A DNA stretch of 64,000 bases, taken from positions 124,001-188,000 of the IMG/VR virus record IMGVR_UViG_3300023174_000045. One strand, 5' to 3'. The position numbers were made by a program, and so were the translations under genes. This document shows positions 1 to 64,000 of this stretch, piece after piece. The notes beneath the pieces are model-generated. The model was not told the origin of the DNA. It ran no database searches and worked only from the letters and a program-made list of their open reading frames with translations. Numbering within the stretch: the first letter of the stretch is position 1; every line of letters starts with the position of its first letter.

Positions 1-1056
1 CTCAACGAAGGCATCTGGGACAGCATCAAAGGCACTGCCGGCAAGGCTGCTGGCAAGGCTGCTGACTGGGCCAAAACACAGGGTACCAATCTCACCACCA
101 AAGTCACTGCTGACAAATTAAAGAGTGCATGGCTCAAGGCTGGTTCACCCACAGACAGTGACCAAGTTTACAATGTGATGACTCAGGCCGGGGTGGCACC
201 ACAAATATTAGACACTGTGTACAAGACCATGGGCGTCCCCACGTTCAAAGAAAAAGCCCTAGCAAGACCAACAACACCTGCTTTTTCAAGCGCACCAATA
301 CCTGCTGGACCAGCATCTAAATCAGCAGCAGCCGCTGGGTCAGCACCAGCGACTACAACGCCAGCAAGTCCTGAAGTCACGCCTAACGCCGCTACACCAG
401 CAACAGCCGATGCCCCCAAGACAAAACAGTTGGGCACTGGTACTGGTCGTATCAATCCTGCCACTGGACGACCCTGGACTCCTAGCGAGCTCAAAGCCAA
501 GTATGCGCAACCACAGTCAACAGCGCCCACACCAGACTCAGAGCCACCTGCACCAGAACTTACTTCGCCAGAGCCTGCTTTAAAATCTAGCCCAACCGCA
601 CCGCAAAGCCCTGAAGAAATTAGAAAAGCCAAACAATCAGCTGCTGCTCTTGCTGCACAACAGGCCATGGGAGATGTTGCTTCACCAGCACCTGCACCTA
701 CTGTGGCGTCTACCCCGGCTCCAGCATCATCTGCCGCGCCTTCGGGTCCTCCTGGATTCAATGCTGGCAACTTGGCACAACTTCCCGGTATGGCACAATA
801 CATGCAACAAAAGCCGGCTGCGGCCAAACCTGCACCCAATTTTGCTCGAGGACCTGCTGCATATGGAAAGACCACAATGAATGTTGGACCAACTGCAACC
901 AAACCAACAGCCACAGCAGCACCAGCTGGCAAAAAGCCCACTGCACAACAGCAACAAGAATATTATAAATCTTTGGGATTGGCAGAGTCTCTGACCTGGA
1001 GCCAAAATTTTGATCCTGGACGCAGTCTGTATCGTAGAATGAAACAGGATATTTAA
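1..1056 (+). CDS. Ala/Pro-rich low-complexity protein, 5'-truncated
   Basis: Frame open from base 1 (LNEGIWDSIK...) through track ORF 175-1056. Confidence 0.75.
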   Translation, partial: LNEGIWDSIKGTAGKAAGKAADWAKTQGTNLTTKVTADKLKSAWLKAGSPTDSDQVYNVMTQAGVAPQILDTVYKTMGVPTFKEKALARPTTPAFSSAPIPAGPASKSAAAAGSAPATTTPASPEVTPNAATPATADAPKTKQLGTGTGRINPATGRPWTPSELKAKYAQPQSTAPTPDSEPPAPELTSPEPALKSSPTAPQSPEEIRKAKQSAAALAAQQAMGDVASPAPAPTVASTPAPASSAAPSGPPGFNAGNLAQLPGMAQYMQQKPAAAKPAPNFARGPAAYGKTTMNVGPTATKPTATAAPAGKKPTAQQQQEYYKSLGLAESLTWSQNFDPGRSLYRRMKQDI

Positions 1057-1136
1057 GAACACACCTACCTTAGGACCGTGTGGCCCGGCTGCTGGGTGAC
1101 GTGAGCGATTCGCTACCGTGATCGTCAAAGTGAGCA
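1057..1136. ncRNA. Candidate structured RNA with rRNA-complementary segments
   Basis: Three short hairpins; 15-nt and 9-nt complements to 23S 1919-1937 and 10-nt complement to 16S 518-527 (E. coli numbering). Confidence 0.55.
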
Positions 1137-1144
1137 AATTTCCA

Positions 1145-1172
1145 TTGACAATGCCAAAATTTGTGTTATACT
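1145..1172 (+). promoter_or_regulatory. sigma70-type promoter
   Basis: TTGACA-16-TATACT with TG extension. Confidence 0.65.
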
Positions 1173-1190
1173 AGTGTTTTAGGAGTATAC

Positions 1191-1451
1191 ATGGATACCA
1201 AAACATTCAACGGCGAGCAAAAACTCAAACTCACTCAAATCATCAACGAAGGTATGGCCGTGATGCACGAGATTGATACCCTTCAAGGTGGCCTGACCGA
1301 TACCATCAAGGCTGTGGCAGAAGAATTAGAAATCAAACCAGCTGTGCTGAAAAAAGCCATTAGAGTGGCACACAAGGCCGAATTTGGCAAGACCAAACAA
1401 GATCAAGAGCTGTTGGAAACAATTCTTGAAACCGTAGGCAAGACCTTATAA
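1191..1451 (+). CDS. T4 DsbA/GapR-like dsDNA-binding protein
   Basis: SD AGGAG; 86 aa helical, IKAVAEELEIKPAVLKKAIRVAHK pattern. Confidence 0.6.
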   Translation: MDTKTFNGEQKLKLTQIINEGMAVMHEIDTLQGGLTDTIKAVAEELEIKPAVLKKAIRVAHKAEFGKTKQDQELLETILETVGKTL

Positions 1452-1454
1452 ATA
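1447..1454 (+). promoter_or_regulatory. T4-type late promoter motif
   Basis: TATAAATA exact; also at 44482 and 46333. Confidence 0.5.
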
Positions 1455-1526
1455 CTGTTTTCAACAACAGCGAGTCGTTCACGTTACGAACATGTATCAT
1501 GGCTTACCGGCCACAAACGGAGAACA

Positions 1527-4187
1527 ATGAGTTATATTGACGCACTATTTGATCGTGAACACGATCGCATTCATGTTGTAGAACGCCGCGACGGCAAACG
1601 GCAGTATCGAGAGTATCCTGCCAATTATGTGTTCTACTACGACGACCCCCGAGGCAAGTTCCAAAGTATCTACGGCACGCCAGTGTCAAGGTTCAGTACC
1701 CGCAACAACAAAGAATTCCGCAAGGAAGTCCGAGCACAAAGCGGGCGACAGATCTACGAATCGGACATAAATCCCATATTCCGTTGCTTTGAAGAAAACT
1801 ACCGAGACCAAGACGCCCCCACATTACACACAGCATTTTTTGACATTGAAGTTGCTTTTGATGCTGTGCGTGGATTCTCGCCTGTGGAGGATCCTTTCAA
1901 TCCCATCACTGCTATATCGGTATATCTGGATTGGCTGGAGCAACTTGTGACACTTGTTGTGGCACCACGCCACATGAGTGCAGAGACTGCTCGTGAGATC
2001 TGTGCGGAATTTGAGAACACTGTGCTGTGCGAATCTGAAACAGACATGGTGAAGATGTTCCTGGACCTAATCGAAGATGCAGACATCTTGAGTGGTTGGA
2101 ATTCAGAAGGCTATGACATACCCTACACAATAAACCGTGTGACACGAGTACTCAGCAAAGACGACACCCGACGTTTTTGTTTGTGGGGGCAGTTTCCCAA
2201 GAAACGTATGTTTGAACGTTTTGGTGCTGAACAAGAAACTTATGACTTGGTGGGTCGTGTGCATATGGACTATATGCAACTGTATCGCAAATACACTTAT
2301 GAAGAGCGTCATAGTTATAGCCTGGATGCCATTGCTGAATACGAACTGGGTGAACGCAAAACACAATACGAAGGCACACTAGATCAATTGTACAACAACG
2401 ACTTTCCAAAGTTTATTGAATACAACCGACAAGATACATTGTTGTTGGACAAACTGGACAAGAAATTACGTTTCTTGGAACTGGCCAGCGAACTGGCACA
2501 TGCCAACACTGTGCTGTTGGCCACCACAATGGGTGCTGTGGCAGTGACTGAGCAGGCCATTATCAACGAAGCACATGAACGTGGCATGGTTGTGCCCAAT
2601 CGCAAGCAACGACTCACTGACGAGGACACACAGGCAGCAGGTGCCTATGTGGCATATCCCAAAAAAGGATTACATGAATGGATTGGGTCTGTGGACATCA
2701 ATTCATTGTATCCCAGTGCAATTCGTGCGTTGAACATGGGGCCAGAAACCATTATAGGTCAACTGCGTCCCATAATGACAGACCGGTATATCAAAGACAA
2801 AATGGCCAAGGGTGACTCATTTGCGGCAGCATGGGAAGGTGTGTTTGCCAGTCTAGAATACACTGCTGTGATGGAACAACAGCGTGGCACAGAGATCACC
2901 ATTGACTGGCAGTCAGGTGAGGAGACTGTACACTCGGGTGCTGAGATTTGGTACATGTTGTTTGACTCAAACCAACCTTGGATACTCAGTGCCAATGGTA
3001 CCATATTCACCTACGAAAAGAAAGGCGTTATTCCTGGCTTGCTGGAACGCTGGTATGCCGAACGCAAAGAAATGCAGGCCAAGAAAAAGGAGGCCAAGGA
3101 TGCCAAAGAGATTGCTTTCTGGGACAAACGTCAACTGGTTAAAAAGATTAATCTCAACAGTTTGTATGGCGCTATTCTTAATCCTGGCTGCCGCTTTTTT
3201 GACAAGCGAATTGGCCAATCAACTACCTTGACCGGTCGAAGTATTGCCAAACACATGGATGCGCACTTGAATGAATGTATCACAGGTGAATATGATCATA
3301 TGGGTAAAGCAGTAATCTACGGTGACACAGACTCCTGCTACTTCTCAGCATGGCCTGTGCTGAAACAAGAAGTTGCCGAAGGCCGCATGGAATGGTCAAA
3401 GGAAATCTGTATTCAGTTATACGATTCAATTGCTGACCAGGTGAACGACTCGTTCCCGGCATTTATGGAACGTGCTTTTCACTGTCCCAGAGACATGGGC
3501 GAGTTGATCAAAGCCGGACGTGAAACTGTAGCAGATCGCGGACTGTTCATCACCAAGAAACGCTATGCTGTGAACGCCATTGACATTGAAAACAAACGAC
3601 TGGACATCAACGGTGCTATTGGCAAGACCAAGGCTACTGGCCTGGATCTAAAGCGCAGTGATACCCCCAAAGTTATTCAAGACTTCTTGTTGGAAATTCT
3701 AAATAAAGTGCTGGCTGGTGCTGAACGTGAAGAAATCATTGAACGTGTGCGTGAGTTCAAGTATGAATTCAAAGAGCGGCCGGGCTGGGAAAAAGGCTCG
3801 CCCAAGCGTGTGAACAACTTGACCAAGTACGGCAAGGAAGAAGAACGCCTGGGCAAAGCCAACATGCCCGGACATGTACGTGCGGCCCTGAACTGGAACA
3901 ACTTGCGCAGAATGAATTCAGACAATTACAGTATGCAGGTGGTTGATGGTATGAAGACCATTGTGTGCAAACTGCGAAGCAATGCCTTGGGCTGGACGTC
4001 AATTGGCTATCCCACAGACGAGATGCACTTGCCGCAATGGTTCAAGGACTTGCCTTTTGATGACACAGAAATGGAAGCCACTGTGGTGGATCAAAAGATT
4101 GACAACTTATTAGGTGTGTTGGACTGGGACCTGGCAGCAGCCACCAACACTGAAAACACATTTACTTCGTTATTTTCTTTCGAATGA
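1527..4187 (+). CDS. DNA polymerase family B (T4 gp43-like)
   Basis: ExoI FDIE, motif A DINSLYPS, motif B KKINLNSLYG, motif C YGDTDS. Confidence 0.97.
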   Translation: MSYIDALFDREHDRIHVVERRDGKRQYREYPANYVFYYDDPRGKFQSIYGTPVSRFSTRNNKEFRKEVRAQSGRQIYESDINPIFRCFEENYRDQDAPTLHTAFFDIEVAFDAVRGFSPVEDPFNPITAISVYLDWLEQLVTLVVAPRHMSAETAREICAEFENTVLCESETDMVKMFLDLIEDADILSGWNSEGYDIPYTINRVTRVLSKDDTRRFCLWGQFPKKRMFERFGAEQETYDLVGRVHMDYMQLYRKYTYEERHSYSLDAIAEYELGERKTQYEGTLDQLYNNDFPKFIEYNRQDTLLLDKLDKKLRFLELASELAHANTVLLATTMGAVAVTEQAIINEAHERGMVVPNRKQRLTDEDTQAAGAYVAYPKKGLHEWIGSVDINSLYPSAIRALNMGPETIIGQLRPIMTDRYIKDKMAKGDSFAAAWEGVFASLEYTAVMEQQRGTEITIDWQSGEETVHSGAEIWYMLFDSNQPWILSANGTIFTYEKKGVIPGLLERWYAERKEMQAKKKEAKDAKEIAFWDKRQLVKKINLNSLYGAILNPGCRFFDKRIGQSTTLTGRSIAKHMDAHLNECITGEYDHMGKAVIYGDTDSCYFSAWPVLKQEVAEGRMEWSKEICIQLYDSIADQVNDSFPAFMERAFHCPRDMGELIKAGRETVADRGLFITKKRYAVNAIDIENKRLDINGAIGKTKATGLDLKRSDTPKVIQDFLLEILNKVLAGAEREEIIERVREFKYEFKERPGWEKGSPKRVNNLTKYGKEEERLGKANMPGHVRAALNWNNLRRMNSDNYSMQVVDGMKTIVCKLRSNALGWTSIGYPTDEMHLPQWFKDLPFDDTEMEATVVDQKIDNLLGVLDWDLAAATNTENTFTSLFSFE

Positions 4188-5125
4188 AGTTAAGCGACTT
4201 AGTTGATTATTTGAATTTGTTAGACAGCGATGCGTTATCGCCGGAATATGCGGTGGCCATGAACAGATTCCAGGCCATTGGCCATACCATTGCAAATCAT
4301 GCAGTGCAGATAGATAATTTCAGTGATGATATCAACAACAAACTGCAACAAGTCATTGACAGTTTTGCTGATGTGCAACAAACTGTGGAAGAACTCAAAT
4401 ACAGTATACGCAGACAAATTGCACAATTAGAACCTGCACAATATCAGCAAAGTCTTGCACTGTATGAAGATGAAATGGGTTATGAAACGTCAGAATACAT
4501 TTTAAACAGACGTCTGGCCATTGACTCTGAAAGTGAAGCATACTTGCGAGCCAGGCTGTTACGATACACAGATTGGCGGGTGCCTGGAATAATCATCAGA
4601 CCAGGGTTAGAAAAGTTTATTGAACATTTGGTGCCATTGGATCCATTGTACGTTGTGGATCAAAATTTAGAATTGCTAGAACCTGCATTAAATCAATTTA
4701 CTCCAGAGTATCGTCGACGACTACGTCCCTATGCTATCGACGATTACACAAACGAAAATGCCATGTGGCAGTTGCCAGACGGTCAATTTGGGTTTGTATT
4801 TGCCTACAACTATTTTAATTTTAAACCCATGCCAGTGTTGCGCAGATACATTGACCAAATTTACGCCAAGCTCAGACCTGGCGGAGTCGCACTGTTCACC
4901 TTCAATGATTGTGATTGGCGGCAAGGAGTAGCGCTTGCAGAAAAAAATTTCATGTGCTACACACCGGGAATCGAAGTTGTATCACATGCAAGTTCATTGG
5001 GATTTGAAATTTTGGACAGATATTGTGGACAGGGCAATCTTGCCTGGTTGGAAATTAAAAAACCCGGCGAAATCGAATCGATTAGGGGTGGTCAGAGCCT
5101 GGCCAAAATAATTGCTATTCAGTAA
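4184..5125 (+). CDS. Putative class I SAM methyltransferase-like protein
   Basis: GQFGFVFAYNYF and KLRPGGVALFT motifs; motif I degenerate. Confidence 0.5.
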   Translation: MKLSDLVDYLNLLDSDALSPEYAVAMNRFQAIGHTIANHAVQIDNFSDDINNKLQQVIDSFADVQQTVEELKYSIRRQIAQLEPAQYQQSLALYEDEMGYETSEYILNRRLAIDSESEAYLRARLLRYTDWRVPGIIIRPGLEKFIEHLVPLDPLYVVDQNLELLEPALNQFTPEYRRRLRPYAIDDYTNENAMWQLPDGQFGFVFAYNYFNFKPMPVLRRYIDQIYAKLRPGGVALFTFNDCDWRQGVALAEKNFMCYTPGIEVVSHASSLGFEILDRYCGQGNLAWLEIKKPGEIESIRGGQSLAKIIAIQ

Positions 5126-5160
5126 AAAAATCTATATAATCATACAACATAGGAGTATAC

Positions 5161-5883
5161 ATGAGAGATTATCTTAAAGACTTGGTAGAACACACACATG
5201 ATCTTGGCTGCATTGACTTGATCAAAATCACTGGCGATGACAAAAGCACAGCCATTGTGGGCGTGGCAGAAGATTTGAGTGTGGTGTTAGAAGGTGAATT
5301 CAAAAATCCACATCCAGATTTTATAGGCACATTTGGCATGCCCAACTTGAACAAGTTGAAAATTTTGTTGAACTTGCAAGAGTACAAGGAAAATGCCAAA
5401 CTCAAACTGACCAAGAAGGCCACAGGTGCTCCTGATGGCATTGAGTTTGAAAATGCTGGAGGAGACTTCCGCAACACATATCGTTTCATGGCAGCAGAAA
5501 TTGTCAACGACAAACTCAAAACACCCAAGTTCAAAGGGGTGACATGGCACATTGAATTTGAGCCCACTGTGGCTGCCATCCAAAAATTGCGTATGCAAGC
5601 ACAGGCCAATGCCGAAGAGCCCAACTTCCAGGCCCGGACCGAAAATGGCGACTTGAAGTTCTTCTTTGGTGACCATTCAACACACGCTGGTAACTTTGTG
5701 TTCCACTCAGGTGTCAACGGTCAATTGAAACGTGCTTGGAGTTGGCCTGCTCAACAGTTCATGTCCATCATGGCCCTGACTGGGGACAAAACTATTCGCA
5801 TCAGTGATGACGGTGCTGCCAAGATCACTGTGGATTCAGGCGTGGCTGTTTACAACTACATCTTACCAGCACAAAGCAAATAA
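5161..5883 (+). CDS. Sliding clamp (gp45-like)
   Basis: 240 aa near polB, FG.PNL.KL pattern of T4-like clamps. Confidence 0.7.
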   Translation: MRDYLKDLVEHTHDLGCIDLIKITGDDKSTAIVGVAEDLSVVLEGEFKNPHPDFIGTFGMPNLNKLKILLNLQEYKENAKLKLTKKATGAPDGIEFENAGGDFRNTYRFMAAEIVNDKLKTPKFKGVTWHIEFEPTVAAIQKLRMQAQANAEEPNFQARTENGDLKFFFGDHSTHAGNFVFHSGVNGQLKRAWSWPAQQFMSIMALTGDKTIRISDDGAAKITVDSGVAVYNYILPAQSK

Positions 5884-6089
5884 TGGAAACCAAAGCTAGA
5901 ACTGTGACAAGAATGATCACGTATAGAATAACCGCATGGTTGTTTACTATATTTTGGACTTGGTTGTTTACTGGTGACATTGCTTCGGCCACAGGATTTG
6001 CCACAGCTCTACACATCATGCTCAGTGTAGATTATTACATACACGAGCGTATCTGGTTAAAAATCAAGTGGGGCCGAATTGCAGGATAA
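5883..6089 (+). CDS. DUF2061-like small membrane protein
   Basis: ET..RT...YR and YYIHERIW..IKWG pattern. Confidence 0.65.
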   Translation: METKARTVTRMITYRITAWLFTIFWTWLFTGDIASATGFATALHIMLSVDYYIHERIWLKIKWGRIAG

Positions 6090-7605
6090 CTTAACCGCCA
6101 AACAAAATGATTACGCTGTGTTCTTACCAGCCATATCAGGTTTCTATGCCACATTTGTAGGCAAGCAACGCAACGAACCGTATGTGGATCCTGCACGTTT
6201 TCCTGCAGGGCTCACAGACATGGAACAAATGAATTGGCTCAACAGCCAAAAGGCGTTGTTCCCATACCGGTGGAGTCTGTATTCAGGCGGCCATGCCAAC
6301 TTGGACTTGAACAAACAAGACTGGTCAGAGGACATGGTTCGCAATCGCGAGCCAGGCACGTTCATGCTGGGCGACTCAGGTGGATTCCAGATTGCCAAGG
6401 GCCTGTGGGAAGGCGACTGGAAAGCCAACTCAGGCTGTGCCAAGGCTGAAAAGAAACGTAGTTCTATTCTTAAATGGTTGGACACGATCAGCGACTACGG
6501 TATGATCCTTGATATCCCTACCTGGGTCATTCATGACAAGAAAGCCAGCGATGCTTGCGGTATCAAGACACTGGAAGAAGCAGTGGATGCTACCAAGTAC
6601 AACAATGAGTACTTCATGGCTCATCGTAAAGGAAAGAAAAACGGTGGTGCTAAGTTCTTGAACGTGTTACAAGGTGACAACCACACATCAGCAGAAACAT
6701 GGTATCAAACCATGAAACAATACTGTGACCCTGTGCTGTACCCAGACACACACTTTGATGGGTGGGCCATGGGTGGTCAGAACATGTGTGATGTACACTT
6801 GGTGCTCAAACGTCTAATCGCACTCAAATACGATGGATTGTTGCAACCTGGCATACATGATTGGATGCACTTTTTGGGCACATCAAAGTTGGAATGGGCT
6901 GTGCTACTCACCGTGATTCAAAGAGCAGTTAGAAAATACGCTAATCCCGAATTTACTATCTCCTTTGATTGTGCCAGTCCATTCCTCGCCACAGCCAATG
7001 GTCAAGTGTACTATGAAAATGTGTTTGAACATGATTCAAAATGGTCGTATCGCATGGCACCGTCAGCAGACGACAAGAAGTATGCCACAGACACACGCAA
7101 GTGGCGAGATGGTGTACTTGCAGATGGCATCTATCCACGCTGGGAAGATAGTCCAATCAGCGACATGCTGAAGATGAAAGACATCTGTATCTATGCACCC
7201 GGAGATGTTAATAAAAATGGTAAAGAAGGCAAGACGTCGTGGGATAGTTTCTCATATGCTTTGCTGATGGGTCACAATGTTTGGATGCACTTGACTGCTG
7301 TGCAAGAAGCCAACAGACGCTTTGATGCCGGAGAACATCCTGCCATGATGCGTCGACAAGGCGGCGACTATGCCAAGTTCGAAGACATTGTGGAAGCCAT
7401 ATTTGCCGCGTCCACACGTGAGGAGAGTGAAGCCATTATTGAACACTACAGTGGTTATTGGATGGAGATTGTGGGCACACGTGGCTTCAAAGGCAAAAAA
7501 GCCATGAACGCACGTACACAATTCAATGCATTGTTTGAATATGAGCAGACTGAGCAAGAAGATTTTGATTCAACCAAACTTGATCGACTGGAGGCCACAG
7601 TATGA
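6079..7605 (+). CDS. TGT-family transglycosylase, DpdA-like (TTG start)
   Basis: DSGGFQ, LDIP, LQG, AMGG, HFLG, SFDCASP motifs; Zn-binding CxCxxC absent. Confidence 0.85.
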   Translation: MQDNLTAKQNDYAVFLPAISGFYATFVGKQRNEPYVDPARFPAGLTDMEQMNWLNSQKALFPYRWSLYSGGHANLDLNKQDWSEDMVRNREPGTFMLGDSGGFQIAKGLWEGDWKANSGCAKAEKKRSSILKWLDTISDYGMILDIPTWVIHDKKASDACGIKTLEEAVDATKYNNEYFMAHRKGKKNGGAKFLNVLQGDNHTSAETWYQTMKQYCDPVLYPDTHFDGWAMGGQNMCDVHLVLKRLIALKYDGLLQPGIHDWMHFLGTSKLEWAVLLTVIQRAVRKYANPEFTISFDCASPFLATANGQVYYENVFEHDSKWSYRMAPSADDKKYATDTRKWRDGVLADGIYPRWEDSPISDMLKMKDICIYAPGDVNKNGKEGKTSWDSFSYALLMGHNVWMHLTAVQEANRRFDAGEHPAMMRRQGGDYAKFEDIVEAIFAASTREESEAIIEHYSGYWMEIVGTRGFKGKKAMNARTQFNALFEYEQTEQEDFDSTKLDRLEATV

Positions 7606-8102
7606 ACAGAGCAGGACATGATGATGTCAACTTCTTTACAGGAACCGAAGTAGAACGCACACCAGCATTTGGTCGACGCACATTGTTTGTGGTAGGTGTA
7701 CAATCAGTGGACGCTATTGCTGCCAAGTTAGAAAATGTAGACCAACACATCTTTTTTGGTGCCAACCACAGTTTCAATCCTCAAACTCCTGCAGACTGGC
7801 GGACATGGGAAGAAATGATCACACACTTTTTGGACCTTGGATATCTTTGCACTTTGGACATTCCCATCGCCGCAGTGGAAGAATTTAATGATGGTTCATT
7901 GTGTGACTACCGCAACTTTATTCCACAGATTCGAGTAAGTGTGCCGTATACAAAACTGTGGAATTATAATACAATGTTAAAAATAGATGACAAGGACTTT
8001 GACGCTACCAATCCCGGCGTCTGGTGCCACAGTCTACACAGCCTGATGAGCCGTGAGACATTTACGTCGTGGGATGATTACAAAGGTGATAGAGAATTAT
8101 GA
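7602..8102 (+). CDS. Hypothetical protein coupled to DpdA-like gene
   Basis: ATGA overlap, 166 aa. Confidence 0.8.
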   Translation: MNRAGHDDVNFFTGTEVERTPAFGRRTLFVVGVQSVDAIAAKLENVDQHIFFGANHSFNPQTPADWRTWEEMITHFLDLGYLCTLDIPIAAVEEFNDGSLCDYRNFIPQIRVSVPYTKLWNYNTMLKIDDKDFDATNPGVWCHSLHSLMSRETFTSWDDYKGDREL

Positions 8103-8398
8103 AATGGTTTGATAATTGGTTTGCTAACAAAGTTCAAGAGTCTTGGAATCGAACCAGGGCGAACCCATCAACATCAAAAAATGAAATCATGGTCAGTGAA
8201 GATCGAAACAGCATCGGCGCCAGCCGACACAGAATAAACTTCACTGTGTATCGTGCCAATGGTGGCATGATGGTAGAATACAACAGATATGATGAACGCA
8301 AAGATCATCACTCTTGTGAATTGCACATTGTACATCCTGATCAAGACCTTGGTGACGCCTTGGGCAAAATTGTAACATTTGAAAGTTTGAAATCATGA
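8099..8398 (+). CDS. Hypothetical protein
   Basis: ATGA overlaps both sides. Confidence 0.75.
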   Translation: MKWFDNWFANKVQESWNRTRANPSTSKNEIMVSEDRNSIGASRHRINFTVYRANGGMMVEYNRYDERKDHHSCELHIVHPDQDLGDALGKIVTFESLKS

Positions 8399-8829
8399 AC
8401 CAAGAACAAAGAGACCAAGCAGAACGTGTGATGGAACACGCACAGCGACAAATCTGGGTCACATGGCAACGGGAAGGTATCCATAAATATCCTGCTGCCT
8501 TGACAGATCCTGCCCTTGCTGATGTACAATTCCTTGGTTATCCTCATCGTCACATGTTTCATTTCCGGGTGTGGATTGATGTGTTCCACAACGACCGAGA
8601 TCTTGAGTTCATCCAATTCAAACGCTGGTGTGAATCGCTGTATAGCAGTGACAATTCTGTTTTAAGCCTTGATCATAAAAGTTGCGAGATGATCGCAGAC
8701 GACCTATATATACAGATAGCATCACGCTATCCTGGTCGTGTGGTACATATCGAAGTCGCAGAAGACGGCGAAAATGGCGCACTGATCAAATACGAACTAA
8801 CCCGACCCAACCTCAACATTGTCATCTAA
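8395..8829 (+). CDS. QueD-paralogue T-fold protein, DpdL-like
   Basis: LGYPHRHMF = LxxxHRHxF; SCEMIA and EDGENGA T-fold motifs. Confidence 0.7.
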   Translation: MNQEQRDQAERVMEHAQRQIWVTWQREGIHKYPAALTDPALADVQFLGYPHRHMFHFRVWIDVFHNDRDLEFIQFKRWCESLYSSDNSVLSLDHKSCEMIADDLYIQIASRYPGRVVHIEVAEDGENGALIKYELTRPNLNIVI

Positions 8830-8839
8830 GGAGAACACC

Positions 8840-9064
8840 ATGGCAAGACCCACCTTCAAACCCAATCCCAAAGTCACAGAGATCCAAGAGGATCTTGAAG
8901 TGTACTTGGACTTCTGTCAGGACTATGGCTATCGTTACAACGAGGCCGATTTGTATAACTTCAAGAGTTATGCATGGCAACAATTCAACAAGTGGCATCA
9001 AGGCAAGAATGCCAAGAACATGTGGGACGAAGATACTCGTCGCTTTGCAGGATATCGCACATGA
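8840..9064 (+). CDS. Hypothetical protein
   Basis: SD AAGGAG, 74 aa. Confidence 0.75.
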   Translation: MARPTFKPNPKVTEIQEDLEVYLDFCQDYGYRYNEADLYNFKSYAWQQFNKWHQGKNAKNMWDEDTRRFAGYRT

Positions 9065-10263
9065 GAAAGTTGTACTACATGGGCCTTGAAAGTTATGAGG
9101 CCCGTTACACACTGCAACTAACTGAATGGAATCGACGTGTGTTTGAACGTCGAGGCTTGGATGTGGTATACGTACCTGGTGTCACCATTGACAACACCCA
9201 AAGCATCAGTGTTGGACAGGTGTTGGATGCGCATGGTCGCAGTTACTTTTCAATGAGCCAAATGATGAACTTGGTTCAACTCATGAAGAATGGAGAAGTC
9301 ACCAATGAAGATGTGGTCTACTTTGAAGACATGTTTCAGCCAGGTATCGAAAGTCTCCCTTACATCATGGATCAAATTGATCCTAGCCAGCGTCCCCGTG
9401 TTTATGTTCGTTGTCTTGCTCAGGCCATTGACCCTGATGATTTTGTACATGTGTGGGGCATGGCGAACTGGATGGCAACGTATGAAAAAATGGTCAACCA
9501 CTTTGTAACTGGCGTGTTAGCCACCAATGAAGAAATGGTGGCTCACATGCGTATTGCAGGTTGGACTGCTCCAATCTACAACATCTCCGGCTTGGCATTT
9601 GGCAAAGAGGAAGTGCTGGAACGCATTGGTGGTGCCAGCAACATTCGACCATTTGCAGATCGACCAAGACGAGTGGGCTTTGCGGCACGTTGGGATCAAG
9701 AGAAGCAACCAGGCTTCTTCATGGACTTGATTGAGATGTATGGTGAACTTACCACAGAGCCTTGCGAGTTTGCAATCTATTCGGGTGGCCCATTGCGTAG
9801 CAACAATCCAGAATATGTTACTAGAGCCAGGGCCATGGAAGCAGCCGGCAAACTCAAGATATACGACAACATCTCAAAGAACGAATACTATGCACATCTC
9901 AACAACACTCGTGTGTTGTTTAATTGTGCGTTACAAGATTGGGTGTCTAACACAGTTTCAGAAGCAGATACTCTGGGCTGTAATGTGTTGTATCCTGCTT
10001 ATAGATCTTTCCCCGAAACTTTTTCAAATGATCCCAACAGGCTGTATGTGCCTTGGAGCATAGATGATGCTTATCACAAAATGCAAAACCTTTTACGAGA
10101 ACCACATCACAACATGGGTCTCATATCTAACTGGACTGATGGTACTGTTGATCGCATCGTTGATATACTGCTTGGTAATGGTGAGCAGTGGAATCGTGCA
10201 GGCAATAGATATCGTGATCACGTGGCTGAAGAAAAGTATCATGTTGTAAAGGTTGAAGAATGA
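9061..10263 (+). CDS. GT-B fold glycosyltransferase (GT4-like)
   Basis: FAARWDQEKQP, QDWVSNTVSEADTLGC motif; ATGA overlap start. Confidence 0.8.
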   Translation: MRKLYYMGLESYEARYTLQLTEWNRRVFERRGLDVVYVPGVTIDNTQSISVGQVLDAHGRSYFSMSQMMNLVQLMKNGEVTNEDVVYFEDMFQPGIESLPYIMDQIDPSQRPRVYVRCLAQAIDPDDFVHVWGMANWMATYEKMVNHFVTGVLATNEEMVAHMRIAGWTAPIYNISGLAFGKEEVLERIGGASNIRPFADRPRRVGFAARWDQEKQPGFFMDLIEMYGELTTEPCEFAIYSGGPLRSNNPEYVTRARAMEAAGKLKIYDNISKNEYYAHLNNTRVLFNCALQDWVSNTVSEADTLGCNVLYPAYRSFPETFSNDPNRLYVPWSIDDAYHKMQNLLREPHHNMGLISNWTDGTVDRIVDILLGNGEQWNRAGNRYRDHVAEEKYHVVKVEE

Positions 10264-10454
10264 TTAACGAACACTTCAAAAATCAAATAGAGCAAGGTGC
10301 TACTACTATGTTTTTCTATGGCTTAGAATCAGGGTCGGGCCCGTTTAAAATTAATATCACAAATCACAAAGATACATTGGACACATTTCCAACTAACTTA
10401 GAGTTTGTTAGAATGCTGAGTGAAAGTATGCCATTATTCAAGGAAATCGAATGA
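10260..10454 (+). CDS. Hypothetical protein
   Basis: Coupled to both neighbours. Confidence 0.6.
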   Translation: MINEHFKNQIEQGATTMFFYGLESGSGPFKINITNHKDTLDTFPTNLEFVRMLSESMPLFKEIE

Positions 10455-11410
10455 GCACAGTAGTTGTCACAGGCATCTCAGGATTCATAGGTGGCCAAAC
10501 TGCACTGCTGTTGAAAGACGCAGGCGAACGTGTGATTGGCATTGATCGCCACCCACTGCCAGCACACCTCAAAGGTGTGTGTGATCGATTTGTGCAGGAA
10601 GATTTTTCCAGCAAACACGCACTCAGTGTGATTGTGCAAGAACTCCCTGACGCCATTGTACACTGTGCCGGTGCCAGCCTGGTTGGTCCCAGCATGAAGG
10701 ATCCAGCCTTGTACTACCAAAACAATGTGGTAGACACATTTGAATTGTTGGAAATTGTTCGCCGGGCGTTACCAAAAACCAAGATTATCTTCAGTAGCAG
10801 TGCAGCCACATACGGTGAGCCTGTGATGTTGCCTGTACACGAAGTTGATCCTGCTGAACCTGTGTCACCATATGGTCAAAGCAAACTCATGGTGGACATG
10901 ATGTTGGAATCATATCATCGTGCCTATGATCTCAACTGTGTGAGTTTTCGTTATTTCAATGCCTGTGGTGCTGATCCAAAGAAGCGGCATGGTCAAGCAC
11001 CGGGTGCCACACACATCATTGCCAGAGTGTTGGAAGCCCTTAGAGATGACAGCGAGTTCACGTTAAATGGTGTAGACTTTCCCACCCCGGATGGTACTTG
11101 TGTGAGAGACTACGTGCATGTGGAAGACATAGCACGAGCACACAGCCTGGCTATCTATCATGACATTGCCTCAGGTGTGTATAATCTAGGCTCCAACAAC
11201 GGAACCAGCAATCGAGAAATCATTGCCGCAGCCGAGCGTGTGACTGGACGGAAATTGAAAGTGATTATGGGTACAGCCAGGCCGGGTGATCCTGCTGTGC
11301 TCACTGCCAGTGCTGCCAAGTTTGGCCGGGTTGGGGAAGGTTGGCGACAGTTTGAACTGGATGACATGATTCAACACGCCTGGAACTGGTATGTTCGAAA
11401 AGATACTTGA
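10451..11410 (+). CDS. galE: UDP-glucose 4-epimerase-like SDR
   Basis: TGISGFIG, SSSAATYG, YGQSK, RYFNACG, RDYVHV. Confidence 0.88.
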   Translation: MSTVVVTGISGFIGGQTALLLKDAGERVIGIDRHPLPAHLKGVCDRFVQEDFSSKHALSVIVQELPDAIVHCAGASLVGPSMKDPALYYQNNVVDTFELLEIVRRALPKTKIIFSSSAATYGEPVMLPVHEVDPAEPVSPYGQSKLMVDMMLESYHRAYDLNCVSFRYFNACGADPKKRHGQAPGATHIIARVLEALRDDSEFTLNGVDFPTPDGTCVRDYVHVEDIARAHSLAIYHDIASGVYNLGSNNGTSNREIIAAAERVTGRKLKVIMGTARPGDPAVLTASAAKFGRVGEGWRQFELDDMIQHAWNWYVRKDT

Positions 11411-11981
11411 GTTTGAAACAGCCGTGGTCCAGTTCACTGGTGCGCCATATGCTGTGATGACTGACTGTTGTACCCATGCCATTGAATTGTGCATGCGGTA
11501 TGACCGGGTGGAGTTTTGTGCATTCACCCCATTTACCTATTTGAGCATACCCATGCTCATGCACAAGTTAGGTATCAAATATGCGTACGAAGTAGGTGAT
11601 CCTGCTCAATGGGTAGGCGAATATCGGTTTAGAAAAACACGAATCTGGGACAGTGCTCGACGCTTAGAACGCAACATGTATCGACCAGGACAGATACAAT
11701 GCGTGAGTTTTGGATATGACAAACCCTTGCCTATTGGGCGTGGCGGTGCAATATTGTTGGATGATGCTGAAGCTTATCACAACTTGTTGGCCATGCGTTA
11801 CGATGGACGAGATTTAACTGCATCGCCCTGGGTCTCACAACAAACTTTTAAGGTCGGATATCATTATCGACCTACAATAGAAGAAGCTGAACGTGGATTG
11901 GAGTTGTTAAATCAATACACCAGCCAACCACCAAGACAGATAGTTTATCCAGACTGCAGACAAATTATTATTATAGATTGA
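11391..11981 (+). CDS. DegT/DnrJ-type sugar aminotransferase (short)
   Basis: CCTHAIEL, WDSA, SFGYDKPL..GRGG with PLP Lys. Confidence 0.75.
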   Translation: MFEKILEFETAVVQFTGAPYAVMTDCCTHAIELCMRYDRVEFCAFTPFTYLSIPMLMHKLGIKYAYEVGDPAQWVGEYRFRKTRIWDSARRLERNMYRPGQIQCVSFGYDKPLPIGRGGAILLDDAEAYHNLLAMRYDGRDLTASPWVSQQTFKVGYHYRPTIEEAERGLELLNQYTSQPPRQIVYPDCRQIIIID

Positions 11982-12006
11982 CAACACAATCTAAATACTG
12001 TACAAT
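11978..12006 (+). promoter_or_regulatory. sigma70-type promoter for folE
   Basis: TTGACA-17-TACAAT. Confidence 0.7.
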
Positions 12007-12024
12007 TATGTATTGGAGAAATAA

Positions 12025-12765
12025 ATGGGCTACGACAAAGTATATATTAGCAACGACGAAGAAACTGTGAATACCAGCAAAAATTTATCACAAATACTTA
12101 GAGAACAAATGAAAGCCCGAGGTCAACGCTTCTGGGCTGGCGACAACATCAGCGATTACATGAGCGAAGCAGTGAAAGAAAAACTCATTGACGAAGCCAC
12201 AGTGGCATTTGAAGGTGTGTTAGATGCGTTACTAATTGACAGAGAAAACGATCCAAACTCAAAAGGCACAGCACGGCGCCTGGCTAAAATGTACTACAAC
12301 GAAATAATGGCAGGAAGATATGAACCAGCACCAGACGCAACAGCATTTCCAAATGATTCAGCAGACCGTTATGAAGGCATGCTGGTTGTACGCAGTGAAC
12401 TTCGCAGTATGTGCAGTCATCATCATCAACCAGTTAGTGGGGTCGCCTATATTGGAATCATCGCTGCCAACAAGCTCATTGGTCTATCTAAGTATACTCG
12501 CATTGCTCAATGGTGTGCTAGGCGTGGTACTTTACAGGAAGAACTGTGCATAGACATTGCCAATGAAATCATGGCAGCAACTGCGTCAAAGGATGTTGGT
12601 GTGTACATTCAGGCAGTGCATGGATGCTGTGAAAACCGTGGCATTATGGCACATAGTTCGTTGACACAGACCACTGTGTTGCGAGGTGCGTTTAAAACGG
12701 ATGACAGTGTTAAAAAAGAGTTCATGGACAATATTAAATTGCAACAAGAGTTTGCACCTCGCTGA
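12025..12765 (+). CDS. folE: GTP cyclohydrolase I
   Basis: SMCSHH, GLSK..R, LQE, HGCC..RG. Confidence 0.95.
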   Translation: MGYDKVYISNDEETVNTSKNLSQILREQMKARGQRFWAGDNISDYMSEAVKEKLIDEATVAFEGVLDALLIDRENDPNSKGTARRLAKMYYNEIMAGRYEPAPDATAFPNDSADRYEGMLVVRSELRSMCSHHHQPVSGVAYIGIIAANKLIGLSKYTRIAQWCARRGTLQEELCIDIANEIMAATASKDVGVYIQAVHGCCENRGIMAHSSLTQTTVLRGAFKTDDSVKKEFMDNIKLQQEFAPR

Positions 12766-12772
12766 TAAAAAA

Positions 12773-12828
12773 GTAGTACTTGAGTGCTACTTTTTAAGAT
12801 TGACTTCAAATTGATAATTTGTTACAAT
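12773..12828 (+). promoter_or_regulatory. 8-2-8 palindrome plus sigma70 promoter
   Basis: GTAGTACT-TG-AGTGCTAC then TTGACT-17-TACAAT. Confidence 0.7.
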
Positions 12829-12862
12829 AGGCATATTAATTGTAACTTTAGGTATTGCTGTC

Positions 12863-15304
12863 ATGAAGAGAATCGTGCTCTGGATTTCGATGTCTGGGAT
12901 TGTTGTTGCTGTGACCGCCTGTAGCGGCGGCGGCGGTTCGTCAGTCACAGTCAAAAGTGATCCGTACATAAGTACTCCCAATCTTTATGTTAGAACCGAA
13001 GTTCCATACTCGACTCCGGTATTACAGGCTGTGGTTGATCCCTTGGTCAATGTGGTTGACAACGGATATAAATGGGCTGTAGCTGATACGTTTGCCGCAG
13101 ATATTGCCGGCACTGGCGGGCAAGACTTGATCATTGCTGGTCGTATGACACAACCTACTCCAGTGTCTGATTGGGGCAACTTTCGACTCAGTATGTTGAC
13201 CTGGCAAAACAATAAGTTGGTTGATCGAACTGCTCAATGGTTTCCGAACGATACCAATATTATACTAGGGTCTGAACCCAGTGTAAAGTTTGCGGACTTT
13301 TTTAAAACTGGACGCAACGATATGTTTCTGAACACTGGCACCGACATGCAACATTACGGTCCCACTTATTTTTACCGCAACACTGGCACCAGTTTTGAGA
13401 GACAAGTTTTAACCACAGCAAATATTTGGTCACATGATTCAGCCATTGGCGACCTCAACGGTGATGGTTACACTGATATTGCCATCATTGATTATGGTCC
13501 CAACGCTACATTAGCGTTCAACAACAAAGTCAGCGGATTCAATGTGTACACACAAGATCCAACTAACATGCAACTGCACACTGGTAGTAGTGTGGCCATT
13601 GGTGATTTTATGGGCACTGGTCAAGGGCAATTGGTAGTCACAGATGCTCGTGCCAATGTTGGAACAAATCCCACAAAGTTATATTCATGGGCAATTGACT
13701 CAGGAAACAAACTAAATTTCACCGAAGTCAGCACCTTACCTACTCCCAGATTTGAGTTACCAAAATGGGCAGGCCATGGGTTCGCGCCCGGCAGTCATAA
13801 TGTACGGGCAGTGACGTATGATTTCAATGATGACAAAATCCCTGATGTGTTGATTTTTAGTAGACCCGGATTAGGTACTGTCAACTACAAGTACAGTGAG
13901 ATACAGTTTTTAAAGAATGATGGCAAAGGTACATTTTCTGATGTAACAGATACTGTGCTGGTAGGATATGACACCAACACCTATGTTTGTTATAATCCAA
14001 AATTTCTAGATCTCAACGGTGATGGTCGAGAAGACATATTGGTCGGCGGTTCGGACTGGACTGGTGTTAACAACAGCACACAATTTTTGTTGAAAAGTTC
14101 TGATGGCAAATATGTGGCTGCATATCAAAATATCATGACTGATTTTGCCACACAGGTCAACACTATCCAAGGCGCAGAGAATGTGGGCAATACTGTGAAT
14201 CTGCTGAAGGCACCCAATGGCAAACTGTACTTGGTCAGTGCGGTGAGTTTTATCAATCAAGCCAATGATCGACAGTTAGCGATATACATGAGCGAATTAG
14301 GCAGTCAGTCAGTGACAACTGCGCAAACAGCCATTAATTTAATATTGCAAAAATGGCCATACATGACTGTACCACAGGCCAATGCTGTGCTGGCCCAGAC
14401 CAGTGCCAAGTATCTTGGTGGCAATGTAATTGATTACGATGCATTATGGACACCGTCGGGCACACTTAGTTTAACCACTGCCGGTGGTATCAAGTCCATA
14501 TCTGGTTACATCAGTGGAGTGAACTTTGGTTCAACCGAATCAGTGGTAACTGACAACTTAAAACGATCTTTTACTGTGAATCTTGGATCCATGCATGTTG
14601 ATCGGCCAAGTGCGTTCAGTCAAAGTGTGGGATTCACCGAACAAGACACGTTGACCAGTCAAGCCGAATATTTAATCAACGGTCCGGTTGCTAATTTTGG
14701 TGACATAAGAGTAGGATCTAACTACAACACTCAAACTTCAAGTACCAGTCAATTGCAATATACCCTGGGCATACCCAACTACTATCAAAAGGGCAATTTT
14801 TCATTAGGAGCACAATACACACACTTGAATTCCAATCCCTGGATTAATTTTACCGGAGCATGGGGTGAAATCACTGGTAGCAGTATATTAGACAATGTAT
14901 TGACTTATCGCAAAAATGGATTTTCTGCACAGGCCAGTTTGATGTATGTGGCCACCAGCATTGACCCTGGCTTGGTTACCAAAGTCAGTCCTATGTTGGC
15001 TGCCTGGACAGAGGTTGGATACAAAACTGATCCTGAATCACCAATGGGAAATACCGGAGTGTACTTTGGCATCAAACCGGTAACATTGAGTGGTCATGTA
15101 AGTGCTAAAATACCAACAAGTGTTGACATGTCAGGCAATATTGTGTATACTAACAAGAAGTTAACTGTACAGGATCAGGTCATCGGCTATGCAAGAATTA
15201 CATATACCAATCAACTGAGTCGACACAGTCAATTTAAAGTTTCTGCAATGGGCACCGCAACAGGTGAGTACAAAATGGTAAATGAACTTAAACTTCAATT
15301 TTGA
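12863..15304 (+). CDS. FG-GAP/VCBS-repeat lipoprotein with probable C-terminal beta-barrel
   Basis: Lipobox VTAC; repeats GDLNGDGYTDI, DFNDDKIPDV, DLNGDGREDI; C-terminal Phe. Confidence 0.75.
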   Translation: MKRIVLWISMSGIVVAVTACSGGGGSSVTVKSDPYISTPNLYVRTEVPYSTPVLQAVVDPLVNVVDNGYKWAVADTFAADIAGTGGQDLIIAGRMTQPTPVSDWGNFRLSMLTWQNNKLVDRTAQWFPNDTNIILGSEPSVKFADFFKTGRNDMFLNTGTDMQHYGPTYFYRNTGTSFERQVLTTANIWSHDSAIGDLNGDGYTDIAIIDYGPNATLAFNNKVSGFNVYTQDPTNMQLHTGSSVAIGDFMGTGQGQLVVTDARANVGTNPTKLYSWAIDSGNKLNFTEVSTLPTPRFELPKWAGHGFAPGSHNVRAVTYDFNDDKIPDVLIFSRPGLGTVNYKYSEIQFLKNDGKGTFSDVTDTVLVGYDTNTYVCYNPKFLDLNGDGREDILVGGSDWTGVNNSTQFLLKSSDGKYVAAYQNIMTDFATQVNTIQGAENVGNTVNLLKAPNGKLYLVSAVSFINQANDRQLAIYMSELGSQSVTTAQTAINLILQKWPYMTVPQANAVLAQTSAKYLGGNVIDYDALWTPSGTLSLTTAGGIKSISGYISGVNFGSTESVVTDNLKRSFTVNLGSMHVDRPSAFSQSVGFTEQDTLTSQAEYLINGPVANFGDIRVGSNYNTQTSSTSQLQYTLGIPNYYQKGNFSLGAQYTHLNSNPWINFTGAWGEITGSSILDNVLTYRKNGFSAQASLMYVATSIDPGLVTKVSPMLAAWTEVGYKTDPESPMGNTGVYFGIKPVTLSGHVSAKIPTSVDMSGNIVYTNKKLTVQDQVIGYARITYTNQLSRHSQFKVSAMGTATGEYKMVNELKLQF

Positions 15305-15321
15305 TAACTTGGGAGAAAATT

Positions 15322-15435
15322 ATGTACATTACGAACATCACAGGTGAAATAAAATTGCCCTGGGAACCAGGGTTGTTGGAGTGGTTGCAGGAACACTATC
15401 CTGCTTCCAAATATAGAGTGGTAGAATTAACTTAA
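15322..15435 (+). CDS. 37-aa hypothetical protein
   Basis: SD GGAG; MYITNITGEIKLPW..., below track cutoff. Confidence 0.55.
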   Translation: MYITNITGEIKLPWEPGLLEWLQEHYPASKYRVVELT

Positions 15436-15445
15436 AGGAAAAATC

Positions 15446-15649
15446 ATGGCTACAAAGAAAATTACCAAACTCAGCGACAAGCTGGACAAAGTAAATGAAT
15501 CATTTACTGTTAATATGTACGACAATGGCTTCATGATTGAAGTTGGTGGTCGCAAAGACGACGACTGGCGCACAGCCAAAATCATGGTACCTACCATTGA
15601 AGAATTGGTTGTGTTGATCAAAGAAGCAGCCGAAATGGAACGCGATTAA
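15446..15649 (+). CDS. Hypothetical protein
   Basis: SD AAGGA. Confidence 0.75.
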   Translation: MATKKITKLSDKLDKVNESFTVNMYDNGFMIEVGGRKDDDWRTAKIMVPTIEELVVLIKEAAEMERD

Positions 15650-15662
15650 TCAGGAGTAGACT

Positions 15663-16079
15663 ATGGCCACTTGGAAACTCAGTACCCAATACAAAAAGTC
15701 TGCTGTTGAACGGTCTATCTGGACCAAAGATGGAGTCACTGTTGTACGTGAAGAAGGTTACCGCTGGGGCACCTTCTATTGCGAAATCGATGAAAAACCT
15801 GACATTGATTTAAAAAATCCCGACGGCTACGAAGTCGGCGGCGACTATGACTGGGAACTAGAAAGCCTGGATGATGGTTGCTGGGCCGACTGGGAGTTTC
15901 CAGATGGCATGAGTGATGAAGAGCGCGAAGCCATTGAAACAGCATGGGACGAAAACTGGTACGAAGGCATGGAAGAATTGGGTTGGTCAAACGACGACAC
16001 TGAATATCATTTCCATGGACCACTGCGTTTAGAAAATGAAGACACCGGCGAAGTATTTCAAGGAGAACCTGATGCCTAA
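15663..16079 (+). CDS. Acidic hypothetical protein
   Basis: SD AGGAG. Confidence 0.75.
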   Translation: MATWKLSTQYKKSAVERSIWTKDGVTVVREEGYRWGTFYCEIDEKPDIDLKNPDGYEVGGDYDWELESLDDGCWADWEFPDGMSDEEREAIETAWDENWYEGMEELGWSNDDTEYHFHGPLRLENEDTGEVFQGEPDA

Positions 16080-16257
16080 GAAAAAATCAAAAATAGAACT
16101 CTACGCAGAAGCACCTTATATCCAAGGTTATAATTCAGCCCAGGCAGGAGAAGATTTCTTCAATCCATATGCCGACGTTGAAAATGCCGAAGCTGATGCC
16201 GATGACTACCATCGCGGCTATGACAATGCTGTAGAAGAAATTGAAGTTGAGCAATGA
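16072..16257 (+). CDS. Small protein with Rmf-like pattern
   Basis: YIQGY.SA.AG....NPY...DYHRGY. Confidence 0.45.
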   Translation: MPKKKSKIELYAEAPYIQGYNSAQAGEDFFNPYADVENAEADADDYHRGYDNAVEEIEVEQ

Positions 16258-17297
16258 GTGTATGGACTGATTGGGATCCATTGGAAGAAGTCATAGTAGG
16301 CAACTGCTATTCTCCTGGTGCTCTCAATTGGTTTGTTGAACCCGCATTACAACACAAGTTCAACAACATACTAACGGAAACCAAACAAGATCTCAATAAT
16401 CTAGCAGTGTTATTGCAAGGACTGGGTGTACAGGTACACCGTCCGCAAGTACATGCCAGTACACACAGTGTAGATTTAGCAACATTCTCAGTACCATGCC
16501 CTACCAGTCCAATGGTGCCAAGAGATCAATATCTAGTGTATGGCGATACAGTGTATCAAACCTATACCAGCATGAATGACAGGTATTTTGACAGTCTCGG
16601 CTATTATAATATCTTTCAAGGATTATTTGATCAAGGGCATAACTGGATCAGTCAGCCGCCACCTAATCTTCGCAACTTACCTGCTGATAAAAATTGGAGC
16701 AATCAAGGATCGCTAATTTACAATCACTTGTATCACAATCAACTGTTGTGGCACACTGCTACCATGTTCAAGTGTGGCGATAGACTGATTACCAATACCA
16801 CAGGCCCAGGCACTCAATCTGGGCTAGAATGGATGCGCAGAAACTTGCCTGCAGACACCGTGGTAGAAAATACTAGTACCGCCATGCACAACTGGGGACA
16901 CATTGATCATGGATTTTTCATGATTGACGATGACACAGTGATCTGTGTTGATCGTGAGTTTGTTCCTGAATGTTTGCGTGACAAAACTGTGCATGAGGTA
17001 TATCAGTATCTTCCCAAGGAAAGTATTGATCCTGCTACACCGATAGACCGACTGCTTGATCCCAGCAAAGGATACGAACAGGTTGTGGCGTTTGATACCA
17101 ATGTATTGGTAGTTGATTCGCACAATATTGTGTTTGACAACAACATGCCCGAACTGTTTGAGTTCTTGGCAACACTTAGTGTAAAATGTTATGTAGCACC
17201 GCTGAGACACAGAAAGTTTTGGGCTTCAGGAATACATTGTTCAACCTTGGATATTCGACGCCGTGGTCAAAAAAGAAAGATTATCAATGAAGTATGA
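16254..17297 (+). CDS. Amidinotransferase (pentein family)
   Basis: WDPLEEVIVG, PRD, HIDH, GIHCSTLD with catalytic Cys. Confidence 0.85.
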   Translation: MSVWTDWDPLEEVIVGNCYSPGALNWFVEPALQHKFNNILTETKQDLNNLAVLLQGLGVQVHRPQVHASTHSVDLATFSVPCPTSPMVPRDQYLVYGDTVYQTYTSMNDRYFDSLGYYNIFQGLFDQGHNWISQPPPNLRNLPADKNWSNQGSLIYNHLYHNQLLWHTATMFKCGDRLITNTTGPGTQSGLEWMRRNLPADTVVENTSTAMHNWGHIDHGFFMIDDDTVICVDREFVPECLRDKTVHEVYQYLPKESIDPATPIDRLLDPSKGYEQVVAFDTNVLVVDSHNIVFDNNMPELFEFLATLSVKCYVAPLRHRKFWASGIHCSTLDIRRRGQKRKIINEV

Positions 17298-17688
17298 AAC
17301 ACTAGAAGAAGCGCAGGCAGCAGGTGTTGCGCCTTGGGACCTCAAGATTGGAGAATATAGCGACTACCATGTCTCTGTGTTCCAAGATCGATATCCTGTG
17401 GCTCGTGGACATTTGTTGTTTGTGCCGCAATACAATACAGATGAAGTGATAACAGACTGCTTTGAATCAGCCATGCGGCATGGTCGTAGACTGGTACGAG
17501 ATGGAGAATGTGATGCATTCAACATTGGCATCAACATGGGCGAGGCCGCTGGCCAAACTGTGATGTATCCACATGTGCATTTGATTCCCCGACGCCATGG
17601 CGACTGTGCTGATCCTGTGGGCGGTATACGTGGAGTCGTATTTGGACAAGCCAACTACAAAGCCGCAGGCTATCAACAGCCAGCATAA
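17287..17688 (+). CDS. HIT-family nucleotide hydrolase
   Basis: AGQTVMYPHVHLIPR. Confidence 0.85.
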   Translation: MKYETLEEAQAAGVAPWDLKIGEYSDYHVSVFQDRYPVARGHLLFVPQYNTDEVITDCFESAMRHGRRLVRDGECDAFNIGINMGEAAGQTVMYPHVHLIPRRHGDCADPVGGIRGVVFGQANYKAAGYQQPA

Positions 17689-17699
17689 GTATTTCTTTA

Positions 17700-17763
17700 A
17701 GCGGTCTTTGAGCATCATCCCGCTATACAAATTCTGCTGCCTATGCTAAAATTAACATAGGAG
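17700..17763 (+). promoter_or_regulatory. preQ1-I-like riboswitch candidate with SD-sequestering hairpin
   Basis: AGCGG/CCGCT stem, loop ending in C, ATACAAA tail, AGCA/TGCT pseudoknot, CCTATG/CATAGG over SD. Confidence 0.6.
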
Positions 17764-17770
17764 AAAAAGC

Positions 17771-18268
17771 ATGTCACCAGTAACATACAAATACACATCA
17801 ACCAAAGAATATCACGATGCATTTCCATGCGCATATCGGCAGTGGCGAGCAGACAGCCATTGTAATTTGATACACGGCTATTCGTTTAGTATGAAGTTTT
17901 ATTTTGGCACTGACAACTTAGACGCACGTAACTGGGCCGCTGACTATGGCGGCTTAAAAGAACTCAAAGGTGTGTTGGAAAGTCAATTTGATCATACATT
18001 GCTAGTGGCCGAAGACGATCCTGAACTAGAATTGTATTTAGAAATGCAAAACAAAAACATTGCCAAGTTGACTATATTACCTAAACTAGGATGCGAAGGA
18101 CTTGCTGATCAGCTGTACAAATATGTCAACGGCGTTTACATTCCTGACTTTTGGGGCCCAGGTGAAGCTGAACGTCTTTGGTGCTATCGTGTAGAGGTGC
18201 GTGAAACACAAAGTAACATGGCTTTCCGAGAAGGTCATAGAGAATGGAACGAAGATTTATTTGTGTGA
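17771..18268 (+). CDS. queD: 6-carboxytetrahydropterin synthase
   Basis: HCNLIHGY, FDH, GCEGLA, VEVRET. Confidence 0.9.
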   Translation: MSPVTYKYTSTKEYHDAFPCAYRQWRADSHCNLIHGYSFSMKFYFGTDNLDARNWAADYGGLKELKGVLESQFDHTLLVAEDDPELELYLEMQNKNIAKLTILPKLGCEGLADQLYKYVNGVYIPDFWGPGEAERLWCYRVEVRETQSNMAFREGHREWNEDLFV

Positions 18269-18320
18269 CACTGTAGCTGGCAAATTTTAATATACCCACA
18301 TTTAACAACTATATAATGCC

Positions 18321-19163
18321 ATGAGCACACATGATTTTGACATTTCCGTATTACTTCCCACGCGGGCAAGAACTGACATGCTGTTTCGCAGTATTCGAAC
18401 ACTGTTTGATCTAGCAGACAACAAAGATCGCATATATCTTTTGGTTGGTTTTGACCGCGACGATGCCAAGGGCATTGACTATTTCAGTCAAGAGATACAA
18501 CCTTGGTTGGCCGAAAATGACATTGAATACAGTGCTATGATTTTTGAGCCCATGGGGTATGAAAACTTAAATGTGTATTACAATCTGTTGGCCAAGCAAC
18601 AATCCGCTGATTGGTATTTTGTCTGGAATGATGATGCAACCATGGTCACCCAGGGATGGGACACAGTGATTCGCAACCACAACGCTGAGTTTCAAATACT
18701 CAAAGTGCATACGCATCATGAACACCCTTACAGTATTTTCCCCATTGTGCCACACAAATGGTATGAACTATTGGGCACATTGAGCCGACATCAGATGATT
18801 GACGCTGAAATAAGTCAAATGGCTTATATGTTGGACATGGTAAAAATTGTCGACATTGATGTGATTCATCAACCTTCGCCTGTGCCCAAAGTGCGATTTG
18901 AAAATACCATCAATGATGTTAGAGATTTTCATCATGAGACCTGGAGGAATCAACGCATGAAAGATTGTGCAACGCTGGCAACATACATGCACTCAGTTGA
19001 TCCCAACAGTACCACATTCTTCAGAAATGTGCTGGAAGGCCGGCAAGATCCTTGGGAAAAATTAGTGGCCAACGACATCAACAAACAACAAATACAATTT
19101 CCCATTGCAGTAGAACAACAAACATATTTTCCTGCTGAACTAAAGATTGGTCTGAATTCATGA
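18321..19163 (+). CDS. GT2-like glycosyltransferase
   Basis: SVLLPTR, VWNDD motif. Confidence 0.75.
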   Translation: MSTHDFDISVLLPTRARTDMLFRSIRTLFDLADNKDRIYLLVGFDRDDAKGIDYFSQEIQPWLAENDIEYSAMIFEPMGYENLNVYYNLLAKQQSADWYFVWNDDATMVTQGWDTVIRNHNAEFQILKVHTHHEHPYSIFPIVPHKWYELLGTLSRHQMIDAEISQMAYMLDMVKIVDIDVIHQPSPVPKVRFENTINDVRDFHHETWRNQRMKDCATLATYMHSVDPNSTTFFRNVLEGRQDPWEKLVANDINKQQIQFPIAVEQQTYFPAELKIGLNS

Positions 19164-20380
19164 GCATGATGCAAAGCCAAACAATTGATCATTGTTTGAT
19201 TTCCAAAAACGCAGTGACCAAGATTTTAGATCTAGGGCAACATCCTTATGCTGACACATTCGTAAGACCAGATCAGTTGCATTTGTCTGAACCTGTGTTT
19301 CCATTGCATGTGTATATGAATGAGAAGTCAGGACAAATTCAACTGCGCTACATCAGCAACGCTGAAGAACGCTACAATTTGTACAGTTACAGTTACACTT
19401 CCAGCAATTCAAAATTTGCAAGAGATCACTGGGACAGTTACGCACGGTCTATTGTTGAAAAATGTCGGCCTCAAGGGCTGGTTGTAGAAATTGGCAGCAA
19501 TGACGGATATTTGATCAATCAATTTAGATCACATCAACTGCCTACTCTAGGCGTTGACAGTAGCCGATACATGTGCGACCTGGCCGAATCACTGGGACAA
19601 CCTTGTGTGAATGCTGTGTTTGATCTTGCAGTGGCCGAACAAATAACCACTCAACACGGCCTGGCCAAATTGGTCATTGCCAACAATGTGTTCAATCATG
19701 CCAATGATCCTGTGAGCTTTGCTCGTGGTGTGGCTGAGTTGTTGGACCACGACGGTGTGTTTGTGTTTGAACTGCCTTACTGGGGAGCCATGGTTGACGC
19801 CGCACGATTTGACCAAGTATATCATGAACATGTGAGTTATTTCACTGTAAAAAGCTCTTGGAACCTGTTGCGAGCAGCTGGCATGACCATGATGGACTTT
19901 GAGCATGTGGATTACCATGGTGGTTCCATACGTGTGTTTGCACAAGTGGGCAACAAGTCAATGTCTGTCAAAATACAACAAGCCATAGAACAAGAAACTG
20001 CCGACGGATTGTTTTCTGTGCAACGATATCAAGTCATGCAACAACAAATGATACAGCAACGAGACACATGGTTACAGAATTTTTATACCATGCGTGTGGT
20101 GTCTCCTGATGCAGTGATAATTGGTGTGGGGGCTGCTGCCAAAGCCAACACATGGTTGAACTGGCACGGATTAAACTCATCCACATTGCATTGCATCACT
20201 GACAGTTCTGAGCACAAACAAGGCAAGTACACTCCACTGAGTCGAATTCCCATCCGGGGTGACGAAGAGTTTGCCAAGCATGCTGAACCCATTGCGCTGA
20301 TACTGAGCTGGAACATCAGCGCCGGACTCAAACAAGCCTTGTTGAAAATCAATCCCAACACAAAGTTTATTTCACAATGA
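19160..20380 (+). CDS. NDP-sugar C-methyltransferase
   Basis: LDLGQHP, EIGSNDG, ANNVFNH, YHEH, GAAAKANT. Confidence 0.85.
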   Translation: MSMMQSQTIDHCLISKNAVTKILDLGQHPYADTFVRPDQLHLSEPVFPLHVYMNEKSGQIQLRYISNAEERYNLYSYSYTSSNSKFARDHWDSYARSIVEKCRPQGLVVEIGSNDGYLINQFRSHQLPTLGVDSSRYMCDLAESLGQPCVNAVFDLAVAEQITTQHGLAKLVIANNVFNHANDPVSFARGVAELLDHDGVFVFELPYWGAMVDAARFDQVYHEHVSYFTVKSSWNLLRAAGMTMMDFEHVDYHGGSIRVFAQVGNKSMSVKIQQAIEQETADGLFSVQRYQVMQQQMIQQRDTWLQNFYTMRVVSPDAVIIGVGAAAKANTWLNWHGLNSSTLHCITDSSEHKQGKYTPLSRIPIRGDEEFAKHAEPIALILSWNISAGLKQALLKINPNTKFISQ

Positions 20381-20787
20381 AACACTACAACATCTACAAC
20401 AACAATGAAAAAGGTCTGGGAAGTTTCCAAGACAATCGAGGAACCATCACAGATATTTTTCATCATATCAACGTAAACTCTGCTTGTATCATTACCAACA
20501 CTCCAGGTGCAGTTCGTGCCAATCACTATCATGAATTGACCACACAGTATACCTATGTGTTGTCTGGATCATTGGATTACTATTCCAAGCCGGTGGGCAG
20601 TACAGAACCAGCTGATGTGATCACAGCAGGCCCCGGCGATATGATAATCAGCAAACCCAATGAGATACATGCATGGCGTACCGGTGCCGAAGGATGCACA
20701 TTGATTGCATTTGCACAAGGTCCACGTGGCGGCGAAGACTACGAAAATGACACTGTGCGTGTAGATTCAATCATTCCCGATGCCTAA
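20377..20787 (+). CDS. Cupin, sugar isomerase/epimerase-like
   Basis: DNRG, RANHYH, EIHA. Confidence 0.75.
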   Translation: MKHYNIYNNNEKGLGSFQDNRGTITDIFHHINVNSACIITNTPGAVRANHYHELTTQYTYVLSGSLDYYSKPVGSTEPADVITAGPGDMIISKPNEIHAWRTGAEGCTLIAFAQGPRGGEDYENDTVRVDSIIPDA

Positions 20788-21373
20788 AGCAGTTGTATTT
20801 GGGGTACATGGCGGCATAGGCACAGCCACTACAGAACATTTTTTGGCAGCTGGATACACTGTGGTGCCTGTAACCAGACAATTGATTGACTTTGCACAAC
20901 TTAACAGTTACAATGCAGTCAGTGAGTTGTTGATGAATCATCAACCGGATGTGGTTGTTAACTGTGCAGGTCATTTTGACCGCACAAATACCCAACCTCA
21001 CAGCATGACGTTTGATGTCAATGTTGGTTCTAATTGGGCCGTTATACAGCATTATATGAACAACGTACCTAAAAAATCAGTGCATGTAGTAATGGTGGGA
21101 TCCAGTGCTTACAGTTCTGGTCGCAAGAACTACATGTTGTATTCGGCCAGCAAGGCAGCAGTGTACAACTTATGGCAGGGTGCAGTTGAATATTTTTTAG
21201 ACAGCACAGTGTGTGTAAGTTTGATCAATCCTGTGCGAACTCGTACTGCCATGATTGGAACTGATGTCGCTGGTCCATGTTTGGAACCAGCTGACGTGGC
21301 TAGAGAAATTTTAAACATTGCATCAACTACAAGAAATCAAGTGGTTGATATGAACTATTCCAAGGAGAAATAA
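20780..21373 (+). CDS. Short-chain dehydrogenase/reductase
   Basis: GVHGGIG, VVNCAG, YSASK. Confidence 0.85.
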   Translation: MPKAVVFGVHGGIGTATTEHFLAAGYTVVPVTRQLIDFAQLNSYNAVSELLMNHQPDVVVNCAGHFDRTNTQPHSMTFDVNVGSNWAVIQHYMNNVPKKSVHVVMVGSSAYSSGRKNYMLYSASKAAVYNLWQGAVEYFLDSTVCVSLINPVRTRTAMIGTDVAGPCLEPADVAREILNIASTTRNQVVDMNYSKEK

Positions 21374-22147
21374 ATGAAAATTGGTATTATTGGTCGAGGC
21401 ACTGTGGGCAAGGCAGTGTATGAAGGCTTGTCACATCTAGGGCACAAAATGAGTTTCTTTGATCCAGCATATGAAGGATCCACGCTGAATGATGTATTGA
21501 GCACAGACTGTGTGTTCATTTGTGTGCCAACCAATCAAGCTGACAATGGCGATTGCGACACCAGCATTGTGGAAAAAGTCATCAGCGAATTAGACACCGC
21601 CGGATACCAAGGCCTAGTGGGAATCAAAAGCACTGTGGTACCCGGCACCAGCGATCGACTGTCTGCTGCTCATCCTAACTTACGCATTTGCAGTGTGCCA
21701 GAATTTTTACGTGCCAAAACAGCCTTGGCCGACTTCATGTACAATCATGATTTGTTGATCATTGGCAGTCATCGTGAAGAGGACTTTGACACAGTCAAGG
21801 CCATACACGGGAATCTTCCCAAAGCAGTGTCGTGTGTCAAACCAGCCGAAGCCGAAGTGGTCAAGTACTTCAACAATGTAAATCATTCAGTGCAGATTAT
21901 CTTTGCCAATATTGCCTACGAGGTATGTAACAAACTAGGTTTGGACTACAACAATGTTTACAATGCCATTATCAAAAGAGAATGTTTCAATCCAGCATAC
22001 TTGATGTGCAATGACAACCTGAGAGGATTCGGCGGACATTGTTTGCCCAAGGACACCGCTGCCTGGGCCAACTTGGTACGTGATCTAGGACTTGAATTTG
22101 ACCTGATCACGGCCACCATCAAAGACAACGAGAAAATAAACAAATGA
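21374..22147 (+). CDS. UDP-glucose/GDP-mannose dehydrogenase family (no C-terminal domain)
   Basis: GRGTVG, CVPT, KSTV, PEFLR, GFGGHCLPKD. Confidence 0.88.
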   Translation: MKIGIIGRGTVGKAVYEGLSHLGHKMSFFDPAYEGSTLNDVLSTDCVFICVPTNQADNGDCDTSIVEKVISELDTAGYQGLVGIKSTVVPGTSDRLSAAHPNLRICSVPEFLRAKTALADFMYNHDLLIIGSHREEDFDTVKAIHGNLPKAVSCVKPAEAEVVKYFNNVNHSVQIIFANIAYEVCNKLGLDYNNVYNAIIKRECFNPAYLMCNDNLRGFGGHCLPKDTAAWANLVRDLGLEFDLITATIKDNEKINK

Positions 22148-23034
22148 GTAAAATACTAGTAACCGGTGCTTCAGGTTTGTTGGGCACAGAATTTTGTCGA
22201 CAGTTGATCAATGACGGTCACATTGTGTATGCGGTGGACAATCACAGTCGTAGCACAACCATTCCCAGTTGCAGTGAATGGTATCCCATGGATCTAAACA
22301 ATGTTGATACCATCAACAGTTTGCCCACAGACTTTGATTACATCTATCACTACGGTGCCATCAACGGTACCACCAACTTCTACAACATGCCCAACAAGGT
22401 GTTGGAAAATAACTTTGTGTGTGATTTGAACATTTTTAATTTTGCTCGAAAGTGCAAGAATCTAACACGTTTGGTGTATGCTTCAAGTTCAGAAATTGTA
22501 GCCGATGATGCTGTGAGTCCTGTGCCAGAGCACACTGATGTGTTGATTAAAAACATTCACAATGCACGTTGGAGTTATAGACTGGCCAAGATCACTTCAG
22601 AAAACTACTTGGTCAATTCAGACTTGCCTTACATGATCATTAGATATTTCAATGTGTACGGCGAGAACAGCAAGCAAGGACATTTCTTAGGCGATCAAAT
22701 CAGCAAGATACGCAAGGGTGTGTTCTCTGTTATTGGCGCACAAGAAACACGCAGTTTCTGTCATGTCAGTGATGCCACTCGTGCCAGTATTTTTGTTGCT
22801 GAAAATTGCAATCGCGAAGTGATCAACGTGGGCAATGATCGTGAAATTTCAATTGGTGATGCAGTCAAGGCCATTGCTGCAATAATGGGCCATGCCAATG
22901 CAGAGTTTGAACAGTTGCCCAGCATGCCTGGATCAGTGACCAATCGACGTCCCGACATCAGCAAACTGCGCAGTATCATGCCTGACTATGAGCCTATGTC
23001 TTTTGAACAAGGCATTAGACAAATTTTATCCTGA
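22144..23034 (+). CDS. NAD-dependent epimerase/dehydratase (UDP-GlcA decarboxylase-like)
   Basis: TGASGLLG, ASSSE, SYRLAK, ETRSFC. Confidence 0.85.
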   Translation: MSKILVTGASGLLGTEFCRQLINDGHIVYAVDNHSRSTTIPSCSEWYPMDLNNVDTINSLPTDFDYIYHYGAINGTTNFYNMPNKVLENNFVCDLNIFNFARKCKNLTRLVYASSSEIVADDAVSPVPEHTDVLIKNIHNARWSYRLAKITSENYLVNSDLPYMIIRYFNVYGENSKQGHFLGDQISKIRKGVFSVIGAQETRSFCHVSDATRASIFVAENCNREVINVGNDREISIGDAVKAIAAIMGHANAEFEQLPSMPGSVTNRRPDISKLRSIMPDYEPMSFEQGIRQILS

Positions 23035-23065
23035 TGCAAAATGAAAAGATTGTTTGGATGCAGTA

Positions 23066-23094
23066 TTGACAAAAGATAGAACTCGTGTTAAAAT
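23066..23094 (+). promoter_or_regulatory. sigma70-type promoter for queE
   Basis: TTGACA-17-TAAAAT. Confidence 0.7.
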
Positions 23095-23122
23095 GCATGA
23101 CAGATTATAAAGGCAATGCAAC

Positions 23123-23995
23123 ATGTTTGGAACTAACGAAATTATTGGCAAGAAGTATTTTAAGGACGCACCCGCAGACAGTTTGTTTGTAACCAGTATG
23201 TTCTTTACACTGCAAGGTGAAGGTCCGTATGCAGGTCAGCCTGCGCTGTTTATACGCCTGGCCAAATGTAACTTGGATTGCAGTTTCTGTGACACATACT
23301 TTGATGATGGTGACTGGTTGACATTCGATCAACTTGAAAACAAAATGCATGCCGCGGTCAATGACTTTTGGGGCAAGCAAGGCAAAACTGTGCCTGTCTG
23401 GGCCAACAATGGTATTGGCCATCCAGGTGTGGTGTTGGTAATGACCGGTGGCGAACCGTTGTTACAAGAAAATATTTCAGCGTTTATGAGTCGCCAATTA
23501 CCGCGATTCAAGGCTGTACAAGTTGAAAGCAATGGCATTCCAGAAACTGCTGTGCCCGAGGGTGTCACGCTGGTATGCAGTCCCAAGTGCATGGAAAAGA
23601 ACGGTGTTGCCACTAAATATCTTGCACCAAGCAAAACCATATTGGATCGTGCAGACTGCTTGAAGTTTGTTATGACAGCAGATGCAGATAGTCCATACAA
23701 CAGTATTCCTGAGTGGGCACATGAATGGAAGCGTGTGAATCCCCAAAAAGAAATCTATTGCAGTCCAATGAATGTGTACAACGATTTCCCACAAAGGATC
23801 AAACTGTTGCGAGCAGAAAAGGGCACAATCACCATGGCCGAACGTAGCACAGTGGATGAGGTCATCAGTTTCTGGGAGCCTGGTTTGTTGAACTTGACAG
23901 CCAATCAAGCCAATCACGAATACACCGGTCGCTACTGTGTTGAGCATGGGCTCAAATTGAACTTGCAGATGCATTTATATGCAAGCCTGGCATGA
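23123..23995 (+). CDS. queE: 7-carboxy-7-deazaguanine synthase (radical SAM)
   Basis: TLQGEGP, CNLDCSFCDT, TGGEPLL, ESNG, SPK. Confidence 0.93.
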   Translation: MFGTNEIIGKKYFKDAPADSLFVTSMFFTLQGEGPYAGQPALFIRLAKCNLDCSFCDTYFDDGDWLTFDQLENKMHAAVNDFWGKQGKTVPVWANNGIGHPGVVLVMTGGEPLLQENISAFMSRQLPRFKAVQVESNGIPETAVPEGVTLVCSPKCMEKNGVATKYLAPSKTILDRADCLKFVMTADADSPYNSIPEWAHEWKRVNPQKEIYCSPMNVYNDFPQRIKLLRAEKGTITMAERSTVDEVISFWEPGLLNLTANQANHEYTGRYCVEHGLKLNLQMHLYASLA

Positions 23996-24015
23996 TACTA
24001 GATGGAGCATTTGAA

Positions 24016-24414
24016 ATGTGGGATTGGTTAACAAAAAAGAAAACGCCTCCTGTAAAAGAGGAAAAAGAAAAAGTTATTCGTGTGCCCCGGGCACCAGAAA
24101 AAACTGCCAAACAAATTGCCACAGAGAACAATGAACCTTATGTGGCTATTTTAACAATGGACATCGATCCTACCAACTTGCACCAAGGTGCATTTGAATT
24201 GGATTGGAACGAGATATTCATTGCCAGGCTGGTCAAAGCCGGTTACATGATGAAACCCACAGACGCAGACTCAGACATTGTGGACCGTTGGTTCCAAAAT
24301 GTGTGCAGACACGTTGTGATGGAAACATGGGAACAGGATCAAGCCATGCGCAACTCAGCAAATGGTTATGTACACACTCGAGACATTGGTGATGGCCGCA
24401 GTGAAATAAGTTAA
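24016..24414 (+). CDS. Hypothetical protein
   Basis: SD GGAG, open 132 aa. Confidence 0.75.
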   Translation: MWDWLTKKKTPPVKEEKEKVIRVPRAPEKTAKQIATENNEPYVAILTMDIDPTNLHQGAFELDWNEIFIARLVKAGYMMKPTDADSDIVDRWFQNVCRHVVMETWEQDQAMRNSANGYVHTRDIGDGRSEIS

Positions 24415-24424
24415 GGATATTGAT

Positions 24425-24916
24425 ATGATGGATGGAAGACGAGTGGGCTTTACCGCCTCAACTTTTGATTTGTTACACGCTGGCCACATTGCCATGTTGC
24501 GTGAAGCCAAAGAAGAATGCGACTATTTGATTTGCGCATTGCAAAACGACCCCACCCTGGATCGGCCCAACAAGAATCGTCCAGTGCAAAGCATTGTAGA
24601 ACGACAACTGCAACTGATTGGGTGCAAGTATGTGGACGAAGTTTGGGTGTACAACACAGAAAAAGATCTAGAAGACTTGTTGTTGATCCTGCCCATTGAT
24701 GTGCGTATACTGGGTGTAGAATACGAAGGACGTGAATTTACCGGACGTGAAATTTGTCACAAACGAGATATTGAATTGCACTTCAACGGACGTGATCACT
24801 CTTTTAGTAGCAGTGAACTACGCCAGCGTGTGGCCAATGCTGAATCTTTAAAAAAGAAACTGGAAGAATGGGAACCAGTGGGTGCAGATGACACAGGTGG
24901 ACCCAGCCCAAGATGA
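24425..24916 (+). CDS. Cytidylyltransferase (TagD-like)
   Basis: FDLLHAGH, KYVDEV, SSSELR. Confidence 0.9.
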   Translation: MMDGRRVGFTASTFDLLHAGHIAMLREAKEECDYLICALQNDPTLDRPNKNRPVQSIVERQLQLIGCKYVDEVWVYNTEKDLEDLLLILPIDVRILGVEYEGREFTGREICHKRDIELHFNGRDHSFSSSELRQRVANAESLKKKLEEWEPVGADDTGGPSPR

Positions 24917-25638
24917 TATTGTATGCCAACGGATGTAGCAACACCGCAGCCGCCGAAGCTGTTTTGCCCTATGGGTTCGCCGAGGACGATGGCGAGTTGT
25001 ATCATTTGGGACGGCGTCCACATCCTGTAAATTTAGAAGCAAGCTGGTGTACCCACTTGGCACGTGACCTCGGTATGACATTGTATTGTGACGCAGAATC
25101 TTCAGCCAGCAATGATAGAATTTTAAGAACTACCCGTGAATGGATAGCAAACAATCCTGAAAAATTGAACAACACATTCATGGTCATACAATGGACCACC
25201 TGGGAACGAGAAGAATGGTTACACGATGATGGCACATGGTATCAAGTCAATGCATCGGGTGCAGACATGGTACCTGAAGAATGGCGTCGACGCTACCAAA
25301 AATATATAGTTGGTGTAAATTGGGAAAAGAAAACTCAAGAAGCACATGAAAAGATTTGGGCATTACACACCGAACTACAAAGTTTAAATGTTCCTCATTT
25401 GTTTTACAGTGGGCACAGTACCTTTAATGATATCCAAAATCATCTAGATTGGGGCACAAGTTATATGGAACCTTACAATAGGCAAGGATCTTACAATGCC
25501 ATTTTACAACAAAATGGGCATGTACCCACAAAATGGTACCATTTTGATGCCAAAGGCCATTGCTTTTGGGCCAACTATGTGTTACAATACATCAAGCAAA
25601 ACAACTTGGTGAACACAGATGCGCTACCTACTGATTGA
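24913..25638 (+). CDS. SGNH/GDSL-like protein
   Basis: ANGCS, ASNDRI, C-terminal HF...GH. Confidence 0.6.
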   Translation: MILYANGCSNTAAAEAVLPYGFAEDDGELYHLGRRPHPVNLEASWCTHLARDLGMTLYCDAESSASNDRILRTTREWIANNPEKLNNTFMVIQWTTWEREEWLHDDGTWYQVNASGADMVPEEWRRRYQKYIVGVNWEKKTQEAHEKIWALHTELQSLNVPHLFYSGHSTFNDIQNHLDWGTSYMEPYNRQGSYNAILQQNGHVPTKWYHFDAKGHCFWANYVLQYIKQNNLVNTDALPTD

Positions 25639-26659
25639 TACTAGCAACATGTTTTTCCGTGCGCGGCACCAAGCGCATCGTGCCGCAGACACATGGACCA
25701 AATTGGGGTTTGCCCTGCACTTGACTATAATGAGCGCTAACAAAGTGGCTCGACAATTTGGCGCCGATCACGTGGTTTTCGCACTAGAAGGTCGAAGCTG
25801 GCGCAAAGATCACTACCGGCCCTACAAAGCCAACCGTGCTGTGGCACGTGGGCAAATGAGCGAAACTGAAGCAGAAGAGGACAAATTGTTCTGGGAAACC
25901 TATGATGAGCTGACTAAATACTTGTCTACACGAACCAACTGTAGTGTCGTCCGTTGTGCCACAGCAGAAGCAGACGATATCATTGCACGTTGGATTGCTT
26001 TACACCCCCAAGACGAACACGTAATTGTCAGCTCAGATTCAGACTTTGTGCAATTGGTTGCACCCAATGTCAAACTGTACAATGGCATCAACGATTACTT
26101 GTTCAGCACTGAGGGTGTTACAGACGCAAAAGGCAAACACTTGAGTTTTACCATTGAGAGCAACAGCAAGATCAAGGTTGGCAAAGCCAATTCAGAATTT
26201 GTCACACCTCCTGACTATCAACGTTGGGTGTTGTTCTTGAAGTGCATGCGTGGTGATCCTGGTGACAATGTGTTTTCAGCATACCCGGGTGTGCGACTCA
26301 AAGGCACCAAGAACCAAGTGGGACTCACCGAAGCATTTGAAGATCGTGACCGCAAAGGCTATGCGTGGAACAATCTCATGTTGCAACGTTGGGCCGATCA
26401 TGAACAAGTGGAACACAAGGTGTTAGAAGATTATGAACGCAATCGTGTGTTGATTGATCTCACTGCACAACCTGATGAAGTCAAAGCTGTGGTAGACGAA
26501 GCCATACGTGAGCAAGTTAGTCATAGAGATGTGGGCATGGTGGGTGCGCACTTTTTACGGTTCTGTGGCCGATACGAGCTGACCAAACTCAGCGATCATG
26601 CAGAACAAGTGGGTCGTTGGATGAATGAAACTTACAAAGGAGTTTTAGATGCAAGTTAA
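25619..26659 (+). CDS. 5'-3' exonuclease / T4 RNase H (FEN family)
   Basis: LIDTSN, SWRK, EADDII, SSDSDF, GDPGDN. Confidence 0.92.
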   Translation: MRYLLIDTSNMFFRARHQAHRAADTWTKLGFALHLTIMSANKVARQFGADHVVFALEGRSWRKDHYRPYKANRAVARGQMSETEAEEDKLFWETYDELTKYLSTRTNCSVVRCATAEADDIIARWIALHPQDEHVIVSSDSDFVQLVAPNVKLYNGINDYLFSTEGVTDAKGKHLSFTIESNSKIKVGKANSEFVTPPDYQRWVLFLKCMRGDPGDNVFSAYPGVRLKGTKNQVGLTEAFEDRDRKGYAWNNLMLQRWADHEQVEHKVLEDYERNRVLIDLTAQPDEVKAVVDEAIREQVSHRDVGMVGAHFLRFCGRYELTKLSDHAEQVGRWMNETYKGVLDAS

Positions 26660-27449
26660 ATCTGTTGCCATTTTTGGGGACAGTTGGACTGCTAATAGTT
26701 TTAAAAAATTACAACAACACGAAGATATCTCCGTGGGATTTACTCAGTTTGGACACGAAGCTGTTGGAAGTATGACTTTTCAACAACTGTTTAAAAACAA
26801 TGGTATTGCTGCCGACAATTTTTCTGAGAGTGGTTGTTCTAACAATGATATAGTTGCTACTTTAGAAAAACAAATATCAATAATCCATAATTCGGATTTG
26901 ATTTTAATTTGTCAAACTGACCCGCTGAGAAATTTTTGTATGCCCGATGCGGCGTTGTTAATAGATGAACACAAAATAAATCAAATCAAATACTACGAAA
27001 ATTTAAATGATTTTACAGAAAATTTGTGTAAAGATTTCTACAATCAACTGTCTAAAATTCAAAAACAACTCAATAAACCATTTTTATTGTTTACAGGATG
27101 TAGCAAATTATGCAAAAAATACATACCTACCAATATAGATTATCTCTTACCATGCTGGACTGGCATCGTTGACAAAAGATTTAAACCTGATCAGTCAATT
27201 TATTATGACACATGGCAAAGGCCATTGCTTGTTCAGAAGTACCTGACAAAAAAATTCAATTTGCGTGACACTAATTCTTTAAAGAATTTCTTTAAGATTG
27301 AAAAAATGATTGATTATCGAATGAGTATATGGAAAACCAATGAAAATTTTGGATGGATACATCCTGGAGATGGGGCATATCAAACCATGTTTGATACATT
27401 AGTAAAATATATAGGAGAATTAGATGATAGAAGCCAAGCCAGTAATTGA
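26649..27449 (+). CDS. SGNH/GDSL-like protein
   Basis: IFGDSW, GCSN, IHP. Confidence 0.6.
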   Translation: MQVKSVAIFGDSWTANSFKKLQQHEDISVGFTQFGHEAVGSMTFQQLFKNNGIAADNFSESGCSNNDIVATLEKQISIIHNSDLILICQTDPLRNFCMPDAALLIDEHKINQIKYYENLNDFTENLCKDFYNQLSKIQKQLNKPFLLFTGCSKLCKKYIPTNIDYLLPCWTGIVDKRFKPDQSIYYDTWQRPLLVQKYLTKKFNLRDTNSLKNFFKIEKMIDYRMSIWKTNENFGWIHPGDGAYQTMFDTLVKYIGELDDRSQASN

Positions 27450-27873
27450 TAAAAAATATTGGATACTAAAAAAAGACAATCTCAAGATTGGTGCATTAGA
27501 AGCTGAGCCCGATGGCTATACCATGCGTATCCTGGACCAGATTGGCAAGTTCAAGACCATTCCCATGGTACGCAAAAAGGTCGACATTGAATTTGCGCCG
27601 CCCGAAAAGACCACCCGTCCAGCGCCAGACCAGGTGCATGGATATGCCACAGGTTGCAGGGCATACAATCCCATGTGGGATGTCAAACACCGATTACCAC
27701 TGTTTACCAAAGAACGCAAATCAAAGTCTTGGTATGCCGCAGGTTATTATGCTGTGAAACAACATCGTGCCTGGAAGATCTTGCGTAACCCCAAGTTGAT
27801 TGTGCTGGAACGTTATCAATATCAAGGACCATTTCATACTCAGGAGGCAGCACGTGACAAATCCCTTTCGTGA
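27424..27873 (+). CDS. Hypothetical protein
   Basis: SD AGGAG, 149 aa. Confidence 0.75.
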   Translation: MIEAKPVIDKKYWILKKDNLKIGALEAEPDGYTMRILDQIGKFKTIPMVRKKVDIEFAPPEKTTRPAPDQVHGYATGCRAYNPMWDVKHRLPLFTKERKSKSWYAAGYYAVKQHRAWKILRNPKLIVLERYQYQGPFHTQEAARDKSLS

Positions 27874-28225
27874 TCAAGAAAAATTCATGCGGGCTTGCGA
27901 CCAAAGTGTCGACGGTTTTAACAAAGACCAATTTGCACTTTACTTTAATTTAATTAAAGAAGAATTGGAAGAATTGGAAGTTGCATATTCAGCAGGTGAT
28001 AACGTAGAAACATTAGATGCACTTATTGATATTCTTGTGGTCACTATTGGTGCCATACATAGCATGGGTGCTGATGCAGAAGGTGCTTGGCGGGAAGTCA
28101 TGGCCACCAACTTTGCCAAGATTGATCGAGATACAGGCAAGGTTCGCAAACGTGAAGATGGCAAGGTACTCAAGCCTGTGGGTTGGCACCCGCCTGTGTT
28201 GTCGCCATTTCTGACTAGAAAATGA
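27854..28225 (+). CDS. MazG-like/PRA-PH NTP pyrophosphohydrolase (GTG start)
   Basis: LIKEELEEL, DALID, N..K, DGKVLKP. Confidence 0.85.
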   Translation: MTNPFRDQEKFMRACDQSVDGFNKDQFALYFNLIKEELEELEVAYSAGDNVETLDALIDILVVTIGAIHSMGADAEGAWREVMATNFAKIDRDTGKVRKREDGKVLKPVGWHPPVLSPFLTRK

Positions 28226-28602
28226 TTGAGGAAAAAACCAAAGTTTGCAACGGGTGCGGACAAACACTGCCAGTGTCACTGTACAGCAAAAGCAATGGTG
28301 CCAAGTATCCTAGAAGCAAATGCAAGGCCTGTGAAAAAGCCCTGGACCAAGTTAGAAAACAACTCAGACGCGAAGTTGCACCTCCTCCCCCCGATCATCA
28401 ATGTCCTATTTGTCAACGTGGCTACGAACAAATAAAAGGGCGCGGCGGTATGAGATCTGGTGCCTGGTGTTGTGATCATGATCATGTTACAAAAAAATTC
28501 AGAGCATGGTTGTGCCATGATTGCAATCGTGGCCTGGGGTTTCTTGGTGATGATGCTGAACGTTGTCAACGAGCAGTTGATTATTTGAAAGGCAATCAAT
28601 GA
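28222..28602 (+). CDS. Endonuclease VII-like nuclease
   Basis: CPIC, DHDH....RAWLCHDCNRGLG. Confidence 0.88.
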   Translation: MIEEKTKVCNGCGQTLPVSLYSKSNGAKYPRSKCKACEKALDQVRKQLRREVAPPPPDHQCPICQRGYEQIKGRGGMRSGAWCCDHDHVTKKFRAWLCHDCNRGLGFLGDDAERCQRAVDYLKGNQ

Positions 28603-28811
28603 GCTTGCACATACATCGATTTGTGGATTCGATCAAAGCACATGAAGCACGGGGGCAAAAAGACTTCACCATGCCCATGCGTGATGCTAAAGACTTACAC
28701 GCAGACATAACCAAATTATTGGTCACACTGGAACAAATGCGTGAAAAATCCGCAAGTGGGCCCGAAGTTGTAGAATTACAAATCACCGGGGGCAGTTTTA
28801 AATCTGCATAG
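28599..28811 (+). CDS. Hypothetical protein
   Basis: ATGA overlap. Confidence 0.7.
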   Translation: MSLHIHRFVDSIKAHEARGQKDFTMPMRDAKDLHADITKLLVTLEQMREKSASGPEVVELQITGGSFKSA

Positions 28812-28841
28812 TTATTGGCATAAATAAACACGGAGTTTAAT

Positions 28842-29129
28842 ATGTCAAGACCAAAGCCGCAAGTGCTGATTGAGCACACCAACAAACAAACTTACAAGAC
28901 TGAGCAAGTGCTGGCTAGTGAAGGCGTGTGGGCAGTGTTCTTTGATACCAAGCCCATTAATTTGAAAACCAGCAACTTGCTCACACAGTTTCCCGGGCCC
29001 AAGTACAAAAAAGTATCGTTCTCCAACCCCGGACACGCTATCAATTTGGCTCGCAAACTCAACACACAATTCCGAACAGACAAGTTTTCAGTAGTGCTGT
29101 TAATGCAAGGGGACAAGGTCTATCCATGA
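28842..29129 (+). CDS. Hypothetical protein
   Basis: SD GGAG. Confidence 0.75.
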   Translation: MSRPKPQVLIEHTNKQTYKTEQVLASEGVWAVFFDTKPINLKTSNLLTQFPGPKYKKVSFSNPGHAINLARKLNTQFRTDKFSVVLLMQGDKVYP

Positions 29130-30382
29130 TCAAAATCTATGCGCATCATGATGATAGCGGTAAGGTGGTCAGTATTCATGAAAAAAATCAACACAATATT
29201 TTCCCTGGCATAAAAAGTGATTCTTTAGTAAAGCATGGCTGGACCACTGACATGTTTGTCCAGCAATTAAAGCAAATACCAAATTCAGAAAATTATTTTA
29301 AAATTTGTATGTGGAATGAACAGATTCCAATAGCAGAACACGGCTATTACTTAATGCACTATGGAAATGATATCCAGGCAGAACAGCATTATGGTTTTAT
29401 TACTTTGCCGTCCATTATTATTGACCAAATCAATGATGGTACGTTGACCCTGTTGGTAGTCATGGTGTATGAGACTTTTGGCGCAGTTAGTCTTGCCAAG
29501 TGGCAAAATGATTTTTGTACTCATTTAAATTTTTTAGGTATACAAAGACATGGATCAGTAAAAGTAGTGCTGGGTGCGTACAGCCCTACTATGCAAAAGC
29601 ATGTAGACCAGCGTGTGTCATGGATCTTTTACCCATGGTTTGAAGCTGCCTTGCAAAGCCAAATCAAGGTCAGTGGTATTACCACCGTACCACGTGATGC
29701 ATTGTTGAAAAAGAAGTACAAGTTTTTAAGTTTAAACAAGAGACCTAGGCCCCAAAGATTTTTATTAACAGCCTGGCTAGAACATCTTCAGCTTGCTCAT
29801 CATGGGCATATATCTTGGCCATTGACTCATAGCAGAACATTAGATGAATTAACAACAAATCCATTGTACTCTTGTGGATTAAAGTTTTTTCCAAGAATAG
29901 AACGACATGTTCGTGAAGTCAACAAAATCATAGGCAGTTATCCAGATGCAGACAAACACCACGGGACGGATTGGTTGAGTTCAACATCGTTGTACAACGA
30001 TGTTGATTTTGAAATAGTAAATGAAACACATCACCAAAACATAGGCGACAATATATTTTTGACTGAAAAGACTTTTCGTGCAATTTACATGGGTGTACCA
30101 TTTATGATTTGTGGCAACCCTGGCAGTTTAGAGTTATTGAGAATGCTGGGTTACAAAACATTTCCCTCGGCATTTGATGAACAATATGATGAAATAATGT
30201 CTCCAGTAATGGCCATTAATTATGTCATTGATGAGGTACGTAAACACGCAATGACTAATTTGCCACTTAGTGGATTTGCGCATGATGAAATCTTACAAGC
30301 AACAAATCACAATCAACAACTTTTTCTAAGCAAACAACATGCTCAAAATATATTTGAGGTTATTCAAAAAAGTTACAGTTAA
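29126..30382 (+). CDS. Glycosyltransferase-like hypothetical protein
   Basis: FLSLNKRPR, ETH, TEKTFR, GYKTF. Confidence 0.45.
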   Translation: MIKIYAHHDDSGKVVSIHEKNQHNIFPGIKSDSLVKHGWTTDMFVQQLKQIPNSENYFKICMWNEQIPIAEHGYYLMHYGNDIQAEQHYGFITLPSIIIDQINDGTLTLLVVMVYETFGAVSLAKWQNDFCTHLNFLGIQRHGSVKVVLGAYSPTMQKHVDQRVSWIFYPWFEAALQSQIKVSGITTVPRDALLKKKYKFLSLNKRPRPQRFLLTAWLEHLQLAHHGHISWPLTHSRTLDELTTNPLYSCGLKFFPRIERHVREVNKIIGSYPDADKHHGTDWLSSTSLYNDVDFEIVNETHHQNIGDNIFLTEKTFRAIYMGVPFMICGNPGSLELLRMLGYKTFPSAFDEQYDEIMSPVMAINYVIDEVRKHAMTNLPLSGFAHDEILQATNHNQQLFLSKQHAQNIFEVIQKSYS

Positions 30383-30741
30383 TGTTAAACAAGCTGGTCC
30401 TTACCCAAGAGCTCATAACACGTTATCCCGATGCACCACCCTTGGATGAGGCCATGGCCACCTGGTGGCAAAACATAAGAGATGACGGTGGCTTGAGGCT
30501 CACTTACGAAGGCTTTTATGTGTTTGAAAATTTGCTGGAACTCAGCAGTTATTCTTTTGAGTTGCCAGAAAAATTGTTGACACCTAAAAACTTAATTGCA
30601 TTAGATCGACGTATGACCTGTCCTTACTACATGGTCAACAATCGCAAACTCAACAAATTGGTAATGTTTGGTAGTAAAGAAGCCATGATGGCTGTGTTAC
30701 ATGGCAACATGCAACAGTTTATCAACAGTTTGGGGTACTAA
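30382..30741 (+). CDS. Hypothetical protein
   Basis: TAATG overlap. Confidence 0.75.
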   Translation: MLNKLVLTQELITRYPDAPPLDEAMATWWQNIRDDGGLRLTYEGFYVFENLLELSSYSFELPEKLLTPKNLIALDRRMTCPYYMVNNRKLNKLVMFGSKEAMMAVLHGNMQQFINSLGY

Positions 30742-30767
30742 TTAAATACACACAAACAAGGCAACGC

Positions 30768-32183
30768 ATGGATATAAACAAAATGAAGCAATGGAAAATT
30801 GAAAATTTGGACTCCAAGAGTGCAACTTTTTGTGGATCCAAATGGTACAACGCCAGTGTATGGTTGAGCCAAGGCTGGACCACCAGCTGCCATCACAATC
30901 CGCCACATGCCATTGATGTAGATGCTATTGCCGCAAATCCCATGGCCATGCACAACACTCCCATAAAAAAACAAGAACGTGCCATGATGCAACAAGGGCT
31001 GAGACCCAAGAACTGCCAATTTTGCTGGGTAATGGAAGACACTGATCCAGACGCTCTCAGTGATCGAGTGTGGACCAGCTGGGGAGGTCAAATGACTCCC
31101 GAACAATTGGATTCAGCATTTAATCAAAGTGCCGATGACGATTTTGATTTGACTTATTTGGAGTTTGTTCCTGACCGTACATGTAATCTAGGTTGCAGTT
31201 ATTGTGCTCCAACCATTAGCACAACTTGGGCCCGAGACATCACACAGAATGGACCATACGAAAACTTGCCAACTGATCACCGCAACCATTACAAAACCAA
31301 TGGCAATGAGTTTGTTGATTACAAATACGGCGATGCAAATCCCTATGCTGATGCATTTTTCAAATGGTGGGATTCAAGTTTGCACAAGACCATCAAGCAG
31401 ATACGCATCAGCGGCGGCGAACCCATGATGTCAGGCCACACCTGGAAACTCATGGACTGGCTGTCTGAACACGCAGGCGAGGCTGACTGCCGAGTTGAAA
31501 TGACCACAAACTTGGCCTACGATCAAGACACACTCATGCGTTTCTTGGATGCTTGCAGTCGTGTGAGTGTGCCAATTTGGTTGTTTACCAGCGGTGAATG
31601 CACCGAGAAAAAAATTGAATATGTGAGAGATGGCCTGGACTGGGAATTGTGGAACAACAATATAGATCATGTATTGAATTCTGGAGTGATTGCCATGACT
31701 GGTATATGTGGTACACTGAGTGCGGCCAGTGCTGATGGGTTTACAGATTTTTTGTATTGGTTGGCCGACCGCAAACGCAATGCACCACACAATCCCAATA
31801 ACACAAATAGTCTCATGTTGTCTGTAAACCCGGTACGTTTTCCCACTTTTCAAAATGTTGTAATTTTACCGTCCGCATTACGCTTGGAGTACAGCCAAGA
31901 GATTGATAAATTTTTAGAGCAACGAGATATTGTTAGTTTGTTTGACCCTATTGAATTAGATCATATCAAACGATATTCTACATATCTACGTGAAGTCAAA
32001 GTACCACACGAAGAAACACAGATAACCCACACGCAAACTGAATATGCAGGTACTCTGCAAAATATTGACGTGGCAGCATTGGGTCGTGATTTCAAGAGTT
32101 TTTTCTCACAATACGATCAACGAAGAAATCAAAATTTTGTCAAAACATTTCCACGTCTCTCTGAATGGTATGCAGGCTTATGA
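30768..32183 (+). CDS. Radical SAM protein
   Basis: CNLGCSYC, SGGEP, TTN; extra N-terminal Cys cluster. Confidence 0.88.
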   Translation: MDINKMKQWKIENLDSKSATFCGSKWYNASVWLSQGWTTSCHHNPPHAIDVDAIAANPMAMHNTPIKKQERAMMQQGLRPKNCQFCWVMEDTDPDALSDRVWTSWGGQMTPEQLDSAFNQSADDDFDLTYLEFVPDRTCNLGCSYCAPTISTTWARDITQNGPYENLPTDHRNHYKTNGNEFVDYKYGDANPYADAFFKWWDSSLHKTIKQIRISGGEPMMSGHTWKLMDWLSEHAGEADCRVEMTTNLAYDQDTLMRFLDACSRVSVPIWLFTSGECTEKKIEYVRDGLDWELWNNNIDHVLNSGVIAMTGICGTLSAASADGFTDFLYWLADRKRNAPHNPNNTNSLMLSVNPVRFPTFQNVVILPSALRLEYSQEIDKFLEQRDIVSLFDPIELDHIKRYSTYLREVKVPHEETQITHTQTEYAGTLQNIDVAALGRDFKSFFSQYDQRRNQNFVKTFPRLSEWYAGL

Positions 32184-32992
32184 AAAATATAGTATTTGTA
32201 GGTGACAGCTATTGCAGTGCCTGGGGTGGTCCCAGTGGTAATCTTTACCAATGGTCTCGTCAACAAAAATTTATTCTTGGTGATCTTGACCGATGTAGTT
32301 GGTTGGATGTGTCTGCGGCCAAACTTGGACTTGATCTTTACAGTTTTGGATATGCTGGAGTCAGCTGGTATTACAGTCGATTACAATTATTTAATCATAT
32401 AGCATCAAACCCTGATTGGATTGAGAATGTAGCTGTTATGATATTTTGTCACACCGATTGTTGGAGATACAACACCGGCAGTGGGGACATAGGCGTAGAA
32501 ATGGCAAATCCAGATTATCAACCAGCTGATAAAAATCAATTTTACAAGGGCAAGATCAAAGCAGCCAAAGCCTACAAGACATGGTTATTGGATCTAATGG
32601 ATGTGGACTATCAATTTTGGGCGCAAGAACAATGGTTTCATGAAATAGCTAGAACATTTCAACATGTGCCACAAATGCATTTTTGTGCATTTCCTCACAA
32701 TGTGGATATTGCTAAAAAAATACTTCCTGGTATTGTGTTTACTACGCCGCTGGTGCATATCAGCCTTGGCGAAGCCACGGGCACAGACGTAGAAATTACG
32801 CAAAAATTTATGTTAACTGATCAACGAATCAATCATTTTAACATGCGAAACAACCAGGCCTTGGGCGAGTTGGTTGCAGACTCAATGCAAAATTATCAGC
32901 CCGGTGCAAGACCAATTGATACAGACAAGTTTGATATAATTAATCCAAACGCTGTCAACTGGCCAAATCCTGGATTTGGTACTGTTTTTTAG
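32180..32992 (+). CDS. SGNH/GDSL-like protein
   Basis: FVGDSYC, late NHF. Confidence 0.6.
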   Translation: MKNIVFVGDSYCSAWGGPSGNLYQWSRQQKFILGDLDRCSWLDVSAAKLGLDLYSFGYAGVSWYYSRLQLFNHIASNPDWIENVAVMIFCHTDCWRYNTGSGDIGVEMANPDYQPADKNQFYKGKIKAAKAYKTWLLDLMDVDYQFWAQEQWFHEIARTFQHVPQMHFCAFPHNVDIAKKILPGIVFTTPLVHISLGEATGTDVEITQKFMLTDQRINHFNMRNNQALGELVADSMQNYQPGARPIDTDKFDIINPNAVNWPNPGFGTVF

Positions 32993-33010
32993 TAGACTGA
33001 TTTAACAAAT

Positions 33011-33676
33011 TTATACAATATTGTATTGCTTGATGTGATTGGCCACACGTTCGGCCCAGGCACGTTGTGCCGCAGGTTCATAATGGAACCATCCAGGCGT
33101 GATTTCTTTGTAGTTGTTGCGGGCACACCAATGAACATAGGTCAAATCTTGATCGTATGGATTCATGAATCTGTTATTCCAATTCAAATGATACTGTGTG
33201 CAATGCAGTTTGAAATCATGAAAAGCATGGAAAAACACATGTGGAATATGCAGGTGTTCAAGGTATTTGTGCAAATTATAAATTCGCTCATGCCAGTACA
33301 AACTCAAGCCTGTGCGGTAATCTAAATTCAAAGTAGATTGGTTCCAGTGTTCTAACCGCATTAGATATTCAGCAGGCGGGGTTCTTCTTCCAATGCCTAA
33401 ATTGTTTATTTCTATCCATTCAGGACGGCCTTCATCTGTTACAAACCATTGCACCCTGGCATACTCACTCCAGCCTATCACAATCAAGTCCGGTGCAGTT
33501 TGATTTTGTACATACTGCATGGTGGTGTCATAGATGCGGTCATTGCTGGATCCTGTTAGGCTTAGATTGGTTTCTTGGCCGCCAAGCATGGAAGATAATT
33601 GTGTAGCGATTCCCAAAGAACGATCATCAAGTTCTTCTCCGCTCATGTTGCTGTCGCCGTTGAATAGTATTTTCAT
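33011..33676 (-). CDS. SGNH/GDSL-like protein
   Basis: FNGDS, GSSNDRI, FHY. Confidence 0.65.
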   Translation of the reverse strand: MKILFNGDSNMSGEELDDRSLGIATQLSSMLGGQETNLSLTGSSNDRIYDTTMQYVQNQTAPDLIVIGWSEYARVQWFVTDEGRPEWIEINNLGIGRRTPPAEYLMRLEHWNQSTLNLDYRTGLSLYWHERIYNLHKYLEHLHIPHVFFHAFHDFKLHCTQYHLNWNNRFMNPYDQDLTYVHWCARNNYKEITPGWFHYEPAAQRAWAERVANHIKQYNIV

Positions 33677-33770
33677 AGTCTGTTTAATTACCGTTGAGAT
33701 ATGCAATACTTATTGTTGCGGGCTAAGTTGGGTCAAAAAACCAATGCTGTGCAATGGTAATACTTTTTTA

Positions 33771-33827
33771 GTAATACTTTTATAGTACTACTTTTCGGTT
33801 GACCGAATATGCCCGAAATGCTATAAT
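33771..33827 (+). promoter_or_regulatory. Palindrome plus early promoter
   Basis: GTAATACT-5-AGTACTAC, TTGACC-17-TATAAT. Confidence 0.7.
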
Positions 33828-33833
33828 ACACAC

Positions 33834-34166
33834 ATGATGAGAAAGAAACGTGTTGATCGAACCCACATTGTGTACACAATCCAAATTGGATTGGAGTACT
33901 ACATTGGTATTACCGCTAAAACTCAGCGCACCATAAACATGTCGCTTCGTAGTCGTGTAAACAAGCACATCTACCGCGCCCGCACTGAAGACAAGAGCTG
34001 GAACCTGTACGAAGCAATTCGTGCCGCTGGCGAAGCCGCTGTAAACTACGCAATCGTGGACATTGTACGTGGCAAAGATGTTGCACACAAGCTCGAGCGC
34101 GAGTTAATACAAAAGTATACACCTGCACTGAACACTGATGTGCGTGTGAAATCGGTTGCTCAATAA
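33834..34166 (+). CDS. Small GIY-YIG-like nuclease domain protein
   Basis: IVYTI....YYIGIT, R...H, E..LI..Y.P.LN. Confidence 0.6.
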
Positions 34167-34184
34167 TTCACAAACTGTTATAAT
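34156..34184 (+). promoter_or_regulatory. Early promoter
   Basis: TTGCTC-17-TATAAT; leader CACATACAAAGCAAAAAGGAGCC shared with 55245. Confidence 0.7.
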
Positions 34185-34214
34185 AACCACATACAAAGCA
34201 AAAAGGAGCCGCAA

Positions 34215-34586
34215 ATGGAACAGTTCAAAAGTTGGGAAGACATGACTGCGCTCGAGCAAGCCCAATGCACTTATTGGGACATGTACAAGGACGCCTACGG
34301 CTACCGTCCCCGCGGTATTGACACCAGCACTTGGACCCTTGCAGACTTCGAACAGGAGTTTGCAAGCCTGGGCAGTGTGATTGAGCGTGAAGAGGCTGAC
34401 CGCAAGACTGCTGAAGCCGACGCCATTGTCAAGTTTGAAGATCGTGTAGCCAGCCTCATGCACACTGGCGCTGACCGTGAGCGTGTGATTGCCTGGCTCA
34501 TGGACGCCGAACACGCCAATGGCGATGACGAGTATTTTTGTTTCACGCAGGGCTTGCCCTACGGTTATTTTAGAAAGGCAGCATAA
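34215..34586 (+). CDS. Early hypothetical protein
   Basis: SD AAGGAG. Confidence 0.8.
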   Translation: MEQFKSWEDMTALEQAQCTYWDMYKDAYGYRPRGIDTSTWTLADFEQEFASLGSVIEREEADRKTAEADAIVKFEDRVASLMHTGADRERVIAWLMDAEHANGDDEYFCFTQGLPYGYFRKAA

Positions 34587-34795
34587 TGAAATTCACAGTT
34601 GATTACAATGACAAAATGCATCGTTGGGACGTGGTTCGTTGGGACACCACTGCGGAAGGTGCGTATGCTGGCACCACAGTGGACCGGTGTACCACACTAG
34701 ACGAAGCAGAAGAAATCTGTGCATACCACACAGACATGATGAACCCTGACTTGTGGGCAGACGTTGGTTGTGAATTTGATCGGGAGACAGCATAA
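34586..34795 (+). CDS. Hypothetical protein
   Basis: TAATG overlap. Confidence 0.7.
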   Translation: MKFTVDYNDKMHRWDVVRWDTTAEGAYAGTTVDRCTTLDEAEEICAYHTDMMNPDLWADVGCEFDRETA

Positions 34796-34968
34796 TGGCA
34801 GGCAAAGCAAAATCAGTTTATCTCACAATCACTGCCAAAGGCAGACTCAATGCAGTGTTTCGCAAAGTGTTTTTCAATGCCAGTGACTACAATGCCTACG
34901 TCAAAACTGACGGGTTCAAGGCACAATGGCCCGCCACAGAGTTTGATATCATAAAGGAAACATACTGA
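34795..34968 (+). CDS. 57-aa hypothetical protein
   Basis: TAATG overlap, SD GGAG; MAGKAKSVYL..., not in track. Confidence 0.65.
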   Translation: MAGKAKSVYLTITAKGRLNAVFRKVFFNASDYNAYVKTDGFKAQWPATEFDIIKETY

Positions 34969-34969
34969 C

Positions 34970-35365
34970 ATGATGCCCGCAGGAAAGTACTACATTGGTG
35001 ACTTGTGCTACGTTATGGACAATGACGAGTGGCGTGAACTTTGCAACATCATCATACAAGGTGAAAAGATTGCTGACGGGGAATTTGAACTGCCCGATGG
35101 CCGCAGGTTTGCCATCTACAGCACTGCCTACGGTGACGGCGAGTACTATGATCAATACGGTCATACATACAGTGTGGACGCAGGAAGTATTGGTTGTATC
35201 TTGATGTCAGATATTCGTGCCCACAAGTATGACAACATCTTGGACTTGGGTGCTGTGCAAGAGTTTGCCGAGCCGTTTGTGACTGGCTCACAAGGCGGAC
35301 AACTTGAGTTCGGACATGTGATAATTGAGACTGATGCTGTTGACTGGCACGAGGATGAACTATGA
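34970..35365 (+). CDS. Hypothetical protein
   Basis: YYIGDLCYV, DAGSIG. Confidence 0.75.
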   Translation: MMPAGKYYIGDLCYVMDNDEWRELCNIIIQGEKIADGEFELPDGRRFAIYSTAYGDGEYYDQYGHTYSVDAGSIGCILMSDIRAHKYDNILDLGAVQEFAEPFVTGSQGGQLEFGHVIIETDAVDWHEDEL

Positions 35366-35802
35366 CTAAAATTGTGATAAATCGATGCTATGGTGGGTTT
35401 GGCCTCAGTCACGAGGCTGTGCTGTCATATCTTGACAAGTGTGGCACACCGTTATGGACTGAGGCAACTGAAAAGTTTAGCACTCTAATCCCGTTCAACT
35501 ACTACTTGGTGCCACCAGAACAACGCATCGAAGGTAGCCCAGACAACTGGCATGAAATGACTCTGGCAGAACGTGCCGCACACAATGCCGCATACAGTGA
35601 AACCGTGTTCACTGATCGTGATGTGGCTCGTGATGATCCCTATCTAGTGGCAGTGGTTGAAGAGCTGGGCGATGCGGCCAGCGGACGTCATGCCAACCTC
35701 AAGGTTGTTGACGTTCCTGATGATGTCAACTGGTACATAGAGGACTATGATGGCCTAGAATGGGTGGCTGAACGGCACCGAACTTGGGGAGAAGATTTAT
35801 GA
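35362..35802 (+). CDS. Hypothetical protein
   Basis: KIVINRCYGGFGLS, RDDP.LV.VVEELG, YDG.E. Confidence 0.8.
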   Translation: MTKIVINRCYGGFGLSHEAVLSYLDKCGTPLWTEATEKFSTLIPFNYYLVPPEQRIEGSPDNWHEMTLAERAAHNAAYSETVFTDRDVARDDPYLVAVVEELGDAASGRHANLKVVDVPDDVNWYIEDYDGLEWVAERHRTWGEDL

Positions 35803-36017
35803 CAGCAACAAAAGCCACCGGCGTTGAAGGATGTTTAATACGCGGCCATGACGGCGAATATTACTTCCGTGTGTACGATGCTGAACACAATTTTGTGGAC
35901 TATGATTTGGCGCACACGGATTTGAGCATCACAATCACAGACCCAGATGCGTTCTTTTACAGCGATGAATACAGTGCTAGACTGGATCACGCACCTGCCA
36001 CACTGGGAATAGAATAA
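35799..36017 (+). CDS. Hypothetical protein
   Basis: ATGA overlap. Confidence 0.7.
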   Translation: MTATKATGVEGCLIRGHDGEYYFRVYDAEHNFVDYDLAHTDLSITITDPDAFFYSDEYSARLDHAPATLGIE

Positions 36018-36271
36018 TGGCCACCACTCCCGTTGACGACGACTTTGACATGCCCGATCTCACTGACGAGATGCTGTCGGAGTTCAAACCGCTGACTGAC
36101 TTGGCTCACACTGATCTGCACATGGGCGCGGCTGTAGTGCAACCATTCAACGCACCCAAAGTAGAGCCGTTTGATTGGGTCAGCGTCATTGCAAATGCCG
36201 CTGTGGGCGCAGGTTATCTGGTTGCTGTTTGGCTATTTGTGAAGGTATGGGCGTGGGTGTTGTTCAGTTAG
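36017..36271 (+). CDS. Hypothetical membrane protein
   Basis: C-terminal hydrophobic helix. Confidence 0.65.
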   Translation: MATTPVDDDFDMPDLTDEMLSEFKPLTDLAHTDLHMGAAVVQPFNAPKVEPFDWVSVIANAAVGAGYLVAVWLFVKVWAWVLFS

Positions 36272-36317
36272 GCAAAATTGCTCTAGCTAGGTCACAGGGC
36301 TAAAACGTTATATATAC

Positions 36318-36455
36318 ATGAAGCGAGAAATCATCAATCAAGTACGCGAGCTGTTAGAACGCAATCTCAGCACCGCAGAAATAGCGCACAGGATGGGCAT
36401 TGATTTGGACTTGGTCAAAATGGCCATAGACGTTATCAACCAACTGCTGACCTAA
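36318..36455 (+). CDS. 45-aa HTH-like protein
   Basis: LSTAEIAHRMGIDLDLV; not in track. Confidence 0.6.
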   Translation: MKREIINQVRELLERNLSTAEIAHRMGIDLDLVKMAIDVINQLLT

Positions 36456-36466
36456 CCCACTCTGGG

Positions 36467-36495
36467 TTGACTATAAATAAAATTCCTGTTACAAT
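36467..36495 (+). promoter_or_regulatory. Promoter for first tRNA block
   Basis: TTGACT-17-TACAAT. Confidence 0.7.
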
Positions 36496-36503
36496 ACATT
36501 ATT

Positions 36504-36578
36504 GGGCTGATAGCTTAATGGTAAAGCAGTCGACTCATAATCGATTGAGTCTAGGTTCAATTCCTAGTCAGCCCACCA
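36504..36578 (+). tRNA. tRNA CAT, Ile2-like (or Met)
   Basis: Cloverleaf, CGACTCATAATCG arm as in ileX, CCA. Confidence 0.85.
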
Positions 36579-36581
36579 ACA

Positions 36582-36656
36582 CTGGCGTTAGTATAATGGA
36601 TAATACAAAGAGCTTCTACCTCTTGAATGTGGGTTCGATTCCTGCACGCCGGACCA
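36582..36656 (+). tRNA. tRNA-Arg(TCT)
   Basis: Cloverleaf, CCA. Confidence 0.9.
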
Positions 36657-36670
36657 GTAAATACAACAGT

Positions 36671-36753
36671 GCGGGTGTGGTGGAATTGGTAGACACACCT
36701 GGTTTAAGCCCAGACGCTAAGGCGTGAGAGTTCAAGTCTCTCCACCCGTACCA
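36671..36753 (+). tRNA. tRNA-Leu(TAA)
   Basis: Cloverleaf with variable arm, CCA. Confidence 0.9.
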
Positions 36754-36764
36754 AAGGAACAATC

Positions 36765-37238
36765 ATGAGCGATATCAAAATTGAACCACATCATGACAGC
36801 GAAGGCACTGAAGATGACTTCTTTGATGACTTTCGTGCCAATGTGGCTCGATTAGAAGCCGAGCGCCGAGCCAGTGATGAGTTTAAAATCAACAACATGG
36901 AATATGACATGAGCCAGGCCGAGTGGTTTGTAAGCAAGGTGCGTGGCAGTGACAACTACGCACAGAACTTGTATGCTGCCATGTGCAACAACAGTTTTCA
37001 AAAGCAAGATGTTTGGCTGGTGCTGAAAGATGCGCACTGGAGTTGTAGTTGGCGTTACGCTGGTGGTGTTGTGGCTGACTTTAGAGATTGCAACGAAGAC
37101 TACATGAACTGGTACTGCTCAGGCATTGGTCCCAAAGAAGACACTGAGTTTGTGGGCGAAGGCACAGTCACAGACGAAATAGCCGCAGATTTGGCACTCC
37201 TGGGATGGCGTGTGATTGAAGATCCCGACAGCGAATAA
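36765..37238 (+). CDS. Hypothetical protein
   Basis: SD AAGGA. Confidence 0.75.
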   Translation: MSDIKIEPHHDSEGTEDDFFDDFRANVARLEAERRASDEFKINNMEYDMSQAEWFVSKVRGSDNYAQNLYAAMCNNSFQKQDVWLVLKDAHWSCSWRYAGGVVADFRDCNEDYMNWYCSGIGPKEDTEFVGEGTVTDEIAADLALLGWRVIEDPDSE

Positions 37239-37242
37239 CAGC

Positions 37243-37860
37243 ATGTACAAATACACCAATGCTACCCCCGATTGGCTGTATCAACAGCCAAATTTAAGTG
37301 TTGATGCATTACCGATTATCAAAAAAGAATTACTAACATTGTTTGAGTTGAGCAAAGAATTCAGTTTGGTTCCTTATACCAGCACATACATGGAAACGGG
37401 CAACAACGAGTTCATAGATCAGTACTGTCCAACATTGTGCAAAGAATTGAAAAAATTAAACCTACGAGATTCACTCAAGGTATTGGCATTTATTTCTGTT
37501 GTGATAGACAAACATTTTCCCGCCCATGTAGACGCTGAGTCAGAAGTGGCGTTGAATATTCCTTTGATCAACTGCGATGGTACCTATACTGTTTGGTACG
37601 ACGGCCAGACACAGTCAAAAGAATTTGACGATTATTTGATAGGCGTAGAATCTGCAAGAACTGCAATAGAAGGAACTGCTGATAGTTTGATAGAAATTGA
37701 TCGCTGCGAGGCCAACGTACCACGTTGGATCAATGTGAATGTGTTGCATAGACCTGAAACACAGCATGACAAATTAAGAGTTGCGGCTAGTTTGCGTTTT
37801 GATCCCGAACCATTGGACAATCATAGGCAGCTTTGGTCGCATTTGACAGTGTCAAAATGA
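37243..37860 (+). CDS. 2OG-Fe(II) oxygenase-like
   Basis: PAHVD, LNIPL, HRP, RVAASLRF. Confidence 0.65.
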   Translation: MYKYTNATPDWLYQQPNLSVDALPIIKKELLTLFELSKEFSLVPYTSTYMETGNNEFIDQYCPTLCKELKKLNLRDSLKVLAFISVVIDKHFPAHVDAESEVALNIPLINCDGTYTVWYDGQTQSKEFDDYLIGVESARTAIEGTADSLIEIDRCEANVPRWINVNVLHRPETQHDKLRVAASLRFDPEPLDNHRQLWSHLTVSK

Positions 37861-37871
37861 ACATGTTGAAA

Positions 37872-37900
37872 TTGACTGTAAACTTGTGTTTTGTTATAAT
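37872..37900 (+). promoter_or_regulatory. sigma70-type promoter
   Basis: TTGACT-17-TATAAT. Confidence 0.75.
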
Positions 37901-37992
37901 ACTAGCAGTGACGTTCACAAGCTATCAAAATCTAGCTGTAGACATCGGTCAAGCCTGGAGTTTGTGTAAATAACAGTCAACCGGAGACTGCT

Positions 37993-38148
37993 ATGAATTT
38001 GGTCAAATATCGAGATGCTGAGATGTGGACGTATACTTGGTTTTATGTGGGTGATACCGGACACATTGTGAGTCCGTATTTTGAAACAGAAAAACAAGCT
38101 CAGGAGTGGTTTGATCAAATTTTTGAAGGTGTTGAGGAGCAGTTATGA
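37993..38148 (+). CDS. 51-aa hypothetical protein
   Basis: SD GGAG, ATGA overlap with next gene. Confidence 0.6.
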   Translation: MNLVKYRDAEMWTYTWFYVGDTGHIVSPYFETEKQAQEWFDQIFEGVEEQL

Positions 38149-38537
38149 AAAAAGTGTTATTTGGTTTGTTATTGGTATCTGGTACAGTTCTGGCACAAGA
38201 TGTGTATGTGGTGGGCGCCCAGCCCAGGTATGTTACTGTGCAACAACAACAATGTCATGTAGTCAACGTGACTGAAAACAACAGCGGCGTTGGCACTGTG
38301 ATTGGTGCTGTGGCTGGTGGTGTAATCGGACATCAAGTGGGTCGTGGGTTTGGTCGCGATGTGGCCACTGTGTTGGGCACCGGCATTGGCGCTTCGGTGG
38401 GACAACGCATTGGACAAGATCAACAACAAACAGTGACCAAGCAAGTTTGTGACATGGTACCAGTTGTCATACAACAAGGTGAAACTGTGACATTTAATTA
38501 CAAGGGACGAGTGTTTACACAAGTTTTTGGTAATTAA
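38145..38537 (+). CDS. Secreted glycine-zipper 2TM protein (YcfJ-like)
   Basis: Signal peptide, GAVAGGVIGHQVGRG. Confidence 0.8.
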   Translation: MKKVLFGLLLVSGTVLAQDVYVVGAQPRYVTVQQQQCHVVNVTENNSGVGTVIGAVAGGVIGHQVGRGFGRDVATVLGTGIGASVGQRIGQDQQQTVTKQVCDMVPVVIQQGETVTFNYKGRVFTQVFGN

Positions 38538-38539
38538 AG

Positions 38540-38930
38540 TTATTGCTGTATGAAGCCGAGAGAAAAGTGTTCTGGACGGGGGTGCGAATCCCCCCAGGTC
38601 CACCATAAAGAAATTTGATGAAACCAAAAAAAGTAAAACAGTATTTTGTTATAGTAGACAAAGATGACACAGTAAAAAGAGTGTGTTGGGCACCTTTACT
38701 GTGGGATATTCCTAACCTGGGATATCGTTTTACAGGATTTGACGGTGGTATTCCAAAGTTTCTTTATGTCGGGCCTGCATAGTTTCGACAGGGCAACAAG
38801 TAACAGAGTGGACAGCACGGTAGGCGATGACCGTTAATCAAGCAAAAAACGTAAATGCAAACGACGAACAGTTCGCTTTGGCAGCCTAAACACTGCCTAG
38901 GGTAGGAAATACCTCGTAACAGAAACAACC
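38540..38930 (+). ncRNA. ssrA: Circularly permuted (two-piece) tmRNA, tag ANDEQFALAA
   Basis: T arm and CCA end at 38605 precede 5' GGGCCTG at 38771; G3:U70; tag 38857-38889; ends approximate. Confidence 0.92.
38618..38782 (+). CDS. Possible 54-aa ORF in tmRNA intervening segment
   Basis: Open ATG-TAG, no clear SD. Confidence 0.3.
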   Translation: MKPKKVKQYFVIVDKDDTVKRVCWAPLLWDIPNLGYRFTGFDGGIPKFLYVGPA

Positions 38931-38960
38931 CAAAAGGCCTTGACGGGCCTTTTGTCTTTG
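38931..38960 (+). terminator. Intrinsic terminator after tmRNA
   Basis: CAAAAGGCCT-TGAC-GGGCCTTTTG. Confidence 0.8.
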
Positions 38961-38988
38961 TGTATACTACACTATTGAGGAGAACAAC

Positions 38989-39180
38989 ATGAGCAAAGGC
39001 ACACGACCCCGTCCGTCAGTGGTCAGTCAACAAGAACTGGCTGCAAGGCACGAAGCCATATTTGGCCGGAAGCCACCACGAGAACGTTATGTTCCGCCAC
39101 CCTTGCCACCTGAACTGGCAGGACCCAGTTCTTTTGAACAGCAGTTGGGCACCACAAAACTTCCGCCCGGAAGAACATAA
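38989..39180 (+). CDS. Small Pro-rich hypothetical protein
   Basis: SD GAGGAG. Confidence 0.7.
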   Translation: MSKGTRPRPSVVSQQELAARHEAIFGRKPPRERYVPPPLPPELAGPSSFEQQLGTTKLPPGRT

Positions 39181-39205
39181 ATTGGCAAAAGACATTTAAA
39201 AATCG

Positions 39206-39234
39206 TTGACTTTCTTTCATTCATCATATATAAT
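39206..39234 (+). promoter_or_regulatory. Promoter of attenuator 1
   Basis: TTGACT-17-TATAAT; ATG 6 nt downstream. Confidence 0.8.
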
Positions 39235-39239
39235 ACACT

Positions 39240-39347
39240 ATGAACAAGCAAAACGCCCAACTGTCCTTTGAGATACCCTCACATGATTTACACGATTATG
39301 CACGTGAGGCGCTGGCCTATACTAACAGCGGGTGGAGCGGTACCTAA
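39240..39347 (+). CDS. Leaderless 35-aa leader peptide (attenuator 1)
   Basis: MNKQNAQLSFEIPSHDLHDYAREALAYTNSGWSGT. Confidence 0.65.
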   Translation: MNKQNAQLSFEIPSHDLHDYAREALAYTNSGWSGT

Positions 39348-39367
39348 TACAAAAGTACTACTCAAGC

Positions 39368-39400
39368 AAAAACCCGCCACCTAGGCGGGTTTTTCTTTTT
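39368..39400 (+). terminator. Attenuator 1 terminator
   Basis: AAAAACCCGCC-ACCTA-GGCGGGTTTTT plus T tract. Confidence 0.88.
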
Positions 39401-39404
39401 GTGC

Positions 39405-39548
39405 TAGACCAATAATGGGATAGGTGTTATACTAGAGACTAGTTAGGAAAGCAACACAGCAAAGTTTGCAAAGACCCTACAAAGCGAAGGGATTTTGCAA
39501 AACAAGTTGACCAGAATAGCACAAGGTGTTATACTAGAGACTAGTTAG
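39405..39548 (+). promoter_or_regulatory. Tandem promoters sharing a 25-nt repeat
   Basis: TAGACC/TTGACC-17-TATACT; AGGTGTTATACTAGAGACTAGTTAG at 39422 and 39524. Confidence 0.75.
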
Positions 39549-39731
39549 AAAGCAAGGCGGTCCTCGAATGTAAGAACCCACGCAGAAATGCAAAAAGGGT
39601 TGGAACCAAGGGACACGAAGCGAGTTTGTAGACTCGGCCTCCGCAGGTTAAAACAGCACAGTCGATCGAGACTAGTTGAAAGGTTCGTTAAAATTTTGAT
39701 TGTCATGTAGTCCCTGTCTAGTTACAGGGTA

Positions 39732-39963
39732 CTATATGTAAACACATTAGGGTTACCTAGCCGTTAGGGGTGAACGAAGGCCAGACAGCGCAAGCCGGAT
39801 ACCCATGAAGCAGGAGGGTTCTACAGTATGACGAGACACCATCGAGTCAAAGGGCAAGAACTATCAAACTCCAGGAAGGCGACGGAACAACTGGGCCCGT
39901 AATGAGGTCTTGACGCAAGTTGGTGATGCGTGTCAAGAACTTCCCTAATGTATTTTCATATAG
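39732..39963 (+). ncRNA. Helix-closed ncRNA A (~230 nt)
   Basis: CTATATG..CACATTAGGG pairs with CCCTAATGT..CATATAG; internal hairpins. Confidence 0.7.
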
Positions 39964-39966
39964 CAT

Positions 39967-40042
39967 GCACGGTTCGTCTATCGGTTTAGGACACTAGCCT
40001 TTCACGTTAGTAAGACGGGTTCGATTCCCGTACCGTGTACCA
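39967..40042 (+). tRNA. tRNA-Glu(TTC)
   Basis: Cloverleaf, CCA. Confidence 0.92.
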
Positions 40043-40045
40043 AGT

Positions 40046-40185
40046 TGTCGAGGAACTCCATCCTTAAACGGGGGGCAACACTGGGCCTACGAAGTGGGTG
40101 ATTGCAAAAACCAGAAAGAGCAACGTTGACATTGACGAAAAAATGTCTTACGATGAATAAACGTCCTAATAGGGGCTTGTCGACA
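40046..40185 (+). ncRNA. Candidate ncRNA B
   Basis: TGTCGA/TCGACA closing helix, imperfect extension. Confidence 0.45.
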
Positions 40186-40208
40186 CACAAGTAGCCTGTA
40201 CTAATTTT

Positions 40209-40294
40209 GGAGATGTGGCAGAGTGGTTGATTGCACCAGACTGTAAATCTGGCCCCTAAAAAGCGCGGTGGTTCGAATCCATCCGTCTCCACCA
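40209..40294 (+). tRNA. tRNA-Tyr(GTA)
   Basis: Cloverleaf with variable arm, CCA. Confidence 0.92.
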
Positions 40295-40303
40295 ATTTTG
40301 TTT

Positions 40304-40455
40304 TTATAGTCAAGCATCGATACAGGTATCGTGTAAGGACGCTTACGCTATTCGGGTCCAACCGGCCGGGAACGGATCCTAATATAACTGCTATCGGCTG
40401 TTGCACTCTTAGCGGAGGACGCATAAATTGAGCATCTCTCGGTGCTTGACTATAA
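40304..40455 (+). ncRNA. Helix-closed ncRNA C
   Basis: 17-bp closing helix, three internal hairpins. Confidence 0.7.
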
Positions 40456-40461
40456 GAATTT

Positions 40462-40537
40462 GGTCCTAAAGTGTTCATGGACGCACGACGGCTTGTCACG
40501 CCGTAAGAGTGGGGATCGTTACCCCCTAGGACCGCCA
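40462..40537 (+). tRNA. tRNA-Asp(GTC)
   Basis: Cloverleaf, atypical T loop ATCGTTA, CCA. Confidence 0.88.
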
Positions 40538-40543
40538 AGTTTT

Positions 40544-40622
40544 GCAGATAATGGATAGGGCGGGCATCTATTGGTGCCTAATACTAGTTGCCGCAGAGGT
40601 TCGAGTCCTCTGGTCTGCACCA
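40544..40622 (+). ncRNA. tRNA-like RNA 1 (acceptor and T arm, no canonical D/anticodon arms)
   Basis: GCAGAT/GTCTGC, A73-CCA, AGAGG-TTCGAGT-CCTCT. Confidence 0.65.
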
Positions 40623-40628
40623 AGTTTT

Positions 40629-40727
40629 TGCGTTATAGTATAGTGGCCAGTACGCAAGGGCCCACACAATGAAAATTGTATGGTGGGAATTGCCAGTGTA
40701 GCGATGGTTCGATTCCATCTAACGCAA
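40629..40727 (+). ncRNA. tRNA-like RNA 2 (anticodon arm replaced by GAAA-capped long hairpin)
   Basis: 7-bp acceptor, D arm with GG, T arm; no encoded CCA. Confidence 0.7.
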
Positions 40728-40734
40728 TATCATT

Positions 40735-40952
40735 TTTGAGAGTGTCAGCAAGCGCAGTCACGCTATCTAGGTAAGTTCGAACTACCGAAATAGTAAAAGG
40801 GGACGGGTTCAACTCCCGGGGGATCGGAAGATCCCTGCAGATTGGTTGCTAACTGGACAGGTACCCAAGTGATATCCATCGCGAGCGAGGTCAGGCTAGG
40901 CGGCCGGTAGGTCCTGAATAAATCTACGATAAAAGTGACGTAGGCTCTCAAA
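40735..40952 (+). ncRNA. YrlA-like RNA with circularly permuted tRNA domain
   Basis: T arm, then GGAA-closed acceptor helix, then D arm (40804-40854); 9-bp terminal helix. Confidence 0.65.
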
Positions 40953-40960
40953 TTCAATCG

Positions 40961-41037
40961 GCGACCATAGCTCATTTGGATAGAGCACTGTGCTACGAAC
41001 GCAGGGGTGGGAGGTTCGAATCCTTCTGGTCGCGCCA
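40961..41037 (+). tRNA. tRNA-Arg(ACG)
   Basis: Cloverleaf, CCA. Confidence 0.92.
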
Positions 41038-41132
41038 TGTAAAAACACTCTAAACTGGACGCAGGATCTGAGAAGGTTGAACGTAGGTTGATCACTACTA
41101 GTAAGCTGGAGATCAAGAGTGTTTCTACATGG
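41035..41132 (+). ncRNA. Inter-tRNA helix element
   Basis: CCATGTAAAAACACTCT / AGAGTGTTTCTACATGG. Confidence 0.7.
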
Positions 41133-41207
41133 TGCGTGTCGTCAAGCGGTCAAGACCTCGGATTGTGATTCCGATATGCGTGGGTTCGAATCCCATCATG
41201 CACCCCA
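41131..41207 (+). tRNA. tRNA-His(GTG)
   Basis: Encoded G-1:C73, CCA. Confidence 0.92.
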
Positions 41208-41230
41208 ACACAAGATAAATAAAAGAATAA

Positions 41231-41305
41231 CGCGGGGTAGAGAAGCAGTAACTCGTTAGGCTCATAACCTAAAGATCGGCGGTGCGAATCCGTCCTCCGC
41301 AACCA
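41231..41305 (+). tRNA. tRNA-fMet(CAT)
   Basis: C1:A72 mismatch; only two G-C pairs next to anticodon loop. Confidence 0.85.
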
Positions 41306-41321
41306 AATTTTAGGAGTTTTT

Positions 41322-41729
41322 ATGATAGCAATTAACACGGTAATAAAACCGATGGTGGGCCACGAACAAGAAGCAATTGACAATTTCTATACTTTTCATA
41401 AATCACCACACCCGGAGTTATTTGAATTTTTTAAAGAGTTTGTGGATCAAAATTTAATTTTGAATACGATGTTTTGGCAGCCATATGATGACCGAAATCT
41501 CAATCATTTGCTTAGATACTATGCTGTCAATATGGAAAATGCCGAAATTTTTCAAGAAAAATTATTGAGTGAGTCTGCAGATTTTTCAATGAAAAAATTC
41601 TGGGATCAAAATAAATTTGACTATTCAATTGAGTTGACAGAAATAAACTTTGATGAAGAATTTCCACAATACTATGTTGTAGATAATGAGTCTGGTGGAG
41701 TTTGGGGAGACGTTTGGCCATTGCTTTGA
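41322..41729 (+). CDS. Hypothetical protein, paralogue A
   Basis: SD AGGAG; FEFFKEFVDQNLILN. Confidence 0.75.
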   Translation: MIAINTVIKPMVGHEQEAIDNFYTFHKSPHPELFEFFKEFVDQNLILNTMFWQPYDDRNLNHLLRYYAVNMENAEIFQEKLLSESADFSMKKFWDQNKFDYSIELTEINFDEEFPQYYVVDNESGGVWGDVWPLL

Positions 41730-42208
41730 TATGCGTTGAAGTTTATTGCAGGCCAACAAAAAAATGTGATTTTGTTGCTGTTCGATCGTGGACAGAATTT
41801 ATATGTGCTGAGTATCCAGCGATGTTTGACTTCTTTCAAGAGTGCATTGATCAAAATTTAATTGTGAACAAATTTGCATTAAATGTAGATGGAGTTACAG
41901 ACTTATGGAAATACTACTCCTCCAATCAAACTCAAGCTGAAATTTTTCTTGAAAAATTTAAAAATATGCCTTTGAATTTTTCTAAAGAGAAGTTTTCAAT
42001 GAAAGAATTTTGGAATCGTTATGAGTTTGAAATTGATATGTCACTCAAAGAAATAGATTTTGACAACGAAAAAGAATTATTTGATTTGATAAACAAAGAC
42101 ACCGGTGAGATGTGGGCTACTACATTTCCATTAGGTGGACCGCTTGATAATTATTACCAGTTAGAAAAACATTTTCAGCCACAGTGGTTGACAACAAAAG
42201 ATAAATAA
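41726..42208 (+). CDS. Hypothetical protein, paralogue B (probable TTG start)
   Basis: FDFFQECIDQNLIVN aligns to A; start chosen by alignment. Confidence 0.65.
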   Translation: MICVEVYCRPTKKCDFVAVRSWTEFICAEYPAMFDFFQECIDQNLIVNKFALNVDGVTDLWKYYSSNQTQAEIFLEKFKNMPLNFSKEKFSMKEFWNRYEFEIDMSLKEIDFDNEKELFDLINKDTGEMWATTFPLGGPLDNYYQLEKHFQPQWLTTKDK

Positions 42209-42216
42209 ACTATAAT
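42188..42216 (+). promoter_or_regulatory. Promoter of attenuator 2
   Basis: TTGACA-17-TATAAT exact consensus. Confidence 0.85.
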
Positions 42217-42223
42217 AGGAACT

Positions 42224-42334
42224 ATGATGAAACAACAATTCTGTTCAATGTCCAAGCCCCAAACACTCCAGGCAACAACCTGGCTGTTGGCCAATGGCTC
42301 ATTCAACAGCATTCCAGGAGAACCGGGGTTCTGA
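42224..42334 (+). CDS. Leaderless 36-aa leader peptide (attenuator 2)
   Basis: MMKQQFCSMSKPQTLQATTWLLANGSFNSIPGEPGF. Confidence 0.7.
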   Translation: MMKQQFCSMSKPQTLQATTWLLANGSFNSIPGEPGF

Positions 42335-42361
42335 TTAGACTATATTCGTATACCTAACAAG

Positions 42362-42396
42362 AACCCCGGAACTAAACACTCCGGGGTTTTTCATTT
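42362..42396 (+). terminator. Attenuator 2 terminator
   Basis: AACCCCGGA/TCCGGGGTT 9 bp plus T tract. Confidence 0.85.
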
Positions 42397-42399
42397 AGT

Positions 42400-42578
42400 G
42401 CAACGGCAACGCGAGCCGGTATCACTCTAAACTACAAATGTGGGCGGCCCGGAGGATGGGAAGCTGGTGGTGAAAACGCCAGTGGTAAAATTCCGGAGTA
42501 TCGAAGCATTCTCGGGCCTTGGGGCAAGTGGGTTCATCCATGAAGAGTGCTTCGATACACACATTGGCAACAGTGTGT
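42400..42578 (+). ncRNA. Structured leader / candidate ncRNA D
   Basis: 15-bp helix 42498-42512/42544-42558 plus nested hairpins. Confidence 0.55.
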
Positions 42579-42588
42579 TGAAATTTAT

Positions 42589-42662
42589 TCCGGTGTAGTA
42601 TAATGGCAGTGCGGCGGTCTCCAAAACCGTTAGTGGGAGTTCGATTCTCTCCACCGGAGCCA
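42589..42662 (+). tRNA. tRNA-Trp(CCA)
   Basis: Cloverleaf, CCA. Confidence 0.92.
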
Positions 42663-42669
42663 AGTTAAT

Positions 42670-42744
42670 GGGGGGTTGGTGCTAACGGGAACACATGTGC
42701 TTTGCAAGCATGAGTTAAGGGTTCGATTCCCTTACCCTCCACCA
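42670..42744 (+). tRNA. tRNA-Ala(TGC)
   Basis: G3:U70, CCA. Confidence 0.9.
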
Positions 42745-42766
42745 TAGTCAGTATAAGTATTCACAA

Positions 42767-42856
42767 GGTGCGGTCCTATAATGGTATTAGAGCAGATTGC
42801 TAATCTGTCGCTCGGCGTAATCCGGGTTCTGAGTTCGAGTCTCAGTCGCACCGCCA
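42767..42856 (+). tRNA. tRNA-Ser(GCT)
   Basis: Long variable arm, G73, CCA. Confidence 0.9.
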
Positions 42857-42863
42857 AGAACAT

Positions 42864-42939
42864 TCCCTCGTAGCACAGCGGTAGTTGCGCTTCACTGTTA
42901 ATGAAGATGTCGTTCGTTCGATCCGAACCGAGGGAGCCA
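42864..42939 (+). tRNA. tRNA-Asn(GTT)
   Basis: Cloverleaf, CCA. Confidence 0.92.
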
Positions 42940-42957
42940 AATAAAAAAGGAAACGCA

Positions 42958-43140
42958 ATGTCAGCATTTAACACACACAACGACCCATTGAAACACAAGA
43001 CTGGTAAGCCCAGACTTGGTCCAATGAATGTAGAACAGTTGACCCGACTGTTGGAGAGTGCCAGACCCAAACATCGTGCAAAGATTCAACGTGCCTTGGA
43101 CTACAAGAAAACAATTCAAAAGATCATAGCAAAGGCTTGA
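42958..43140 (+). CDS. Basic 60-aa hypothetical protein
   Basis: SD AAGGA. Confidence 0.65.
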   Translation: MSAFNTHNDPLKHKTGKPRLGPMNVEQLTRLLESARPKHRAKIQRALDYKKTIQKIIAKA

Positions 43141-43145
43141 TATCC

Positions 43146-43219
43146 GCCCTACTAGTATAATGGCATTACACTGGTTTTGTAATCCTGTGATGGCAGTTCG
43201 ATTCTGTCGTGGGGCACCA
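43146..43219 (+). tRNA. tRNA-Thr(TGT)
   Basis: Cloverleaf; two U:U mismatches in anticodon stem. Confidence 0.82.
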
Positions 43220-43271
43220 AATTTTTACAAAGGAGATCTGTCATGAGTAGTGACAAGAGTGACAAACCTAT

Positions 43272-43346
43272 GGGGGTATAACTTAACGGCTAAAGTAGTG
43301 GGCTTTTAACCCATTAATCAGAGTTCGATTCTCTGTGCCCCTACCA
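43272..43346 (+). tRNA. tRNA-Lys(TTT)
   Basis: Cloverleaf, CCA. Confidence 0.9.
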
Positions 43347-43420
43347 TATAAAAACACATTAACAGCGTCGTACCGGTCGCCGGACTTAGGTTGAATTCCT
43401 AATAGTGTGTTTCTATATGG
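43344..43420 (+). ncRNA. Inter-tRNA helix element
   Basis: CCATATAAAAACACATT / AGTGTGTTTCTATATGG. Confidence 0.7.
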
Positions 43421-43494
43421 TAATATAGCATAGTGGCTAATGCAGTTGCTTCATACGCAACCCACCGTTGGTTCGAGTCCAACTATTACCACCA
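43419..43494 (+). tRNA. tRNA-Met(CAT), elongator-like
   Basis: Cloverleaf, CCA. Confidence 0.85.
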
Positions 43495-43500
43495 AGTTTT

Positions 43501-43575
43501 GGCCAGTTAGCTCAGGGGTAGAGCAACGTCTTGATAAGGCGTGGGTCGGTGGTTCGAGACCACCACTGGCTACCA
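43501..43575 (+). tRNA. tRNA-Ile(GAT)
   Basis: Cloverleaf, CCA. Confidence 0.92.
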
Positions 43576-43582
43576 ATTCAGT

Positions 43583-43658
43583 TGGGGTGTCGCCTAGAGG
43601 CCTAAGGCACTGGTCTTTGAAATCAGTATCATGAGTTCGAATCTCATCTCCCCTGCCA
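43583..43658 (+). tRNA. tRNA-Gln(TTG)
   Basis: Unpaired 1:72, G73, CCA. Confidence 0.85.
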
Positions 43659-43665
43659 AACAACG

Positions 43666-43694
43666 TAGACAAACTTTGATGTTTGTTGTATAAT
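43666..43694 (+). promoter_or_regulatory. Internal promoter
   Basis: TAGACA-17-TATAAT. Confidence 0.7.
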
Positions 43695-43702
43695 TACACA
43701 AT

Positions 43703-43777
43703 GCGGGATTAACTCAGGGGTAGAGTGTCAGCCTTCCAAGCTGTTCGTCAGCGGTTCGAATCCGCTATCCCGCTCCA
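43703..43777 (+). tRNA. tRNA-Gly(TCC)
   Basis: U73, CCA. Confidence 0.92.
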
Positions 43778-43797
43778 CTTTAACAGAAAGAAACAAC

Positions 43798-44004
43798 ATG
43801 ACAATTGAGAGTGCCGCAACCTTTTTGGTATGTGTAATTTTATTGAGCTGTGGTATCATAGTGCTGGCCGGTCTAGTATTATTGATCAACAACCTGTTGC
43901 ATCGCTACTGGAAAGATCTAAACTGGACTCTACCTGAGAGCATGCAGTCCGTACGTTATGTTGAAGTTGACAAAACTCAAGAACCCCATTTAGACCGCAA
44001 GTAA
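43798..44004 (+). CDS. Small membrane protein
   Basis: N-terminal hydrophobic helix. Confidence 0.6.
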   Translation: MTIESAATFLVCVILLSCGIIVLAGLVLLINNLLHRYWKDLNWTLPESMQSVRYVEVDKTQEPHLDRK

Positions 44005-44048
44005 TACCGACCCCTTGACGGTTTAGGTCCCTTGTACTTGCGGTCTAA
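43990..44048 (+). other. 14-bp inverted repeat before tRNA-Pro
   Basis: TTAGACCGCAAGTA / TACTTGCGGTCTAA. Confidence 0.7.
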
Positions 44049-44055
44049 TTTTTTA

Positions 44056-44129
44056 CTCCGATTGGTGAAATGGTATCATTCATGGTTTGGGACCATGTGG
44101 CGCAAGTTCGATTCTTGCATCGGAGACCA
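44056..44129 (+). tRNA. tRNA-Pro(TGG)
   Basis: Cloverleaf, CCA. Confidence 0.9.
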
Positions 44130-44135
44130 TGTAAT

Positions 44136-44213
44136 GCAACGGTGGCAGAGCGGCCCAATGCACGGGATTGCAAATCCCGAAAACCACTGGTTCAAATCCA
44201 GTCCGTTGCTCCA
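44136..44213 (+). tRNA. tRNA-Cys(GCA)
   Basis: U73, CCA. Confidence 0.92.
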
Positions 44214-44227
44214 ACAAGAAAGTACCT

Positions 44228-44473
44228 ATGTGGGAATATGTTTTAACGTTTTTTGCTGTGTTGTTCACAGATATTTTTTATACCTACTACCTAAAAGCAG
44301 TACAAGATGAACGTGTGATGGCTGCCAGTGTTTGGGCCACTGTTGTATTTTTGGTAGCCTGCGTAGCAGTGATCAACTACACAACAAATTACTGGTTGCT
44401 GATTCCTGCAGGGCTAGGTGCGTTTTGTGGCACTTGGATAGGCATGAGATTACGGGCTCAACAAAAGCAGTAG
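44228..44473 (+). CDS. Small multi-TM protein (DUF2179-like)
   Basis: Three hydrophobic helices, GAFCGTWIG. Confidence 0.6.
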   Translation: MWEYVLTFFAVLFTDIFYTYYLKAVQDERVMAASVWATVVFLVACVAVINYTTNYWLLIPAGLGAFCGTWIGMRLRAQQKQ

Positions 44474-44493
44474 TGATCGTCTATAAATATAGC

Positions 44494-44889
44494 ATGTCCA
44501 TTTACAATCAGTATTTTTGCCAACATTGTCGTTCTGCGTATTCTAGATCACAAGAAAAATTAACTCCAGGATATTGCAGTTTGAATTGTTCTGTGGTTGA
44601 GTCAAAAAGACAGTCGCAAAAAACTTTCAAAGAACTAACTTTGGAAGACAGAATCAAAAATCGACCTGGTGGCACATATCTTGAGTACAACAGTGGTATT
44701 CCTCCTGAACTGGCTGTAGAAACAACCCCAGTCAAAAGAAGAGAGTACAAATGTGTTTGTTGCGGCATTGCTGATTACAATGGCCGTCCGTTGAAACTAC
44801 AACTGTTTCACCATGACGGTAATCAAAAGAATTTTGACCCAGACAATGTTAAATTTTTGTGTCCAAATTGTTTGAGCCAACATCAATAA
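44494..44889 (+). CDS. HNH-family protein, possibly degenerate
   Basis: CVCC, LQLFHHDGN..N..FLCPNCL; TATAAATA upstream. Confidence 0.7.
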   Translation: MSIYNQYFCQHCRSAYSRSQEKLTPGYCSLNCSVVESKRQSQKTFKELTLEDRIKNRPGGTYLEYNSGIPPELAVETTPVKRREYKCVCCGIADYNGRPLKLQLFHHDGNQKNFDPDNVKFLCPNCLSQHQ

Positions 44890-44895
44890 ATCAAA

Positions 44896-44985
44896 GGAAG
44901 TGTGGCAGAGTCCGGCTGATTGCACCTGTCTTGAAAACAGACGGCTCGAAAGGGTCCGTGAGTTCGAATCTCACCGCTTCCACCA
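44896..44985 (+). tRNA. tRNA-Ser(TGA)
   Basis: Long variable arm; A73 rather than G73. Confidence 0.88.
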
Positions 44986-44991
44986 AAAATC

Positions 44992-45066
44992 GCCTTGTTA
45001 ACTCAGCGGTAGAGTAGCGCCTTTACACGGCGAATGTCGGCGGTTCGATCCCGTCACAAGGTACCA
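44992..45066 (+). tRNA. tRNA-Val(TAC)
   Basis: Cloverleaf, CCA. Confidence 0.92.
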
Positions 45067-45072
45067 ACCAAT

Positions 45073-45148
45073 GGCTCGATAGCTCAGTTGGTAGAGCAGT
45101 AGACTGAAAATCTATGTGTGGGCGGTTCGATCCCGTCTCGAGCCACCA
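45073..45148 (+). tRNA. tRNA-Phe(GAA)
   Basis: Cloverleaf, CCA. Confidence 0.93.
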
Positions 45149-45345
45149 AATGTATTATCCAACACAAACTCATGTTGTTGTGGTTCAAATATGGGATCGT
45201 CTGCATATTGAGGCACAGTGTGTTGGTAAAGAGGATTCACTGTGAATTCTTTGGTTGTGGTCCATGATCGGTTGGGCCTGTAGGGTTCATGGCTAAATGC
45301 GGCATACAGCACCTGCACAGTGTCTCGTAGTTCATATGGAATCAT
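45112..45345 (-). CDS. Possible antisense ORF overlapping tRNA-Phe 3' end
   Basis: 77 aa, TAAATA just upstream on minus strand. Confidence 0.35.
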   Translation of the reverse strand: MIPYELRDTVQVLYAAFSHEPYRPNRSWTTTKEFTVNPLYQHTVPQYADDPIFEPQQHEFVLDNTFGGSRRDRTAHT

Positions 45346-45357
45346 ATTGTATTTAAT

Positions 45358-45434
45358 GCCCCGGTGATGGAATTGGTATACATGCCGGTCTTAGAAGCCG
45401 TATTTTAGGAGTTCGAGTCTCCTCTGGGGCACCA
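45358..45434 (+). tRNA. tRNA-Leu(TAG), short variable loop
   Basis: 77 nt, A73, CCA. Confidence 0.85.
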
Positions 45435-45439
45435 ATTCA

Positions 45440-45514
45440 GGATGTTTAGCACAGCGGTAGTGCATCACCTCGACACGGTGAGGGTCAGTGGTTCAATTCC
45501 ACTAACATCCACCA
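45440..45514 (+). tRNA. tRNA-Val(GAC)
   Basis: Cloverleaf, CCA. Confidence 0.9.
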
Positions 45515-45521
45515 CAAATCT

Positions 45522-45600
45522 GCCCCCATGGACAAATCGGTAAAGTCGTCTCTCTCAAAAGGAGAAGTTGTTCTCTGTTCGAATCAGAGTGGGGGTACCA
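45522..45600 (+). tRNA. tRNA-Leu(CAA), short variable loop
   Basis: 79 nt, A73, CCA. Confidence 0.85.
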
Positions 45601-45608
45601 TTCCTAAT

Positions 45609-45685
45609 GCCCTGGTGGCGCAATTGGTAGACGCACCACTTTGAGGGGGTGTACAGTGTGAGTTCGAGTCTCACCCAGGGCACCA
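45609..45685 (+). tRNA. tRNA-Leu(GAG), short variable loop
   Basis: 77 nt, A73, CCA. Confidence 0.82.
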
Positions 45686-45686
45686 A

Positions 45687-45715
45687 TTGACAACAAATTC
45701 AAAATCAATTACAAT
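45687..45715 (+). promoter_or_regulatory. Internal promoter
   Basis: TTGACA-17-TACAAT. Confidence 0.75.
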
Positions 45716-45723
45716 ACACACAC

Positions 45724-45797
45724 GGGCTGTTAGTTAAATGGGATAACTCTGCCATGGCATGGCAGCATCGGGAGTTCGACTCTCCCACGGTCCACCA
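45724..45797 (+). tRNA. tRNA-Ala(GGC)
   Basis: G3:U70 and A32-U38 as in bacterial Ala(GGC). Confidence 0.92.
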
Positions 45798-45818
45798 CTA
45801 TCAAGAAAGGAGTCAGTG

Positions 45819-46253
45819 ATGAGTGAATTTAACGTATTGGTTGGCAAGCGCATCAATGGCTTGTTCATAGGCGAAGATGCTTGGGCCTTGGTGTTTCGCG
45901 ACATCAATGAACGTTACTATTGTTTTCGCACAGAGAACGATTGTTGCAACGCTGTGTGGTTCAATCACGTAAACGGTGTAGAAACTGTGCTGGGCGAAGG
46001 CAACTTGTTCGATGTCCTGCGTGGTGCCATGGTAACTGCTGTGGAAGACAAAGGCTGGACTGATGATCGCGACGACGAAGATGGCTACGAAGTTGTGCAA
46101 GATGGTTTCTGGACCATAAAAACAGACCGTGGCTACATAGACTTAGAAGTACGCAACAGTCACAACGGCTACTATGGTGGCCGTGTGCGGTATGATGAAG
46201 AGTCCAAGCCTGGTGACATCAAAGATTTACAAGCAGTGACTGAAGATTTTTAA
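45819..46253 (+). CDS. Hypothetical protein
   Basis: SD AAGGAG; RNSHNGYYGG. Confidence 0.75.
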   Translation: MSEFNVLVGKRINGLFIGEDAWALVFRDINERYYCFRTENDCCNAVWFNHVNGVETVLGEGNLFDVLRGAMVTAVEDKGWTDDRDDEDGYEVVQDGFWTIKTDRGYIDLEVRNSHNGYYGGRVRYDEESKPGDIKDLQAVTEDF

Positions 46254-46330
46254 CGGAATATGGCGCAGCCTGGCAGCGCACTTGCATGGGGTGCAAGGGG
46301 TCGCAAGTTCGAATCTTGCTATTCCGACCA
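46254..46330 (+). tRNA. tRNA-Pro(GGG)
   Basis: Cloverleaf, CCA. Confidence 0.92.
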
Positions 46331-46355
46331 ACTATAAATAACCTTGAAAGTGTAT

Positions 46356-46826
46356 ATGAAAAAACTTGATATAGAACAAGTGGCCGAATTTATCCGGACT
46401 CAAAGTCCAGAAACACGCATCTATCTTGGATGCGACAGTGAACGCATCAAAATTGATGGTGCATGGTGGGCTGACTATGTGTTGGCCATTGTGGTTCACA
46501 TCAACGGCAACAACGGTTGCAAACTGTTTGGTGAAGTACATCGTGAACGTGTGTGGGATCAAAAAGCATCCAAGCCGGCCATGCGGCTCATGACTGAAGT
46601 TTACAAAGTTTCAGAACTGTACTTGAAACTGGCAGAAGTGTTGGAAGGGCGCGATGTTGAAGTTCACTTGGACATCAACCCTGACGAAATGCACGGATCA
46701 AGTTGTGTTGTCAGCCAAGCCATCGGTTACATCAAAGGCACATGTAATGTGATTCCTTTTGTGAAGCCTGAGGCTTTTGCAGCCAGCTATGCTGCCGACA
46801 GATTCAAAGGCTTGCGGGCGGCGTAG
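46356..46826 (+). CDS. RNase H-like YkuK/DUF458 family protein
   Basis: IYLGCDS, RLMTEV, EVHLDIN, KPEAFAASYAAD. Confidence 0.8.
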   Translation: MKKLDIEQVAEFIRTQSPETRIYLGCDSERIKIDGAWWADYVLAIVVHINGNNGCKLFGEVHRERVWDQKASKPAMRLMTEVYKVSELYLKLAEVLEGRDVEVHLDINPDEMHGSSCVVSQAIGYIKGTCNVIPFVKPEAFAASYAADRFKGLRAA

Positions 46827-46832
46827 AATATT

Positions 46833-46908
46833 GCGGACGTAGCTCAGTTGGTAGAGCATTACCTTGCCAAGGTAAATGTCGTCGGTTCGAACCCGATCGT
46901 CCGCTCCA
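46833..46908 (+). tRNA. tRNA-Gly(GCC)
   Basis: U73, CCA. Confidence 0.93.
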
Positions 46909-46922
46909 ACTAAAAAGTTTGT

Positions 46923-47576
46923 ATGATCAATCTACCAAAAGAATTTATCTCTGGGCACAGGTATCTTTTTGTGCATGGGCAAAGAAGCAGTGATGCTGAA
47001 TTTGAGGTATGTATTAATGGCAAAACAATCGACAACCCATTTGCAAGCGTTGAACAATTTGATTTAGATCACCCTGATCTTGGTCCAACGCAGTACGCAT
47101 TCAGCACTGAAACTTCTTTTTTGGGAGCCAGGACCATCTGCATCAAAATGCTTAAAGGGTCATTGACTTTGACAAGAGCTAGGGTAAGTTATCCTGCCAA
47201 GATAACCAACAGCGAAGGTATTGACTCATTTGGTTACTATTCATTGTTTCAGCCCATTGGTGATCCAAAGTGGCTTGTTAAGATAAATGGTCAGTTACAA
47301 ACGCTGGAACCACAAGATCAACATTTAACTGGCGAAGTCCACCACAGCATAACTGCTGGAGATGTCCTAGAATACTATCATGTCATGATTGAAGGTCCGA
47401 GCCACTGGTGTATTGCCTATTCACAATCTATACACAATGGAATAATTGATCAACAAGATCCCAACATTGAATCTATATTGCCTATTGATAATCAATCTGG
47501 AGTTGATTATCAATCCAGTAACAATCGATTGAACATTTTAAAAAATCAGCTTTTGGCTGATTACAAAAATAGCTGA
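46923..47576 (+). CDS. Hypothetical protein
   Basis: 217 aa; stop lies inside tRNA-Thr 5' end. Confidence 0.65.
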   Translation: MINLPKEFISGHRYLFVHGQRSSDAEFEVCINGKTIDNPFASVEQFDLDHPDLGPTQYAFSTETSFLGARTICIKMLKGSLTLTRARVSYPAKITNSEGIDSFGYYSLFQPIGDPKWLVKINGQLQTLEPQDQHLTGEVHHSITAGDVLEYYHVMIEGPSHWCIAYSQSIHNGIIDQQDPNIESILPIDNQSGVDYQSSNNRLNILKNQLLADYKNS

Positions 47577-47646
47577 TGTGGCACAGTGGTAGCGCACTCC
47601 CTTGGTAAGGGAGAGGTCGCGGGTTCAATCCCCGCCATCAGCACCA
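47572..47646 (+). tRNA. tRNA-Thr(GGT)
   Basis: Cloverleaf, CCA. Confidence 0.93.
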
Positions 47647-47651
47647 GACAA

Positions 47652-47726
47652 CGGCCTTTGGTGAAATGGATATCATGCTTGTCTTCGAAACAAGCGGTGG
47701 CGGTTCGATCCCGTCAGGGCTGGCCA
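47652..47726 (+). tRNA. tRNA-Arg(TCG)
   Basis: Cloverleaf, CCA. Confidence 0.9.
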
Positions 47727-48955
47727 TTTAATGCTACAGGCTTACTGGAAAAAGTCTTGTAGTTTAGCACTGTGTAGTTGTCATACAGTGTCTTATCAAC
47801 CCAAGGAGTTAGTCCACCGTTGGTAATGTCTCCTATAGACAGAGATGTTTCACCAATGCGATGCGCAACTTCATTCAGCACCTCGCCTAACACAGTGCGA
47901 ATATGAGGGTGCTGTTGTTCCAACACACGCAATACTGGCAGTTCAAACTGCATAAAAAATCCATAGTCCACTTGTTTGTCTGCTTGCCAGGCTCGCGAAT
48001 CGAACCCTGGATACAAATGGCACCGCATGGTGTCTTGCACATATCTGCTGAACTTTAATTCAGCCCGATCATTTTCGCTGGTGGCTTGATTGTGTGCTCT
48101 TGCTATCACAGGATCTTGTTTACACAAATTAATCAATTCATACCATCCACGTATGGCCAGTTCAGGCAGGTCTGGTGTCCAATAAAACGGTTCCCAAATT
48201 ACATTGTCTGGAAAGCCGTTGCTCCGAGTGCAGTAAGTGTAGTTACGTATCAGTCCTTCGGGGAAGAAGCCTTGATAGGTGTTGCCTGTTTGCATCACAC
48301 AAGGTTTGTCCAAGCCCAACATCAGTGCGGCACGACGATTGCCTATGCGCCGTTGCAGTTGCGCATCGGTGGCCACACTGAGCCAACGTCCAAAGAACAC
48401 ACCTGGTTTGGGACGACTATCCTTGAACACTTGTTCTGCGTCTTTATACGACTCAGCTACACGATCCAACCACTCTATTTTGATTACACCTGTGCCTGGA
48501 TGCTCATGTGCATAGCGTTCAGCATAGGGAACGGCATGATACTTGATTTCTCCGTACCAGTTATCTGGATTCAAATTGTTGAATGGTGTTGAATTTTCCA
48601 ACTCCTGTGTGACGAACACAATGATGTCATCTATGCGCAGGCCTTGTGCTGAGAAACTTTCAATGATATTGCGACTATCCCAGCCGCCACTGAACATCAC
48701 AGCCACATAGTCGTACTGTTCACGTATTTGTCTTGCTCTAGCATAGTAAAGTTCTTTCAAACTTTGATTGCGCCAGTGTCCTGCTGAATGTGCTTGAGCC
48801 CATACATCATCATAGTAATGCCAAGACACTGGTTGACCAGTGCGATGCCCTGCTTCCAGCGCATCTCGGTTTGAGTAAAACCAACTGTCGCCCACAGTGT
48901 AATGGCCCAGTGGACTGTACAACACTTCACCCACTGAATCTGGAACGTATATCAT
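47714..48955 (-). CDS. PP-loop (N-type ATP pyrophosphatase) protein
   Basis: VAVMFSGGWDS; start at overlap with upstream stop. Confidence 0.7.
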   Translation of the reverse strand: MIYVPDSVGEVLYSPLGHYTVGDSWFYSNRDALEAGHRTGQPVSWHYYDDVWAQAHSAGHWRNQSLKELYYARARQIREQYDYVAVMFSGGWDSRNIIESFSAQGLRIDDIIVFVTQELENSTPFNNLNPDNWYGEIKYHAVPYAERYAHEHPGTGVIKIEWLDRVAESYKDAEQVFKDSRPKPGVFFGRWLSVATDAQLQRRIGNRRAALMLGLDKPCVMQTGNTYQGFFPEGLIRNYTYCTRSNGFPDNVIWEPFYWTPDLPELAIRGWYELINLCKQDPVIARAHNQATSENDRAELKFSRYVQDTMRCHLYPGFDSRAWQADKQVDYGFFMQFELPVLRVLEQQHPHIRTVLGEVLNEVAHRIGETSLSIGDITNGGLTPWVDKTLYDNYTVLNYKTFSSKPVALNGQP

Positions 48956-49857
48956 GCTAGTAAGAACTCCCGAACACGATCCAGTGCTGACTGATAACCA
49001 TGTTCCCACAGTGCAAAGTGTGTGGCACCGGGTATGGTATACGTTTGCAACTCAGCCATAGCAAAATATTCACATGCGCGATCAAACCAATCTTGCGGAA
49101 CATCCACATCATGTTCGCCACGAGTAAACAAAATTGGCACCCCGGCCAATGCGTCCACATCAAAGCCATGATTGTCATGCAACAAGGGCCAGTTGATCCT
49201 GTCCAACCACCATGTTCTAGGTGCAGTCCACGAATCCAAGTTGTAAGAAGTATAGTCTTGTGTGAGTCTTTGCATTTCCTTGTACCAAGAATCCACACGC
49301 TGTGGCTTGCCTATTTCACGATCACTGATTTTATTGAGTTGTTGCTCTACCAGCATATCCAAACTGGTACTCCAGTAGCCCGATTCAGTAGCAGTACGTT
49401 GCCACAGTCGTATCATAGCAGGGTGTTGTTGGCACCAGGTGGTATCAAACACCGTAGGGCTCATTACCACAGCACGATTGACCACGCCTTGTGCAGCCAG
49501 CACCAGTGGGACCATGGTGGTGTTGCAGAAGCCTAGTGCGGCAATGTTATTGTACCCAGGCAAGGTTTCAGTCACAGCCGCAATCTGTTCAGCAAAGTAA
49601 ATTCTATTGTAGTCAGGGCGCGACACACCTGTGCTGTTGCCAAATCCCAAAGCATCTACCATGTACACATCCACACCTTGTTCAGCCAATTGTTCAGCAT
49701 GTGTTGTACCTGTGCCTGGATCAAAATGCCAAAAGTTTCTGCCACTCATTGAACGGCCAGGTAAGATTATCACAGCACGTTGATTGTTGGGTGCAGTGAC
49801 TCGGTGAACATAAATGTTCCCTGATTCAAACGGTACGTAATAGTGTGGAATAACCAT
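48952..49857 (-). CDS. Alpha/beta hydrolase with Cys nucleophile
   Basis: GFGNS, GFCNT elbow, GEHD, THF. Confidence 0.75.
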   Translation of the reverse strand: MVIPHYYVPFESGNIYVHRVTAPNNQRAVIILPGRSMSGRNFWHFDPGTGTTHAEQLAEQGVDVYMVDALGFGNSTGVSRPDYNRIYFAEQIAAVTETLPGYNNIAALGFCNTTMVPLVLAAQGVVNRAVVMSPTVFDTTWCQQHPAMIRLWQRTATESGYWSTSLDMLVEQQLNKISDREIGKPQRVDSWYKEMQRLTQDYTSYNLDSWTAPRTWWLDRINWPLLHDNHGFDVDALAGVPILFTRGEHDVDVPQDWFDRACEYFAMAELQTYTIPGATHFALWEHGYQSALDRVREFLLA

Positions 49858-50695
49858 CCAGTGTCCAGGCTTTTTGTATGAGTTTTTTCAGTGTGTACTG
49901 TTCAGGTGACACTGAAAACTTTTGAGATTCAAATTCAGTAACAGGCACAATGTCTCCAGCTGTGCTGGTAACAAACATGTCAGTGGCAGCTTCTAGCATG
50001 CCCGCATCAATGTCTGAATATTTATAGTTGATACCATGAGCATCACACAACTGTTGCACAAGATGCATGGTAATTCCGCCCAGTACGTTTTGTCGTGGTA
50101 TGTGTATGACTGAATCAATGACCACAGCCACATTAAATCCAGGTCCTTCAGTCAAATGCCCATTGTGATCCAACAGCACTGCACTGTCATATCCACGGTC
50201 TTGGGCCTGCCATTGGCTTTGTGTTAGATCTTGCCAGGCCCAGTTTTTGTAACTCTGATTGATAGATGTTGAAGGAACTCGTTGAGTTGTGCTCAAGCAC
50301 AGTCTAGCAGAGTTGGCCACATTGAATCCGTAATAGGGTTTGACATAGGCCATGACTTGTGTGTTGCAACGGGTTAAGTCTCTAGGGTTACCTGAATCAG
50401 GAATACCTCTTGTGACCACAAACCAAACAAACGCTGATTCTAATTTGCTACGGTTGTATAACTCTGCCACCACGGTTTTTAATTCTTCACTGGTGTACAG
50501 CAAAGGCAATCGCCAACCACGACAACTGTTCTCTAATCTGTTGATATGTTGATTGAGTTGTAATGCTCGGCCATGTTTGACTGCCAACACGTCATAGGTG
50601 GCATCTGAGTGTACCACACCCAGATCCATGATGCTCAAGGAGAGATCGGCAAGATTGCAATAGGTTCCATTGCGCCAGGCAGGAAAGTTGTTCAT
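49826..50695 (-). CDS. Fold-type IV PLP aminotransferase, (R)-amine transaminase-like
   Basis: HSDATYDV, YKNWAWQDL, EGPGFN, LGGIT, TSTAG. Confidence 0.85.
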   Translation of the reverse strand: MNNFPAWRNGTYCNLADLSLSIMDLGVVHSDATYDVLAVKHGRALQLNQHINRLENSCRGWRLPLLYTSEELKTVVAELYNRSKLESAFVWFVVTRGIPDSGNPRDLTRCNTQVMAYVKPYYGFNVANSARLCLSTTQRVPSTSINQSYKNWAWQDLTQSQWQAQDRGYDSAVLLDHNGHLTEGPGFNVAVVIDSVIHIPRQNVLGGITMHLVQQLCDAHGINYKYSDIDAGMLEAATDMFVTSTAGDIVPVTEFESQKFSVSPEQYTLKKLIQKAWTLDGYSTLLRTV

Positions 50696-50858
50696 GATAT
50701 ATTATATAATAAATTTTGGTAAAACGCAATAGAAAATGCCAAACATCAACATTAAAAAATACAATGGCAAAAACCGTAGATCTCCACTATAGACATGCTA
50801 TATACTAGTGTTAATACTAATAGACTTAGTATTTCATTCATTAACACAAGGAGATAAA

Positions 50859-51392
50859 ATGAAAACAGTTGGCGATAAAATTGAAAAGTTTGCAGTGACC
50901 GGAATCAACCCTGGTAAAGATGATTTCTTTACTATCACAGATGAGAGTTTTGCCGGCAAGTGGAAAGTGATTGCTTTCTATCCCAAAGACTTTACATTTG
51001 TTTGCCCCACAGAGATTGTGGCCTATGACAAGTTGAACTCGGACTTTGCTGACCGTGATGCTGTATTGCTTACAGGTAGCACAGACAATGAGTTCTGCAA
51101 ACTAGCATGGCAACGTAGTCATGAAGACTTGAGCAAGATCACCCACATTCAGTTTGCTGACACACAGCGTGGTGAACTCAGTTTGGTTGAACAACTGGGT
51201 GTGTTCTTTGCACCAGCAGGTGCGGCACTTCGTGCTACATTCATTGTGGACCCAGACAATGTGATCCAACACGTGACTGTGAACAACTTGAATGTTGGTC
51301 GTAGCCCAGAAGAATCTTTGCGTATTTTGGACGCATTGCAAACTGGCGAACTGTGTGCTTGTAACCGTACTGTGGGCGGGGAGACACTGTAA
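50859..51392 (+). CDS. ahpC: Peroxiredoxin
   Basis: FYPKDFTFVCPTE, GELC. Confidence 0.95.
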   Translation: MKTVGDKIEKFAVTGINPGKDDFFTITDESFAGKWKVIAFYPKDFTFVCPTEIVAYDKLNSDFADRDAVLLTGSTDNEFCKLAWQRSHEDLSKITHIQFADTQRGELSLVEQLGVFFAPAGAALRATFIVDPDNVIQHVTVNNLNVGRSPEESLRILDALQTGELCACNRTVGGETL

Positions 51393-51898
51393 TGGCATTC
51401 ATTGACTCCGTAAAGGAAGCGTTGCCAGACTACGCCAAGGACACCAAGTTAAATCTTGACGCTGTTCTTTTGCGTAGTACTTTGGATGCAGATGTGGCCA
51501 TGGGTTGTGCTGTGGCCGCACTGGCTGCAACTGGTAACGGTAAAATCCTATCAGTAATTTTAGCAGATGCTCCAGTACATGCAGAGTCAGCAATGACAGC
51601 GGCTAGTATCATGGCACAGAACAATGTATGGTATCCATATGTTGAAATGGCAGATGATCCTGCATTAAAAGGTTTACCGGCAGGATTGCGCATGAATGCT
51701 ATTGCGTCACATGGTGGAACTACCAAATCAAACTTTGAGGCGTTTAGCCTTGCTGCCAGCATTGTGGGCAAGTGTCACTTCTGTGTGAAAGCACACTACG
51801 AAACGCTCAAGCAAGAAGGTTACACAGTTGAACAGCTTCGTGACATTGGAAGAATTGCAGCCGTAATGAATTCGGTTGCCAAAGTTTTAAACGCTTGA
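51392..51898 (+). CDS. ahpD: Alkylhydroperoxidase reductant
   Basis: NNVWYP, SIVGKCHFC..AH. Confidence 0.9.
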   Translation: MAFIDSVKEALPDYAKDTKLNLDAVLLRSTLDADVAMGCAVAALAATGNGKILSVILADAPVHAESAMTAASIMAQNNVWYPYVEMADDPALKGLPAGLRMNAIASHGGTTKSNFEAFSLAASIVGKCHFCVKAHYETLKQEGYTVEQLRDIGRIAAVMNSVAKVLNA

Positions 51899-51900
51899 TC

Positions 51901-51955
51901 AAAAGGGTCCAATGGGCCCTTTTTCATTGACACACAATGGATTCTTTGTTATACT
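51901..51955 (+). terminator. Terminator followed by promoter
   Basis: AAAAGGGTCC/GGGCCCTTTT; TTGACA-17-TATACT at 51927. Confidence 0.75.
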
Positions 51956-51980
51956 GTATGCCAAGGATGTAAATAACAGT

Positions 51981-52163
51981 ATGACTGAACAAACTGAACC
52001 TAAAAAATTTACCGATACGTTGAAAGACGCATTAGCCAAAAAACACGCGGCTGCTCATCCTGATGCCAAAACCAAAACAGGCAAAAGTGGCAAAACCAAA
52101 AAATCTGGCACTCCTGTGGTAGCAGGGAGACCTGTGCAACGAGCAGTGGGACGTGGTGGATGA
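51981..52163 (+). CDS. Small basic protein
   Basis: Lys-rich, 60 aa. Confidence 0.65.
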   Translation: MTEQTEPKKFTDTLKDALAKKHAAAHPDAKTKTGKSGKTKKSGTPVVAGRPVQRAVGRGG

Positions 52164-52456
52164 GCAACGAATTAGCCCGATTTGTCAACAGCCGACGGCG
52201 ACACAAAACTGATGTGGCTGTGGCCAGGCAAGTCAAGATTGCTCGAGCACACAATAGTACTTCAGATGTTAAGCAACCACATCGACTTGCAAAACGTCAT
52301 GCCATGGACTGTGGTAACCCGCAATGTTACTTGTGTGGCAACCCACGCAAGACACACAAAGACAAACTGACACAACAAGAAAAACGCTTGTTCCAAGACT
52401 TGGAACAACAAACAGATCGACATTCAAACGGATTATCAACCAAGGAAGAACCATGA
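52160..52456 (+). CDS. Basic protein with CGNPQCYLC
   Basis: ATGA overlaps. Confidence 0.7.
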   Translation: MSNELARFVNSRRRHKTDVAVARQVKIARAHNSTSDVKQPHRLAKRHAMDCGNPQCYLCGNPRKTHKDKLTQQEKRLFQDLEQQTDRHSNGLSTKEEP

Positions 52457-52719
52457 AGCACCCAGCAGACAGAACAGCCGGCCTCAACTCAGAACTAGCA
52501 GTGGAGATGATTGGCAACAGATACAATTTGATCCTAGCTGGCGCCCGCCGCATGAGAGAACTCAGTCGTGGTGACTTGCCTAAAATCACACTTAAATTTC
52601 CACACAGTGCAGGCGTCACAGCCATGCTGGAAATTGAAGCTGGCAAGATTGGCAAGGATTATATCTATCGTGAAACAGAAGTTCAACCACGACGCCGCAA
52701 CAAGCAACAACCCTTGTAA
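52453..52719 (+). CDS. RNA polymerase omega subunit-like protein
   Basis: IGNRYNLILAGARRMREL..G and AMLEIEAGKI match omega core. Confidence 0.75.
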   Translation: MKHPADRTAGLNSELAVEMIGNRYNLILAGARRMRELSRGDLPKITLKFPHSAGVTAMLEIEAGKIGKDYIYRETEVQPRRRNKQQPL

Positions 52720-52721
52720 CA

Positions 52722-53186
52722 GTGGATGAAAAGAACAGCGCCCGGGGACGTGACAGTTTTGATTCGGAAACTGGCAACACCTTGGTGCATTTTTTTAACC
52801 GCAATGTCATGCCATATCCCACTGAAGCTGGTGGGCACAAATTTGACCTTGTACCGGTTCAAAATCAAAAAGACCTCATGGTCAATGCGGCACGTATGCA
52901 TGCTCAACAAGAGTATGATCGCATTATGGAACTGGTGGCAGTGTTGCAACGCCAAGCTGAGGACATACAACACCGTTTGAACATAACCGATCAGGTTCGT
53001 GAGGCAAAATACGAATTCCAAACTTACCATGGACAGATCTACTGGTTGGTTGAAGACCATCGACACAACTGCAAACGGCTAGTTCACACTGGACCTGCAG
53101 ACTGGAACACTGGCCGACCTGAGGGATACGAATACATTTGCCAGGTGCAATGGCTAGGCGACTACACATGGAAAAAAGTAGAGTAA
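52722..53186 (+). CDS. DUF2452-like protein (GTG start)
   Basis: PYPT..G..KFDLVPV, AKYEFQ..HGQIY. Confidence 0.65.
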   Translation: MDEKNSARGRDSFDSETGNTLVHFFNRNVMPYPTEAGGHKFDLVPVQNQKDLMVNAARMHAQQEYDRIMELVAVLQRQAEDIQHRLNITDQVREAKYEFQTYHGQIYWLVEDHRHNCKRLVHTGPADWNTGRPEGYEYICQVQWLGDYTWKKVE

Positions 53187-53193
53187 ATAATTT

Positions 53194-53757
53194 ATGTTTT
53201 ATAAATTTGTTGACCTACCAAATTTGTCACAGATTCAGTCTGACGTTTTGAATTTTGTAAATTCCGCAGAATATGCTTTGGAAGAAAATGAAGCTCATAG
53301 CATTAGATTTGCTCATACTTGGCAGCATGTTCAAAGTGTGGTTGATGCAGTTGAAACTATTTGTTCTTGGCAACATGTAAAATACATTGCATTTGCCACC
53401 ACTCAAGCAAGAACATTTGGTACAACACCGCATAGAGATTCTGTCACAGATGATACAGAATATCCTTGGGCACTGAATATTCCCATAGCAAATTGGAATC
53501 AGACCTATGTGAATTTTTACAGCGCTCAGAATACAACTGGCGCCACAGTGACATTTGGTCGTGATCAATATCAATATCCAGCAACACTGTTTGATCCTTC
53601 CCAAGTAAAACTTGAAGAAACAGTTTGTCTTGACCGGCCAGCATTTTTTAACACCAGAGAAATACATTCACCTGTTAACTATACATCAAAAGCCAGACAC
53701 ATAATCAGTGTGAGATTTCACGTTGATTTGCGAAAATACAATTTGGGATTGGTGTAG
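53194..53757 (+). CDS. 2OG-Fe(II) oxygenase-like
   Basis: PHRD, ALNIPI, HSP, RHIISVRF. Confidence 0.65.
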   Translation: MFYKFVDLPNLSQIQSDVLNFVNSAEYALEENEAHSIRFAHTWQHVQSVVDAVETICSWQHVKYIAFATTQARTFGTTPHRDSVTDDTEYPWALNIPIANWNQTYVNFYSAQNTTGATVTFGRDQYQYPATLFDPSQVKLEETVCLDRPAFFNTREIHSPVNYTSKARHIISVRFHVDLRKYNLGLV

Positions 53758-53800
53758 TACTTTGGTAGTACTTGACCAATAATTGCCAAACTGTTATAAT
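53754..53800 (+). promoter_or_regulatory. Palindrome-like box plus early promoter
   Basis: GTAGTACT-TT-GGTAGTAC, TTGACC-17-TATAAT. Confidence 0.75.
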
Positions 53801-53806
53801 TTGAGA

Positions 53807-54040
53807 ATGTATAAAATAATAAGCAAAAATGGGTTACCACTGAATTCGTGTCCAACACTGGACGAAGCCATGGCATTTGCCAAAATTGTAGGTGCATTTG
53901 TGACTATACGTGGGCCAGGATTTGAAGTATGCGGGCGCTTTGGCGTTGATGCAGTGCAGGATGGGCTTTGCCCAGATGGTGTTGCATATGACTGGAACAA
54001 AGCAAGTCGCATTGGACGAGTAAAACGAGAACGAACATAA
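53807..54040 (+). CDS. Early hypothetical protein
   Basis: ATG at predicted +1. Confidence 0.7.
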   Translation: MYKIISKNGLPLNSCPTLDEAMAFAKIVGAFVTIRGPGFEVCGRFGVDAVQDGLCPDGVAYDWNKASRIGRVKRERT

Positions 54041-54050
54041 GGAGCATGAC

Positions 54051-54617
54051 ATGCCAGCAGTATTTTTAGTCAGTGACACACACTTTGGTCACGCTGGTGT
54101 GTGCCGCTTCACTCACCCTGATGACGCCACTGTGAAGTTGCGTCCCTGGGACAACCCTGACGACATGGATGAAGAAATGATCCGTCGCTGGAACGATCGT
54201 GTGCGTCCCTCAGACAAGGTGTATCACTTGGGCGATGTAGTAATCAACCGCAAGGCATTGAGCACCTTGGCCAGGTTGAACGGGGACAAAGTATTGATCC
54301 GTGGCAATCATGACATTTTCCGTGATGACGAATACAGACAGTACTTTCGTGAGTTGCGAGCATACCATGTCATGAACGGAATGATATTGAGTCATATCCC
54401 AATTCACTCAGAATCGTTGGGTCGATTTGGCACCAACATTCACGGACACTTGCACGCCAGTCGTGTAAAGATCAACGGTGAAGTTGACGTACGGTATCAT
54501 TGTGTGTGCGTGGAGCAGACTGACTTTGCACCTATCTTGTTGGATGATGTGTACAAACGCATTGAGGCAGAAGGTGGTAGCATTGGCTTCCGCAATGGCA
54601 ACGGTCCCGCAATGTAA
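54051..54617 (+). CDS. Calcineurin-like metallophosphoesterase
   Basis: SDTHFGH, HLGD, GNHD, HGHLH. Confidence 0.92.
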   Translation: MPAVFLVSDTHFGHAGVCRFTHPDDATVKLRPWDNPDDMDEEMIRRWNDRVRPSDKVYHLGDVVINRKALSTLARLNGDKVLIRGNHDIFRDDEYRQYFRELRAYHVMNGMILSHIPIHSESLGRFGTNIHGHLHASRVKINGEVDVRYHCVCVEQTDFAPILLDDVYKRIEAEGGSIGFRNGNGPAM

Positions 54618-54692
54618 TACTTGAGTATTACTTTTTAAAACCCTGCCCTGTGCAGGGTTTTTCTTGACCAATAATTGCCAAAATGCTATAAT
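54614..54692 (+). promoter_or_regulatory. Perfect palindrome, terminator hairpin and early promoter
   Basis: GTAATACT-TG-AGTATTAC; AAAACCCTGC/GCAGGGTTTT; TTGACC-17-TATAAT. Confidence 0.8.
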
Positions 54693-54723
54693 ATGGACAT
54701 ATTGTAACAACAAGGAGCCAGCA

Positions 54724-54951
54724 ATGAAATCGATCAAAGAACAGTTTCCCGGCATCATGGTCCTGGACACAGAGCCTGTCATGGTTGAGAATTTTTTCAG
54801 CGGTGAGACTTGTGTGCTCTCCCCTGATGAGGTTGCAGTGTACGATTACCTCAAAGGCTGTGAGCTTGTGGGTGACTACAAAATGCTACAAAAAGCCCTG
54901 GACTGGTTCCGTGAGCACAATGCAGAAGCATACATGACCCTGCTGGACTAA
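54724..54951 (+). CDS. Early hypothetical protein
   Basis: SD AAGGAG. Confidence 0.75.
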   Translation: MKSIKEQFPGIMVLDTEPVMVENFFSGETCVLSPDEVAVYDYLKGCELVGDYKMLQKALDWFREHNAEAYMTLLD

Positions 54952-54952
54952 T

Positions 54953-54999
54953 GTAATACTTAGGTAGTACTTGACCAGAAATTCCCAATTTGCTATAAT
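54953..54999 (+). promoter_or_regulatory. Palindrome-like box plus early promoter
   Basis: GTAATACT-TA-GGTAGTAC, TTGACC-17-TATAAT. Confidence 0.75.
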
Positions 55000-55030
55000 A
55001 TAGGCATAGTTTAACAAAAAGGAGCCGGTA

Positions 55031-55216
55031 ATGAAGATCACAATTTCTGTTCCAAAATCTGCTGTCAAAGCAGTCAAAGAGTATGCCAAAGAGATCAATG
55101 GCAAGGCTCCCTCCAAAGAAGAACTGGCCAAGTTCTTTGCCCAGGACATCCAGGGCTTGTACGGCGACACTTTTGACGAAGGTATTGAAGACGCTGTTGA
55201 ATGCTATTTCGGTTGA
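55031..55216 (+). CDS. Early hypothetical protein
   Basis: SD AAGGAG. Confidence 0.75.
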   Translation: MKITISVPKSAVKAVKEYAKEINGKAPSKEELAKFFAQDIQGLYGDTFDEGIEDAVECYFG

Positions 55217-55241
55217 CCAATAATTGCCAAACTGTTATAAT
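55213..55241 (+). promoter_or_regulatory. Early promoter identical to 53772-53800
   Basis: TTGACCAATAATTGCCAAACTGTTATAAT. Confidence 0.8.
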
Positions 55242-55271
55242 AGTCACATACAAAGCAAAAAGGAGCCAGTG

Positions 55272-55544
55272 ATGAGAAAAGCGTTTGAAGGACTTACTAC
55301 CAAAGAAATCCGTGAAGTGGGCATGTACGGTTGCACAGAAGCGCAGATGCGTGAAGCAGTGGAATCCAGTAGCACTTTCCGTTTTTCAGGACCTGCTATG
55401 GTTGTGGCGTCAATGATGAGTGATGCACAGGAAATGATGGCATACGAACAGCCTGACTTCAACACCATCGAAGATCAGCGCCAACTGCTGAACCGTGCAA
55501 AATTTGTTTTATTCACTTACATCATGGACCGGGAGACAGCATAA
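55272..55544 (+). CDS. Early hypothetical protein
   Basis: SD AAGGAG. Confidence 0.75.
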   Translation: MRKAFEGLTTKEIREVGMYGCTEAQMREAVESSSTFRFSGPAMVVASMMSDAQEMMAYEQPDFNTIEDQRQLLNRAKFVLFTYIMDRETA

Positions 55545-55807
55545 TGAAAATTCTAATTTGGAAAAGCCACGGTGACATCCGTGTTTATGATGTTTCTACT
55601 CCTGACAAACTACGTGCTCAGATTGAAGATGCCATTGATTGTCTAGATGGGTGGGGATTGGAAAAGGAAGTTGAATTGCTTCAAAAGCATATTGAAAAAC
55701 ATCCTAATGACCTTGTGGAATTGAGCCGAGCAGTTAACCAAATCATGATGGCAGTTGGAGACGAGGAAGAGATGTTTGAACAATTTTATATTGGGGAATT
55801 AGAATGA
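55544..55807 (+). CDS. Hypothetical protein
   Basis: TAATG overlap. Confidence 0.7.
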   Translation: MKILIWKSHGDIRVYDVSTPDKLRAQIEDAIDCLDGWGLEKEVELLQKHIEKHPNDLVELSRAVNQIMMAVGDEEEMFEQFYIGELE

Positions 55808-55998
55808 GCGAGAAGTTAGCACAGGCTGAGGCCAGATTCGACGAACTGGTTGATGCTGTTCAAGCATTGTCCAAAAAGATGACTGAGTTTCGTAGACTTT
55901 ATGAGCCCGAGTGTGTGGACTTCAATCAGATCAATGAATTGTTATACGACATGCTGGGCGAAATTGATGACCAATTGATTGAGGAGAATTTTGAATGA
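55804..55998 (+). CDS. Hypothetical coiled-coil protein
   Basis: ATGA overlap. Confidence 0.65.
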   Translation: MSEKLAQAEARFDELVDAVQALSKKMTEFRRLYEPECVDFNQINELLYDMLGEIDDQLIEENFE

Positions 55999-56210
55999 CA
56001 CAGGATGTGATTGGTCGTGAGATCACCGTGGGTTCGGCAGTGTTTTACAACGGTGTCTTGTACAAGGTCACCAAGACCAAAGGCCACATGATTGGCATGA
56101 ACTACCTGCGTGGGCACTACCAACTGGTCAGGGACAAAACCAAGCCTGGAAGAGAATGTTGCATTGTTGAAGGCCCGGCACTGACAGCATATTTGTTGGC
56201 CAAACAATAA
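55995..56210 (+). CDS. Hypothetical protein
   Basis: ATGA overlap, SD GAGGAG. Confidence 0.7.
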   Translation: MTQDVIGREITVGSAVFYNGVLYKVTKTKGHMIGMNYLRGHYQLVRDKTKPGRECCIVEGPALTAYLLAKQ

Positions 56211-56221
56211 AGGAAACCAAG

Positions 56222-56398
56222 ATGAGCATGAGCGACATCAGCATTGACATTCAGAACATGTTGGAAGACGGCGACCACCCCACAGTGATTGCTAGGGTGT
56301 TGGGCGTTCCATTGGCTTGGGTGTACAACACCCTGGAACAAATGGATCCTGACACCATTGAAGAAGACCGTTGCAGACTTGCAACAGGCTACAATTGA
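56222..56398 (+). CDS. 58-aa HTH-like protein
   Basis: HPTVIARVLGVPLAWVYNTL; SD AAGGA; not in track. Confidence 0.55.
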   Translation: MSMSDISIDIQNMLEDGDHPTVIARVLGVPLAWVYNTLEQMDPDTIEEDRCRLATGYN

Positions 56399-56423
56399 CC
56401 ACAAATTCAACTTCAGCTACAAT
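56395..56423 (+). promoter_or_regulatory. Early promoter
   Basis: TTGACC-17-TACAAT. Confidence 0.7.
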
Positions 56424-56464
56424 AACGACTTAACTTATTTTTAACCCCCGAAAGGAAACAGCCC

Positions 56465-57556
56465 ATGTCAGCAGTATCAGATGCACGTACAGTAACCAGT
56501 GCCCAAGTTCGCAAATCAATCATGCATGCGTTTAAGAAAAAGCGCCCTATGTTTTTGTGGGGTCCTCCCGGCATCGGCAAGAGCGAAGTTGTGGCTGGCA
56601 TCACCGAAGAACTTGGTGGCTTGATGATTGACTTGCGCCTGGGTCAAATGGAGCCCACAGACATTCGTGGTATTCCGTTTTACAACAAAGACATCGGCAA
56701 GATGGATTGGGCTCCTCCTGTGGAGATGCCCGATGAAGAAACTGCCAGCCAGTACCCTGTGGTGGTGTTGTTCTTGGACGAGATGAACTCGGCTCCAGCG
56801 TCAGTGCAAAGTGCCGCATATCAGTTGATTTTGAATCGACGCATTGGCAAGTATCGACTGCCTGACAATGTGGTAATGGTTGCTGCCGGTAACCGTGAGA
56901 GTGACAAAGGTGTCACATTCCGCATGCCTACTCCACTGGCAAATCGTTTTGTTCACCAAGAAATGCGTGTGGACTTTGCATCTTGGCAAGAGTGGGCTGT
57001 TAAAAACAACATCCACAAGGACGTGGTGGGTTACTTGAGTTTTGCCAAGCAAGACTTGTATGATTTTGATGCCAAGTCCAGTTCACGTGCGTTTGCTACA
57101 CCACGCTCATGGAGTTTTGTGAGTGAGTTGTTGGCAGATGAATGTGATGAGGACACAGAAATGAACCTGATTGCAGGTACTGTGGGCGAGGGTCTTGCAG
57201 TTAAGTTCAAGGCTCACCGCAAAGTGTCTGGACGCATGCCACAGCCCTCGGACATCTTGAGTGGCAAGGTCACTGACTTGAATGTAAAAGAGGTGAGTGC
57301 CATGTACAGTTTGGTGATCTCCATGTGCTACGAACTCAAAGACGCCATCGAGCAAAAGAAAGTTGGCGACAAAGAGTTCCATGAAATGTCCAACAACTTT
57401 TTGACATACATGATGAAGAACTTTGAAACTGAGCTGGTGGTGTTGGGTGCTCGTATTGCACTGACAACTTACTTGTTGCCAATGCAACCCACCAAGATCA
57501 AGTGCTTTGACGAGTTCCACAGCCGCTACGGCAAGTACATTTTGCAAGCCAACTGA
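56465..57556 (+). CDS. MoxR-like AAA+ ATPase
   Basis: GPPGIGKS, LFLDEMN, AAGNR, LANRF, TPRSW. Confidence 0.9.
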   Translation: MSAVSDARTVTSAQVRKSIMHAFKKKRPMFLWGPPGIGKSEVVAGITEELGGLMIDLRLGQMEPTDIRGIPFYNKDIGKMDWAPPVEMPDEETASQYPVVVLFLDEMNSAPASVQSAAYQLILNRRIGKYRLPDNVVMVAAGNRESDKGVTFRMPTPLANRFVHQEMRVDFASWQEWAVKNNIHKDVVGYLSFAKQDLYDFDAKSSSRAFATPRSWSFVSELLADECDEDTEMNLIAGTVGEGLAVKFKAHRKVSGRMPQPSDILSGKVTDLNVKEVSAMYSLVISMCYELKDAIEQKKVGDKEFHEMSNNFLTYMMKNFETELVVLGARIALTTYLLPMQPTKIKCFDEFHSRYGKYILQAN

Positions 57557-57564
57557 TTGGGGGT

Positions 57565-57607
57565 GGGTGGTGCAGTCTACTAGGGCTGTGACTGCGCCAC
57601 CCTTTTT
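57565..57607 (+). terminator. Long-stem intrinsic terminator
   Basis: GGGTGGTGCAGTC / GACTGCGCCACCC plus TTTTT. Confidence 0.8.
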
Positions 57608-57609
57608 CT

Positions 57610-57942
57610 ATGAACTACGAAATTGTCAAATTAAATGGTCGCAATGCTTGGAGCAAGATCTATCGGTACACCATTGAGTTTCCCAAGGGTGATTACAGCA
57701 GTGGTGTGCTGGAGTTTGATCGAGCCCGACGTTGGTTCAACCGCACTTATGGTTACAGCACAGATGTCCGAACACAGAATGAAATTGCTGAACAACTCAA
57801 TGACCGAATACCAGAAAGCCATCAATCAGATGATCTAAACTTGTTGTGGGCTTACAGCACTGAGTATCGCAACTACCGAATCTACGTGGCTTCGGACAAA
57901 GAGTTGATGTTTTTTGAACTTGCACATTCTGGCACTGCATGA
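57610..57942 (+). CDS. Hypothetical protein
   Basis: 110 aa. Confidence 0.7.
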   Translation: MNYEIVKLNGRNAWSKIYRYTIEFPKGDYSSGVLEFDRARRWFNRTYGYSTDVRTQNEIAEQLNDRIPESHQSDDLNLLWAYSTEYRNYRIYVASDKELMFFELAHSGTA

Positions 57943-58178
57943 AACACTGGCGTCATGAATATCATGTCCGGGTTGATGCTGTTCCACGTATTCGTTGGTG
58001 CAGAAAGAACTTGGGAGACCATGGAGACCGTTGGGACTATTTGAGTGGCAAAAACATTGTAGTCATATACATCATGAGCGACGAGGATGCCGCACTGTAC
58101 GACAAGCATTGGAGATTTTGGAATGTCCTTAAAGGTGACCACAAAGAAGAATCTCATTATTTTTCACAATCCCGATGA
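57939..58178 (+). CDS. Hypothetical protein
   Basis: ATGA overlap. Confidence 0.6.
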   Translation: MKHWRHEYHVRVDAVPRIRWCRKNLGDHGDRWDYLSGKNIVVIYIMSDEDAALYDKHWRFWNVLKGDHKEESHYFSQSR

Positions 58179-58434
58179 GTGGGCTCAGGTACTGGACCGC
58201 TTGGAACAGGATTTTGGTTTTTCCATTCGCATGCGGCATGTGATGCGGCGTGAACTGGGTTTTACCGCACGTGACCATCGTGGGTTGGTACCTAATCGCA
58301 AACTGGGGGAAATGTGGGCCGTGCTTCAATCACAGGAAATTGAGGATGCACCAGGGCACCACTATGAACAGCAAGTGCATTTGGACTTCTACACAGAGTA
58401 CGCACAGTCATGGTTCATACTAAAGTATTTGTAA
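58123..58434 (+). CDS. Hypothetical protein
   Basis: SD GGAG. Confidence 0.65.
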   Translation: MSLKVTTKKNLIIFHNPDEWAQVLDRLEQDFGFSIRMRHVMRRELGFTARDHRGLVPNRKLGEMWAVLQSQEIEDAPGHHYEQQVHLDFYTEYAQSWFILKYL

Positions 58435-58478
58435 TACTCAAGTACTACATTGACCATTAATTCACGATCTGCTATAAT
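58431..58478 (+). promoter_or_regulatory. Palindrome plus early promoter
   Basis: GTAATACT-CA-AGTACTAC, TTGACC-17-TATAAT. Confidence 0.78.
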
Positions 58479-58501
58479 ACATGAAACAAACAAGGAATCG
58501 C

Positions 58502-59806
58502 ATGCACTATTTTAACCCTGACGTACTACATGCCACAGCAGGCACCACTGCCACAAAAGATGACGCAAAGAAATTTGCCAACTTGATCGGTCCCATGGAC
58601 ATGAAACTGGATCGAGTTGTGCGTGAAAAATTGATTTCAGCCCGTGTGGGTTTGTTGCTGAAAGCAAGTTTTTTTGGCAACCTTGCAACACGTTTGAAAC
58701 TGGTCAATGCTGATGAGTGGTGTCCCACTGCCGCAACAGACGGACGCAATTTTTACTACAACACTCGCTTCATTGAGATGTTGCGCCCCAAAGAAATTGA
58801 GTTTTTGTTTGGACATGAAGTGTTGCATTGTGTATATGATCACTTTGGACGCCGCGGTGATCGTGACCCACAGTTGTGGAACATTGCCAATGATTATTGT
58901 GTGAATGGTGACTTGGTAAAGCACAATGTGGGTGAGAAGATCACTAGTGTGCCGTGTTTGTATGACCGCAAGTATGACGGCATGAGCTCGGAAGAAGTGT
59001 ACGATGCCTTGTACGAAAATGCTGAAAAGATTGACATTGGCAAATTGCTGGATCAAATGATTGACGAGCACTTGGACGGTGATGGCGAAGGTGACGGCGA
59101 CGAGGACGGTGAAGGCAAGGGTCGTCCCAAGTTGAGCGCTGAAGAAAAACAGGCCATCAAGGACGAGATCAAAGAAGCCATGTTGGCGGCTGCCGCTACT
59201 GTGGACGGTGCTGGTAACTTGCCCGCAGGTGTCAAGCGACTGATCCAACAGCTGACAGAACCCCAGATGAACTGGCGTGAGATCTTGCGCATGAACTTGG
59301 AGAGCACCATCAAAGCCGACTACACCTGGATGCGGGCCAGCCGCAAAGGTTGGCACATGGATGCAGTCATGCCCGGCCAAAAGCCCGATGAAATGATTGA
59401 CATTGCAGTGATGTTGGATGCATCTGGTTCAATCTCGGAATCCATGCTCAAGGACTTCTTGAGTGAAATCCAAGGCATCATGGACTCGTTCCCTGCATAC
59501 AAGATTCATGTTGTGACATTTGATACCGAAGCATACAATCCTGCACAATATGACTCGGACAATCTTGACAGCATGATTGACTATGAAGTGTCCGGTGGTG
59601 GTGGTACTGATTTTGATTGTATCTTCACCTACTTGAAGGAAGAGGAAATCACACCACGCCGACTCATCGTGTTCACAGACGGCTACCCGTTTGGTTCATG
59701 GGGTGACGCCGAATACTGCGACACCACCTGGATATTGCATGGTACCACAACCATTGTTCCACCCTGGGGCACACATGCCTACTACGACGAGAACAAGGAA
59801 GATTGA
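58502..59806 (+). CDS. Metallopeptidase-like plus VWA domain protein (DUF2201-like)
   Basis: HEVLH, MIDAS DASGS, GGGGTDF, VFTDG. Confidence 0.88.
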   Translation: MHYFNPDVLHATAGTTATKDDAKKFANLIGPMDMKLDRVVREKLISARVGLLLKASFFGNLATRLKLVNADEWCPTAATDGRNFYYNTRFIEMLRPKEIEFLFGHEVLHCVYDHFGRRGDRDPQLWNIANDYCVNGDLVKHNVGEKITSVPCLYDRKYDGMSSEEVYDALYENAEKIDIGKLLDQMIDEHLDGDGEGDGDEDGEGKGRPKLSAEEKQAIKDEIKEAMLAAAATVDGAGNLPAGVKRLIQQLTEPQMNWREILRMNLESTIKADYTWMRASRKGWHMDAVMPGQKPDEMIDIAVMLDASGSISESMLKDFLSEIQGIMDSFPAYKIHVVTFDTEAYNPAQYDSDNLDSMIDYEVSGGGGTDFDCIFTYLKEEEITPRRLIVFTDGYPFGSWGDAEYCDTTWILHGTTTIVPPWGTHAYYDENKED

Positions 59807-59817
59807 GGAGTGCCGGA

Positions 59818-60096
59818 ATGAACGAACGAATTCAAGAACTTGCCCAACAATCACAACTTGCAGAGTTGTATGACCGCTATGTTGAACAATGTATGAAAAA
59901 TGCCGACGACGATATTCTTGATTACGATGTGATTGTTAAAGAGTTTGCCGAGTTGTTTGTGCAGGAATGTGCCCAAGTTTGTGAGCCGACACTGGATGAA
60001 CCTTACGAGGATATGACTGAATTTGGCAAAGGGTTAGTTGAAGGGCAAGATATTGCCATTGAACGAATCAAAAAACATTTCGGAGTCGAAGAATGA
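59818..60096 (+). CDS. MNERI-family paralogue 1
   Basis: MNERIQELA...FAEL...HFGVEE. Confidence 0.8.
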   Translation: MNERIQELAQQSQLAELYDRYVEQCMKNADDDILDYDVIVKEFAELFVQECAQVCEPTLDEPYEDMTEFGKGLVEGQDIAIERIKKHFGVEE

Positions 60097-60224
60097 AAAC
60101 CGTGTTTGCTATTGTAGGTGCGTTCACTGTGGCTCTAGGCATCCTTGGAGCATTTGGTGTTGGCCACTTTGTTATGATCTACAGTCCAGATAAAATTTCC
60201 TGCGTCAAAGGAGTTGAAGCGTGA
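60093..60224 (+). CDS. 43-aa hydrophobic protein
   Basis: Starts in junction repeat, ends GVEA. Confidence 0.55.
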   Translation: MKTVFAIVGAFTVALGILGAFGVGHFVMIYSPDKISCVKGVEA

Positions 60225-60385
60225 GCAACCTTTGGTTTAACATTAGATTTGGTACTAGGCATTTTCAGTTCTCACGTGACTGGGAGATTTCGTTCAGGGT
60301 CAACTCCTACTGGATTGAGAATCCGCCTGCCAAGTGGTTTGAAGTATACTGCCTGTTTGGGCATCATTTCGGAGTTGAAGAATGA
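60221..60385 (+). CDS. 54-aa protein ending HFGVEE (GTG start)
   Basis: Ends in junction repeat. Confidence 0.55.
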   Translation: MSNLWFNIRFGTRHFQFSRDWEISFRVNSYWIENPPAKWFEVYCLFGHHFGVEE

Positions 60386-60576
60386 ACACAGCAGTATTTT
60401 CAGCCGCAGTTTGGGTATTGGTTACATCATTTGTTGATTCACACGGTGGTGGTAGCGTAACTTATAGTCCACCTTTGAAAGACCTACCGTCGTGTGAATA
60501 CTTACAAAAGAGTTTGCCTGATTCAGTATCATACCGTACTCGGTGTGTTCAAATTAACATGGCGGTGACAAAATGA
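60382..60576 (+). CDS. Small secreted/membrane protein
   Basis: ATGA overlap. Confidence 0.6.
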   Translation: MNTAVFSAAVWVLVTSFVDSHGGGSVTYSPPLKDLPSCEYLQKSLPDSVSYRTRCVQINMAVTK

Positions 60577-60812
60577 ACGAACGAATCCGAGAACTTGCTG
60601 AACAGGCTGGGATATTAAAAGAGCAATCTGTACAAGCAAAGATAGTAAAGAATGAAGATGGAACATGGACTTCAATTTTAGAATATCCTGATTTAGAAAA
60701 GTTCGCCGAGTTATTGATCCGGCAATGTATCCAGGCCGTAAAAAATGTCGGTGGCTACAACGAAGACTATCATATGAATGCTATCAAAAAATATTTCGGA
60801 GTTGAAGAATGA
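60573..60812 (+). CDS. MNERI-family paralogue 2
   Basis: Shared motifs. Confidence 0.8.
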   Translation: MNERIRELAEQAGILKEQSVQAKIVKNEDGTWTSILEYPDLEKFAELLIRQCIQAVKNVGGYNEDYHMNAIKKYFGVEE

Positions 60813-61063
60813 ACGAACGAATTCGACAACTTGCTGAACAGGCTAAAATAGATTATGAATTGCTGCCTGAGATTGCACGGGAACCTGTGTGGATCGCTCT
60901 TGATGACGAACTTGAAAAGTTCGCCGAATTATTGATCCGGCAATGCATGCGTATGTGCGATTGTGCAGATGTATCATTGCTAGAACATAATCGTCCTCAA
61001 GAAGCCAGTGGTGCAGCCGGCGCTAAACAATTTATCAAAGAATGGTTTGAGGTCGAAGAATGA
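60809..61063 (+). CDS. MNERI-family paralogue 3
   Basis: Shared motifs. Confidence 0.8.
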   Translation: MNERIRQLAEQAKIDYELLPEIAREPVWIALDDELEKFAELLIRQCMRMCDCADVSLLEHNRPQEASGAAGAKQFIKEWFEVEE

Positions 61064-61245
61064 ACGATTGGATTCAAGAACTTGAAGCTACACTCATGGA
61101 TCTATACCAGGGTCGACGGGTGGTTGTGCCACATGATATCGACCATGCTCATAACATGCTGATGGTGGCGGGTGCCTATATTCAACATGACAAACAGCGC
61201 ATGTGGAGCACACTAACGGAGATGAAAAGTGAACGAACGAATTAA
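61060..61245 (+). CDS. Hypothetical protein
   Basis: ATGA overlap. Confidence 0.65.
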   Translation: MNDWIQELEATLMDLYQGRRVVVPHDIDHAHNMLMVAGAYIQHDKQRMWSTLTEMKSERTN

Positions 61246-61486
61246 GGAACTTGCTGAACAGGCTACATCAATTGTAGAAATGGTAGGGCCCGAAGGTTAT
61301 ACCAGCAGTTATGCCAAATTTGATAGGGAAAAGTTCGCCGAGTTATTGATTCAGCAATGTATCAACGTTTGTGAGCCAGTTTTAGACGAACCGTATGAGG
61401 ATATGAGTGAGTTTGACAAAGGGTTAGTCGAAGGACAGGATGTTGCAGTAGAAAAGATCAAACAACATTTCGGAGTTGAAGAATGA
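61229..61486 (+). CDS. MNERI-family paralogue 4 (GTG start)
   Basis: Shared motifs. Confidence 0.8.
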   Translation: MNERIKELAEQATSIVEMVGPEGYTSSYAKFDREKFAELLIQQCINVCEPVLDEPYEDMSEFDKGLVEGQDVAVEKIKQHFGVEE

Positions 61487-61531
61487 AGCCAAACACACAG
61501 GCGTGGCGAGCATGGATGTTGGAGATCTACT

Positions 61532-61756
61532 ATGAATGAACGAATTAAAGAACTTGCTCAACAGGCTGAAATCTATGCTGGCGATCTGATAGATCAGGGT
61601 GCTGATTACGATCAGTATCCACGCTATTACACAGAAAAGTTAACCGAGTTAATGGTCCGGGAATGTTATGTGGCATTGTTTCCTGCCCTGCGTGACATGA
61701 TCAGCCGTGGACAAGCATACGACATGATTCGACAACACTTTGGAGTTGAAGAATGA
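61532..61756 (+). CDS. MNERI-family paralogue 5
   Basis: Shared motifs. Confidence 0.8.
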   Translation: MNERIKELAQQAEIYAGDLIDQGADYDQYPRYYTEKLTELMVRECYVALFPALRDMISRGQAYDMIRQHFGVEE

Positions 61757-62127
61757 CCGACGAAATCACTTTGGAGATGCTGGACCGCAAGACGGCATGG
61801 TGCGAGCAAAACGCATTTTGGGGGCAAGATTCGGCCATACAGCGTATGCAAGATTTTTACTTTGAAAAGACTCGAACCAGTGTGAACGAAGCCTGGCCTG
61901 AAAGTTTTACCCTGGACGATCTTGCCAAAGTATTGAATGTGGAACGTGTGAGTTATAGAGTCTATTACAGCCGGGATAATCTTACATTGAGACTGTTTGT
62001 GTTCCGTGCCCACTGCACCAAGTACGAAGAGCGCGAGATGTTGGCGTTGGGATTTGTACATGCCAAAGACGGCGATACAGACAACATCCCTGACCAACCA
62101 GTAGAAGAAGTTAAAGGAGAAGAATAA
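61753..62127 (+). CDS. Hypothetical protein
   Basis: Starts in junction repeat. Confidence 0.7.
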   Translation: MTDEITLEMLDRKTAWCEQNAFWGQDSAIQRMQDFYFEKTRTSVNEAWPESFTLDDLAKVLNVERVSYRVYYSRDNLTLRLFVFRAHCTKYEEREMLALGFVHAKDGDTDNIPDQPVEEVKGEE

Positions 62128-62423
62128 TGGGCAGTATCGTTGCAATGGTGGTTATTTTGTTGATTGAATTTGGAACCAAGGTGTAACCATGTGGGCATTG
62201 ATTATTGCATTTGTAGTTGACATTGCGCCACCTGAATCCAAATACATTCAGTTGGCCGAAACAAAAACATATCAAGAGTGCCGAGACCTGTCTAAGATAT
62301 TGAAAGCTCATGGACTCACTGATGGTGTATTTTTATTCTGCGTGGAGCGACAATGATATTTGCATTGGGCATGATAGCAGGTATTGTGTTGGGCGTAATA
62401 ATTTACTTTTTGATTAGTCGCTG

Positions 62424-62669
62424 ATGGGCAATCAAACTGAATACTTTGAACGTATTGCATACCAGCCTGAATATCACATAGGCGACAGGGTGTTTGGTCA
62501 TTATCGCGGTATTCCCTTTGCAGGCTCTGTGGGCAATGACACACTAATCAATCCTGTGCAAGGTCCCAGGATCAGCATACACTTGGATTTGCCTATACGC
62601 TTGGAAGGTGTTGTAAAGAATGTTATAATTGTTCAGCACAAAGATGTTCGACGCATGAAGGAGTTTTAA
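62424..62669 (+). CDS. Hypothetical protein
   Basis: IGDRVFG, VHLDLP-like SH3/KOW pattern. Confidence 0.7.
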   Translation: MGNQTEYFERIAYQPEYHIGDRVFGHYRGIPFAGSVGNDTLINPVQGPRISIHLDLPIRLEGVVKNVIIVQHKDVRRMKEF

Positions 62670-62897
62670 ATGGTGTATAAAAGTGTTTACACAGAAGTTG
62701 AAGTAGAGGTTGATCTCGAAGAGTTTGACACAGATGATTTGCTGGAAGAATTAGACTCACGAGGTGCATTGCCCCCAGAAGGCAATGTCAATGCCAAAGA
62801 ACTGGTAGAGCAGATTTACTACCTACGCAGGCAAGGACAAGCATACGACCACTTGATGGATTCGTTGATGTATGCTGTGCTGGGACGCATAGCGTGA
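62670..62897 (+). CDS. Hypothetical protein
   Basis: SD AAGGAG. Confidence 0.75.
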   Translation: MVYKSVYTEVEVEVDLEEFDTDDLLEELDSRGALPPEGNVNAKELVEQIYYLRRQGQAYDHLMDSLMYAVLGRIA

Positions 62898-63017
62898 TAC
62901 AATTTGAATGGTTTGTGTATGGATTGATGGCAGGCTTGGTGGCTCCTTATGTGTGGCCGTTGATCAGCCGGTGCATTGAAGAAGCACACATAGCACGTAG
63001 AGACTGGCGCAAAGACC

Positions 63018-63224
63018 GTGAACACCATTGATCAAATCATAAACAGGATCAAACGCCTGGAACAGTTTGTGGTAAAAGTGCATGTTCCTGAAGATTTTGC
63101 GTTTCGAGGGGCAGTGCCGTTTGACATGGAAATTGTGGGGTCAACTGCCATGGTCACTGTATGGGCCGTGAGCGAAGCAGAAGCGCAAAGACGAGCCGAA
63201 GAATACTTCCAAAATAATCCATAA
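63018..63224 (+). CDS. Hypothetical protein (GTG start)
   Basis: 68 aa. Confidence 0.55.
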   Translation: MNTIDQIINRIKRLEQFVVKVHVPEDFAFRGAVPFDMEIVGSTAMVTVWAVSEAEAQRRAEEYFQNNP

Positions 63225-63261
63225 AAATTTACCCCCTGGTGGTTTGGTATTAAATATTTGC

Positions 63262-63471
63262 ATGGAAAATATTCAACTTACCCTGGCTGATCTCGCATCA
63301 CTCAAAAATTTAATCGAAGCTGCCACTGAACGTGGCGCTTACAAGGCTGCTGAATTGAGCGTTGTAGGTGGCATCTATGACAAGCTCACTGCTTTCTTGG
63401 TTGCATCACAAGCACAATTAGCACAACAAGCTGAAGCACAACAACCAGCTGAACCCACACAAGGAGCATGA
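63262..63471 (+). CDS. Hypothetical protein
   Basis: TAAATA upstream; RGAYKAAEL. Confidence 0.7.
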   Translation: MENIQLTLADLASLKNLIEAATERGAYKAAELSVVGGIYDKLTAFLVASQAQLAQQAEAQQPAEPTQGA

Positions 63472-63473
63472 CA

Positions 63474-64000
63474 ATGTTGAAACACATAGGACGACACGGT
63501 GACCGCAAGGTTGCAATCATATTTAGAGAACTACCTGGCGAGGACCACATGTGCCTGGTGATTTATCCTGAGACATTGCCAACACATATTCATAACACCA
63601 TTATGGGTATTTTGGAAAGTGCTCCTGGACAAGCCGCACCCAATTTGGCCGATGTGTTGCACCGCAACCTGTTGCCCGATGGCAGAGTTATTTTACAGGC
63701 CTTGCACAATGAAGGCATGTTGAAGAAAATTCAAACCAACCAAGTCATTATCACTCCCACAGCACAAAGCAACGTCAAACTGGACGAACTCAATCGCATT
63801 GTAAAAGAAATGGAATCAGGCGCCGATGCTCTTAAACGCATGCAGGAACTGGATGCCAATGCTGGTTTTGTGGACCCTGCTGTAAAACGCAAGGCTGAGA
63901 AGGCATTCAAAGCAGGCAAACTTGCTGAAGCCGAAGCCATGGTCACACCATTGGTTGCGCCTGCCTCGGGTGCGTTAGATGATCAGTCACTGGCAGCCAA
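63474..64000 (+). CDS. Hypothetical protein, 3'-truncated
   Basis: SD AAGGAG; MLKHIGRHGDRKVAIIFRE... open to window end. Confidence 0.75.
   Translation, partial: MLKHIGRHGDRKVAIIFRELPGEDHMCLVIYPETLPTHIHNTIMGILESAPGQAAPNLADVLHRNLLPDGRVILQALHNEGMLKKIQTNQVIITPTAQSNVKLDELNRIVKEMESGADALKRMQELDANAGFVDPAVKRKAEKAFKAGKLAEAEAMVTPLVAPASGALDDQSLAA

Follow-up and report, generated by a model that had tools for sequence, protein, structure and literature searches.

A widely conserved structured phage RNA with exposed loops complementary to the helix 69–70 region of bacterial 23S ribosomal RNA

We analysed a 64,000-nucleotide stretch of the IMG/VR virus record IMGVR_UViG_3300023174_000045 (positions 124,001 to 188,000 of that record; hereafter, the window). 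Near its start, the gap at 1057-1190 separates an upstream ORF, which ends on the + strand and runs off the window start, from an 86-aa ORF that is followed by a family B DNA polymerase. The upstream ORF encodes a Pro/Ala/Thr-rich low-complexity protein with no family match, and the proteins at the same position in relatives range from 64 to 1,498 aa, some carrying a LysM domain. The 86-aa ORF has its own near-consensus sigma-70 type promoter and Shine-Dalgarno sequence, which we regard as context and not as part of the RNA element described below. Elsewhere, the window holds a cluster of 34 tRNA genes called by ARAGORN, of which the Rfam tRNA model confirms 32, and a phage-encoded permuted (two-piece) tmRNA. 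The coordinates of these features are collected in the table.

Features of the window discussed in the text (positions are those of the window; position 1 is its first letter)
Position	Strand	Feature	Details
1-1056	+	Upstream ORF	Low-complexity protein; runs off the window start
1054-1056	+	TAA stop codon of the upstream ORF	The element starts directly after it
1056-1146	+	Whole conserved RNA element (class 1 architecture)	Single copy in the window
1060-1082	+	Hairpin P1	Stem 1060-1064 CACAC with 1078-1082 GUGUG; loop 1065-1077 with invariant CCUUAGGAC(C)
1065-1079	+	Segment antisense to 23S 1919-1933	In P1
1084-1096	+	Hairpin Pb	CCCGG CUG CUGGG
1086-1095	+	Complement of 16S 518-527	In Pb
1088-1090	+	5' half of the pseudoknot	Pb loop GCU, pairs with AGC at 1133-1135
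1097-1127	+	Hairpin Pc	Stem 1097-1107 with 1117-1127; loop 1108-1116 AUUCGCUAC
1102-1105 with 1119-1122	+	Internal loop of the Pc stem	UGAG/UGAU, symmetric
1109-1117	+	Segment antisense to 23S 1929-1937	In Pc
1127-1136	+	Conserved tail	AAAGUGAGCA
1133-1135	+	3' half of the pseudoknot	AGC, in the tail
1145-1172	+	Sigma-70 type promoter (context)	TTGACA, 16 nt, TG-TATACT
1181-1185	+	Shine-Dalgarno sequence (context)	For the 86-aa ORF
1191-1451	+	86-aa ORF	
1527-4187		Family B DNA polymerase	75 nt from the 86-aa ORF
36504-47726		tRNA gene cluster	34 genes by ARAGORN, 32 confirmed by Rfam
38510-38980		Permuted tmRNA, betaproteobacterial type	RF01850, 133.8 bits; RF04321, 139.8 bits; tag peptide ANDEQFALAA
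40462-40537		tRNA-Asp(GUC)	Not reached by the Rfam tRNA model
40544-40622		tRNA with anticodon CUA	Called 'Pyl'; possible amber suppressor; not reached by the Rfam tRNA model
48845-48859		Second exact 15-mer to 23S	Sense, 23S 1553-1567, in a non-conserved part of 23S

The original prediction held that three segments of this gap, set in the small stems CACAC/GTGTG, CCCGG/CTGGG and TGACG/CGTCA, are complementary to 23S and 16S rRNA. The observation is confirmed: against the E. coli K-12 rrnH operon all three matches are exact, and the three stems are real and covary in relatives. Within the window alone, however, the observation is no better than chance. A second exact 15-mer to E. coli 23S rRNA is present in the window and serves as a chance-level control. 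In addition, 1,633 maximal matches of 9 nt or more occur in the window, about 2.0 per 80 nt, whereas the gap has 4, a count that 16% of 80-nt windows reach. Likewise, 15 other pairs of nearby matches hit neighbouring rRNA positions, and neither strand folds better than shuffles (z-scores of -0.24 and -0.44). A search of the window for the target sequences GUAGCGAA and CGGUCCUAA elsewhere found none.

Comparison with relatives changes this verdict. Using the DNA polymerase as query, and therefore without reference to the motif, we retrieved 80 IMG/VR loci at 83-97% amino-acid identity and aligned the DNA upstream of the small ORF. The alignment reveals a conserved element of ~85 nt in which the stems differ from locus to locus (CACAC/GUGUG against ACUC/GAGU, GGGC/GCCC against CCC/GGG, and a 10-bp stem that is different almost everywhere), while CCUUAGGACCG and AUUCGCUAC do not change. 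Where the element is missing directly upstream of the small ORF, it lies 0.7-2.4 kb further upstream with another gene inserted between. In many relatives the 86-aa ORF itself lies about 1.1-2.4 kb further from the polymerase gene than in the window, and one or more genes are therefore inserted there. A covariance model built from 32 of these sequences finds 61 of the 80 loci plus the window, with exactly one copy each and always on the gene strand. The window has a single hit at 82.5 bits (E 8e-26), and the next best hit in 64 kb on both strands scores 8.7 bits. We also found a decayed copy (locus L074 of our collection, 1841-1943; 20 bits), in which Pc and the tail are intact and identical to those of locus L073 but P1 and Pb have been replaced by unrelated sequence.

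The covariation is strong. On the MAFFT alignment the score is 0.419 against 0.178 for shuffles, with 0 of 500 shuffles reaching it, and on the model alignment it is 0.560 against 0.177, with all 22 pairs changed on both sides and slid controls at most 0.106. In Pc, ten of ten stem pairs show changes on both sides while the loop is invariant in the polymerase-fetched set. In the window's close subgroup the internal loop of the Pc stem may form tandem sheared G-A pairs (CUGA...GUGAUG in relatives), and it is replaced by ordinary pairs in other subgroups. About one stem pair in ten is G-U on the + strand (27 of 326 and 29 of 259 stem pairs), which places the RNA on that strand.

The original prediction further proposed that the Pb segment is directed at the 16S 530 loop. 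This is not supported, since the Pb loop pairs with the element's own 3' tail in a pseudoknot. Across instances the loop varies (GGCU[G/U/A/C]CU, GGGUGCU, CUCCCC) and covaries with the tail: GCU/AGC switches to GGU/ACC in six sequence types, to GCUAC/GUAGC and GCCAC/GUGGC, and to CCCC/GGGG in four loci from three loop-and-tail sequence types, two of the loci sharing one type. The three core pseudoknot pairs are kept in the polymerase-fetched set, and the pseudoknot was not part of the model. This explains why GGCUGCU is conserved and removes the need for a 16S target. In fact, the loop varies at positions that would break 16S pairing, the triloop position being G, U, A or C, and the whole hairpin is missing from the second architecture described below.

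A pattern scan of viral contigs for the two loop words returned at least 120 rows, as did scans that fixed only one loop plus the Pb word, and no contig appears twice within a scan. Besides class 1, these scans reveal an AT-rich class 2, probably from Flavobacteria phages. It consists of a 5' hairpin P0, a single-stranded yUUAGGA, a hairpin Pa that starts at the CCG, a linker, and a Pc stem of 8-11 bp that is an intrinsic terminator with loop (A/G)UUCGCUAC(U), followed by a U-run on the + strand. In contrast, no + strand terminator was called at 1057-1140 of the window, where Pc is followed by the conserved tail. To avoid circularity, we fetched 80 relatives of the ribonucleotide reductase (RNR) alpha gene, which precedes the element in 12 class 2 loci; of 42 distinct downstream regions, 24 carry the element, and the rest have a plain terminator or no terminator. 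We note that many other instances were fetched with patterns that fix one or both loops, so that only part of the conservation evidence is unbiased.

A pattern scan of genome contigs returned mostly chance hits (about 2,000 expected from pattern size) and 23S genes themselves, with flanking stems of 4 bp or less in 111 of 120 matches. Only one contig, from a Cellvibrionaceae MAG (L253, 2297-2345), looks like a genuine class 2 element, with a terminator hairpin whose loop is UUUCGCUAC; it may be a prophage or a mis-binned phage contig. An Aliicoccus MAG contig (L213, 3030-3119) carries a tandem array with a period of about 51 nt, each unit of which holds both UUAGGACCG and UCGCUAC words plus an inverted repeat GTTGTAGCGA/TCGCTACAAC, and which is neither a 23S gene nor the phage element.

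The nearest cultured relatives of class 2 phages are Flavobacterium and Cellulophaga phages, whereas the window's phage is nearest to Atu_ph07- and Phosso-type jumbo phages, at 48-51% polymerase identity; the polymerase of Atu_ph07 is annotated in two pieces. The betaproteobacterial type of its tmRNA hints at a betaproteobacterial host. No cultured phage with the element was found. BLAST of the gap and of class 2 elements against 50,697 phage records gave no homologous element, the only hits being 23S genes in contaminated records and two spurious partial matches (Erwinia phage Yoloswag and Escherichia phage vB_Eco4M-7) that were rejected on inspection. The syntenic regions of the closest isolates also lack it, both in Flavobacterium phage immuto after nrdA and in 43 kb around the Sinorhizobium phage Phosso polymerase, where hits scored 13 bits or less.

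The element follows unrelated genes. In 134 of 154 distinct instances a same-strand ORF ends at most 150 nt (mostly 6-30 nt) before the UUAGGACCG segment, but the upstream proteins fall into 45 clusters and the 129 downstream proteins into 49, with examples including LysM proteins, dCMP deaminase, RNR alpha, a desaturase, terminase, a radical SAM enzyme and, downstream, a small regulator-like protein. Association with a specific upstream or downstream gene, as expected of a riboswitch or gene-specific cis-regulator, was therefore rejected. In other loci a different gene follows the element without a promoter.

The element matches no Rfam 15 family. Window 900-1600 searched at E up to 10 gave only noise at 17 bits or less, ten class 2 loci at gathering score gave 0 hits, a class 2 element at E up to 10 gave only generic hairpin-terminator noise, and in the whole window only tRNAs and the tmRNA matched. 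A literature search found no description of the motif. Box C/D-like words (CUGA and GUGAU(G)) occur only in the window's close subgroup, inside the Pc stem, and are replaced by ordinary pairs elsewhere; no conserved ACA box is present, and the two complementary segments are in permuted order relative to a pseudouridylation pocket. No Rfam match to a known self-cleaving ribozyme (hammerhead, twister, pistol, hatchet, HDV-like) was obtained, and at ~85 nt between unrelated ORFs the element is not a group II intron. Mimicry of a tRNA anticodon loop by UUAGGA, suggested by the 7-nt loop AUUAGGA of class 2b, was dropped because loop size varies from 7 to 13 nt.

The 23S-matching segments are exactly the invariant loops of this covarying RNA. 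The two loops, CCUUAGGAC(CG) and (A)UUCGCUAC, are unpaired in every architecture and tile 23S 1920-1937 as CGGUCCUAAGG plus GGUAGCGAA, the P1 loop contributing 11 nt to 1920-1930 and the Pc loop 9 nt to 1929-1937, with E. coli rRNA used as a proxy for that of the hosts. Lack of conservation of the matching segments in homologues had been set beforehand as a condition that would refute the idea, and the idea passes this test. Four further observations were not built into the searches. In class 2, the Pa loop keeps UAGUU/GUU at 90% or more, and the ten bases after CCG match antisense H69 at 5.9 of 10, against 3.3 for shuffles; several copies are contiguous antisense over 18 nt, and BLAST of one element hits annotated 23S genes at 18 of 18 nt. 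The only internal substitutions in the P1 loop among more than 200 distinct elements are A-to-G opposite U1923 or U1926, which keep a G-U pair and arose in several lineages of both classes. End positions are looser (U to C at the 5' end, G to A or U at the 3' end), and the 3' G is also structural, since it covaries with a partner within the RNA in one locus (L047).

When the Pc loop is left free in the search, 42 of 74 new class 1 elements have UUCGCUAC, twelve have one-base variants at the loop's 5' end, and six have CCGCUAC. Five more, each with a different stem, have (U)AACGCCAUU(C), whose best rRNA complement is 9 nt at 23S 1968-1976. Since, by sequence and by the E. coli secondary structure, 1968-1975 is the strand that pairs with 1934-1941 in helix 70, two unrelated loop sequences point at the two strands of the same helix. 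Nine class 1 elements carry a conserved GGGAGUCGUGCCCC inside differing outer stems, for which we found no convincing rRNA complement. Overall, four separate conserved single-stranded segments map antisense within 23S 1912-1976. A rough estimate from sequence lengths puts the chance that an 11-mer and an adjacent 8-mer both match antisense rRNA at about 2e-6, and each further 9-mer within 100 nt adds about 4e-4.

In sum, the comparative data establish a previously undescribed, abundant, single-copy structured RNA on the + strand, with three helices and a pseudoknot that hold two invariant loops single-stranded, and with these loops antisense to 23S domain IV, helices 69-70. That the loops pair with 23S rRNA, when they would do so, and to what effect is inferred from sequence alone, as is our view that the RNA is made as the 3' UTR or intercistronic part of the upstream gene's transcript. 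The interpretation given in the original prediction, an anti-rRNA RNA on the plus strand that blocks assembly or subunit joining or guides a nuclease or modifier, is thus partly supported: conserved loops antisense to 23S are found, whereas the 16S target and the alternative of a minus-strand rRNA mimic are not supported.

In our preferred explanation, which we consider about as likely as not, the loops act in trans as seeds on host 23S 1920-1937, that is, the 3' strand of helix 69, the linker and the start of helix 70 at the subunit interface. Some family members would instead use a loop against the opposite strand of helix 70, and class 2 would add the antisense of the H69 loop. The two loops would bind adjacent target segments in the order in which EBS2 and EBS1 of group II introns bind their exon, so simultaneous binding is topologically reasonable. 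Because the target strands are paired in mature 50S, the most likely point of action is nascent or unfolded domain IV, or free 50S with a mobile H69, and the likely consequence is interference with, or remodelling of, 50S maturation or subunit joining during infection. The occurrence of the same loop sequences in phages of very different composition and probable hosts (Flavobacteria-type T4-like phages and a betaproteobacterial-type jumbo phage) fits a universally conserved host target, and antisense access to H69 has a precedent in a PNA that inhibits E. coli growth (Kulik et al. 2017, as cited in PMC7038079). We note, however, that seeds of 8-11 nt have equally stable alternative sites by energy alone, for example 16S ~720 for the Pc loop, and that the GGGAGUCGUGCCCC loops remain unexplained.

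The loops may instead be kept for another reason, such as binding a phage or host protein or a ligand, or making tertiary contacts, with the resemblance to 23S being incidental or a relic of origin. Invariant loops with variable stems are typical of protein- or ligand-binding RNAs, the Pb loop similarly looked like a 16S complement but turned out to be intramolecular, one Pc loop type lacks a convincing complement, and both classes occur in T4-superfamily phages, which could share an RNA-binding protein. Against this stands the mapping of four different conserved segments to one 65-nt stretch of 23S, and the unrelated flanking genes speak against a gene-specific riboswitch or operator; we regard this possibility as less likely, although it is the strongest of the alternatives. 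More doubtful still is that the element pairs with 23S but acts in cis, tethering the 50S subunit or the terminating ribosome to enhance re-initiation or translation of neighbouring genes, as a bacterial counterpart of rRNA-complementary viral enhancers. Its position after a same-strand stop codon, and often 20-45 nt before the next start codon with no room for a promoter, would fit, but the spacing to the stop codon is not fixed, a terminator follows the element in class 2, and in the window the next gene has its own promoter and Shine-Dalgarno sequence.

A new self-cleaving ribozyme or RNA-processing signal that cuts polycistronic phage transcripts seems unlikely: the element is small and pseudoknotted, with a conserved core and variable stems, and sits in the gene orientation between unrelated genes, but no Rfam ribozyme model matches, the conserved nucleotides lie in hairpin loops rather than at helix junctions, and the 23S complementarity would be left unexplained. 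Very unlikely is that the minus strand is an rRNA mimic or decoy, or that the DNA itself is the feature, as an rDNA-derived fragment or homing-endonuclease site. The minus strand does read as 23S-sense segments, and the 23S 1910-1937 region is a hot spot for rDNA homing endonucleases; however, G-U pairs on the + strand would be A-C mismatches on the minus strand, the terminator U-runs are on the + strand, and the segments are permuted relative to rDNA and separated by covarying stems. Pure chance, in the form of ordinary intergenic hairpins next to a promoter, agrees with the within-window statistics and the unremarkable folding energy but is refuted by the conservation, covariation and recurrence in hundreds of contigs.

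Trans-acting base-pairing small RNAs, including 3'UTR-derived sRNAs and kissing-loop antisense RNAs, share with this element its small size, conserved single-stranded seeds presented in loops, variable scaffolding stems and, in class 2, an intrinsic terminator at the 3' end directly after an ORF. Here, however, the predicted target is ribosomal RNA and not an mRNA, there are two or three separate seeds for one contiguous target, class 1 has no terminator, and no chaperone link is known. The resemblance to EBS1/EBS2-IBS1/IBS2 recognition is one of topology only, with the loop for the 5' part of the target coming first but with no catalytic domains and no reverse transcriptase. Box C/D and H/ACA guides are also small RNAs that pair with conserved rRNA segments, but the family lacks their conserved boxes, its complementary segments are in the reverse order of a pseudouridylation pocket, and such guides have not been described in bacteria and phages. 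T7 gene 10 epsilon, calicivirus TURBS and luteovirus BTE are viral or phage segments complementary to rRNA that are proposed to recruit or hold ribosomes; those elements target small-subunit rRNA and act in cis on the same mRNA, whereas the predicted target here is large-subunit helices 69-70. The synthetic anti-H69 PNA is artificial, contiguous and directed at 1907-1919, while the phage RNA is natural, structured and centred on 1920-1937. Finally, ribosomal-protein leaders show relatedness to rRNA in a non-rRNA transcript, but they are same-sense mimics that bind a protein, whereas this RNA is antisense.

A bolder reading, possible but in our view somewhat less likely than not, is that diverse phages encode natural anti-ribosomal-RNA antisense RNAs, in which a compact pseudoknotted scaffold presents interchangeable loops against either strand of 23S helix 70 and against helix 69. 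During infection such an RNA would invade or trap domain IV of nascent or free 50S, shutting down or reprogramming host ribosome production or subunit joining, and this would be the first RNA-guided attack on, or editing of, the ribosome by a virus of bacteria.

The case also shows that a within-window match that is statistically worthless can still mark a real element. Even if the pairing is not real, the family is a new, abundant and well-supported structured RNA of uncultivated phages, with more than 200 distinct instances, and merits description. If the pairing is real, phages would have a previously unknown way of touching the translation machinery, with a small RNA aimed at one of the most conserved and functionally central parts of the large subunit, bridge B2a (H69) and helix 70. 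Because the target is universal, the same RNA could be tested directly in E. coli, and it could be a natural template for antisense antibacterials.

What the first reader, a model, noticed from the sequence alone, without database searches (positions are those of the whole stretch)
6079..8829. 7-deazaguanine DNA modification heading to DG/CDG: DpdA-like plus DpdL-like, no QueC in window
Seen: a TGT-fold protein with all catalytic motifs but no Zn CxCxxC; a QueD paralogue with LxxxHRHxF; and folE (12025), queD (17771), queE (23123). No queC, queF or Gat-QueC is present in this window. Established: FolE-QueD-QueE make CDG, and phage DpdA proteins put 7-deazaguanines into DNA. As I recall (verify), LxxxHRHxF marks DpdL, the proposed CDG decarboxylase. 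Inference: the genome carries dDG or dCDG, possibly as full G replacement, in a lineage where I do not know of it being measured.
Basis: partly seen in the sequence, partly recalled or inferred. Interest (0 to 1): 0.7.

Follow-up and report, generated by a model that had tools for sequence, protein, structure and literature searches.

The report
Phage 7-deazaguanine DNA modification module
An uncultured freshwater jumbo phage carries the gene set that other phages use to swap guanine in their DNA for a 7-deazaguanine without the usual preQ0 step, and here that set always travels with a sugar-transferring enzyme nobody has linked to it before.

Summary
Window 6079-7605 encodes a 508-aa protein with no Pfam, PHROG or NCBIfam hit. 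Its model matches tRNA-guanine transglycosylase (Z 18-19), and it keeps DSGGFQ, LDIP, LQG, GG and FDC but has no CxCxxC zinc site. Window 8395-8829 encodes a DpdL homologue with LGYPHRHMF, 58% identical to ACP17 DpdL and 35% to the phiST prototype. FolE, QueD and QueE lie at the stated positions. QueC and QueF are absent from the 225-kb contig, and QueC also from a complete 347-kb relative.

- A GT-B/GT4 glycosyltransferase (9061-10263) lies beside DpdL in nine phage lineages, including PA5oct, ACP17, Phosso, BUCT-ZZ01, BUDD and BCSR5. It is absent from phiST, the only group where dDG was measured.
- A 166-aa unknown (7602-8102) and NDP-sugar genes are also conserved in the module.
- The transglycosylase belongs to a clade I could not assign to DpdA3.

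Best reading: a QueC-independent 7-deazaguanine DNA modification. The base could be dDG or a further-modified, possibly glycosylated, derivative. This is a known kind of system in a new, abundant lineage with an unrecognised conserved component. No chemistry was tested.

The parts
6079..7605 (+). DpdA-like transglycosylase (508 aa). It has the TGT fold and the catalytic Asp motifs D99, D145 and D297, but no zinc CxCxxC site. It belongs to clade I with PA5oct gp168, the Phosso 549-aa protein and the marine L090 512-aa protein.
7602..8102 (+). Conserved 166-aa protein of unknown fold. It is translationally coupled to the transglycosylase gene. Homologues occur in 18 of 18 lineage relatives, in marine L090 (172 aa) and in ACP17 gp122.
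   Evidence: Pfam, PHROG and NCBIfam gave nothing; the atlas search was inconclusive
8099..8398 (+). Variable 99-aa ORF, present in 5 of 18 relatives. Probably not a core part of the module.
8395..8829 (+). DpdL homologue (144 aa). It is a T-fold QueD paralogue with L47GYPHRHMF in place of QueD's CxxxHG(H/Y). The conserved SCE and EDGEN glutamates are present.
   Evidence: motif definition in PMC10516641
8841..9064 (+). Conserved 74-aa ORF (18 of 18 relatives). Its stop overlaps the glycosyltransferase start codon (ATGA).
9061..10263 (+). GT-B/GT4-type glycosyltransferase (400 aa), adjacent to DpdL in nine phage lineages.
10451..11410 (+). NAD-dependent sugar epimerase/4,6-dehydratase family protein (319 aa), conserved in 18 of 18 relatives.
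11391..11981 (+). Short DegT/DnrJ-like aminotransferase-family protein (196 aa), conserved at this length in 18 of 18 relatives.
12025..12765 (+). FolE, GTP cyclohydrolase I.
17263..17688 (+). HIT-family protein, conserved in 17 of 18 relatives and in the module of marine L090.
17771..18268 (+). QueD (CPH4 synthase) with the C31NLIHGY motif.
23123..23995 (+). QueE (CDG synthase) with the radical-SAM motif C49NLDCSFC.
24425..24916 (+). Cytidylyltransferase-like nucleotidyltransferase. A homologue lies in the module of marine L090.

Best explanation
The window carries a QueC-independent 7-deazaguanine DNA-modification module of the DpdA/DpdL type.

Established enzymology for these families: FolE, QueD and QueE convert GTP to 7-carboxy-7-deazaguanine (CDG).

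Inferred from homology:
- The QueD paralogue DpdL processes CDG. Cui et al. propose a metal-dependent decarboxylation to 7-deazaguanine.
- The TGT-fold enzyme exchanges guanine in phage DNA for that base through the Asp297 nucleophile, after replication.

In this lineage, and in PA5oct, ACP17, Phosso, BUCT-ZZ01, BUDD and BCSR5, the module also contains a GT4 glycosyltransferase. A 166-aa unknown protein is conserved in the window's lineage, the marine contig L090 and ACP17. These probably take part in the same pathway. The final base is therefore dDG or a derivative of it. The biological role is protection of virion DNA from restriction enzymes that read G.
For: - TGT fold and the full set of catalytic motifs.
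- Structural neighbours among viral proteins are phage DpdA/TGT proteins: Motura, nt-1, R5C and phiST.
- DpdL homology and motif, with the definition in PMC10516641.
- FolE, QueD and QueE are present. QueC, QueF and Pfam TGT are absent from the contig, and QueC is absent from a complete relative.
- The genes are translationally coupled and conserved in 18 of 18 relatives.
- Family members elsewhere sit in operons with PTPS, a QueE-sized gene and FolE, or beside DpdL and the GT.
- phiST, with the analogous gene set, has 100% dDG.
- hhalign places a gap where TGT has the LAVGE segment after the GG motif. From my own knowledge, that segment reads the 7-substituent of preQ1. The gap would fit an altered substrate pocket. 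This is weak evidence.
Against: - No chemistry exists for this lineage.
- DpdL activity is unproven. ACP17 dpdL plus dpdA gave no dDG in E. coli.
- The transglycosylase is only remotely related to the DpdA3 of the phages in which dDG was measured.
- The contig is about 65% complete, although a complete relative gives the same QueC result.
- The phage encodes its own Tyr, Asp, His and Asn GUN tRNAs, so a tRNA substrate is not excluded by gene content.
- A phosphoribosyltransferase sits in the module of PA5oct, BUCT-ZZ01, L090 and G003. This hints that some relatives work at the nucleotide level.
Confidence: 0.75

Rival explanations
1. The end product is not plain dDG but a further-modified 7-deazaguanine. 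The conserved GT4 enzyme would attach a sugar made by the adjacent epimerase/dehydratase and DegT-like genes, either to the free base or precursor or to the base once it is in DNA.
For: - The GT4 lies within about 4 kb of DpdL in nine independent lineages: the window clade, marine L090, SHEN23 L092, PA5oct, ACP17, BUDD/X1, BUCT-ZZ01 (which has two GTs), Phosso and BCSR5.
- The model has a GT-B fold, and relatives carry PF00534.
- Epim319 and DegT196 are conserved next to it in 18 of 18 relatives.
- No thymidylate-synthase-like hydroxymethylase is present, so the GT is not serving an hmC or hmU pathway.
- ACP17 dpdA plus dpdL alone gave no dDG.
- GT-B enzymes that glycosylate DNA exist, for example T4 beta-glucosyltransferase (my own knowledge).
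Against: - dDG offers no obvious hydroxyl or amine acceptor.
- No glycosylated 7-deazaguanine is reported in the papers I could search.
- The phiST group, RHph_I1_18, Bakedbeans and Ahp1 have DpdL without this GT in the regions fetched.
- Sugar genes are common in jumbo phages for other purposes.
- The C-methyltransferase and other sugar genes are variable within the lineage.
Confidence: 0.25
2. The 7-deazaguanine enters DNA before replication, as a nucleotide. The route would be base plus PRPP to a nucleoside monophosphate, then the dNTP, then the polymerase. The TGT-like enzyme would have an accessory or salvage role.
For: - A PRTase (PF00156) is embedded in the module in PA5oct (gp163), BUCT-ZZ01, marine L090 and relative G003.
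- HIT and nucleotidyltransferase genes are conserved in the module.
- From my own knowledge, deazapurine nucleoside antibiotic pathways use such PRTases on CDG or preQ0.
Against: - No PRTase is found in the window's contig, in the complete relative G001 or in G002.
- The transglycosylase keeps every catalytic residue.
- Cui et al. argue that insertion is post-replicative wherever a DpdA is present.
Confidence: 0.08
3. The TGT-like enzyme modifies tRNA, either host tRNA or the phage's own GUN tRNAs, rather than DNA.
For: - The fold is that of tRNA-guanine transglycosylase.
- The window encodes tRNA-Tyr, Asp, His and Asn with GUN anticodons.
Against: - No QueC, QueF or canonical TGT was found. 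From my own knowledge, no tRNA is known to carry CDG or DG.
- The zinc CxCxxC site of the tRNA enzymes is missing in all 66 family members.
- The gene lies between PolB and replication genes.
- Relatives with this module show DNA-level phenotypes: phiST dDG and PA5oct restriction resistance.
Confidence: 0.05
4. FolE, the PTPS-like DpdL and the GT4 make a glycosylated pterin (a small molecule) rather than a DNA base. Only QueD, QueE and the TGT-like enzyme would concern deazaguanine.
For: - A cyanobacterial tetrahydrobiopterin alpha-glucosyltransferase is among the GT-B structural matches, at rank 44.
- DpdL is a PTPS/QueD-fold protein, and SDR genes lie nearby.
Against: - DpdL lacks the catalytic cysteine of PTPS and QueD.
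- The rank-44 match is one GT4 among hundreds.
- DpdL and the GT4 are tightly linked to the transglycosylase and QueE across lineages.
Confidence: 0.04

Closest known systems
Cellulophaga phage phiST system (FolE, QueD, QueE, DpdL, DpdA3), with dDG replacing all dG (Cui et al., NAR 2023, PMC10516641)
   Same: - The precursor genes are the same, and there is no QueC.
- It has a DpdL with LxxxHRHxF, 35% identical to the window protein.
- It has a TGT-fold transglycosylase without a Pfam-level TGT signature.
   Different: - phiST DpdA3 is 259 aa and only marginally similar: hhalign 66.8% over 82 columns and Foldseek E 1.9e-3.
- phiST has an ATPase and a MazG between the genes, and no GT4 or 166-aa protein.
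- phiST is a 78-kb siphovirus-like phage of a Bacteroidota host.
Pseudomonas jumbo phage PA5oct, gp162-gp168 (Arenbergviridae)
   Same: - gp168 is 35% identical to the window transglycosylase.
- gp167 is the GT4 homologue, gp166 is DpdL (56%) and gp162 is QueE.
- A PolB and a structural gene lie upstream, as in the window.
- Its DNA resists G-containing restriction sites.
   Different: - The gene order is transglycosylase, GT, DpdL.
- It has a PRTase (gp163) and a short Rossmann protein (gp164).
- No homologue of the 166-aa protein was found in the fetched region.
- The base has not been identified in the papers I could read.
Acidovorax phage ACP17, gp122-gp126
   Same: It has a homologue of the 166-aa protein (gp122), a TGT-like gene (gp123), the GT4 (gp124, named glycosyl transferase family 1 by UniRef), DpdL (gp125, 58%) and QueE.
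   Different: - gp123 belongs to a second TGT-like clade, linked to the window clade only at profile level (hhalign 96.8%).
- ACP17 is a 156-kb T4-like phage.
- dpdA plus dpdL gave no dDG in E. coli.
Bacterial and eukaryotic tRNA-guanine transglycosylase (TGT, PF01702)
   Same: - The TIM-barrel fold matches (Z 18-19).
- DSGGFQ, the substrate Asp, QG, GG and the nucleophile Asp are all shared.
   Different: - Identity is about 14-15%, with no Pfam hit.
- There is no zinc CxCxxC...H site.
- The segment after GG is altered.
- The protein has an extra C-terminal helical region of about 100 aa.
Campylobacter phage CP220-type system (DpdA3 with dADG)
   Same: It is a QueC-less or QueC*-type pathway that stops near CDG, with complete G replacement by a DpdA3.
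   Different: The product is the amide (ADG), attributed to a QueC homologue. The window lineage has no QueC-like gene. I did not compare sequences directly.

Membership tests
DpdL (proposed CDG decarboxylase, QueD paralogue) | Sequence homology to the prototype, phiST CGPG_00067 (gp040) | tested here: met
   tblastn 35% identity, E 9e-10. phmmer E about 1e-15. 58% identical to ACP17 DpdL.
DpdL (proposed CDG decarboxylase, QueD paralogue) | Signature LxxxHRHxF replacing QueD's CxxxHGH, that is, loss of the catalytic Cys | tested here: met
   L47GYPHRHMF. Alignment A4 shows Leu at the position where the co-encoded QueD has Cys31.
DpdL (proposed CDG decarboxylase, QueD paralogue) | [quoted passage not shown] | tested here: met
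DpdL (proposed CDG decarboxylase, QueD paralogue) | Decarboxylates CDG to 7-deazaguanine | not testable with these tools
   This is unproven even for the prototype.
DpdA / TGT superfamily (DNA-guanine transglycosylase) | TGT TIM-barrel fold | tested here: met
   Foldseek probability 1.00; VIA-align Z 18-19 over about 305 residues.
DpdA / TGT superfamily (DNA-guanine transglycosylase) | Catalytic and substrate Asp residues (Z. mobilis D102, D156, D280) and the QG and GG motifs | tested here: met
   D99, D145 and D297 are aligned by hhalign and invariant or nearly so in the family.
DpdA / TGT superfamily (DNA-guanine transglycosylase) | Exchanges guanine in DNA for a 7-deazaguanine | not testable with these tools
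   Inferred from context and from relatives.
Canonical tRNA TGT (Pfam PF01702) | Match to the Pfam TGT model above the gathering score | tested here: not met
   No hit for the protein or in the six-frame genome search. Only 2 of 66 family members reach E 0.043.
Canonical tRNA TGT (Pfam PF01702) | Zinc site CxCxxC...H | tested here: not met
   No CxCxxC or CxxC in the protein, and none in any of the 66 family members.
DpdA3 subfamily (phiST, CP220 and immuto type) | Significant similarity to phiST CGPG_00065 | tested here: inconclusive
   hhalign 66.8% over 82 columns. No tblastn link. Foldseek E 1.9e-3, ranked below the Motura and nt-1 DpdA-type proteins. The paper's subfamily table is in a supplement that is not held.
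GT-B / GT4 glycosyltransferase (window 9061-10263) | Two-Rossmann GT-B fold with the conserved R/K...EK and E motifs | tested here: met
   Model pLDDT 79. Top matches are glycogen synthase, BshA, MshA and PimA at probability 1.00. R210, E214, K215 and E301 are invariant. Relatives carry PF00534. The window protein itself has no Pfam hit.
GT-B / GT4 glycosyltransferase (window 9061-10263) | Donor and acceptor identity | not testable with these tools
   Only genomic linkage to DpdL and the TGT-like gene is available.

The most novel reading that the evidence does not exclude
The conserved DpdA-like, DpdL, GT4 (plus the 166-aa protein and NDP-sugar genes) module makes a previously undescribed, sugar-bearing 7-deazaguanine in DNA. 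That base would be present in an abundant group of freshwater and marine phages and in cultured phages such as PA5oct, ACP17, Phosso and BUCT-ZZ01. The GT4 would be the 'missing enzyme' that explains why dpdA plus dpdL alone failed in E. coli.
Probability: 0.2. Interest if true: 0.85.

Novelty: new variant of a known kind. Interest (0 to 1): 0.55.

Why it matters
7-Deazaguanine replacement of G is one of the most complete anti-restriction DNA modifications known. Its QueC-independent branch (dDG) rests on two unvalidated enzymes, DpdL and DpdA3.

This window shows that branch in a very abundant uncultured lineage:
- The transglycosylase alone has more than 7,000 near relatives in metagenomes and 976 clusters at 50% identity.
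- The lineage consists of freshwater jumbo phages of about 350 kb.

Most DpdL systems outside the phiST group also carry a conserved glycosyltransferase that the literature I could search does not mention. That gives concrete candidates for the missing components of the pathway. Several cultured phages are available for direct mass-spectrometric and genetic tests. The result also bears on sequencing bias, restriction mapping and defence sensing (END nucleases) of such phages.

Tried and rejected
- Pfam, PHROGs and NCBIfam gave nothing for the 508-aa protein, the 166-aa protein or the glycosyltransferase itself.
- blastn of the region against cultured phages found nothing.
- phmmer and profile searches of PDB sequences gave only noise for the transglycosylase.
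- A protein-atlas look-up of the 166-aa protein gave PHP-domain clusters at 0.82, below the level that means anything.
- The Phosso 'glycosylase' upstream of DpdL is not its homologue.
- The supplementary tables of Cui et al., which list DpdA subfamily members, are not held. I therefore could not check whether PA5oct or ACP17 proteins were already called DpdA3.
- The idea that the GT serves an hmC or hmU glycosylation pathway was rejected. No thymidylate-synthase-like gene is present in the contig or in a complete relative.
- Weak QueC-like hits in two relatives were followed up. They are NAD synthases and are absent from the window's genome.
- No nanopore run holding this sequence was listed. 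The listed holders are kept as assembled contigs of lake and river metagenomes and cannot show base modification.
- The top PDB sequence match of the GT family (8xsg) is an Actinobacillus glucoside glucosyltransferase, not a DNA enzyme.
- The search for related loci and the search for homologous proteins were saturated by near-identical relatives of the abundant lineage. Diversity had to come from ACP17-centred and representative searches.
- No complex prediction was attempted.
Full report
**Setting.** The window is bases 124,001-188,000 of a 225,080-bp viral contig. The contig has 44.8% G+C and is estimated to be about 65% complete. Close relatives reach 347-365 kb, and one 346,856-bp relative has direct terminal repeats. 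The sequence is held by lake, river and estuary metagenomes. The family-B DNA polymerase just upstream (1527-4187) is 51% identical to that of Sinorhizobium jumbo phage Phosso and 48% to Agrobacterium phage Atu_ph07. Next come Vibrio phage 2.275.O (46%) and the roughly 350-kb jumbo phages such as GAP32, CBB and 121Q (about 43%). All genes in the region are on the + strand, and many are translationally coupled.

**The observation.** ORF 6079-7605 (508 aa) has no Pfam, PHROG or NCBIfam match. It belongs to a very large family: more than 7,000 close relatives in one search, and 976 clusters at 50% identity with E up to 1e-3 in another.

An alignment of 66 diverse full-length members has these invariant residues: S69, D99, S100, G102, P147, H264 and D297. 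Near-invariant residues include G101, Q104, D145, N195, G199, G228 and G267. The AlphaFold2 model is confident, with pLDDT 89 and pTM 0.90. Every top PDB match is a tRNA-guanine transglycosylase: Foldseek probability 1.00 and VIA-align Z 18-19 over about 305 residues.

hhalign against E. coli TGT aligns five motifs:
- DSGGFQ with DSGGFQ
- LDIP with the D143 motif
- LQG with IQG
- GG with GG
- FDC with the nucleophile motif

The zinc CxCxxC site is absent from this protein and from all 66 family members.

ORF 8395-8829 (144 aa) has LGYPHRHMF and matches phrog_17812. It is 64% identical to a Phosso protein, 58% to ACP17 gp125 and 35% to phiST gp040. Cui et al. (PMC10516641) define DpdL by exactly this change, from QueD's CxxxHGH to LxxxHRHxF. 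In alignment A4, Leu47 sits where the co-encoded QueD has Cys31.

FolE, QueD and QueE are confirmed, and QueE has CNLDCSFC. QueC, QueF and Pfam TGT are absent from the whole contig. QueC is also absent from the complete relative. Weak QueC-like hits in two other relatives are NAD synthases with no counterpart in this genome.

The ORF after DpdL really starts at 9061, where its ATG overlaps the stop of a conserved 74-aa ORF. It encodes a 400-aa protein.
- It is homologous to PA5oct gp167 (E 1e-14) and, through it, to ACP17 gp124. Those two share 37% identity.
- It is 63% identical to a protein of the freshwater cyanophage BUCT-ZZ01.
- ACP17 gp124 is named glycosyl transferase family 1 in UniRef, and several relatives carry PF00534.
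- The model (pLDDT 79) is a GT-B fold. Its best matches are GT4-type retaining transferases: glycogen synthase, BshA, MshA and PimA.

Local HMM searches of fetched loci find this GT within about 4 kb of DpdL in nine lineages:
1. the window clade
2. a marine contig (L090/L091)
3. another metagenomic phage (L092/L093)
4. PA5oct
5. ACP17
6. BUDD (its relative X1 carries both genes by tblastn)
7. BUCT-ZZ01, which has a second GT
8. Phosso
9. BCSR5

The regions fetched from phiST, RHph_I1_18, Bakedbeans and Ahp1 do not contain it. phiST and its siblings are the only DpdL phages with a measured base.

The 166-aa protein at 7602-8102 has homologues in the marine contig and in ACP17, where gp122 lies directly upstream of the TGT-like gene. 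Within the window's own clade, 18 loci have full flanks. In all 18, PolB, the 240-aa protein, the transglycosylase, the 166-aa protein, DpdL, the 74-aa ORF, the GT4, a 319-aa epimerase/dehydratase, a 196-aa DegT-like protein and FolE are present. HIT and QueD are present in 17 of 18. The FG-GAP protein, the C-methyltransferase and several small ORFs are variable. More nucleotide-sugar genes lie between queD and queE.

**The transglycosylase clade.** Two TGT-like clades accompany DpdL and the GT4.
- Clade I: the window protein, marine L090 (61%), PA5oct gp168 (35%) and the Phosso 549-aa protein.
- Clade II: ACP17 gp123, L092, BUCT-ZZ01 and the BUDD protein annotated 'queuine tRNA-ribosyltransferase'. 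These are 31-37% identical to one another.

The two clades are linked at profile level: hhalign gives 96.8% and E 2e-10. phiST DpdA3 (259 aa) is only marginally similar: hhalign 66.8%, no tblastn link, and Foldseek E 1.9e-3, behind the Motura, nt-1 and Dinoroseobacter-phage DpdA/TGT proteins. I therefore place the protein in the DpdA/TGT superfamily and leave the subfamily open. The paper's subfamily table was not available. A clade-I member elsewhere lies in an operon of a 385-aa gene, the TGT-like gene, PTPS, a 290-aa gene and FolE. This independently ties the clade to deazaguanine synthesis.

**Mechanism.**
- Shown by sequence and fold: the gene set for GTP to CDG, a DpdL-family protein, a catalytically complete TGT-fold enzyme, a GT-B enzyme, and the absence of the preQ0 and preQ1 branch.
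- Established for the families: FolE, QueD and QueE make CDG. TGT-fold enzymes exchange guanine through an Asp nucleophile. Phage DpdA proteins put 7-deazaguanines into DNA.
- Inferred: DpdL converts CDG (decarboxylation is the published proposal), the 508-aa enzyme inserts the product into phage DNA, and the result protects the DNA from restriction.

Support from relatives: phiST has 100% dDG. PA5oct resists five G-containing restriction enzymes and is targeted by nucleases that sense modified G. Iyer et al. listed a deazaguanine synthesis and incorporation system in PA5oct.

**What the GT4 does is not known.** Its linkage is too consistent for chance, and no hmC or hmU pathway exists for it to serve. 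ACP17 dpdA plus dpdL alone failed in E. coli. The GT4 and the 166-aa protein are therefore reasonable candidates for missing pathway components, or for a further decoration of the base. I found no report of a glycosylated 7-deazaguanine in DNA.

**Rivals.**
- A tRNA substrate cannot be excluded from gene content, because the window encodes 34 tRNAs including all four GUN species. It is disfavoured by the missing zinc site, the absent preQ1 branch, and the DNA phenotypes of relatives.
- A nucleotide-level, pre-replicative route is suggested by PRTases in the module of PA5oct, BUCT-ZZ01, L090 and one relative. The window's contig and the complete relative lack one.
- A pterin-glycoside reading rests on one low-ranked structural match. 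It conflicts with the loss of the catalytic Cys in DpdL.

**Novelty and verdict.** The kind of system is published (DpdA, DpdL, FolE, QueD and QueE without QueC, giving dDG). PA5oct and ACP17 carry the same module. The window is thus a new, environmentally abundant member. What appears new is a transglycosylase clade not assignable to DpdA3, together with the conserved GT4 and 166-aa components. Together these define a variant distinct from the phiST type and leave the chemical end product open. No chemistry could be tested here. The decisive experiments can be done on cultured relatives.

Noticed in passing
window 36504-47726: An array of 34 tRNA genes covers most amino acids. It includes Tyr(GTA), Asp(GTC), His(GTG) and Asn(GTT). 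At 40544-40622 there is a tRNA with a CTA anticodon, the amber-suppressor type, which ARAGORN calls 'Pyl'. TAG is the rarest stop codon in the contig (28 of 300 ORFs).
   Followed up: partly
window 38510-38980: ARAGORN calls a permuted (two-piece type) tmRNA gene with tag peptide ANDEQFALAA inside the tRNA region. From my own knowledge, permuted tmRNAs are typical of alphaproteobacteria and cyanobacteria, so this may be a clue to the host.
   Followed up: no
window 10451-11981 and 19160-23034, 24425-24916: A nucleotide-sugar gene set is interleaved with folE, queD and queE. It comprises two epimerase/dehydratases, a short DegT-like protein (196 aa, conserved at that length), a sugar C-methyltransferase, a cupin, an SDR, a UDP-glucose dehydrogenase-like protein lacking the C-terminal domain, and a cytidylyltransferase-like protein. 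Only the first two are universal in the lineage.
   Followed up: partly
window 12863-15304: An 813-aa FG-GAP repeat protein sits between folE and queD. It is present in only 1 of 18 close relatives, so it looks like a recent insertion.
   Followed up: partly
L001:12955-13389 (PA5oct gp163); L005:7441-7902 (BUCT-ZZ01); L090:10524-11081; L098 (G003:C1:297437-297943): A phosphoribosyltransferase-domain protein is embedded in the deazaguanine module of several relatives. It is missing from the window's contig and from the complete relative G001. This may indicate a nucleotide-level branch of the pathway in some phages.
   Followed up: partly
L100:7245-8396 (Vibrio phage Bakedbeans gp176): Here DpdL is the C-terminal domain of a 383-aa protein. 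The N-terminal part, about 260 aa, matched nothing in my small comparison set.
   Followed up: partly
L006:7894-9467 (BUDD) and L099:9108-11123 (BCSR5): These two phages share a PAPS-reductase-like PP-loop protein and two hypothetical proteins immediately upstream of the GT4. A PP-loop enzyme could activate the CDG carboxylate, as QueC does. This was not examined further.
   Followed up: no
L005:9358-10701 (BUCT-ZZ01): The cyanophage has a second glycosyltransferase (447 aa, weak PF13692/PF00534 match) directly upstream of its TGT-like gene. Its module therefore carries two GTs.
   Followed up: no
window 5161-5883: A 240-aa protein (phrog_12062) just upstream of the transglycosylase is conserved in the lineage and in L090. 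Its homologue in PA5oct (gp170) was detected in virions by mass spectrometry, and a 'virion structural protein' sits at the matching position upstream of the Phosso transglycosylase. A structural gene thus consistently neighbours the transglycosylase.
   Followed up: partly

Follow-up and report, generated by a model that had tools for sequence, protein, structure and literature searches.

A predicted GT4-like glycosyltransferase encoded among the 7-deazaguanine genes of a giant freshwater phage

Gene content of the locus

The DNA analysed here (the window) is a stretch of 64,000 nucleotides comprising positions 124,001 to 188,000 of the 225-kb virus record IMGVR_UViG_3300023174_000045. ORFs were read with genetic code 11 only, and sequencing reads were not examined. 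Between positions 6079 and 12765, an unbroken chain of genes is located on the + strand; two further genes of the pathway lie downstream:

6079-7605, +: DpdA-like guanine transglycosylase (508 aa, long form)
7602-8102, +: 166-aa protein of unknown function, conserved with the module
8099-8398, +: 99-aa ORF, poorly conserved
8395-8829, +: DpdL (QueD paralogue, proposed 7-carboxy-7-deazaguanine decarboxylase)
8841-9064, +: 74-aa ORF of unknown function, overlapping the start of the next gene
9061-10263, +: GT4-like glycosyltransferase (GT) with predicted GT-B fold (400 aa)
10260-10454, +: 64-aa ORF, lineage-specific
10451-11410, +: UDP-glucose 4-epimerase (GalE)
11391-11981, +: half-length DegT/DnrJ/EryC1-like protein (196 aa)
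12025-12765, +: GTP cyclohydrolase I (FolE)
17771-18268, +: QueD-like 6-carboxytetrahydropterin synthase
23123-23995, +: QueE-like radical SAM enzyme (7-carboxy-7-deazaguanine synthase)

The DpdA-like gene overlaps the following gene by 4 bp, as do the genes at 7602-8102 and 8099-8398. DpdL is separated by an 11-bp gap from the 74-aa ORF, which is preceded by a ribosome-binding-site-like AAGGAG and overlaps the GT start by 4 bp (ATGA). The GalE and DegT-like genes overlap by 20 bp, and FolE follows after a gap of 43 bp. No convincing + strand terminator lies between 6079 and 12765; the numbers of promoter-like and terminator-like sites equal those of shuffled sequence. One promoter-like site (11978-12006) sits just before folE. 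The observation of the first-pass annotation, namely that GT-B, GalE-like and DegT-like genes run in a chain of overlapping or adjacent ORFs from the DpdA-like gene to folE, is therefore confirmed. Its GT start at 9061 is correct, because the ortholog of BUCT-ZZ01 aligns from that Met, but it had missed DpdL at 8395-8829.

The GT itself has no hit in Pfam, PHROGs or NCBIfam, and a single-sequence search of the PDB gave only noise; its identity rests on fold, profile and orthologs. The AF2 model has a pLDDT of 93.8 and a pTM of 0.90 and shows the two Rossmann-like domains with an inter-domain cleft typical of GT-B enzymes. Foldseek assigned a probability of 1.0 to matches with glycogen synthase, BshA, SPS, PimA and MshA, and VIA Z scores were 24-27 over 317-346 residues. 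Individual values were 27.1 for sucrose-phosphate synthase, 26.3 for BshA, 23.4 for BGluT and 20.8 for T4 alpha-glucosyltransferase. Pfam families Glycos_transf_1 and Glyco_trans_1_4 are just reached by the 63% identical BUCT-ZZ01 ortholog (28.3 against 27 and 26.5 against 26.4) and both are carried by a distant member (P0303) in precomputed data; as the window protein stays below the gathering scores, its assignment by this criterion is left undecided. The family profile hits GT4 enzymes in the PDB, and an R-x-D-x-E-K stretch aligns with WlaC and GlgM. In an alignment of 112 diverse members, R210 and K215 are invariant and D293 and E301 (DX7E, corresponding to the EX7E-type acidic pair) are at least 90% conserved. 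In GT4 enzymes, the Arg/Lys pair binds the diphosphate of the sugar nucleotide.

The DpdA-like protein gave no hit in Pfam (including PF01702, TGT), PHROGs or NCBIfam, a single-sequence PDB search gave only noise, and a word search returned only close relatives without Pfam label. However, the 50 best Foldseek hits of its AF2 model (pLDDT 83) are all Z. mobilis TGT (E about 5e-8, TM 0.4-0.5). The motifs DSGGFQ (99-104) and FDC (296-298), which are invariant in 40 relatives, stand where TGT has the catalytic residues Asp102 and Asp280. Comparisons of the profiles of three DpdA types (508 aa here, 416-437 aa in ACP17/BUDD/BUCT, about 300 aa in small phages) were not significant; hhalign of the window type to the ACP17/BUDD/BUCT type gave an E-value of 0.21. 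The short-DpdA profile found nothing in the PDB, and DpdA3 of phage phiST found nothing in the complete relative G001. The kinship of the three types thus rests on shared motifs and, for the window protein, on the fold; it is named DpdA-like without assignment to a subfamily.

DpdL contains LGYPHRHMF, which fits the motif LxxxHRHxF defined by Cui et al. 2023 (PMC10516641) in place of CxxxHGH of QueD; 119 of 131 family hits have this motif. The protein matches phrog_17812 (E 1.9e-38) and is 58% identical to the ACP17 protein and 35% identical to phiST gp040 (E 9e-10). FolE was identified by PF01227 (E 4.7e-39); the best NCBIfam hits are FolE models, albeit below their cut-offs (131.5 bits against 202). 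The QueD-like protein matches PF01242 and is 53% identical to QueD of ACP17, but contains CxxxHGY instead of CxxxHGH. For the QueE-like protein, the best NCBIfam hits are all QueE models below their cut-offs, and it is 44% identical to QueE of ACP17 over its full length. Neither QueC nor a Pfam-level TGT was found in the 225-kb record or in a complete relative of 346,856 bp.

GalE scored 284.8 bits for TIGR01179 (cut-off 262.3) and also matches PF01370. The DegT-like protein scored 41.8 bits for PF01041 (threshold 19.8) and keeps the motif of the PLP-binding lysine around K110, which aligns with the lysine of 9bgp. It is, however, only about half as long as a normal enzyme of 360-380 residues. 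It aligns only to residues of about 35-55 and 174-243 of a 382-aa sugar aminotransferase, and lacks about 70 internal residues and the whole C-terminal domain. Its activity is unproven and it is not regarded here as a working aminotransferase.

Conservation was assessed in 80 related loci. The DpdA-like protein was found in 68, the 166-aa protein in 73, the 99-aa ORF in 23, the 74-aa ORF in 78 and the 64-aa ORF in only 7 of them. GalE follows GT in 79 loci, in most relatives directly, and the DegT-like protein is conserved in its short form at full length in 74. The 166-aa protein also occurs in several diverse loci between DpdL and GT, and is 31% identical to the ACP17 protein located between FolE and DpdA. 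It had no family hit, an atlas search gave only a weak, sub-threshold PHP-like lead, and it is not similar to phiST gp041 or to the "glycosylase" of Phosso. For the 99-aa ORF, Pfam and PHROG searches gave no hit.

Association of the glycosyltransferase family with DpdL and DpdA

The GT belongs to a phage-restricted, GT4-like family of 792 clusters at 50% identity. In 56 diverse loci, the GT lies next to DpdL in 51 and next to a short DpdA family with a DSGA motif in 52, often overlapping the latter. FolE, QueD and QueE are located within a few kb in about 40 loci, and at least four gene orders occur. Among 50,697 GenBank phage records, 28 carry DpdL, and all 18 records with the GT are among these. 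They cover Kyanoviridae (BUCT-ZZ01), Busanvirus (ACP17), the PA5oct group, and Xanthomonas (BUDD/X1), Burkholderia (BCSR5) and Sinorhizobium (Phosso) phages. A scan of 185,579 species genomes with an alignment of a closer set of family members yielded only 8 loci; all are MAG contigs, and those long enough to show neighbours carry the same array. In contrast, the phages proven to hold plain 7-deazaguanine (dDG) in their DNA (phiST group) have DpdL and DpdA3 but no GT. The enzyme is thus an add-on, as would be expected of a further modification step.

The first-pass annotation had stated in advance that its inference of a sugar-bearing hypermodified G would fall if this GT clade were unlinked to Dpd genes elsewhere; the loci listed above show the opposite. 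They also bear on the alternative it had raised, glycosylation of virion proteins, and more generally on a function of GT, GalE and the other sugar genes unrelated to deazaguanine, for example at the host surface. In this view the genes lie among the que genes only because all genes here run in one direction. Jumbo phage genomes do have long co-directional gene blocks, the que genes of this window are spread over 18 kb among many sugar-nucleotide genes and an FG-GAP protein, and GalE and the DegT-like gene accompany the module only in this jumbo-phage lineage. However, the GT family keeps its place beside DpdL and DpdA in phages of other families that lack the sugar genes, and through several rearrangements. 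For the GT this alternative is largely refuted and very improbable. The interpretation of the first-pass annotation is therefore supported in part: that the GT belongs functionally with the deazaguanine genes is strongly supported, the sugar-bearing G in DNA is an inference, and the amino-sugar part is weak.

Possible acceptors of the sugar

The region is best explained as a QueC-less, DpdA/DpdL-type 7-deazaguanine DNA-modification module of a jumbo phage of about 350 kb, with the GT as a dedicated accessory enzyme. In the proposed course, FolE, QueD and QueE would turn GTP into 7-carboxy-7-deazaguanine, DpdL would give 7-deazaguanine, and the DpdA-like transglycosylase would exchange it for guanine in phage DNA. 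The GT would then transfer a hexose from a UDP-sugar onto the deazapurine, either on the free base before insertion or on the DNA afterwards. In this lineage, GalE would supply the donor by interconverting UDP-glucose and UDP-galactose. The resulting sugar-bearing modified G would shield the DNA from host nucleases. The analysis itself demonstrates the identity of the enzymes, the absence of QueC and the tight, repeated linkage of the GT family to DpdL and DpdA, whereas the acceptor, the attachment atom (C7 carbon, N2 amine, or the carboxylate of the precursor), the sugar and the presence of the product in DNA are deduced. Sugar transfer by the GT was not assayed. This explanation as a whole is realistic but not proven, and is considered about as likely as not.

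Several findings are in line with it. PA5oct carries the GT, its DNA resists restriction enzymes with G in their sites, and it has a modified G of undetermined chemistry; beyond this, no chemical data exist for any GT-carrying phage. A pyrimidine acceptor of the T4 type is not suggested by the gene content: no match to PF00303 (ThyA-like hydroxymethylase) was found in the window's record, in the complete 347-kb relative or in three complete small phages with the module. A Tet_JBP search was likewise empty, but had no positive control. On the other hand, 7-deazaguanine has no hydroxyl group to take a sugar, so that an unusual C-, N- or acyl-glycosidic bond would be needed. No precedent for such a bond in DNA, no glycosylated deazaguanine in phage DNA and no description of this enzyme were found in the papers searched. 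Moreover, the role of DpdL as decarboxylase is itself only predicted and was not reconstituted in E. coli.

It is also possible, though doubtful, that the GT glycosylates a free small molecule of the pathway (a pterin intermediate, 7-carboxy-7-deazaguanine or 7-deazaguanine) and that the glycoside never enters DNA. It could be a soluble metabolite, a storage or detoxified form, or a means to control the free base pool, resembling cyanobacterial pterin glucosides or N-glycosylated preQ0 antibiotics; huimycin and dapiramicin are glycosylated preQ0 natural products. The GT family is acidic (median pI 5.8; window protein 5.26), unlike the basic short DpdA (9.15), and its closest structures mostly act on small acceptors (BshA, MshA, LmbT, SenB, and the tetrahydrobiopterin glucosyltransferase of Synechococcus), so the acceptor may not be DNA. 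FolE and a PTPS-type enzyme also start pterin synthesis, and a Vut_1/YhhQ-type deazapurine transporter family occurs beside the module in 12 diverse loci. However, validated phage DNA glycosyltransferases of the GT-B fold also have BshA and MshA as top structural hits, so the fold neighbours do not discriminate. Furthermore, the GT abuts or overlaps DpdA, the DNA-inserting enzyme, in most diverse loci, the module sits among replication genes, and the family is confined to phages.

Modification of tRNA rather than DNA was considered as well. Here, the TGT-like enzyme would insert a deazaguanine at position 34 of GUN-anticodon tRNAs and the GT would glycosylate it, comparable to mannosyl- and galactosyl-queuosine in animals. 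The window encodes 34 tRNAs including Tyr(GTA), His(GTG), Asp(GTC) and Asn(GTT), and the best structural matches of the 508-aa enzyme are tRNA-guanine transglycosylases. The animal enzyme that mannosylates queuosine is a GT4-type protein, and GalE could supply UDP-galactose. However, three complete phages with the same GT-DpdL-DpdA module have no tRNA genes at all, and homologues of DpdL and DpdA3 give fully substituted dDG DNA in phiST; this evidence is indirect, as the substrate of the DpdA-like enzyme was not measured. In the absence of QueC, neither preQ0/preQ1 nor queuosine with its sugar-accepting diol can be made, and in PA5oct it is the DNA itself that resists restriction. This reading is very unlikely.

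Finally, the GT-like protein might make no glycoside, but act as a structural or regulatory partner of DpdA or DpdL, or use its nucleotide-binding domain for another reaction needed to insert the base. DpdL plus DpdA of ACP17, a phage that has the GT, gave no dDG in E. coli, and the authors suspected missing enzymes (PMC10516641); in addition, the GT and DpdA genes often overlap. A prediction of the complex of GT and short DpdA gave no verdict and is no evidence either way. The conservation of R210, K215 and the DX7E pair, and the fact that phiST makes dDG without any GT, argue against this possibility, which is likewise very unlikely.

Relation to known systems and implications

The pathway itself corresponds to that of Cellulophaga phage phiST (FolE, QueD, QueE, DpdL, DpdA3; PMC10516641), which also lacks QueC, has a TGT-superfamily transglycosylase and a DpdL with the LxxxHRHxF motif, and carries these genes beside the replication genes. 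phiST differs in that it has no GT, GalE or DegT-like gene. Its DpdA3 comprises 259 aa compared to 508 aa here, without detectable sequence similarity, and a P-loop protein sits between its DpdL and DpdA3. The cultured phages ACP17 (Acidovorax), BUDD/X1, BCSR5, Phosso, the PA5oct group (Pseudomonas) and BUCT-ZZ01 (Synechococcus) possess homologues of the GT (22-63% identity) and of DpdL (40-64%), with FolE and QueE (and QueD where one is annotated) alongside. Their DpdA is the 416-437-aa type, and none has GalE or the short DegT-like gene in the cluster; BUCT-ZZ01 adds a second GT and a phosphoribosyltransferase.

The T4 alpha- and beta-glucosyltransferases and the enzymes of 5hmC-glycan gene clusters (bioRxiv 10.1101/2023.12.21.572611) share the GT-B fold (for T4 alpha-glucosyltransferase, the Z score of 20.8 covers 324 residues), are phage-encoded beside base-modification genes and have BshA and MshA as common structural neighbours. 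They use, however, the hydroxyl of 5-hydroxymethylcytosine, whereas the genes linked here make a purine analogue. The tetrahydrobiopterin alpha-glucosyltransferase BGluT of Synechococcus PCC 7942 (PDB 5ze7/5zer) is a GT-B enzyme that acts on a product of a FolE plus PTPS pathway. It is a cellular enzyme of about 12% identity without link to QueE, DpdL or DpdA, and its acceptor has side-chain hydroxyls which the QueE product lacks. In glycosylated queuosine of animal tRNA, a hexose is put on a 7-deazaguanine derivative after insertion by a TGT-family enzyme, but the acceptor is the cyclopentenediol of queuosine.

What is new is the linkage of the GT family to the DpdA/DpdL module. 7-Deazaguanine DNA modifications are a main way for phages to escape restriction, and are now known targets of dedicated host glycosylases and nucleases. 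All described variants differ by small groups at C7, and all known DNA sugars sit on pyrimidines. The most far-reaching possibility, which is somewhat less likely than not, is that a widespread, phage-only GT4-like family puts a sugar on 7-deazaguanine in DNA. This would be the first glycosylated purine hypermodification, probably via a bond that DNA glycosyltransferases are not known to make (a C-glycoside at the electron-rich C7, or an N2-glycoside), and lineages would tune the sugar with their own nucleotide-sugar genes, as GalE would do here. The occurrence of a GT tied to the DpdA/DpdL module in dozens of unrelated phages points to a missing chemical class, or at least to a missing step. 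It may also explain two published puzzles, namely why DpdL plus DpdA of ACP17 failed to give dDG in E. coli, and what the unidentified modified G of PA5oct is.

Gene arrangement and identity of the predicted glycosyltransferase

The IMG/VR virus record from which bases 124001-188000 were analyzed comprises 225,080 bp and was judged to be about 65% complete. Close relatives of its genes lie on contigs of 347-365 kb, and one relative is a complete 346,856-bp genome with terminal repeats. The window therefore belongs to a jumbo phage. It encodes a family B DNA polymerase and, at 36504-47726, a block of 34 tRNA genes and a permuted (two-piece) tmRNA with the tag peptide ANDEQFALAA. The tmRNA matches the betaproteobacterial model at 133.8 bits, which is a possible hint at the host. 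At 40544-40622, ARAGORN called a tRNA with anticodon CTA, which would read amber codons; the tRNA model of Rfam did not list it at the gathering score, and no conclusion about the genetic code was drawn. On the + strand, genes run without a real gap from 6079 to 12765:

6079-7605 (+), 508-aa DpdA-like protein
7602-8102 and 8099-8398 (+), 166-aa and 99-aa proteins
8395-8829 (+), 144-aa protein with the DpdL signature
8841-9064 (+), 74-aa ORF
9061-10263 (+), 400-aa candidate glycosyltransferase (GT)
10260-10454 (+), 64-aa ORF
10451-11410 (+), GalE
11391-11981 (+), 196-aa DegT-like protein
12025-12765 (+), FolE

Most junctions are 4-bp overlaps. Terminator-like and promoter-like sites are no more frequent than in shuffled sequence, and none on the + strand separates these genes convincingly. 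The arrangement described in the first-pass annotation, a chain of GT, epimerase and aminotransferase-like genes leading from the DpdA-like gene to folE, is thus confirmed. GalE passes its NCBIfam equivalog cut-off, and FolE and the DegT-like protein pass Pfam. QueD (17771-18268) and a QueE-like radical SAM enzyme (23123-23995) lie further on. QueD of this phage and of the jumbo lineage contains CxxxHGY where canonical QueD has CxxxHGH; among the loci examined, 54 have Y and 38 have H. A second radical SAM protein with a twitch domain (30768-32183; NF033640, 247.8 bits) is unrelated to QueE by its best hits.

The candidate GT itself matches no Pfam, PHROG or NCBIfam model. Its identity was deduced from four lines of evidence. 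First, its 63%-identical ortholog in Synechococcus phage BUCT-ZZ01 just passes Glyco_trans_1_4 and Glycos_transf_1. Second, a search of 1.84 billion representatives yielded 792 clusters at E-values up to 0.001. Third, a profile of 112 diverse members hits GT4 enzymes in the PDB through the stretch that holds the invariant residues R210 and K215. Fourth, the AlphaFold model (pLDDT 93.8) is a GT-B fold, the best neighbours of which are sucrose-phosphate synthase (Z 27.1), BshA (Z 26.3), PglA, glycogen synthase and PimA. The tetrahydrobiopterin glucosyltransferase scores Z 23.4 and the DNA-acting T4 alpha-glucosyltransferase Z 20.8. The assignment to GT-B made in the first-pass annotation is therefore correct.

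The 508-aa protein contains the motifs DSGGFQ and FDC at the positions where tRNA-guanine transglycosylase (TGT) has its two catalytic aspartates. A Foldseek search with its model (pLDDT 83) returned only TGT structures among the 50 best hits. In contrast, neither Pfam TGT nor profile comparisons with other DpdA types reached significance; we therefore call the protein DpdA-like and do not assign a subfamily. An HHpred-grade profile comparison of the three DpdA types was not made. The 144-aa protein, which had not been mentioned in the first-pass annotation, carries LGYPHRHMF. This sequence fits the signature LxxxHRHxF that defines DpdL, the proposed 7-carboxy-7-deazaguanine decarboxylase (Cui et al. 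2023). The protein is 58% identical to its ACP17 counterpart and 35% identical to phiST gp040. Neither QueC nor a Pfam-level TGT was found in the 225,080-bp record or in the complete relative. The gene set FolE, QueD, QueE, DpdL and DpdA without QueC is the one tied to 2'-deoxy-7-deazaguanine (dDG), which fully replaces dG in phiST and in Vibrio phage VP1.

Linkage of the glycosyltransferase family to the Dpd genes

The linkage of the GT to the deazaguanine genes is the main result. In order to assess it in cultured phages, 50,697 phage records of GenBank were searched. Homologues of the GT exist in only 18 of them, and each of these 18 records also has DpdL, which occurs in 28 records. The GT-carrying phages include PA5oct, ACP17, BUDD, X1, BCSR5, Phosso and BUCT-ZZ01. 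In Acidovorax phage ACP17, the gene order is QueD, FolE, a homologue of the 166-aa protein, DpdA, GT, DpdL, QueE. In Xanthomonas phage BUDD, it is FolE, a PAPS-reductase-like protein, two unknowns, GT, an annotated queuine tRNA-ribosyltransferase, DpdL, QueE. In Sinorhizobium phage Phosso, DpdL and GT lie between the polymerase genes and FolE. In BUCT-ZZ01, the order is QueE, a phosphoribosyltransferase, an unknown 118-aa protein, QueD, FolE, a second GT, DpdA, DpdL, GT. The phosphoribosyltransferase of this cyanophage cluster (7093-7554 of the BUCT-ZZ01 locus) and the second, 447-aa GT-like protein right after FolE (9010-10353) hint at a nucleotide-level route or a second sugar.

Furthermore, 53 diverse viral loci, retrieved with an alignment of distant members, and 3 metagenome contigs were examined; co-occurrence over all 792 family clusters was not counted. 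The GT lies next to DpdL in 51 of the 56 loci, and FolE, QueD and QueE lie within a few kb in about 40. A family of about 300 aa with the motifs FLDSGAHS, GIGG, HGFA and SVDSTSW, a short DpdA, occurs in 52 loci and mostly abuts or overlaps the GT. At least four gene orders occur. In small phages, a Vut_1/YhhQ-type transporter lies next to the GT module in 12 diverse loci (for example at 12061-12843 of the diverse locus L117); this family takes up deazapurine precursors. In 38 diverse loci, a family of proteins with a median of about 540 aa by stop-to-stop ORF lies a few kb from the GT module of the small phages; its member in the diverse locus L088 (9366-10604) has a uracil-DNA-glycosylase domain.

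A scan of one bacterial or archaeal genome for each of 185,579 species yielded only 8 loci, all of which are contigs binned into bacterial MAGs. Two of them belong to one Haliscomenobacter MAG; the others include Chitinophagales, Rickettsiales and Phycisphaerae. Those contigs that are long enough to show neighbours carry the same phage-type array of DpdA, the 166-aa homologue, DpdL, GT and FolE. They are probably phage contigs binned with, or alongside, hosts. The family is thus confined to phages and bound to the Dpd genes. The first-pass annotation had specified that a GT clade unlinked to Dpd genes elsewhere would refute its hypothesis; these data represent that test, and the hypothesis survives it. 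The proven dDG phages of the phiST group possess DpdL and DpdA3, but no GT. The GT is therefore an optional addition to a working dDG pathway.

GalE, the DegT-like gene and further sugar-related genes

Among 80 loci of the window's own lineage (GT identity 81-94%), the array polymerase, DpdA, 166-aa protein, DpdL, 74-aa ORF, GT, GalE, DegT-like, FolE is conserved. GalE is present in 79 of these loci and the DegT-like protein, at full length, in 74. Neither of the two appears in the modules of other lineages. The DegT-like protein keeps the PLP-lysine motif. However, it aligns only to residues about 35-55 and 174-243 of a 382-aa sugar aminotransferase and lacks the C-terminal domain. As it is conserved, it is not a decaying fragment, but an activity was not established, and the amino-sugar reading of the first-pass annotation is therefore weak. 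A function of GalE as donor supplier (of UDP-galactose or its N-acetyl form) is reasonable, but inferred.

More nucleotide-sugar genes lie between QueD and QueE (19160-23034) and after QueE (24425-24916). This second set codes for a sugar C-methyltransferase, a cupin, short-chain dehydrogenases including a 197-aa SDR, a 257-aa truncated nucleotide-sugar dehydrogenase, an epimerase/dehydratase and an RfaE-domain-II-like nucleotidyltransferase. The genes suggest an unusual sugar. They were detected in only a few of the 80 related loci (4-7 for most; the epimerase hits are weak), though many of those loci end before this region. An 813-aa FG-GAP repeat protein (12863-15304), which lies between FolE and the rest of the pathway genes, was detected in only 9 of the 80 loci. 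In contrast, a HIT-family protein (17263-17688) and an unknown 280-aa protein (18321-19163), which flank QueD, are conserved in 47 and 48 of the 80 loci, respectively, and could belong to the pathway.

Inferred role of the glycosyltransferase

In the course that we consider most likely, FolE, QueD and QueE make 7-carboxy-7-deazaguanine, DpdL removes the carboxyl group, DpdA exchanges the base into DNA, and the GT adds a hexose to the deazapurine. The first three of these steps follow the published scheme, in which the role of DpdL is itself a prediction, whereas the addition of the sugar is our inference from linkage. Two alternative targets can be set aside. Phage tRNA in general is not the target, because three complete phages with the module have no tRNA genes. 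A T4-type hydroxymethyl-pyrimidine is not the target either, because no ThyA-like enzyme is present in the 225,080-bp record, in the complete relative or in three complete small phages with the module.

A chemical difficulty is that 7-deazaguanine offers no hydroxyl group; the sugar would have to go to C7, to N2 or to the carboxylate of the precursor. The GT family is acidic (median pI 5.8) while the short DpdA is basic, which leans toward a free-base acceptor. On the other hand, validated phage DNA glycosyltransferases share the same small-molecule GT4 neighbours, and the fold therefore does not decide between the two. A complex prediction for GT with DpdA gave no verdict.

In the literature searched, no report of a glycosylated 7-deazaguanine in phage DNA and no mention of this GT was found, and the main text of Cui et al. 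does not contain the word "glycosyl". These authors report that DpdL plus DpdA of ACP17 gave no dDG in E. coli and that other enzymes may be needed. A 2025 preprint shows that the DNA of PA5oct resists restriction enzymes with G in their sites and that this phage carries que genes; the modified G was not identified. The interpretation offered in the first-pass annotation is supported in part; the detail of an amino sugar is doubtful. Compared to the known dDG pathway, the module described here differs by a GT whose functional link to the deazaguanine genes is solid, and a glycosylated base as its product is plausible and testable.
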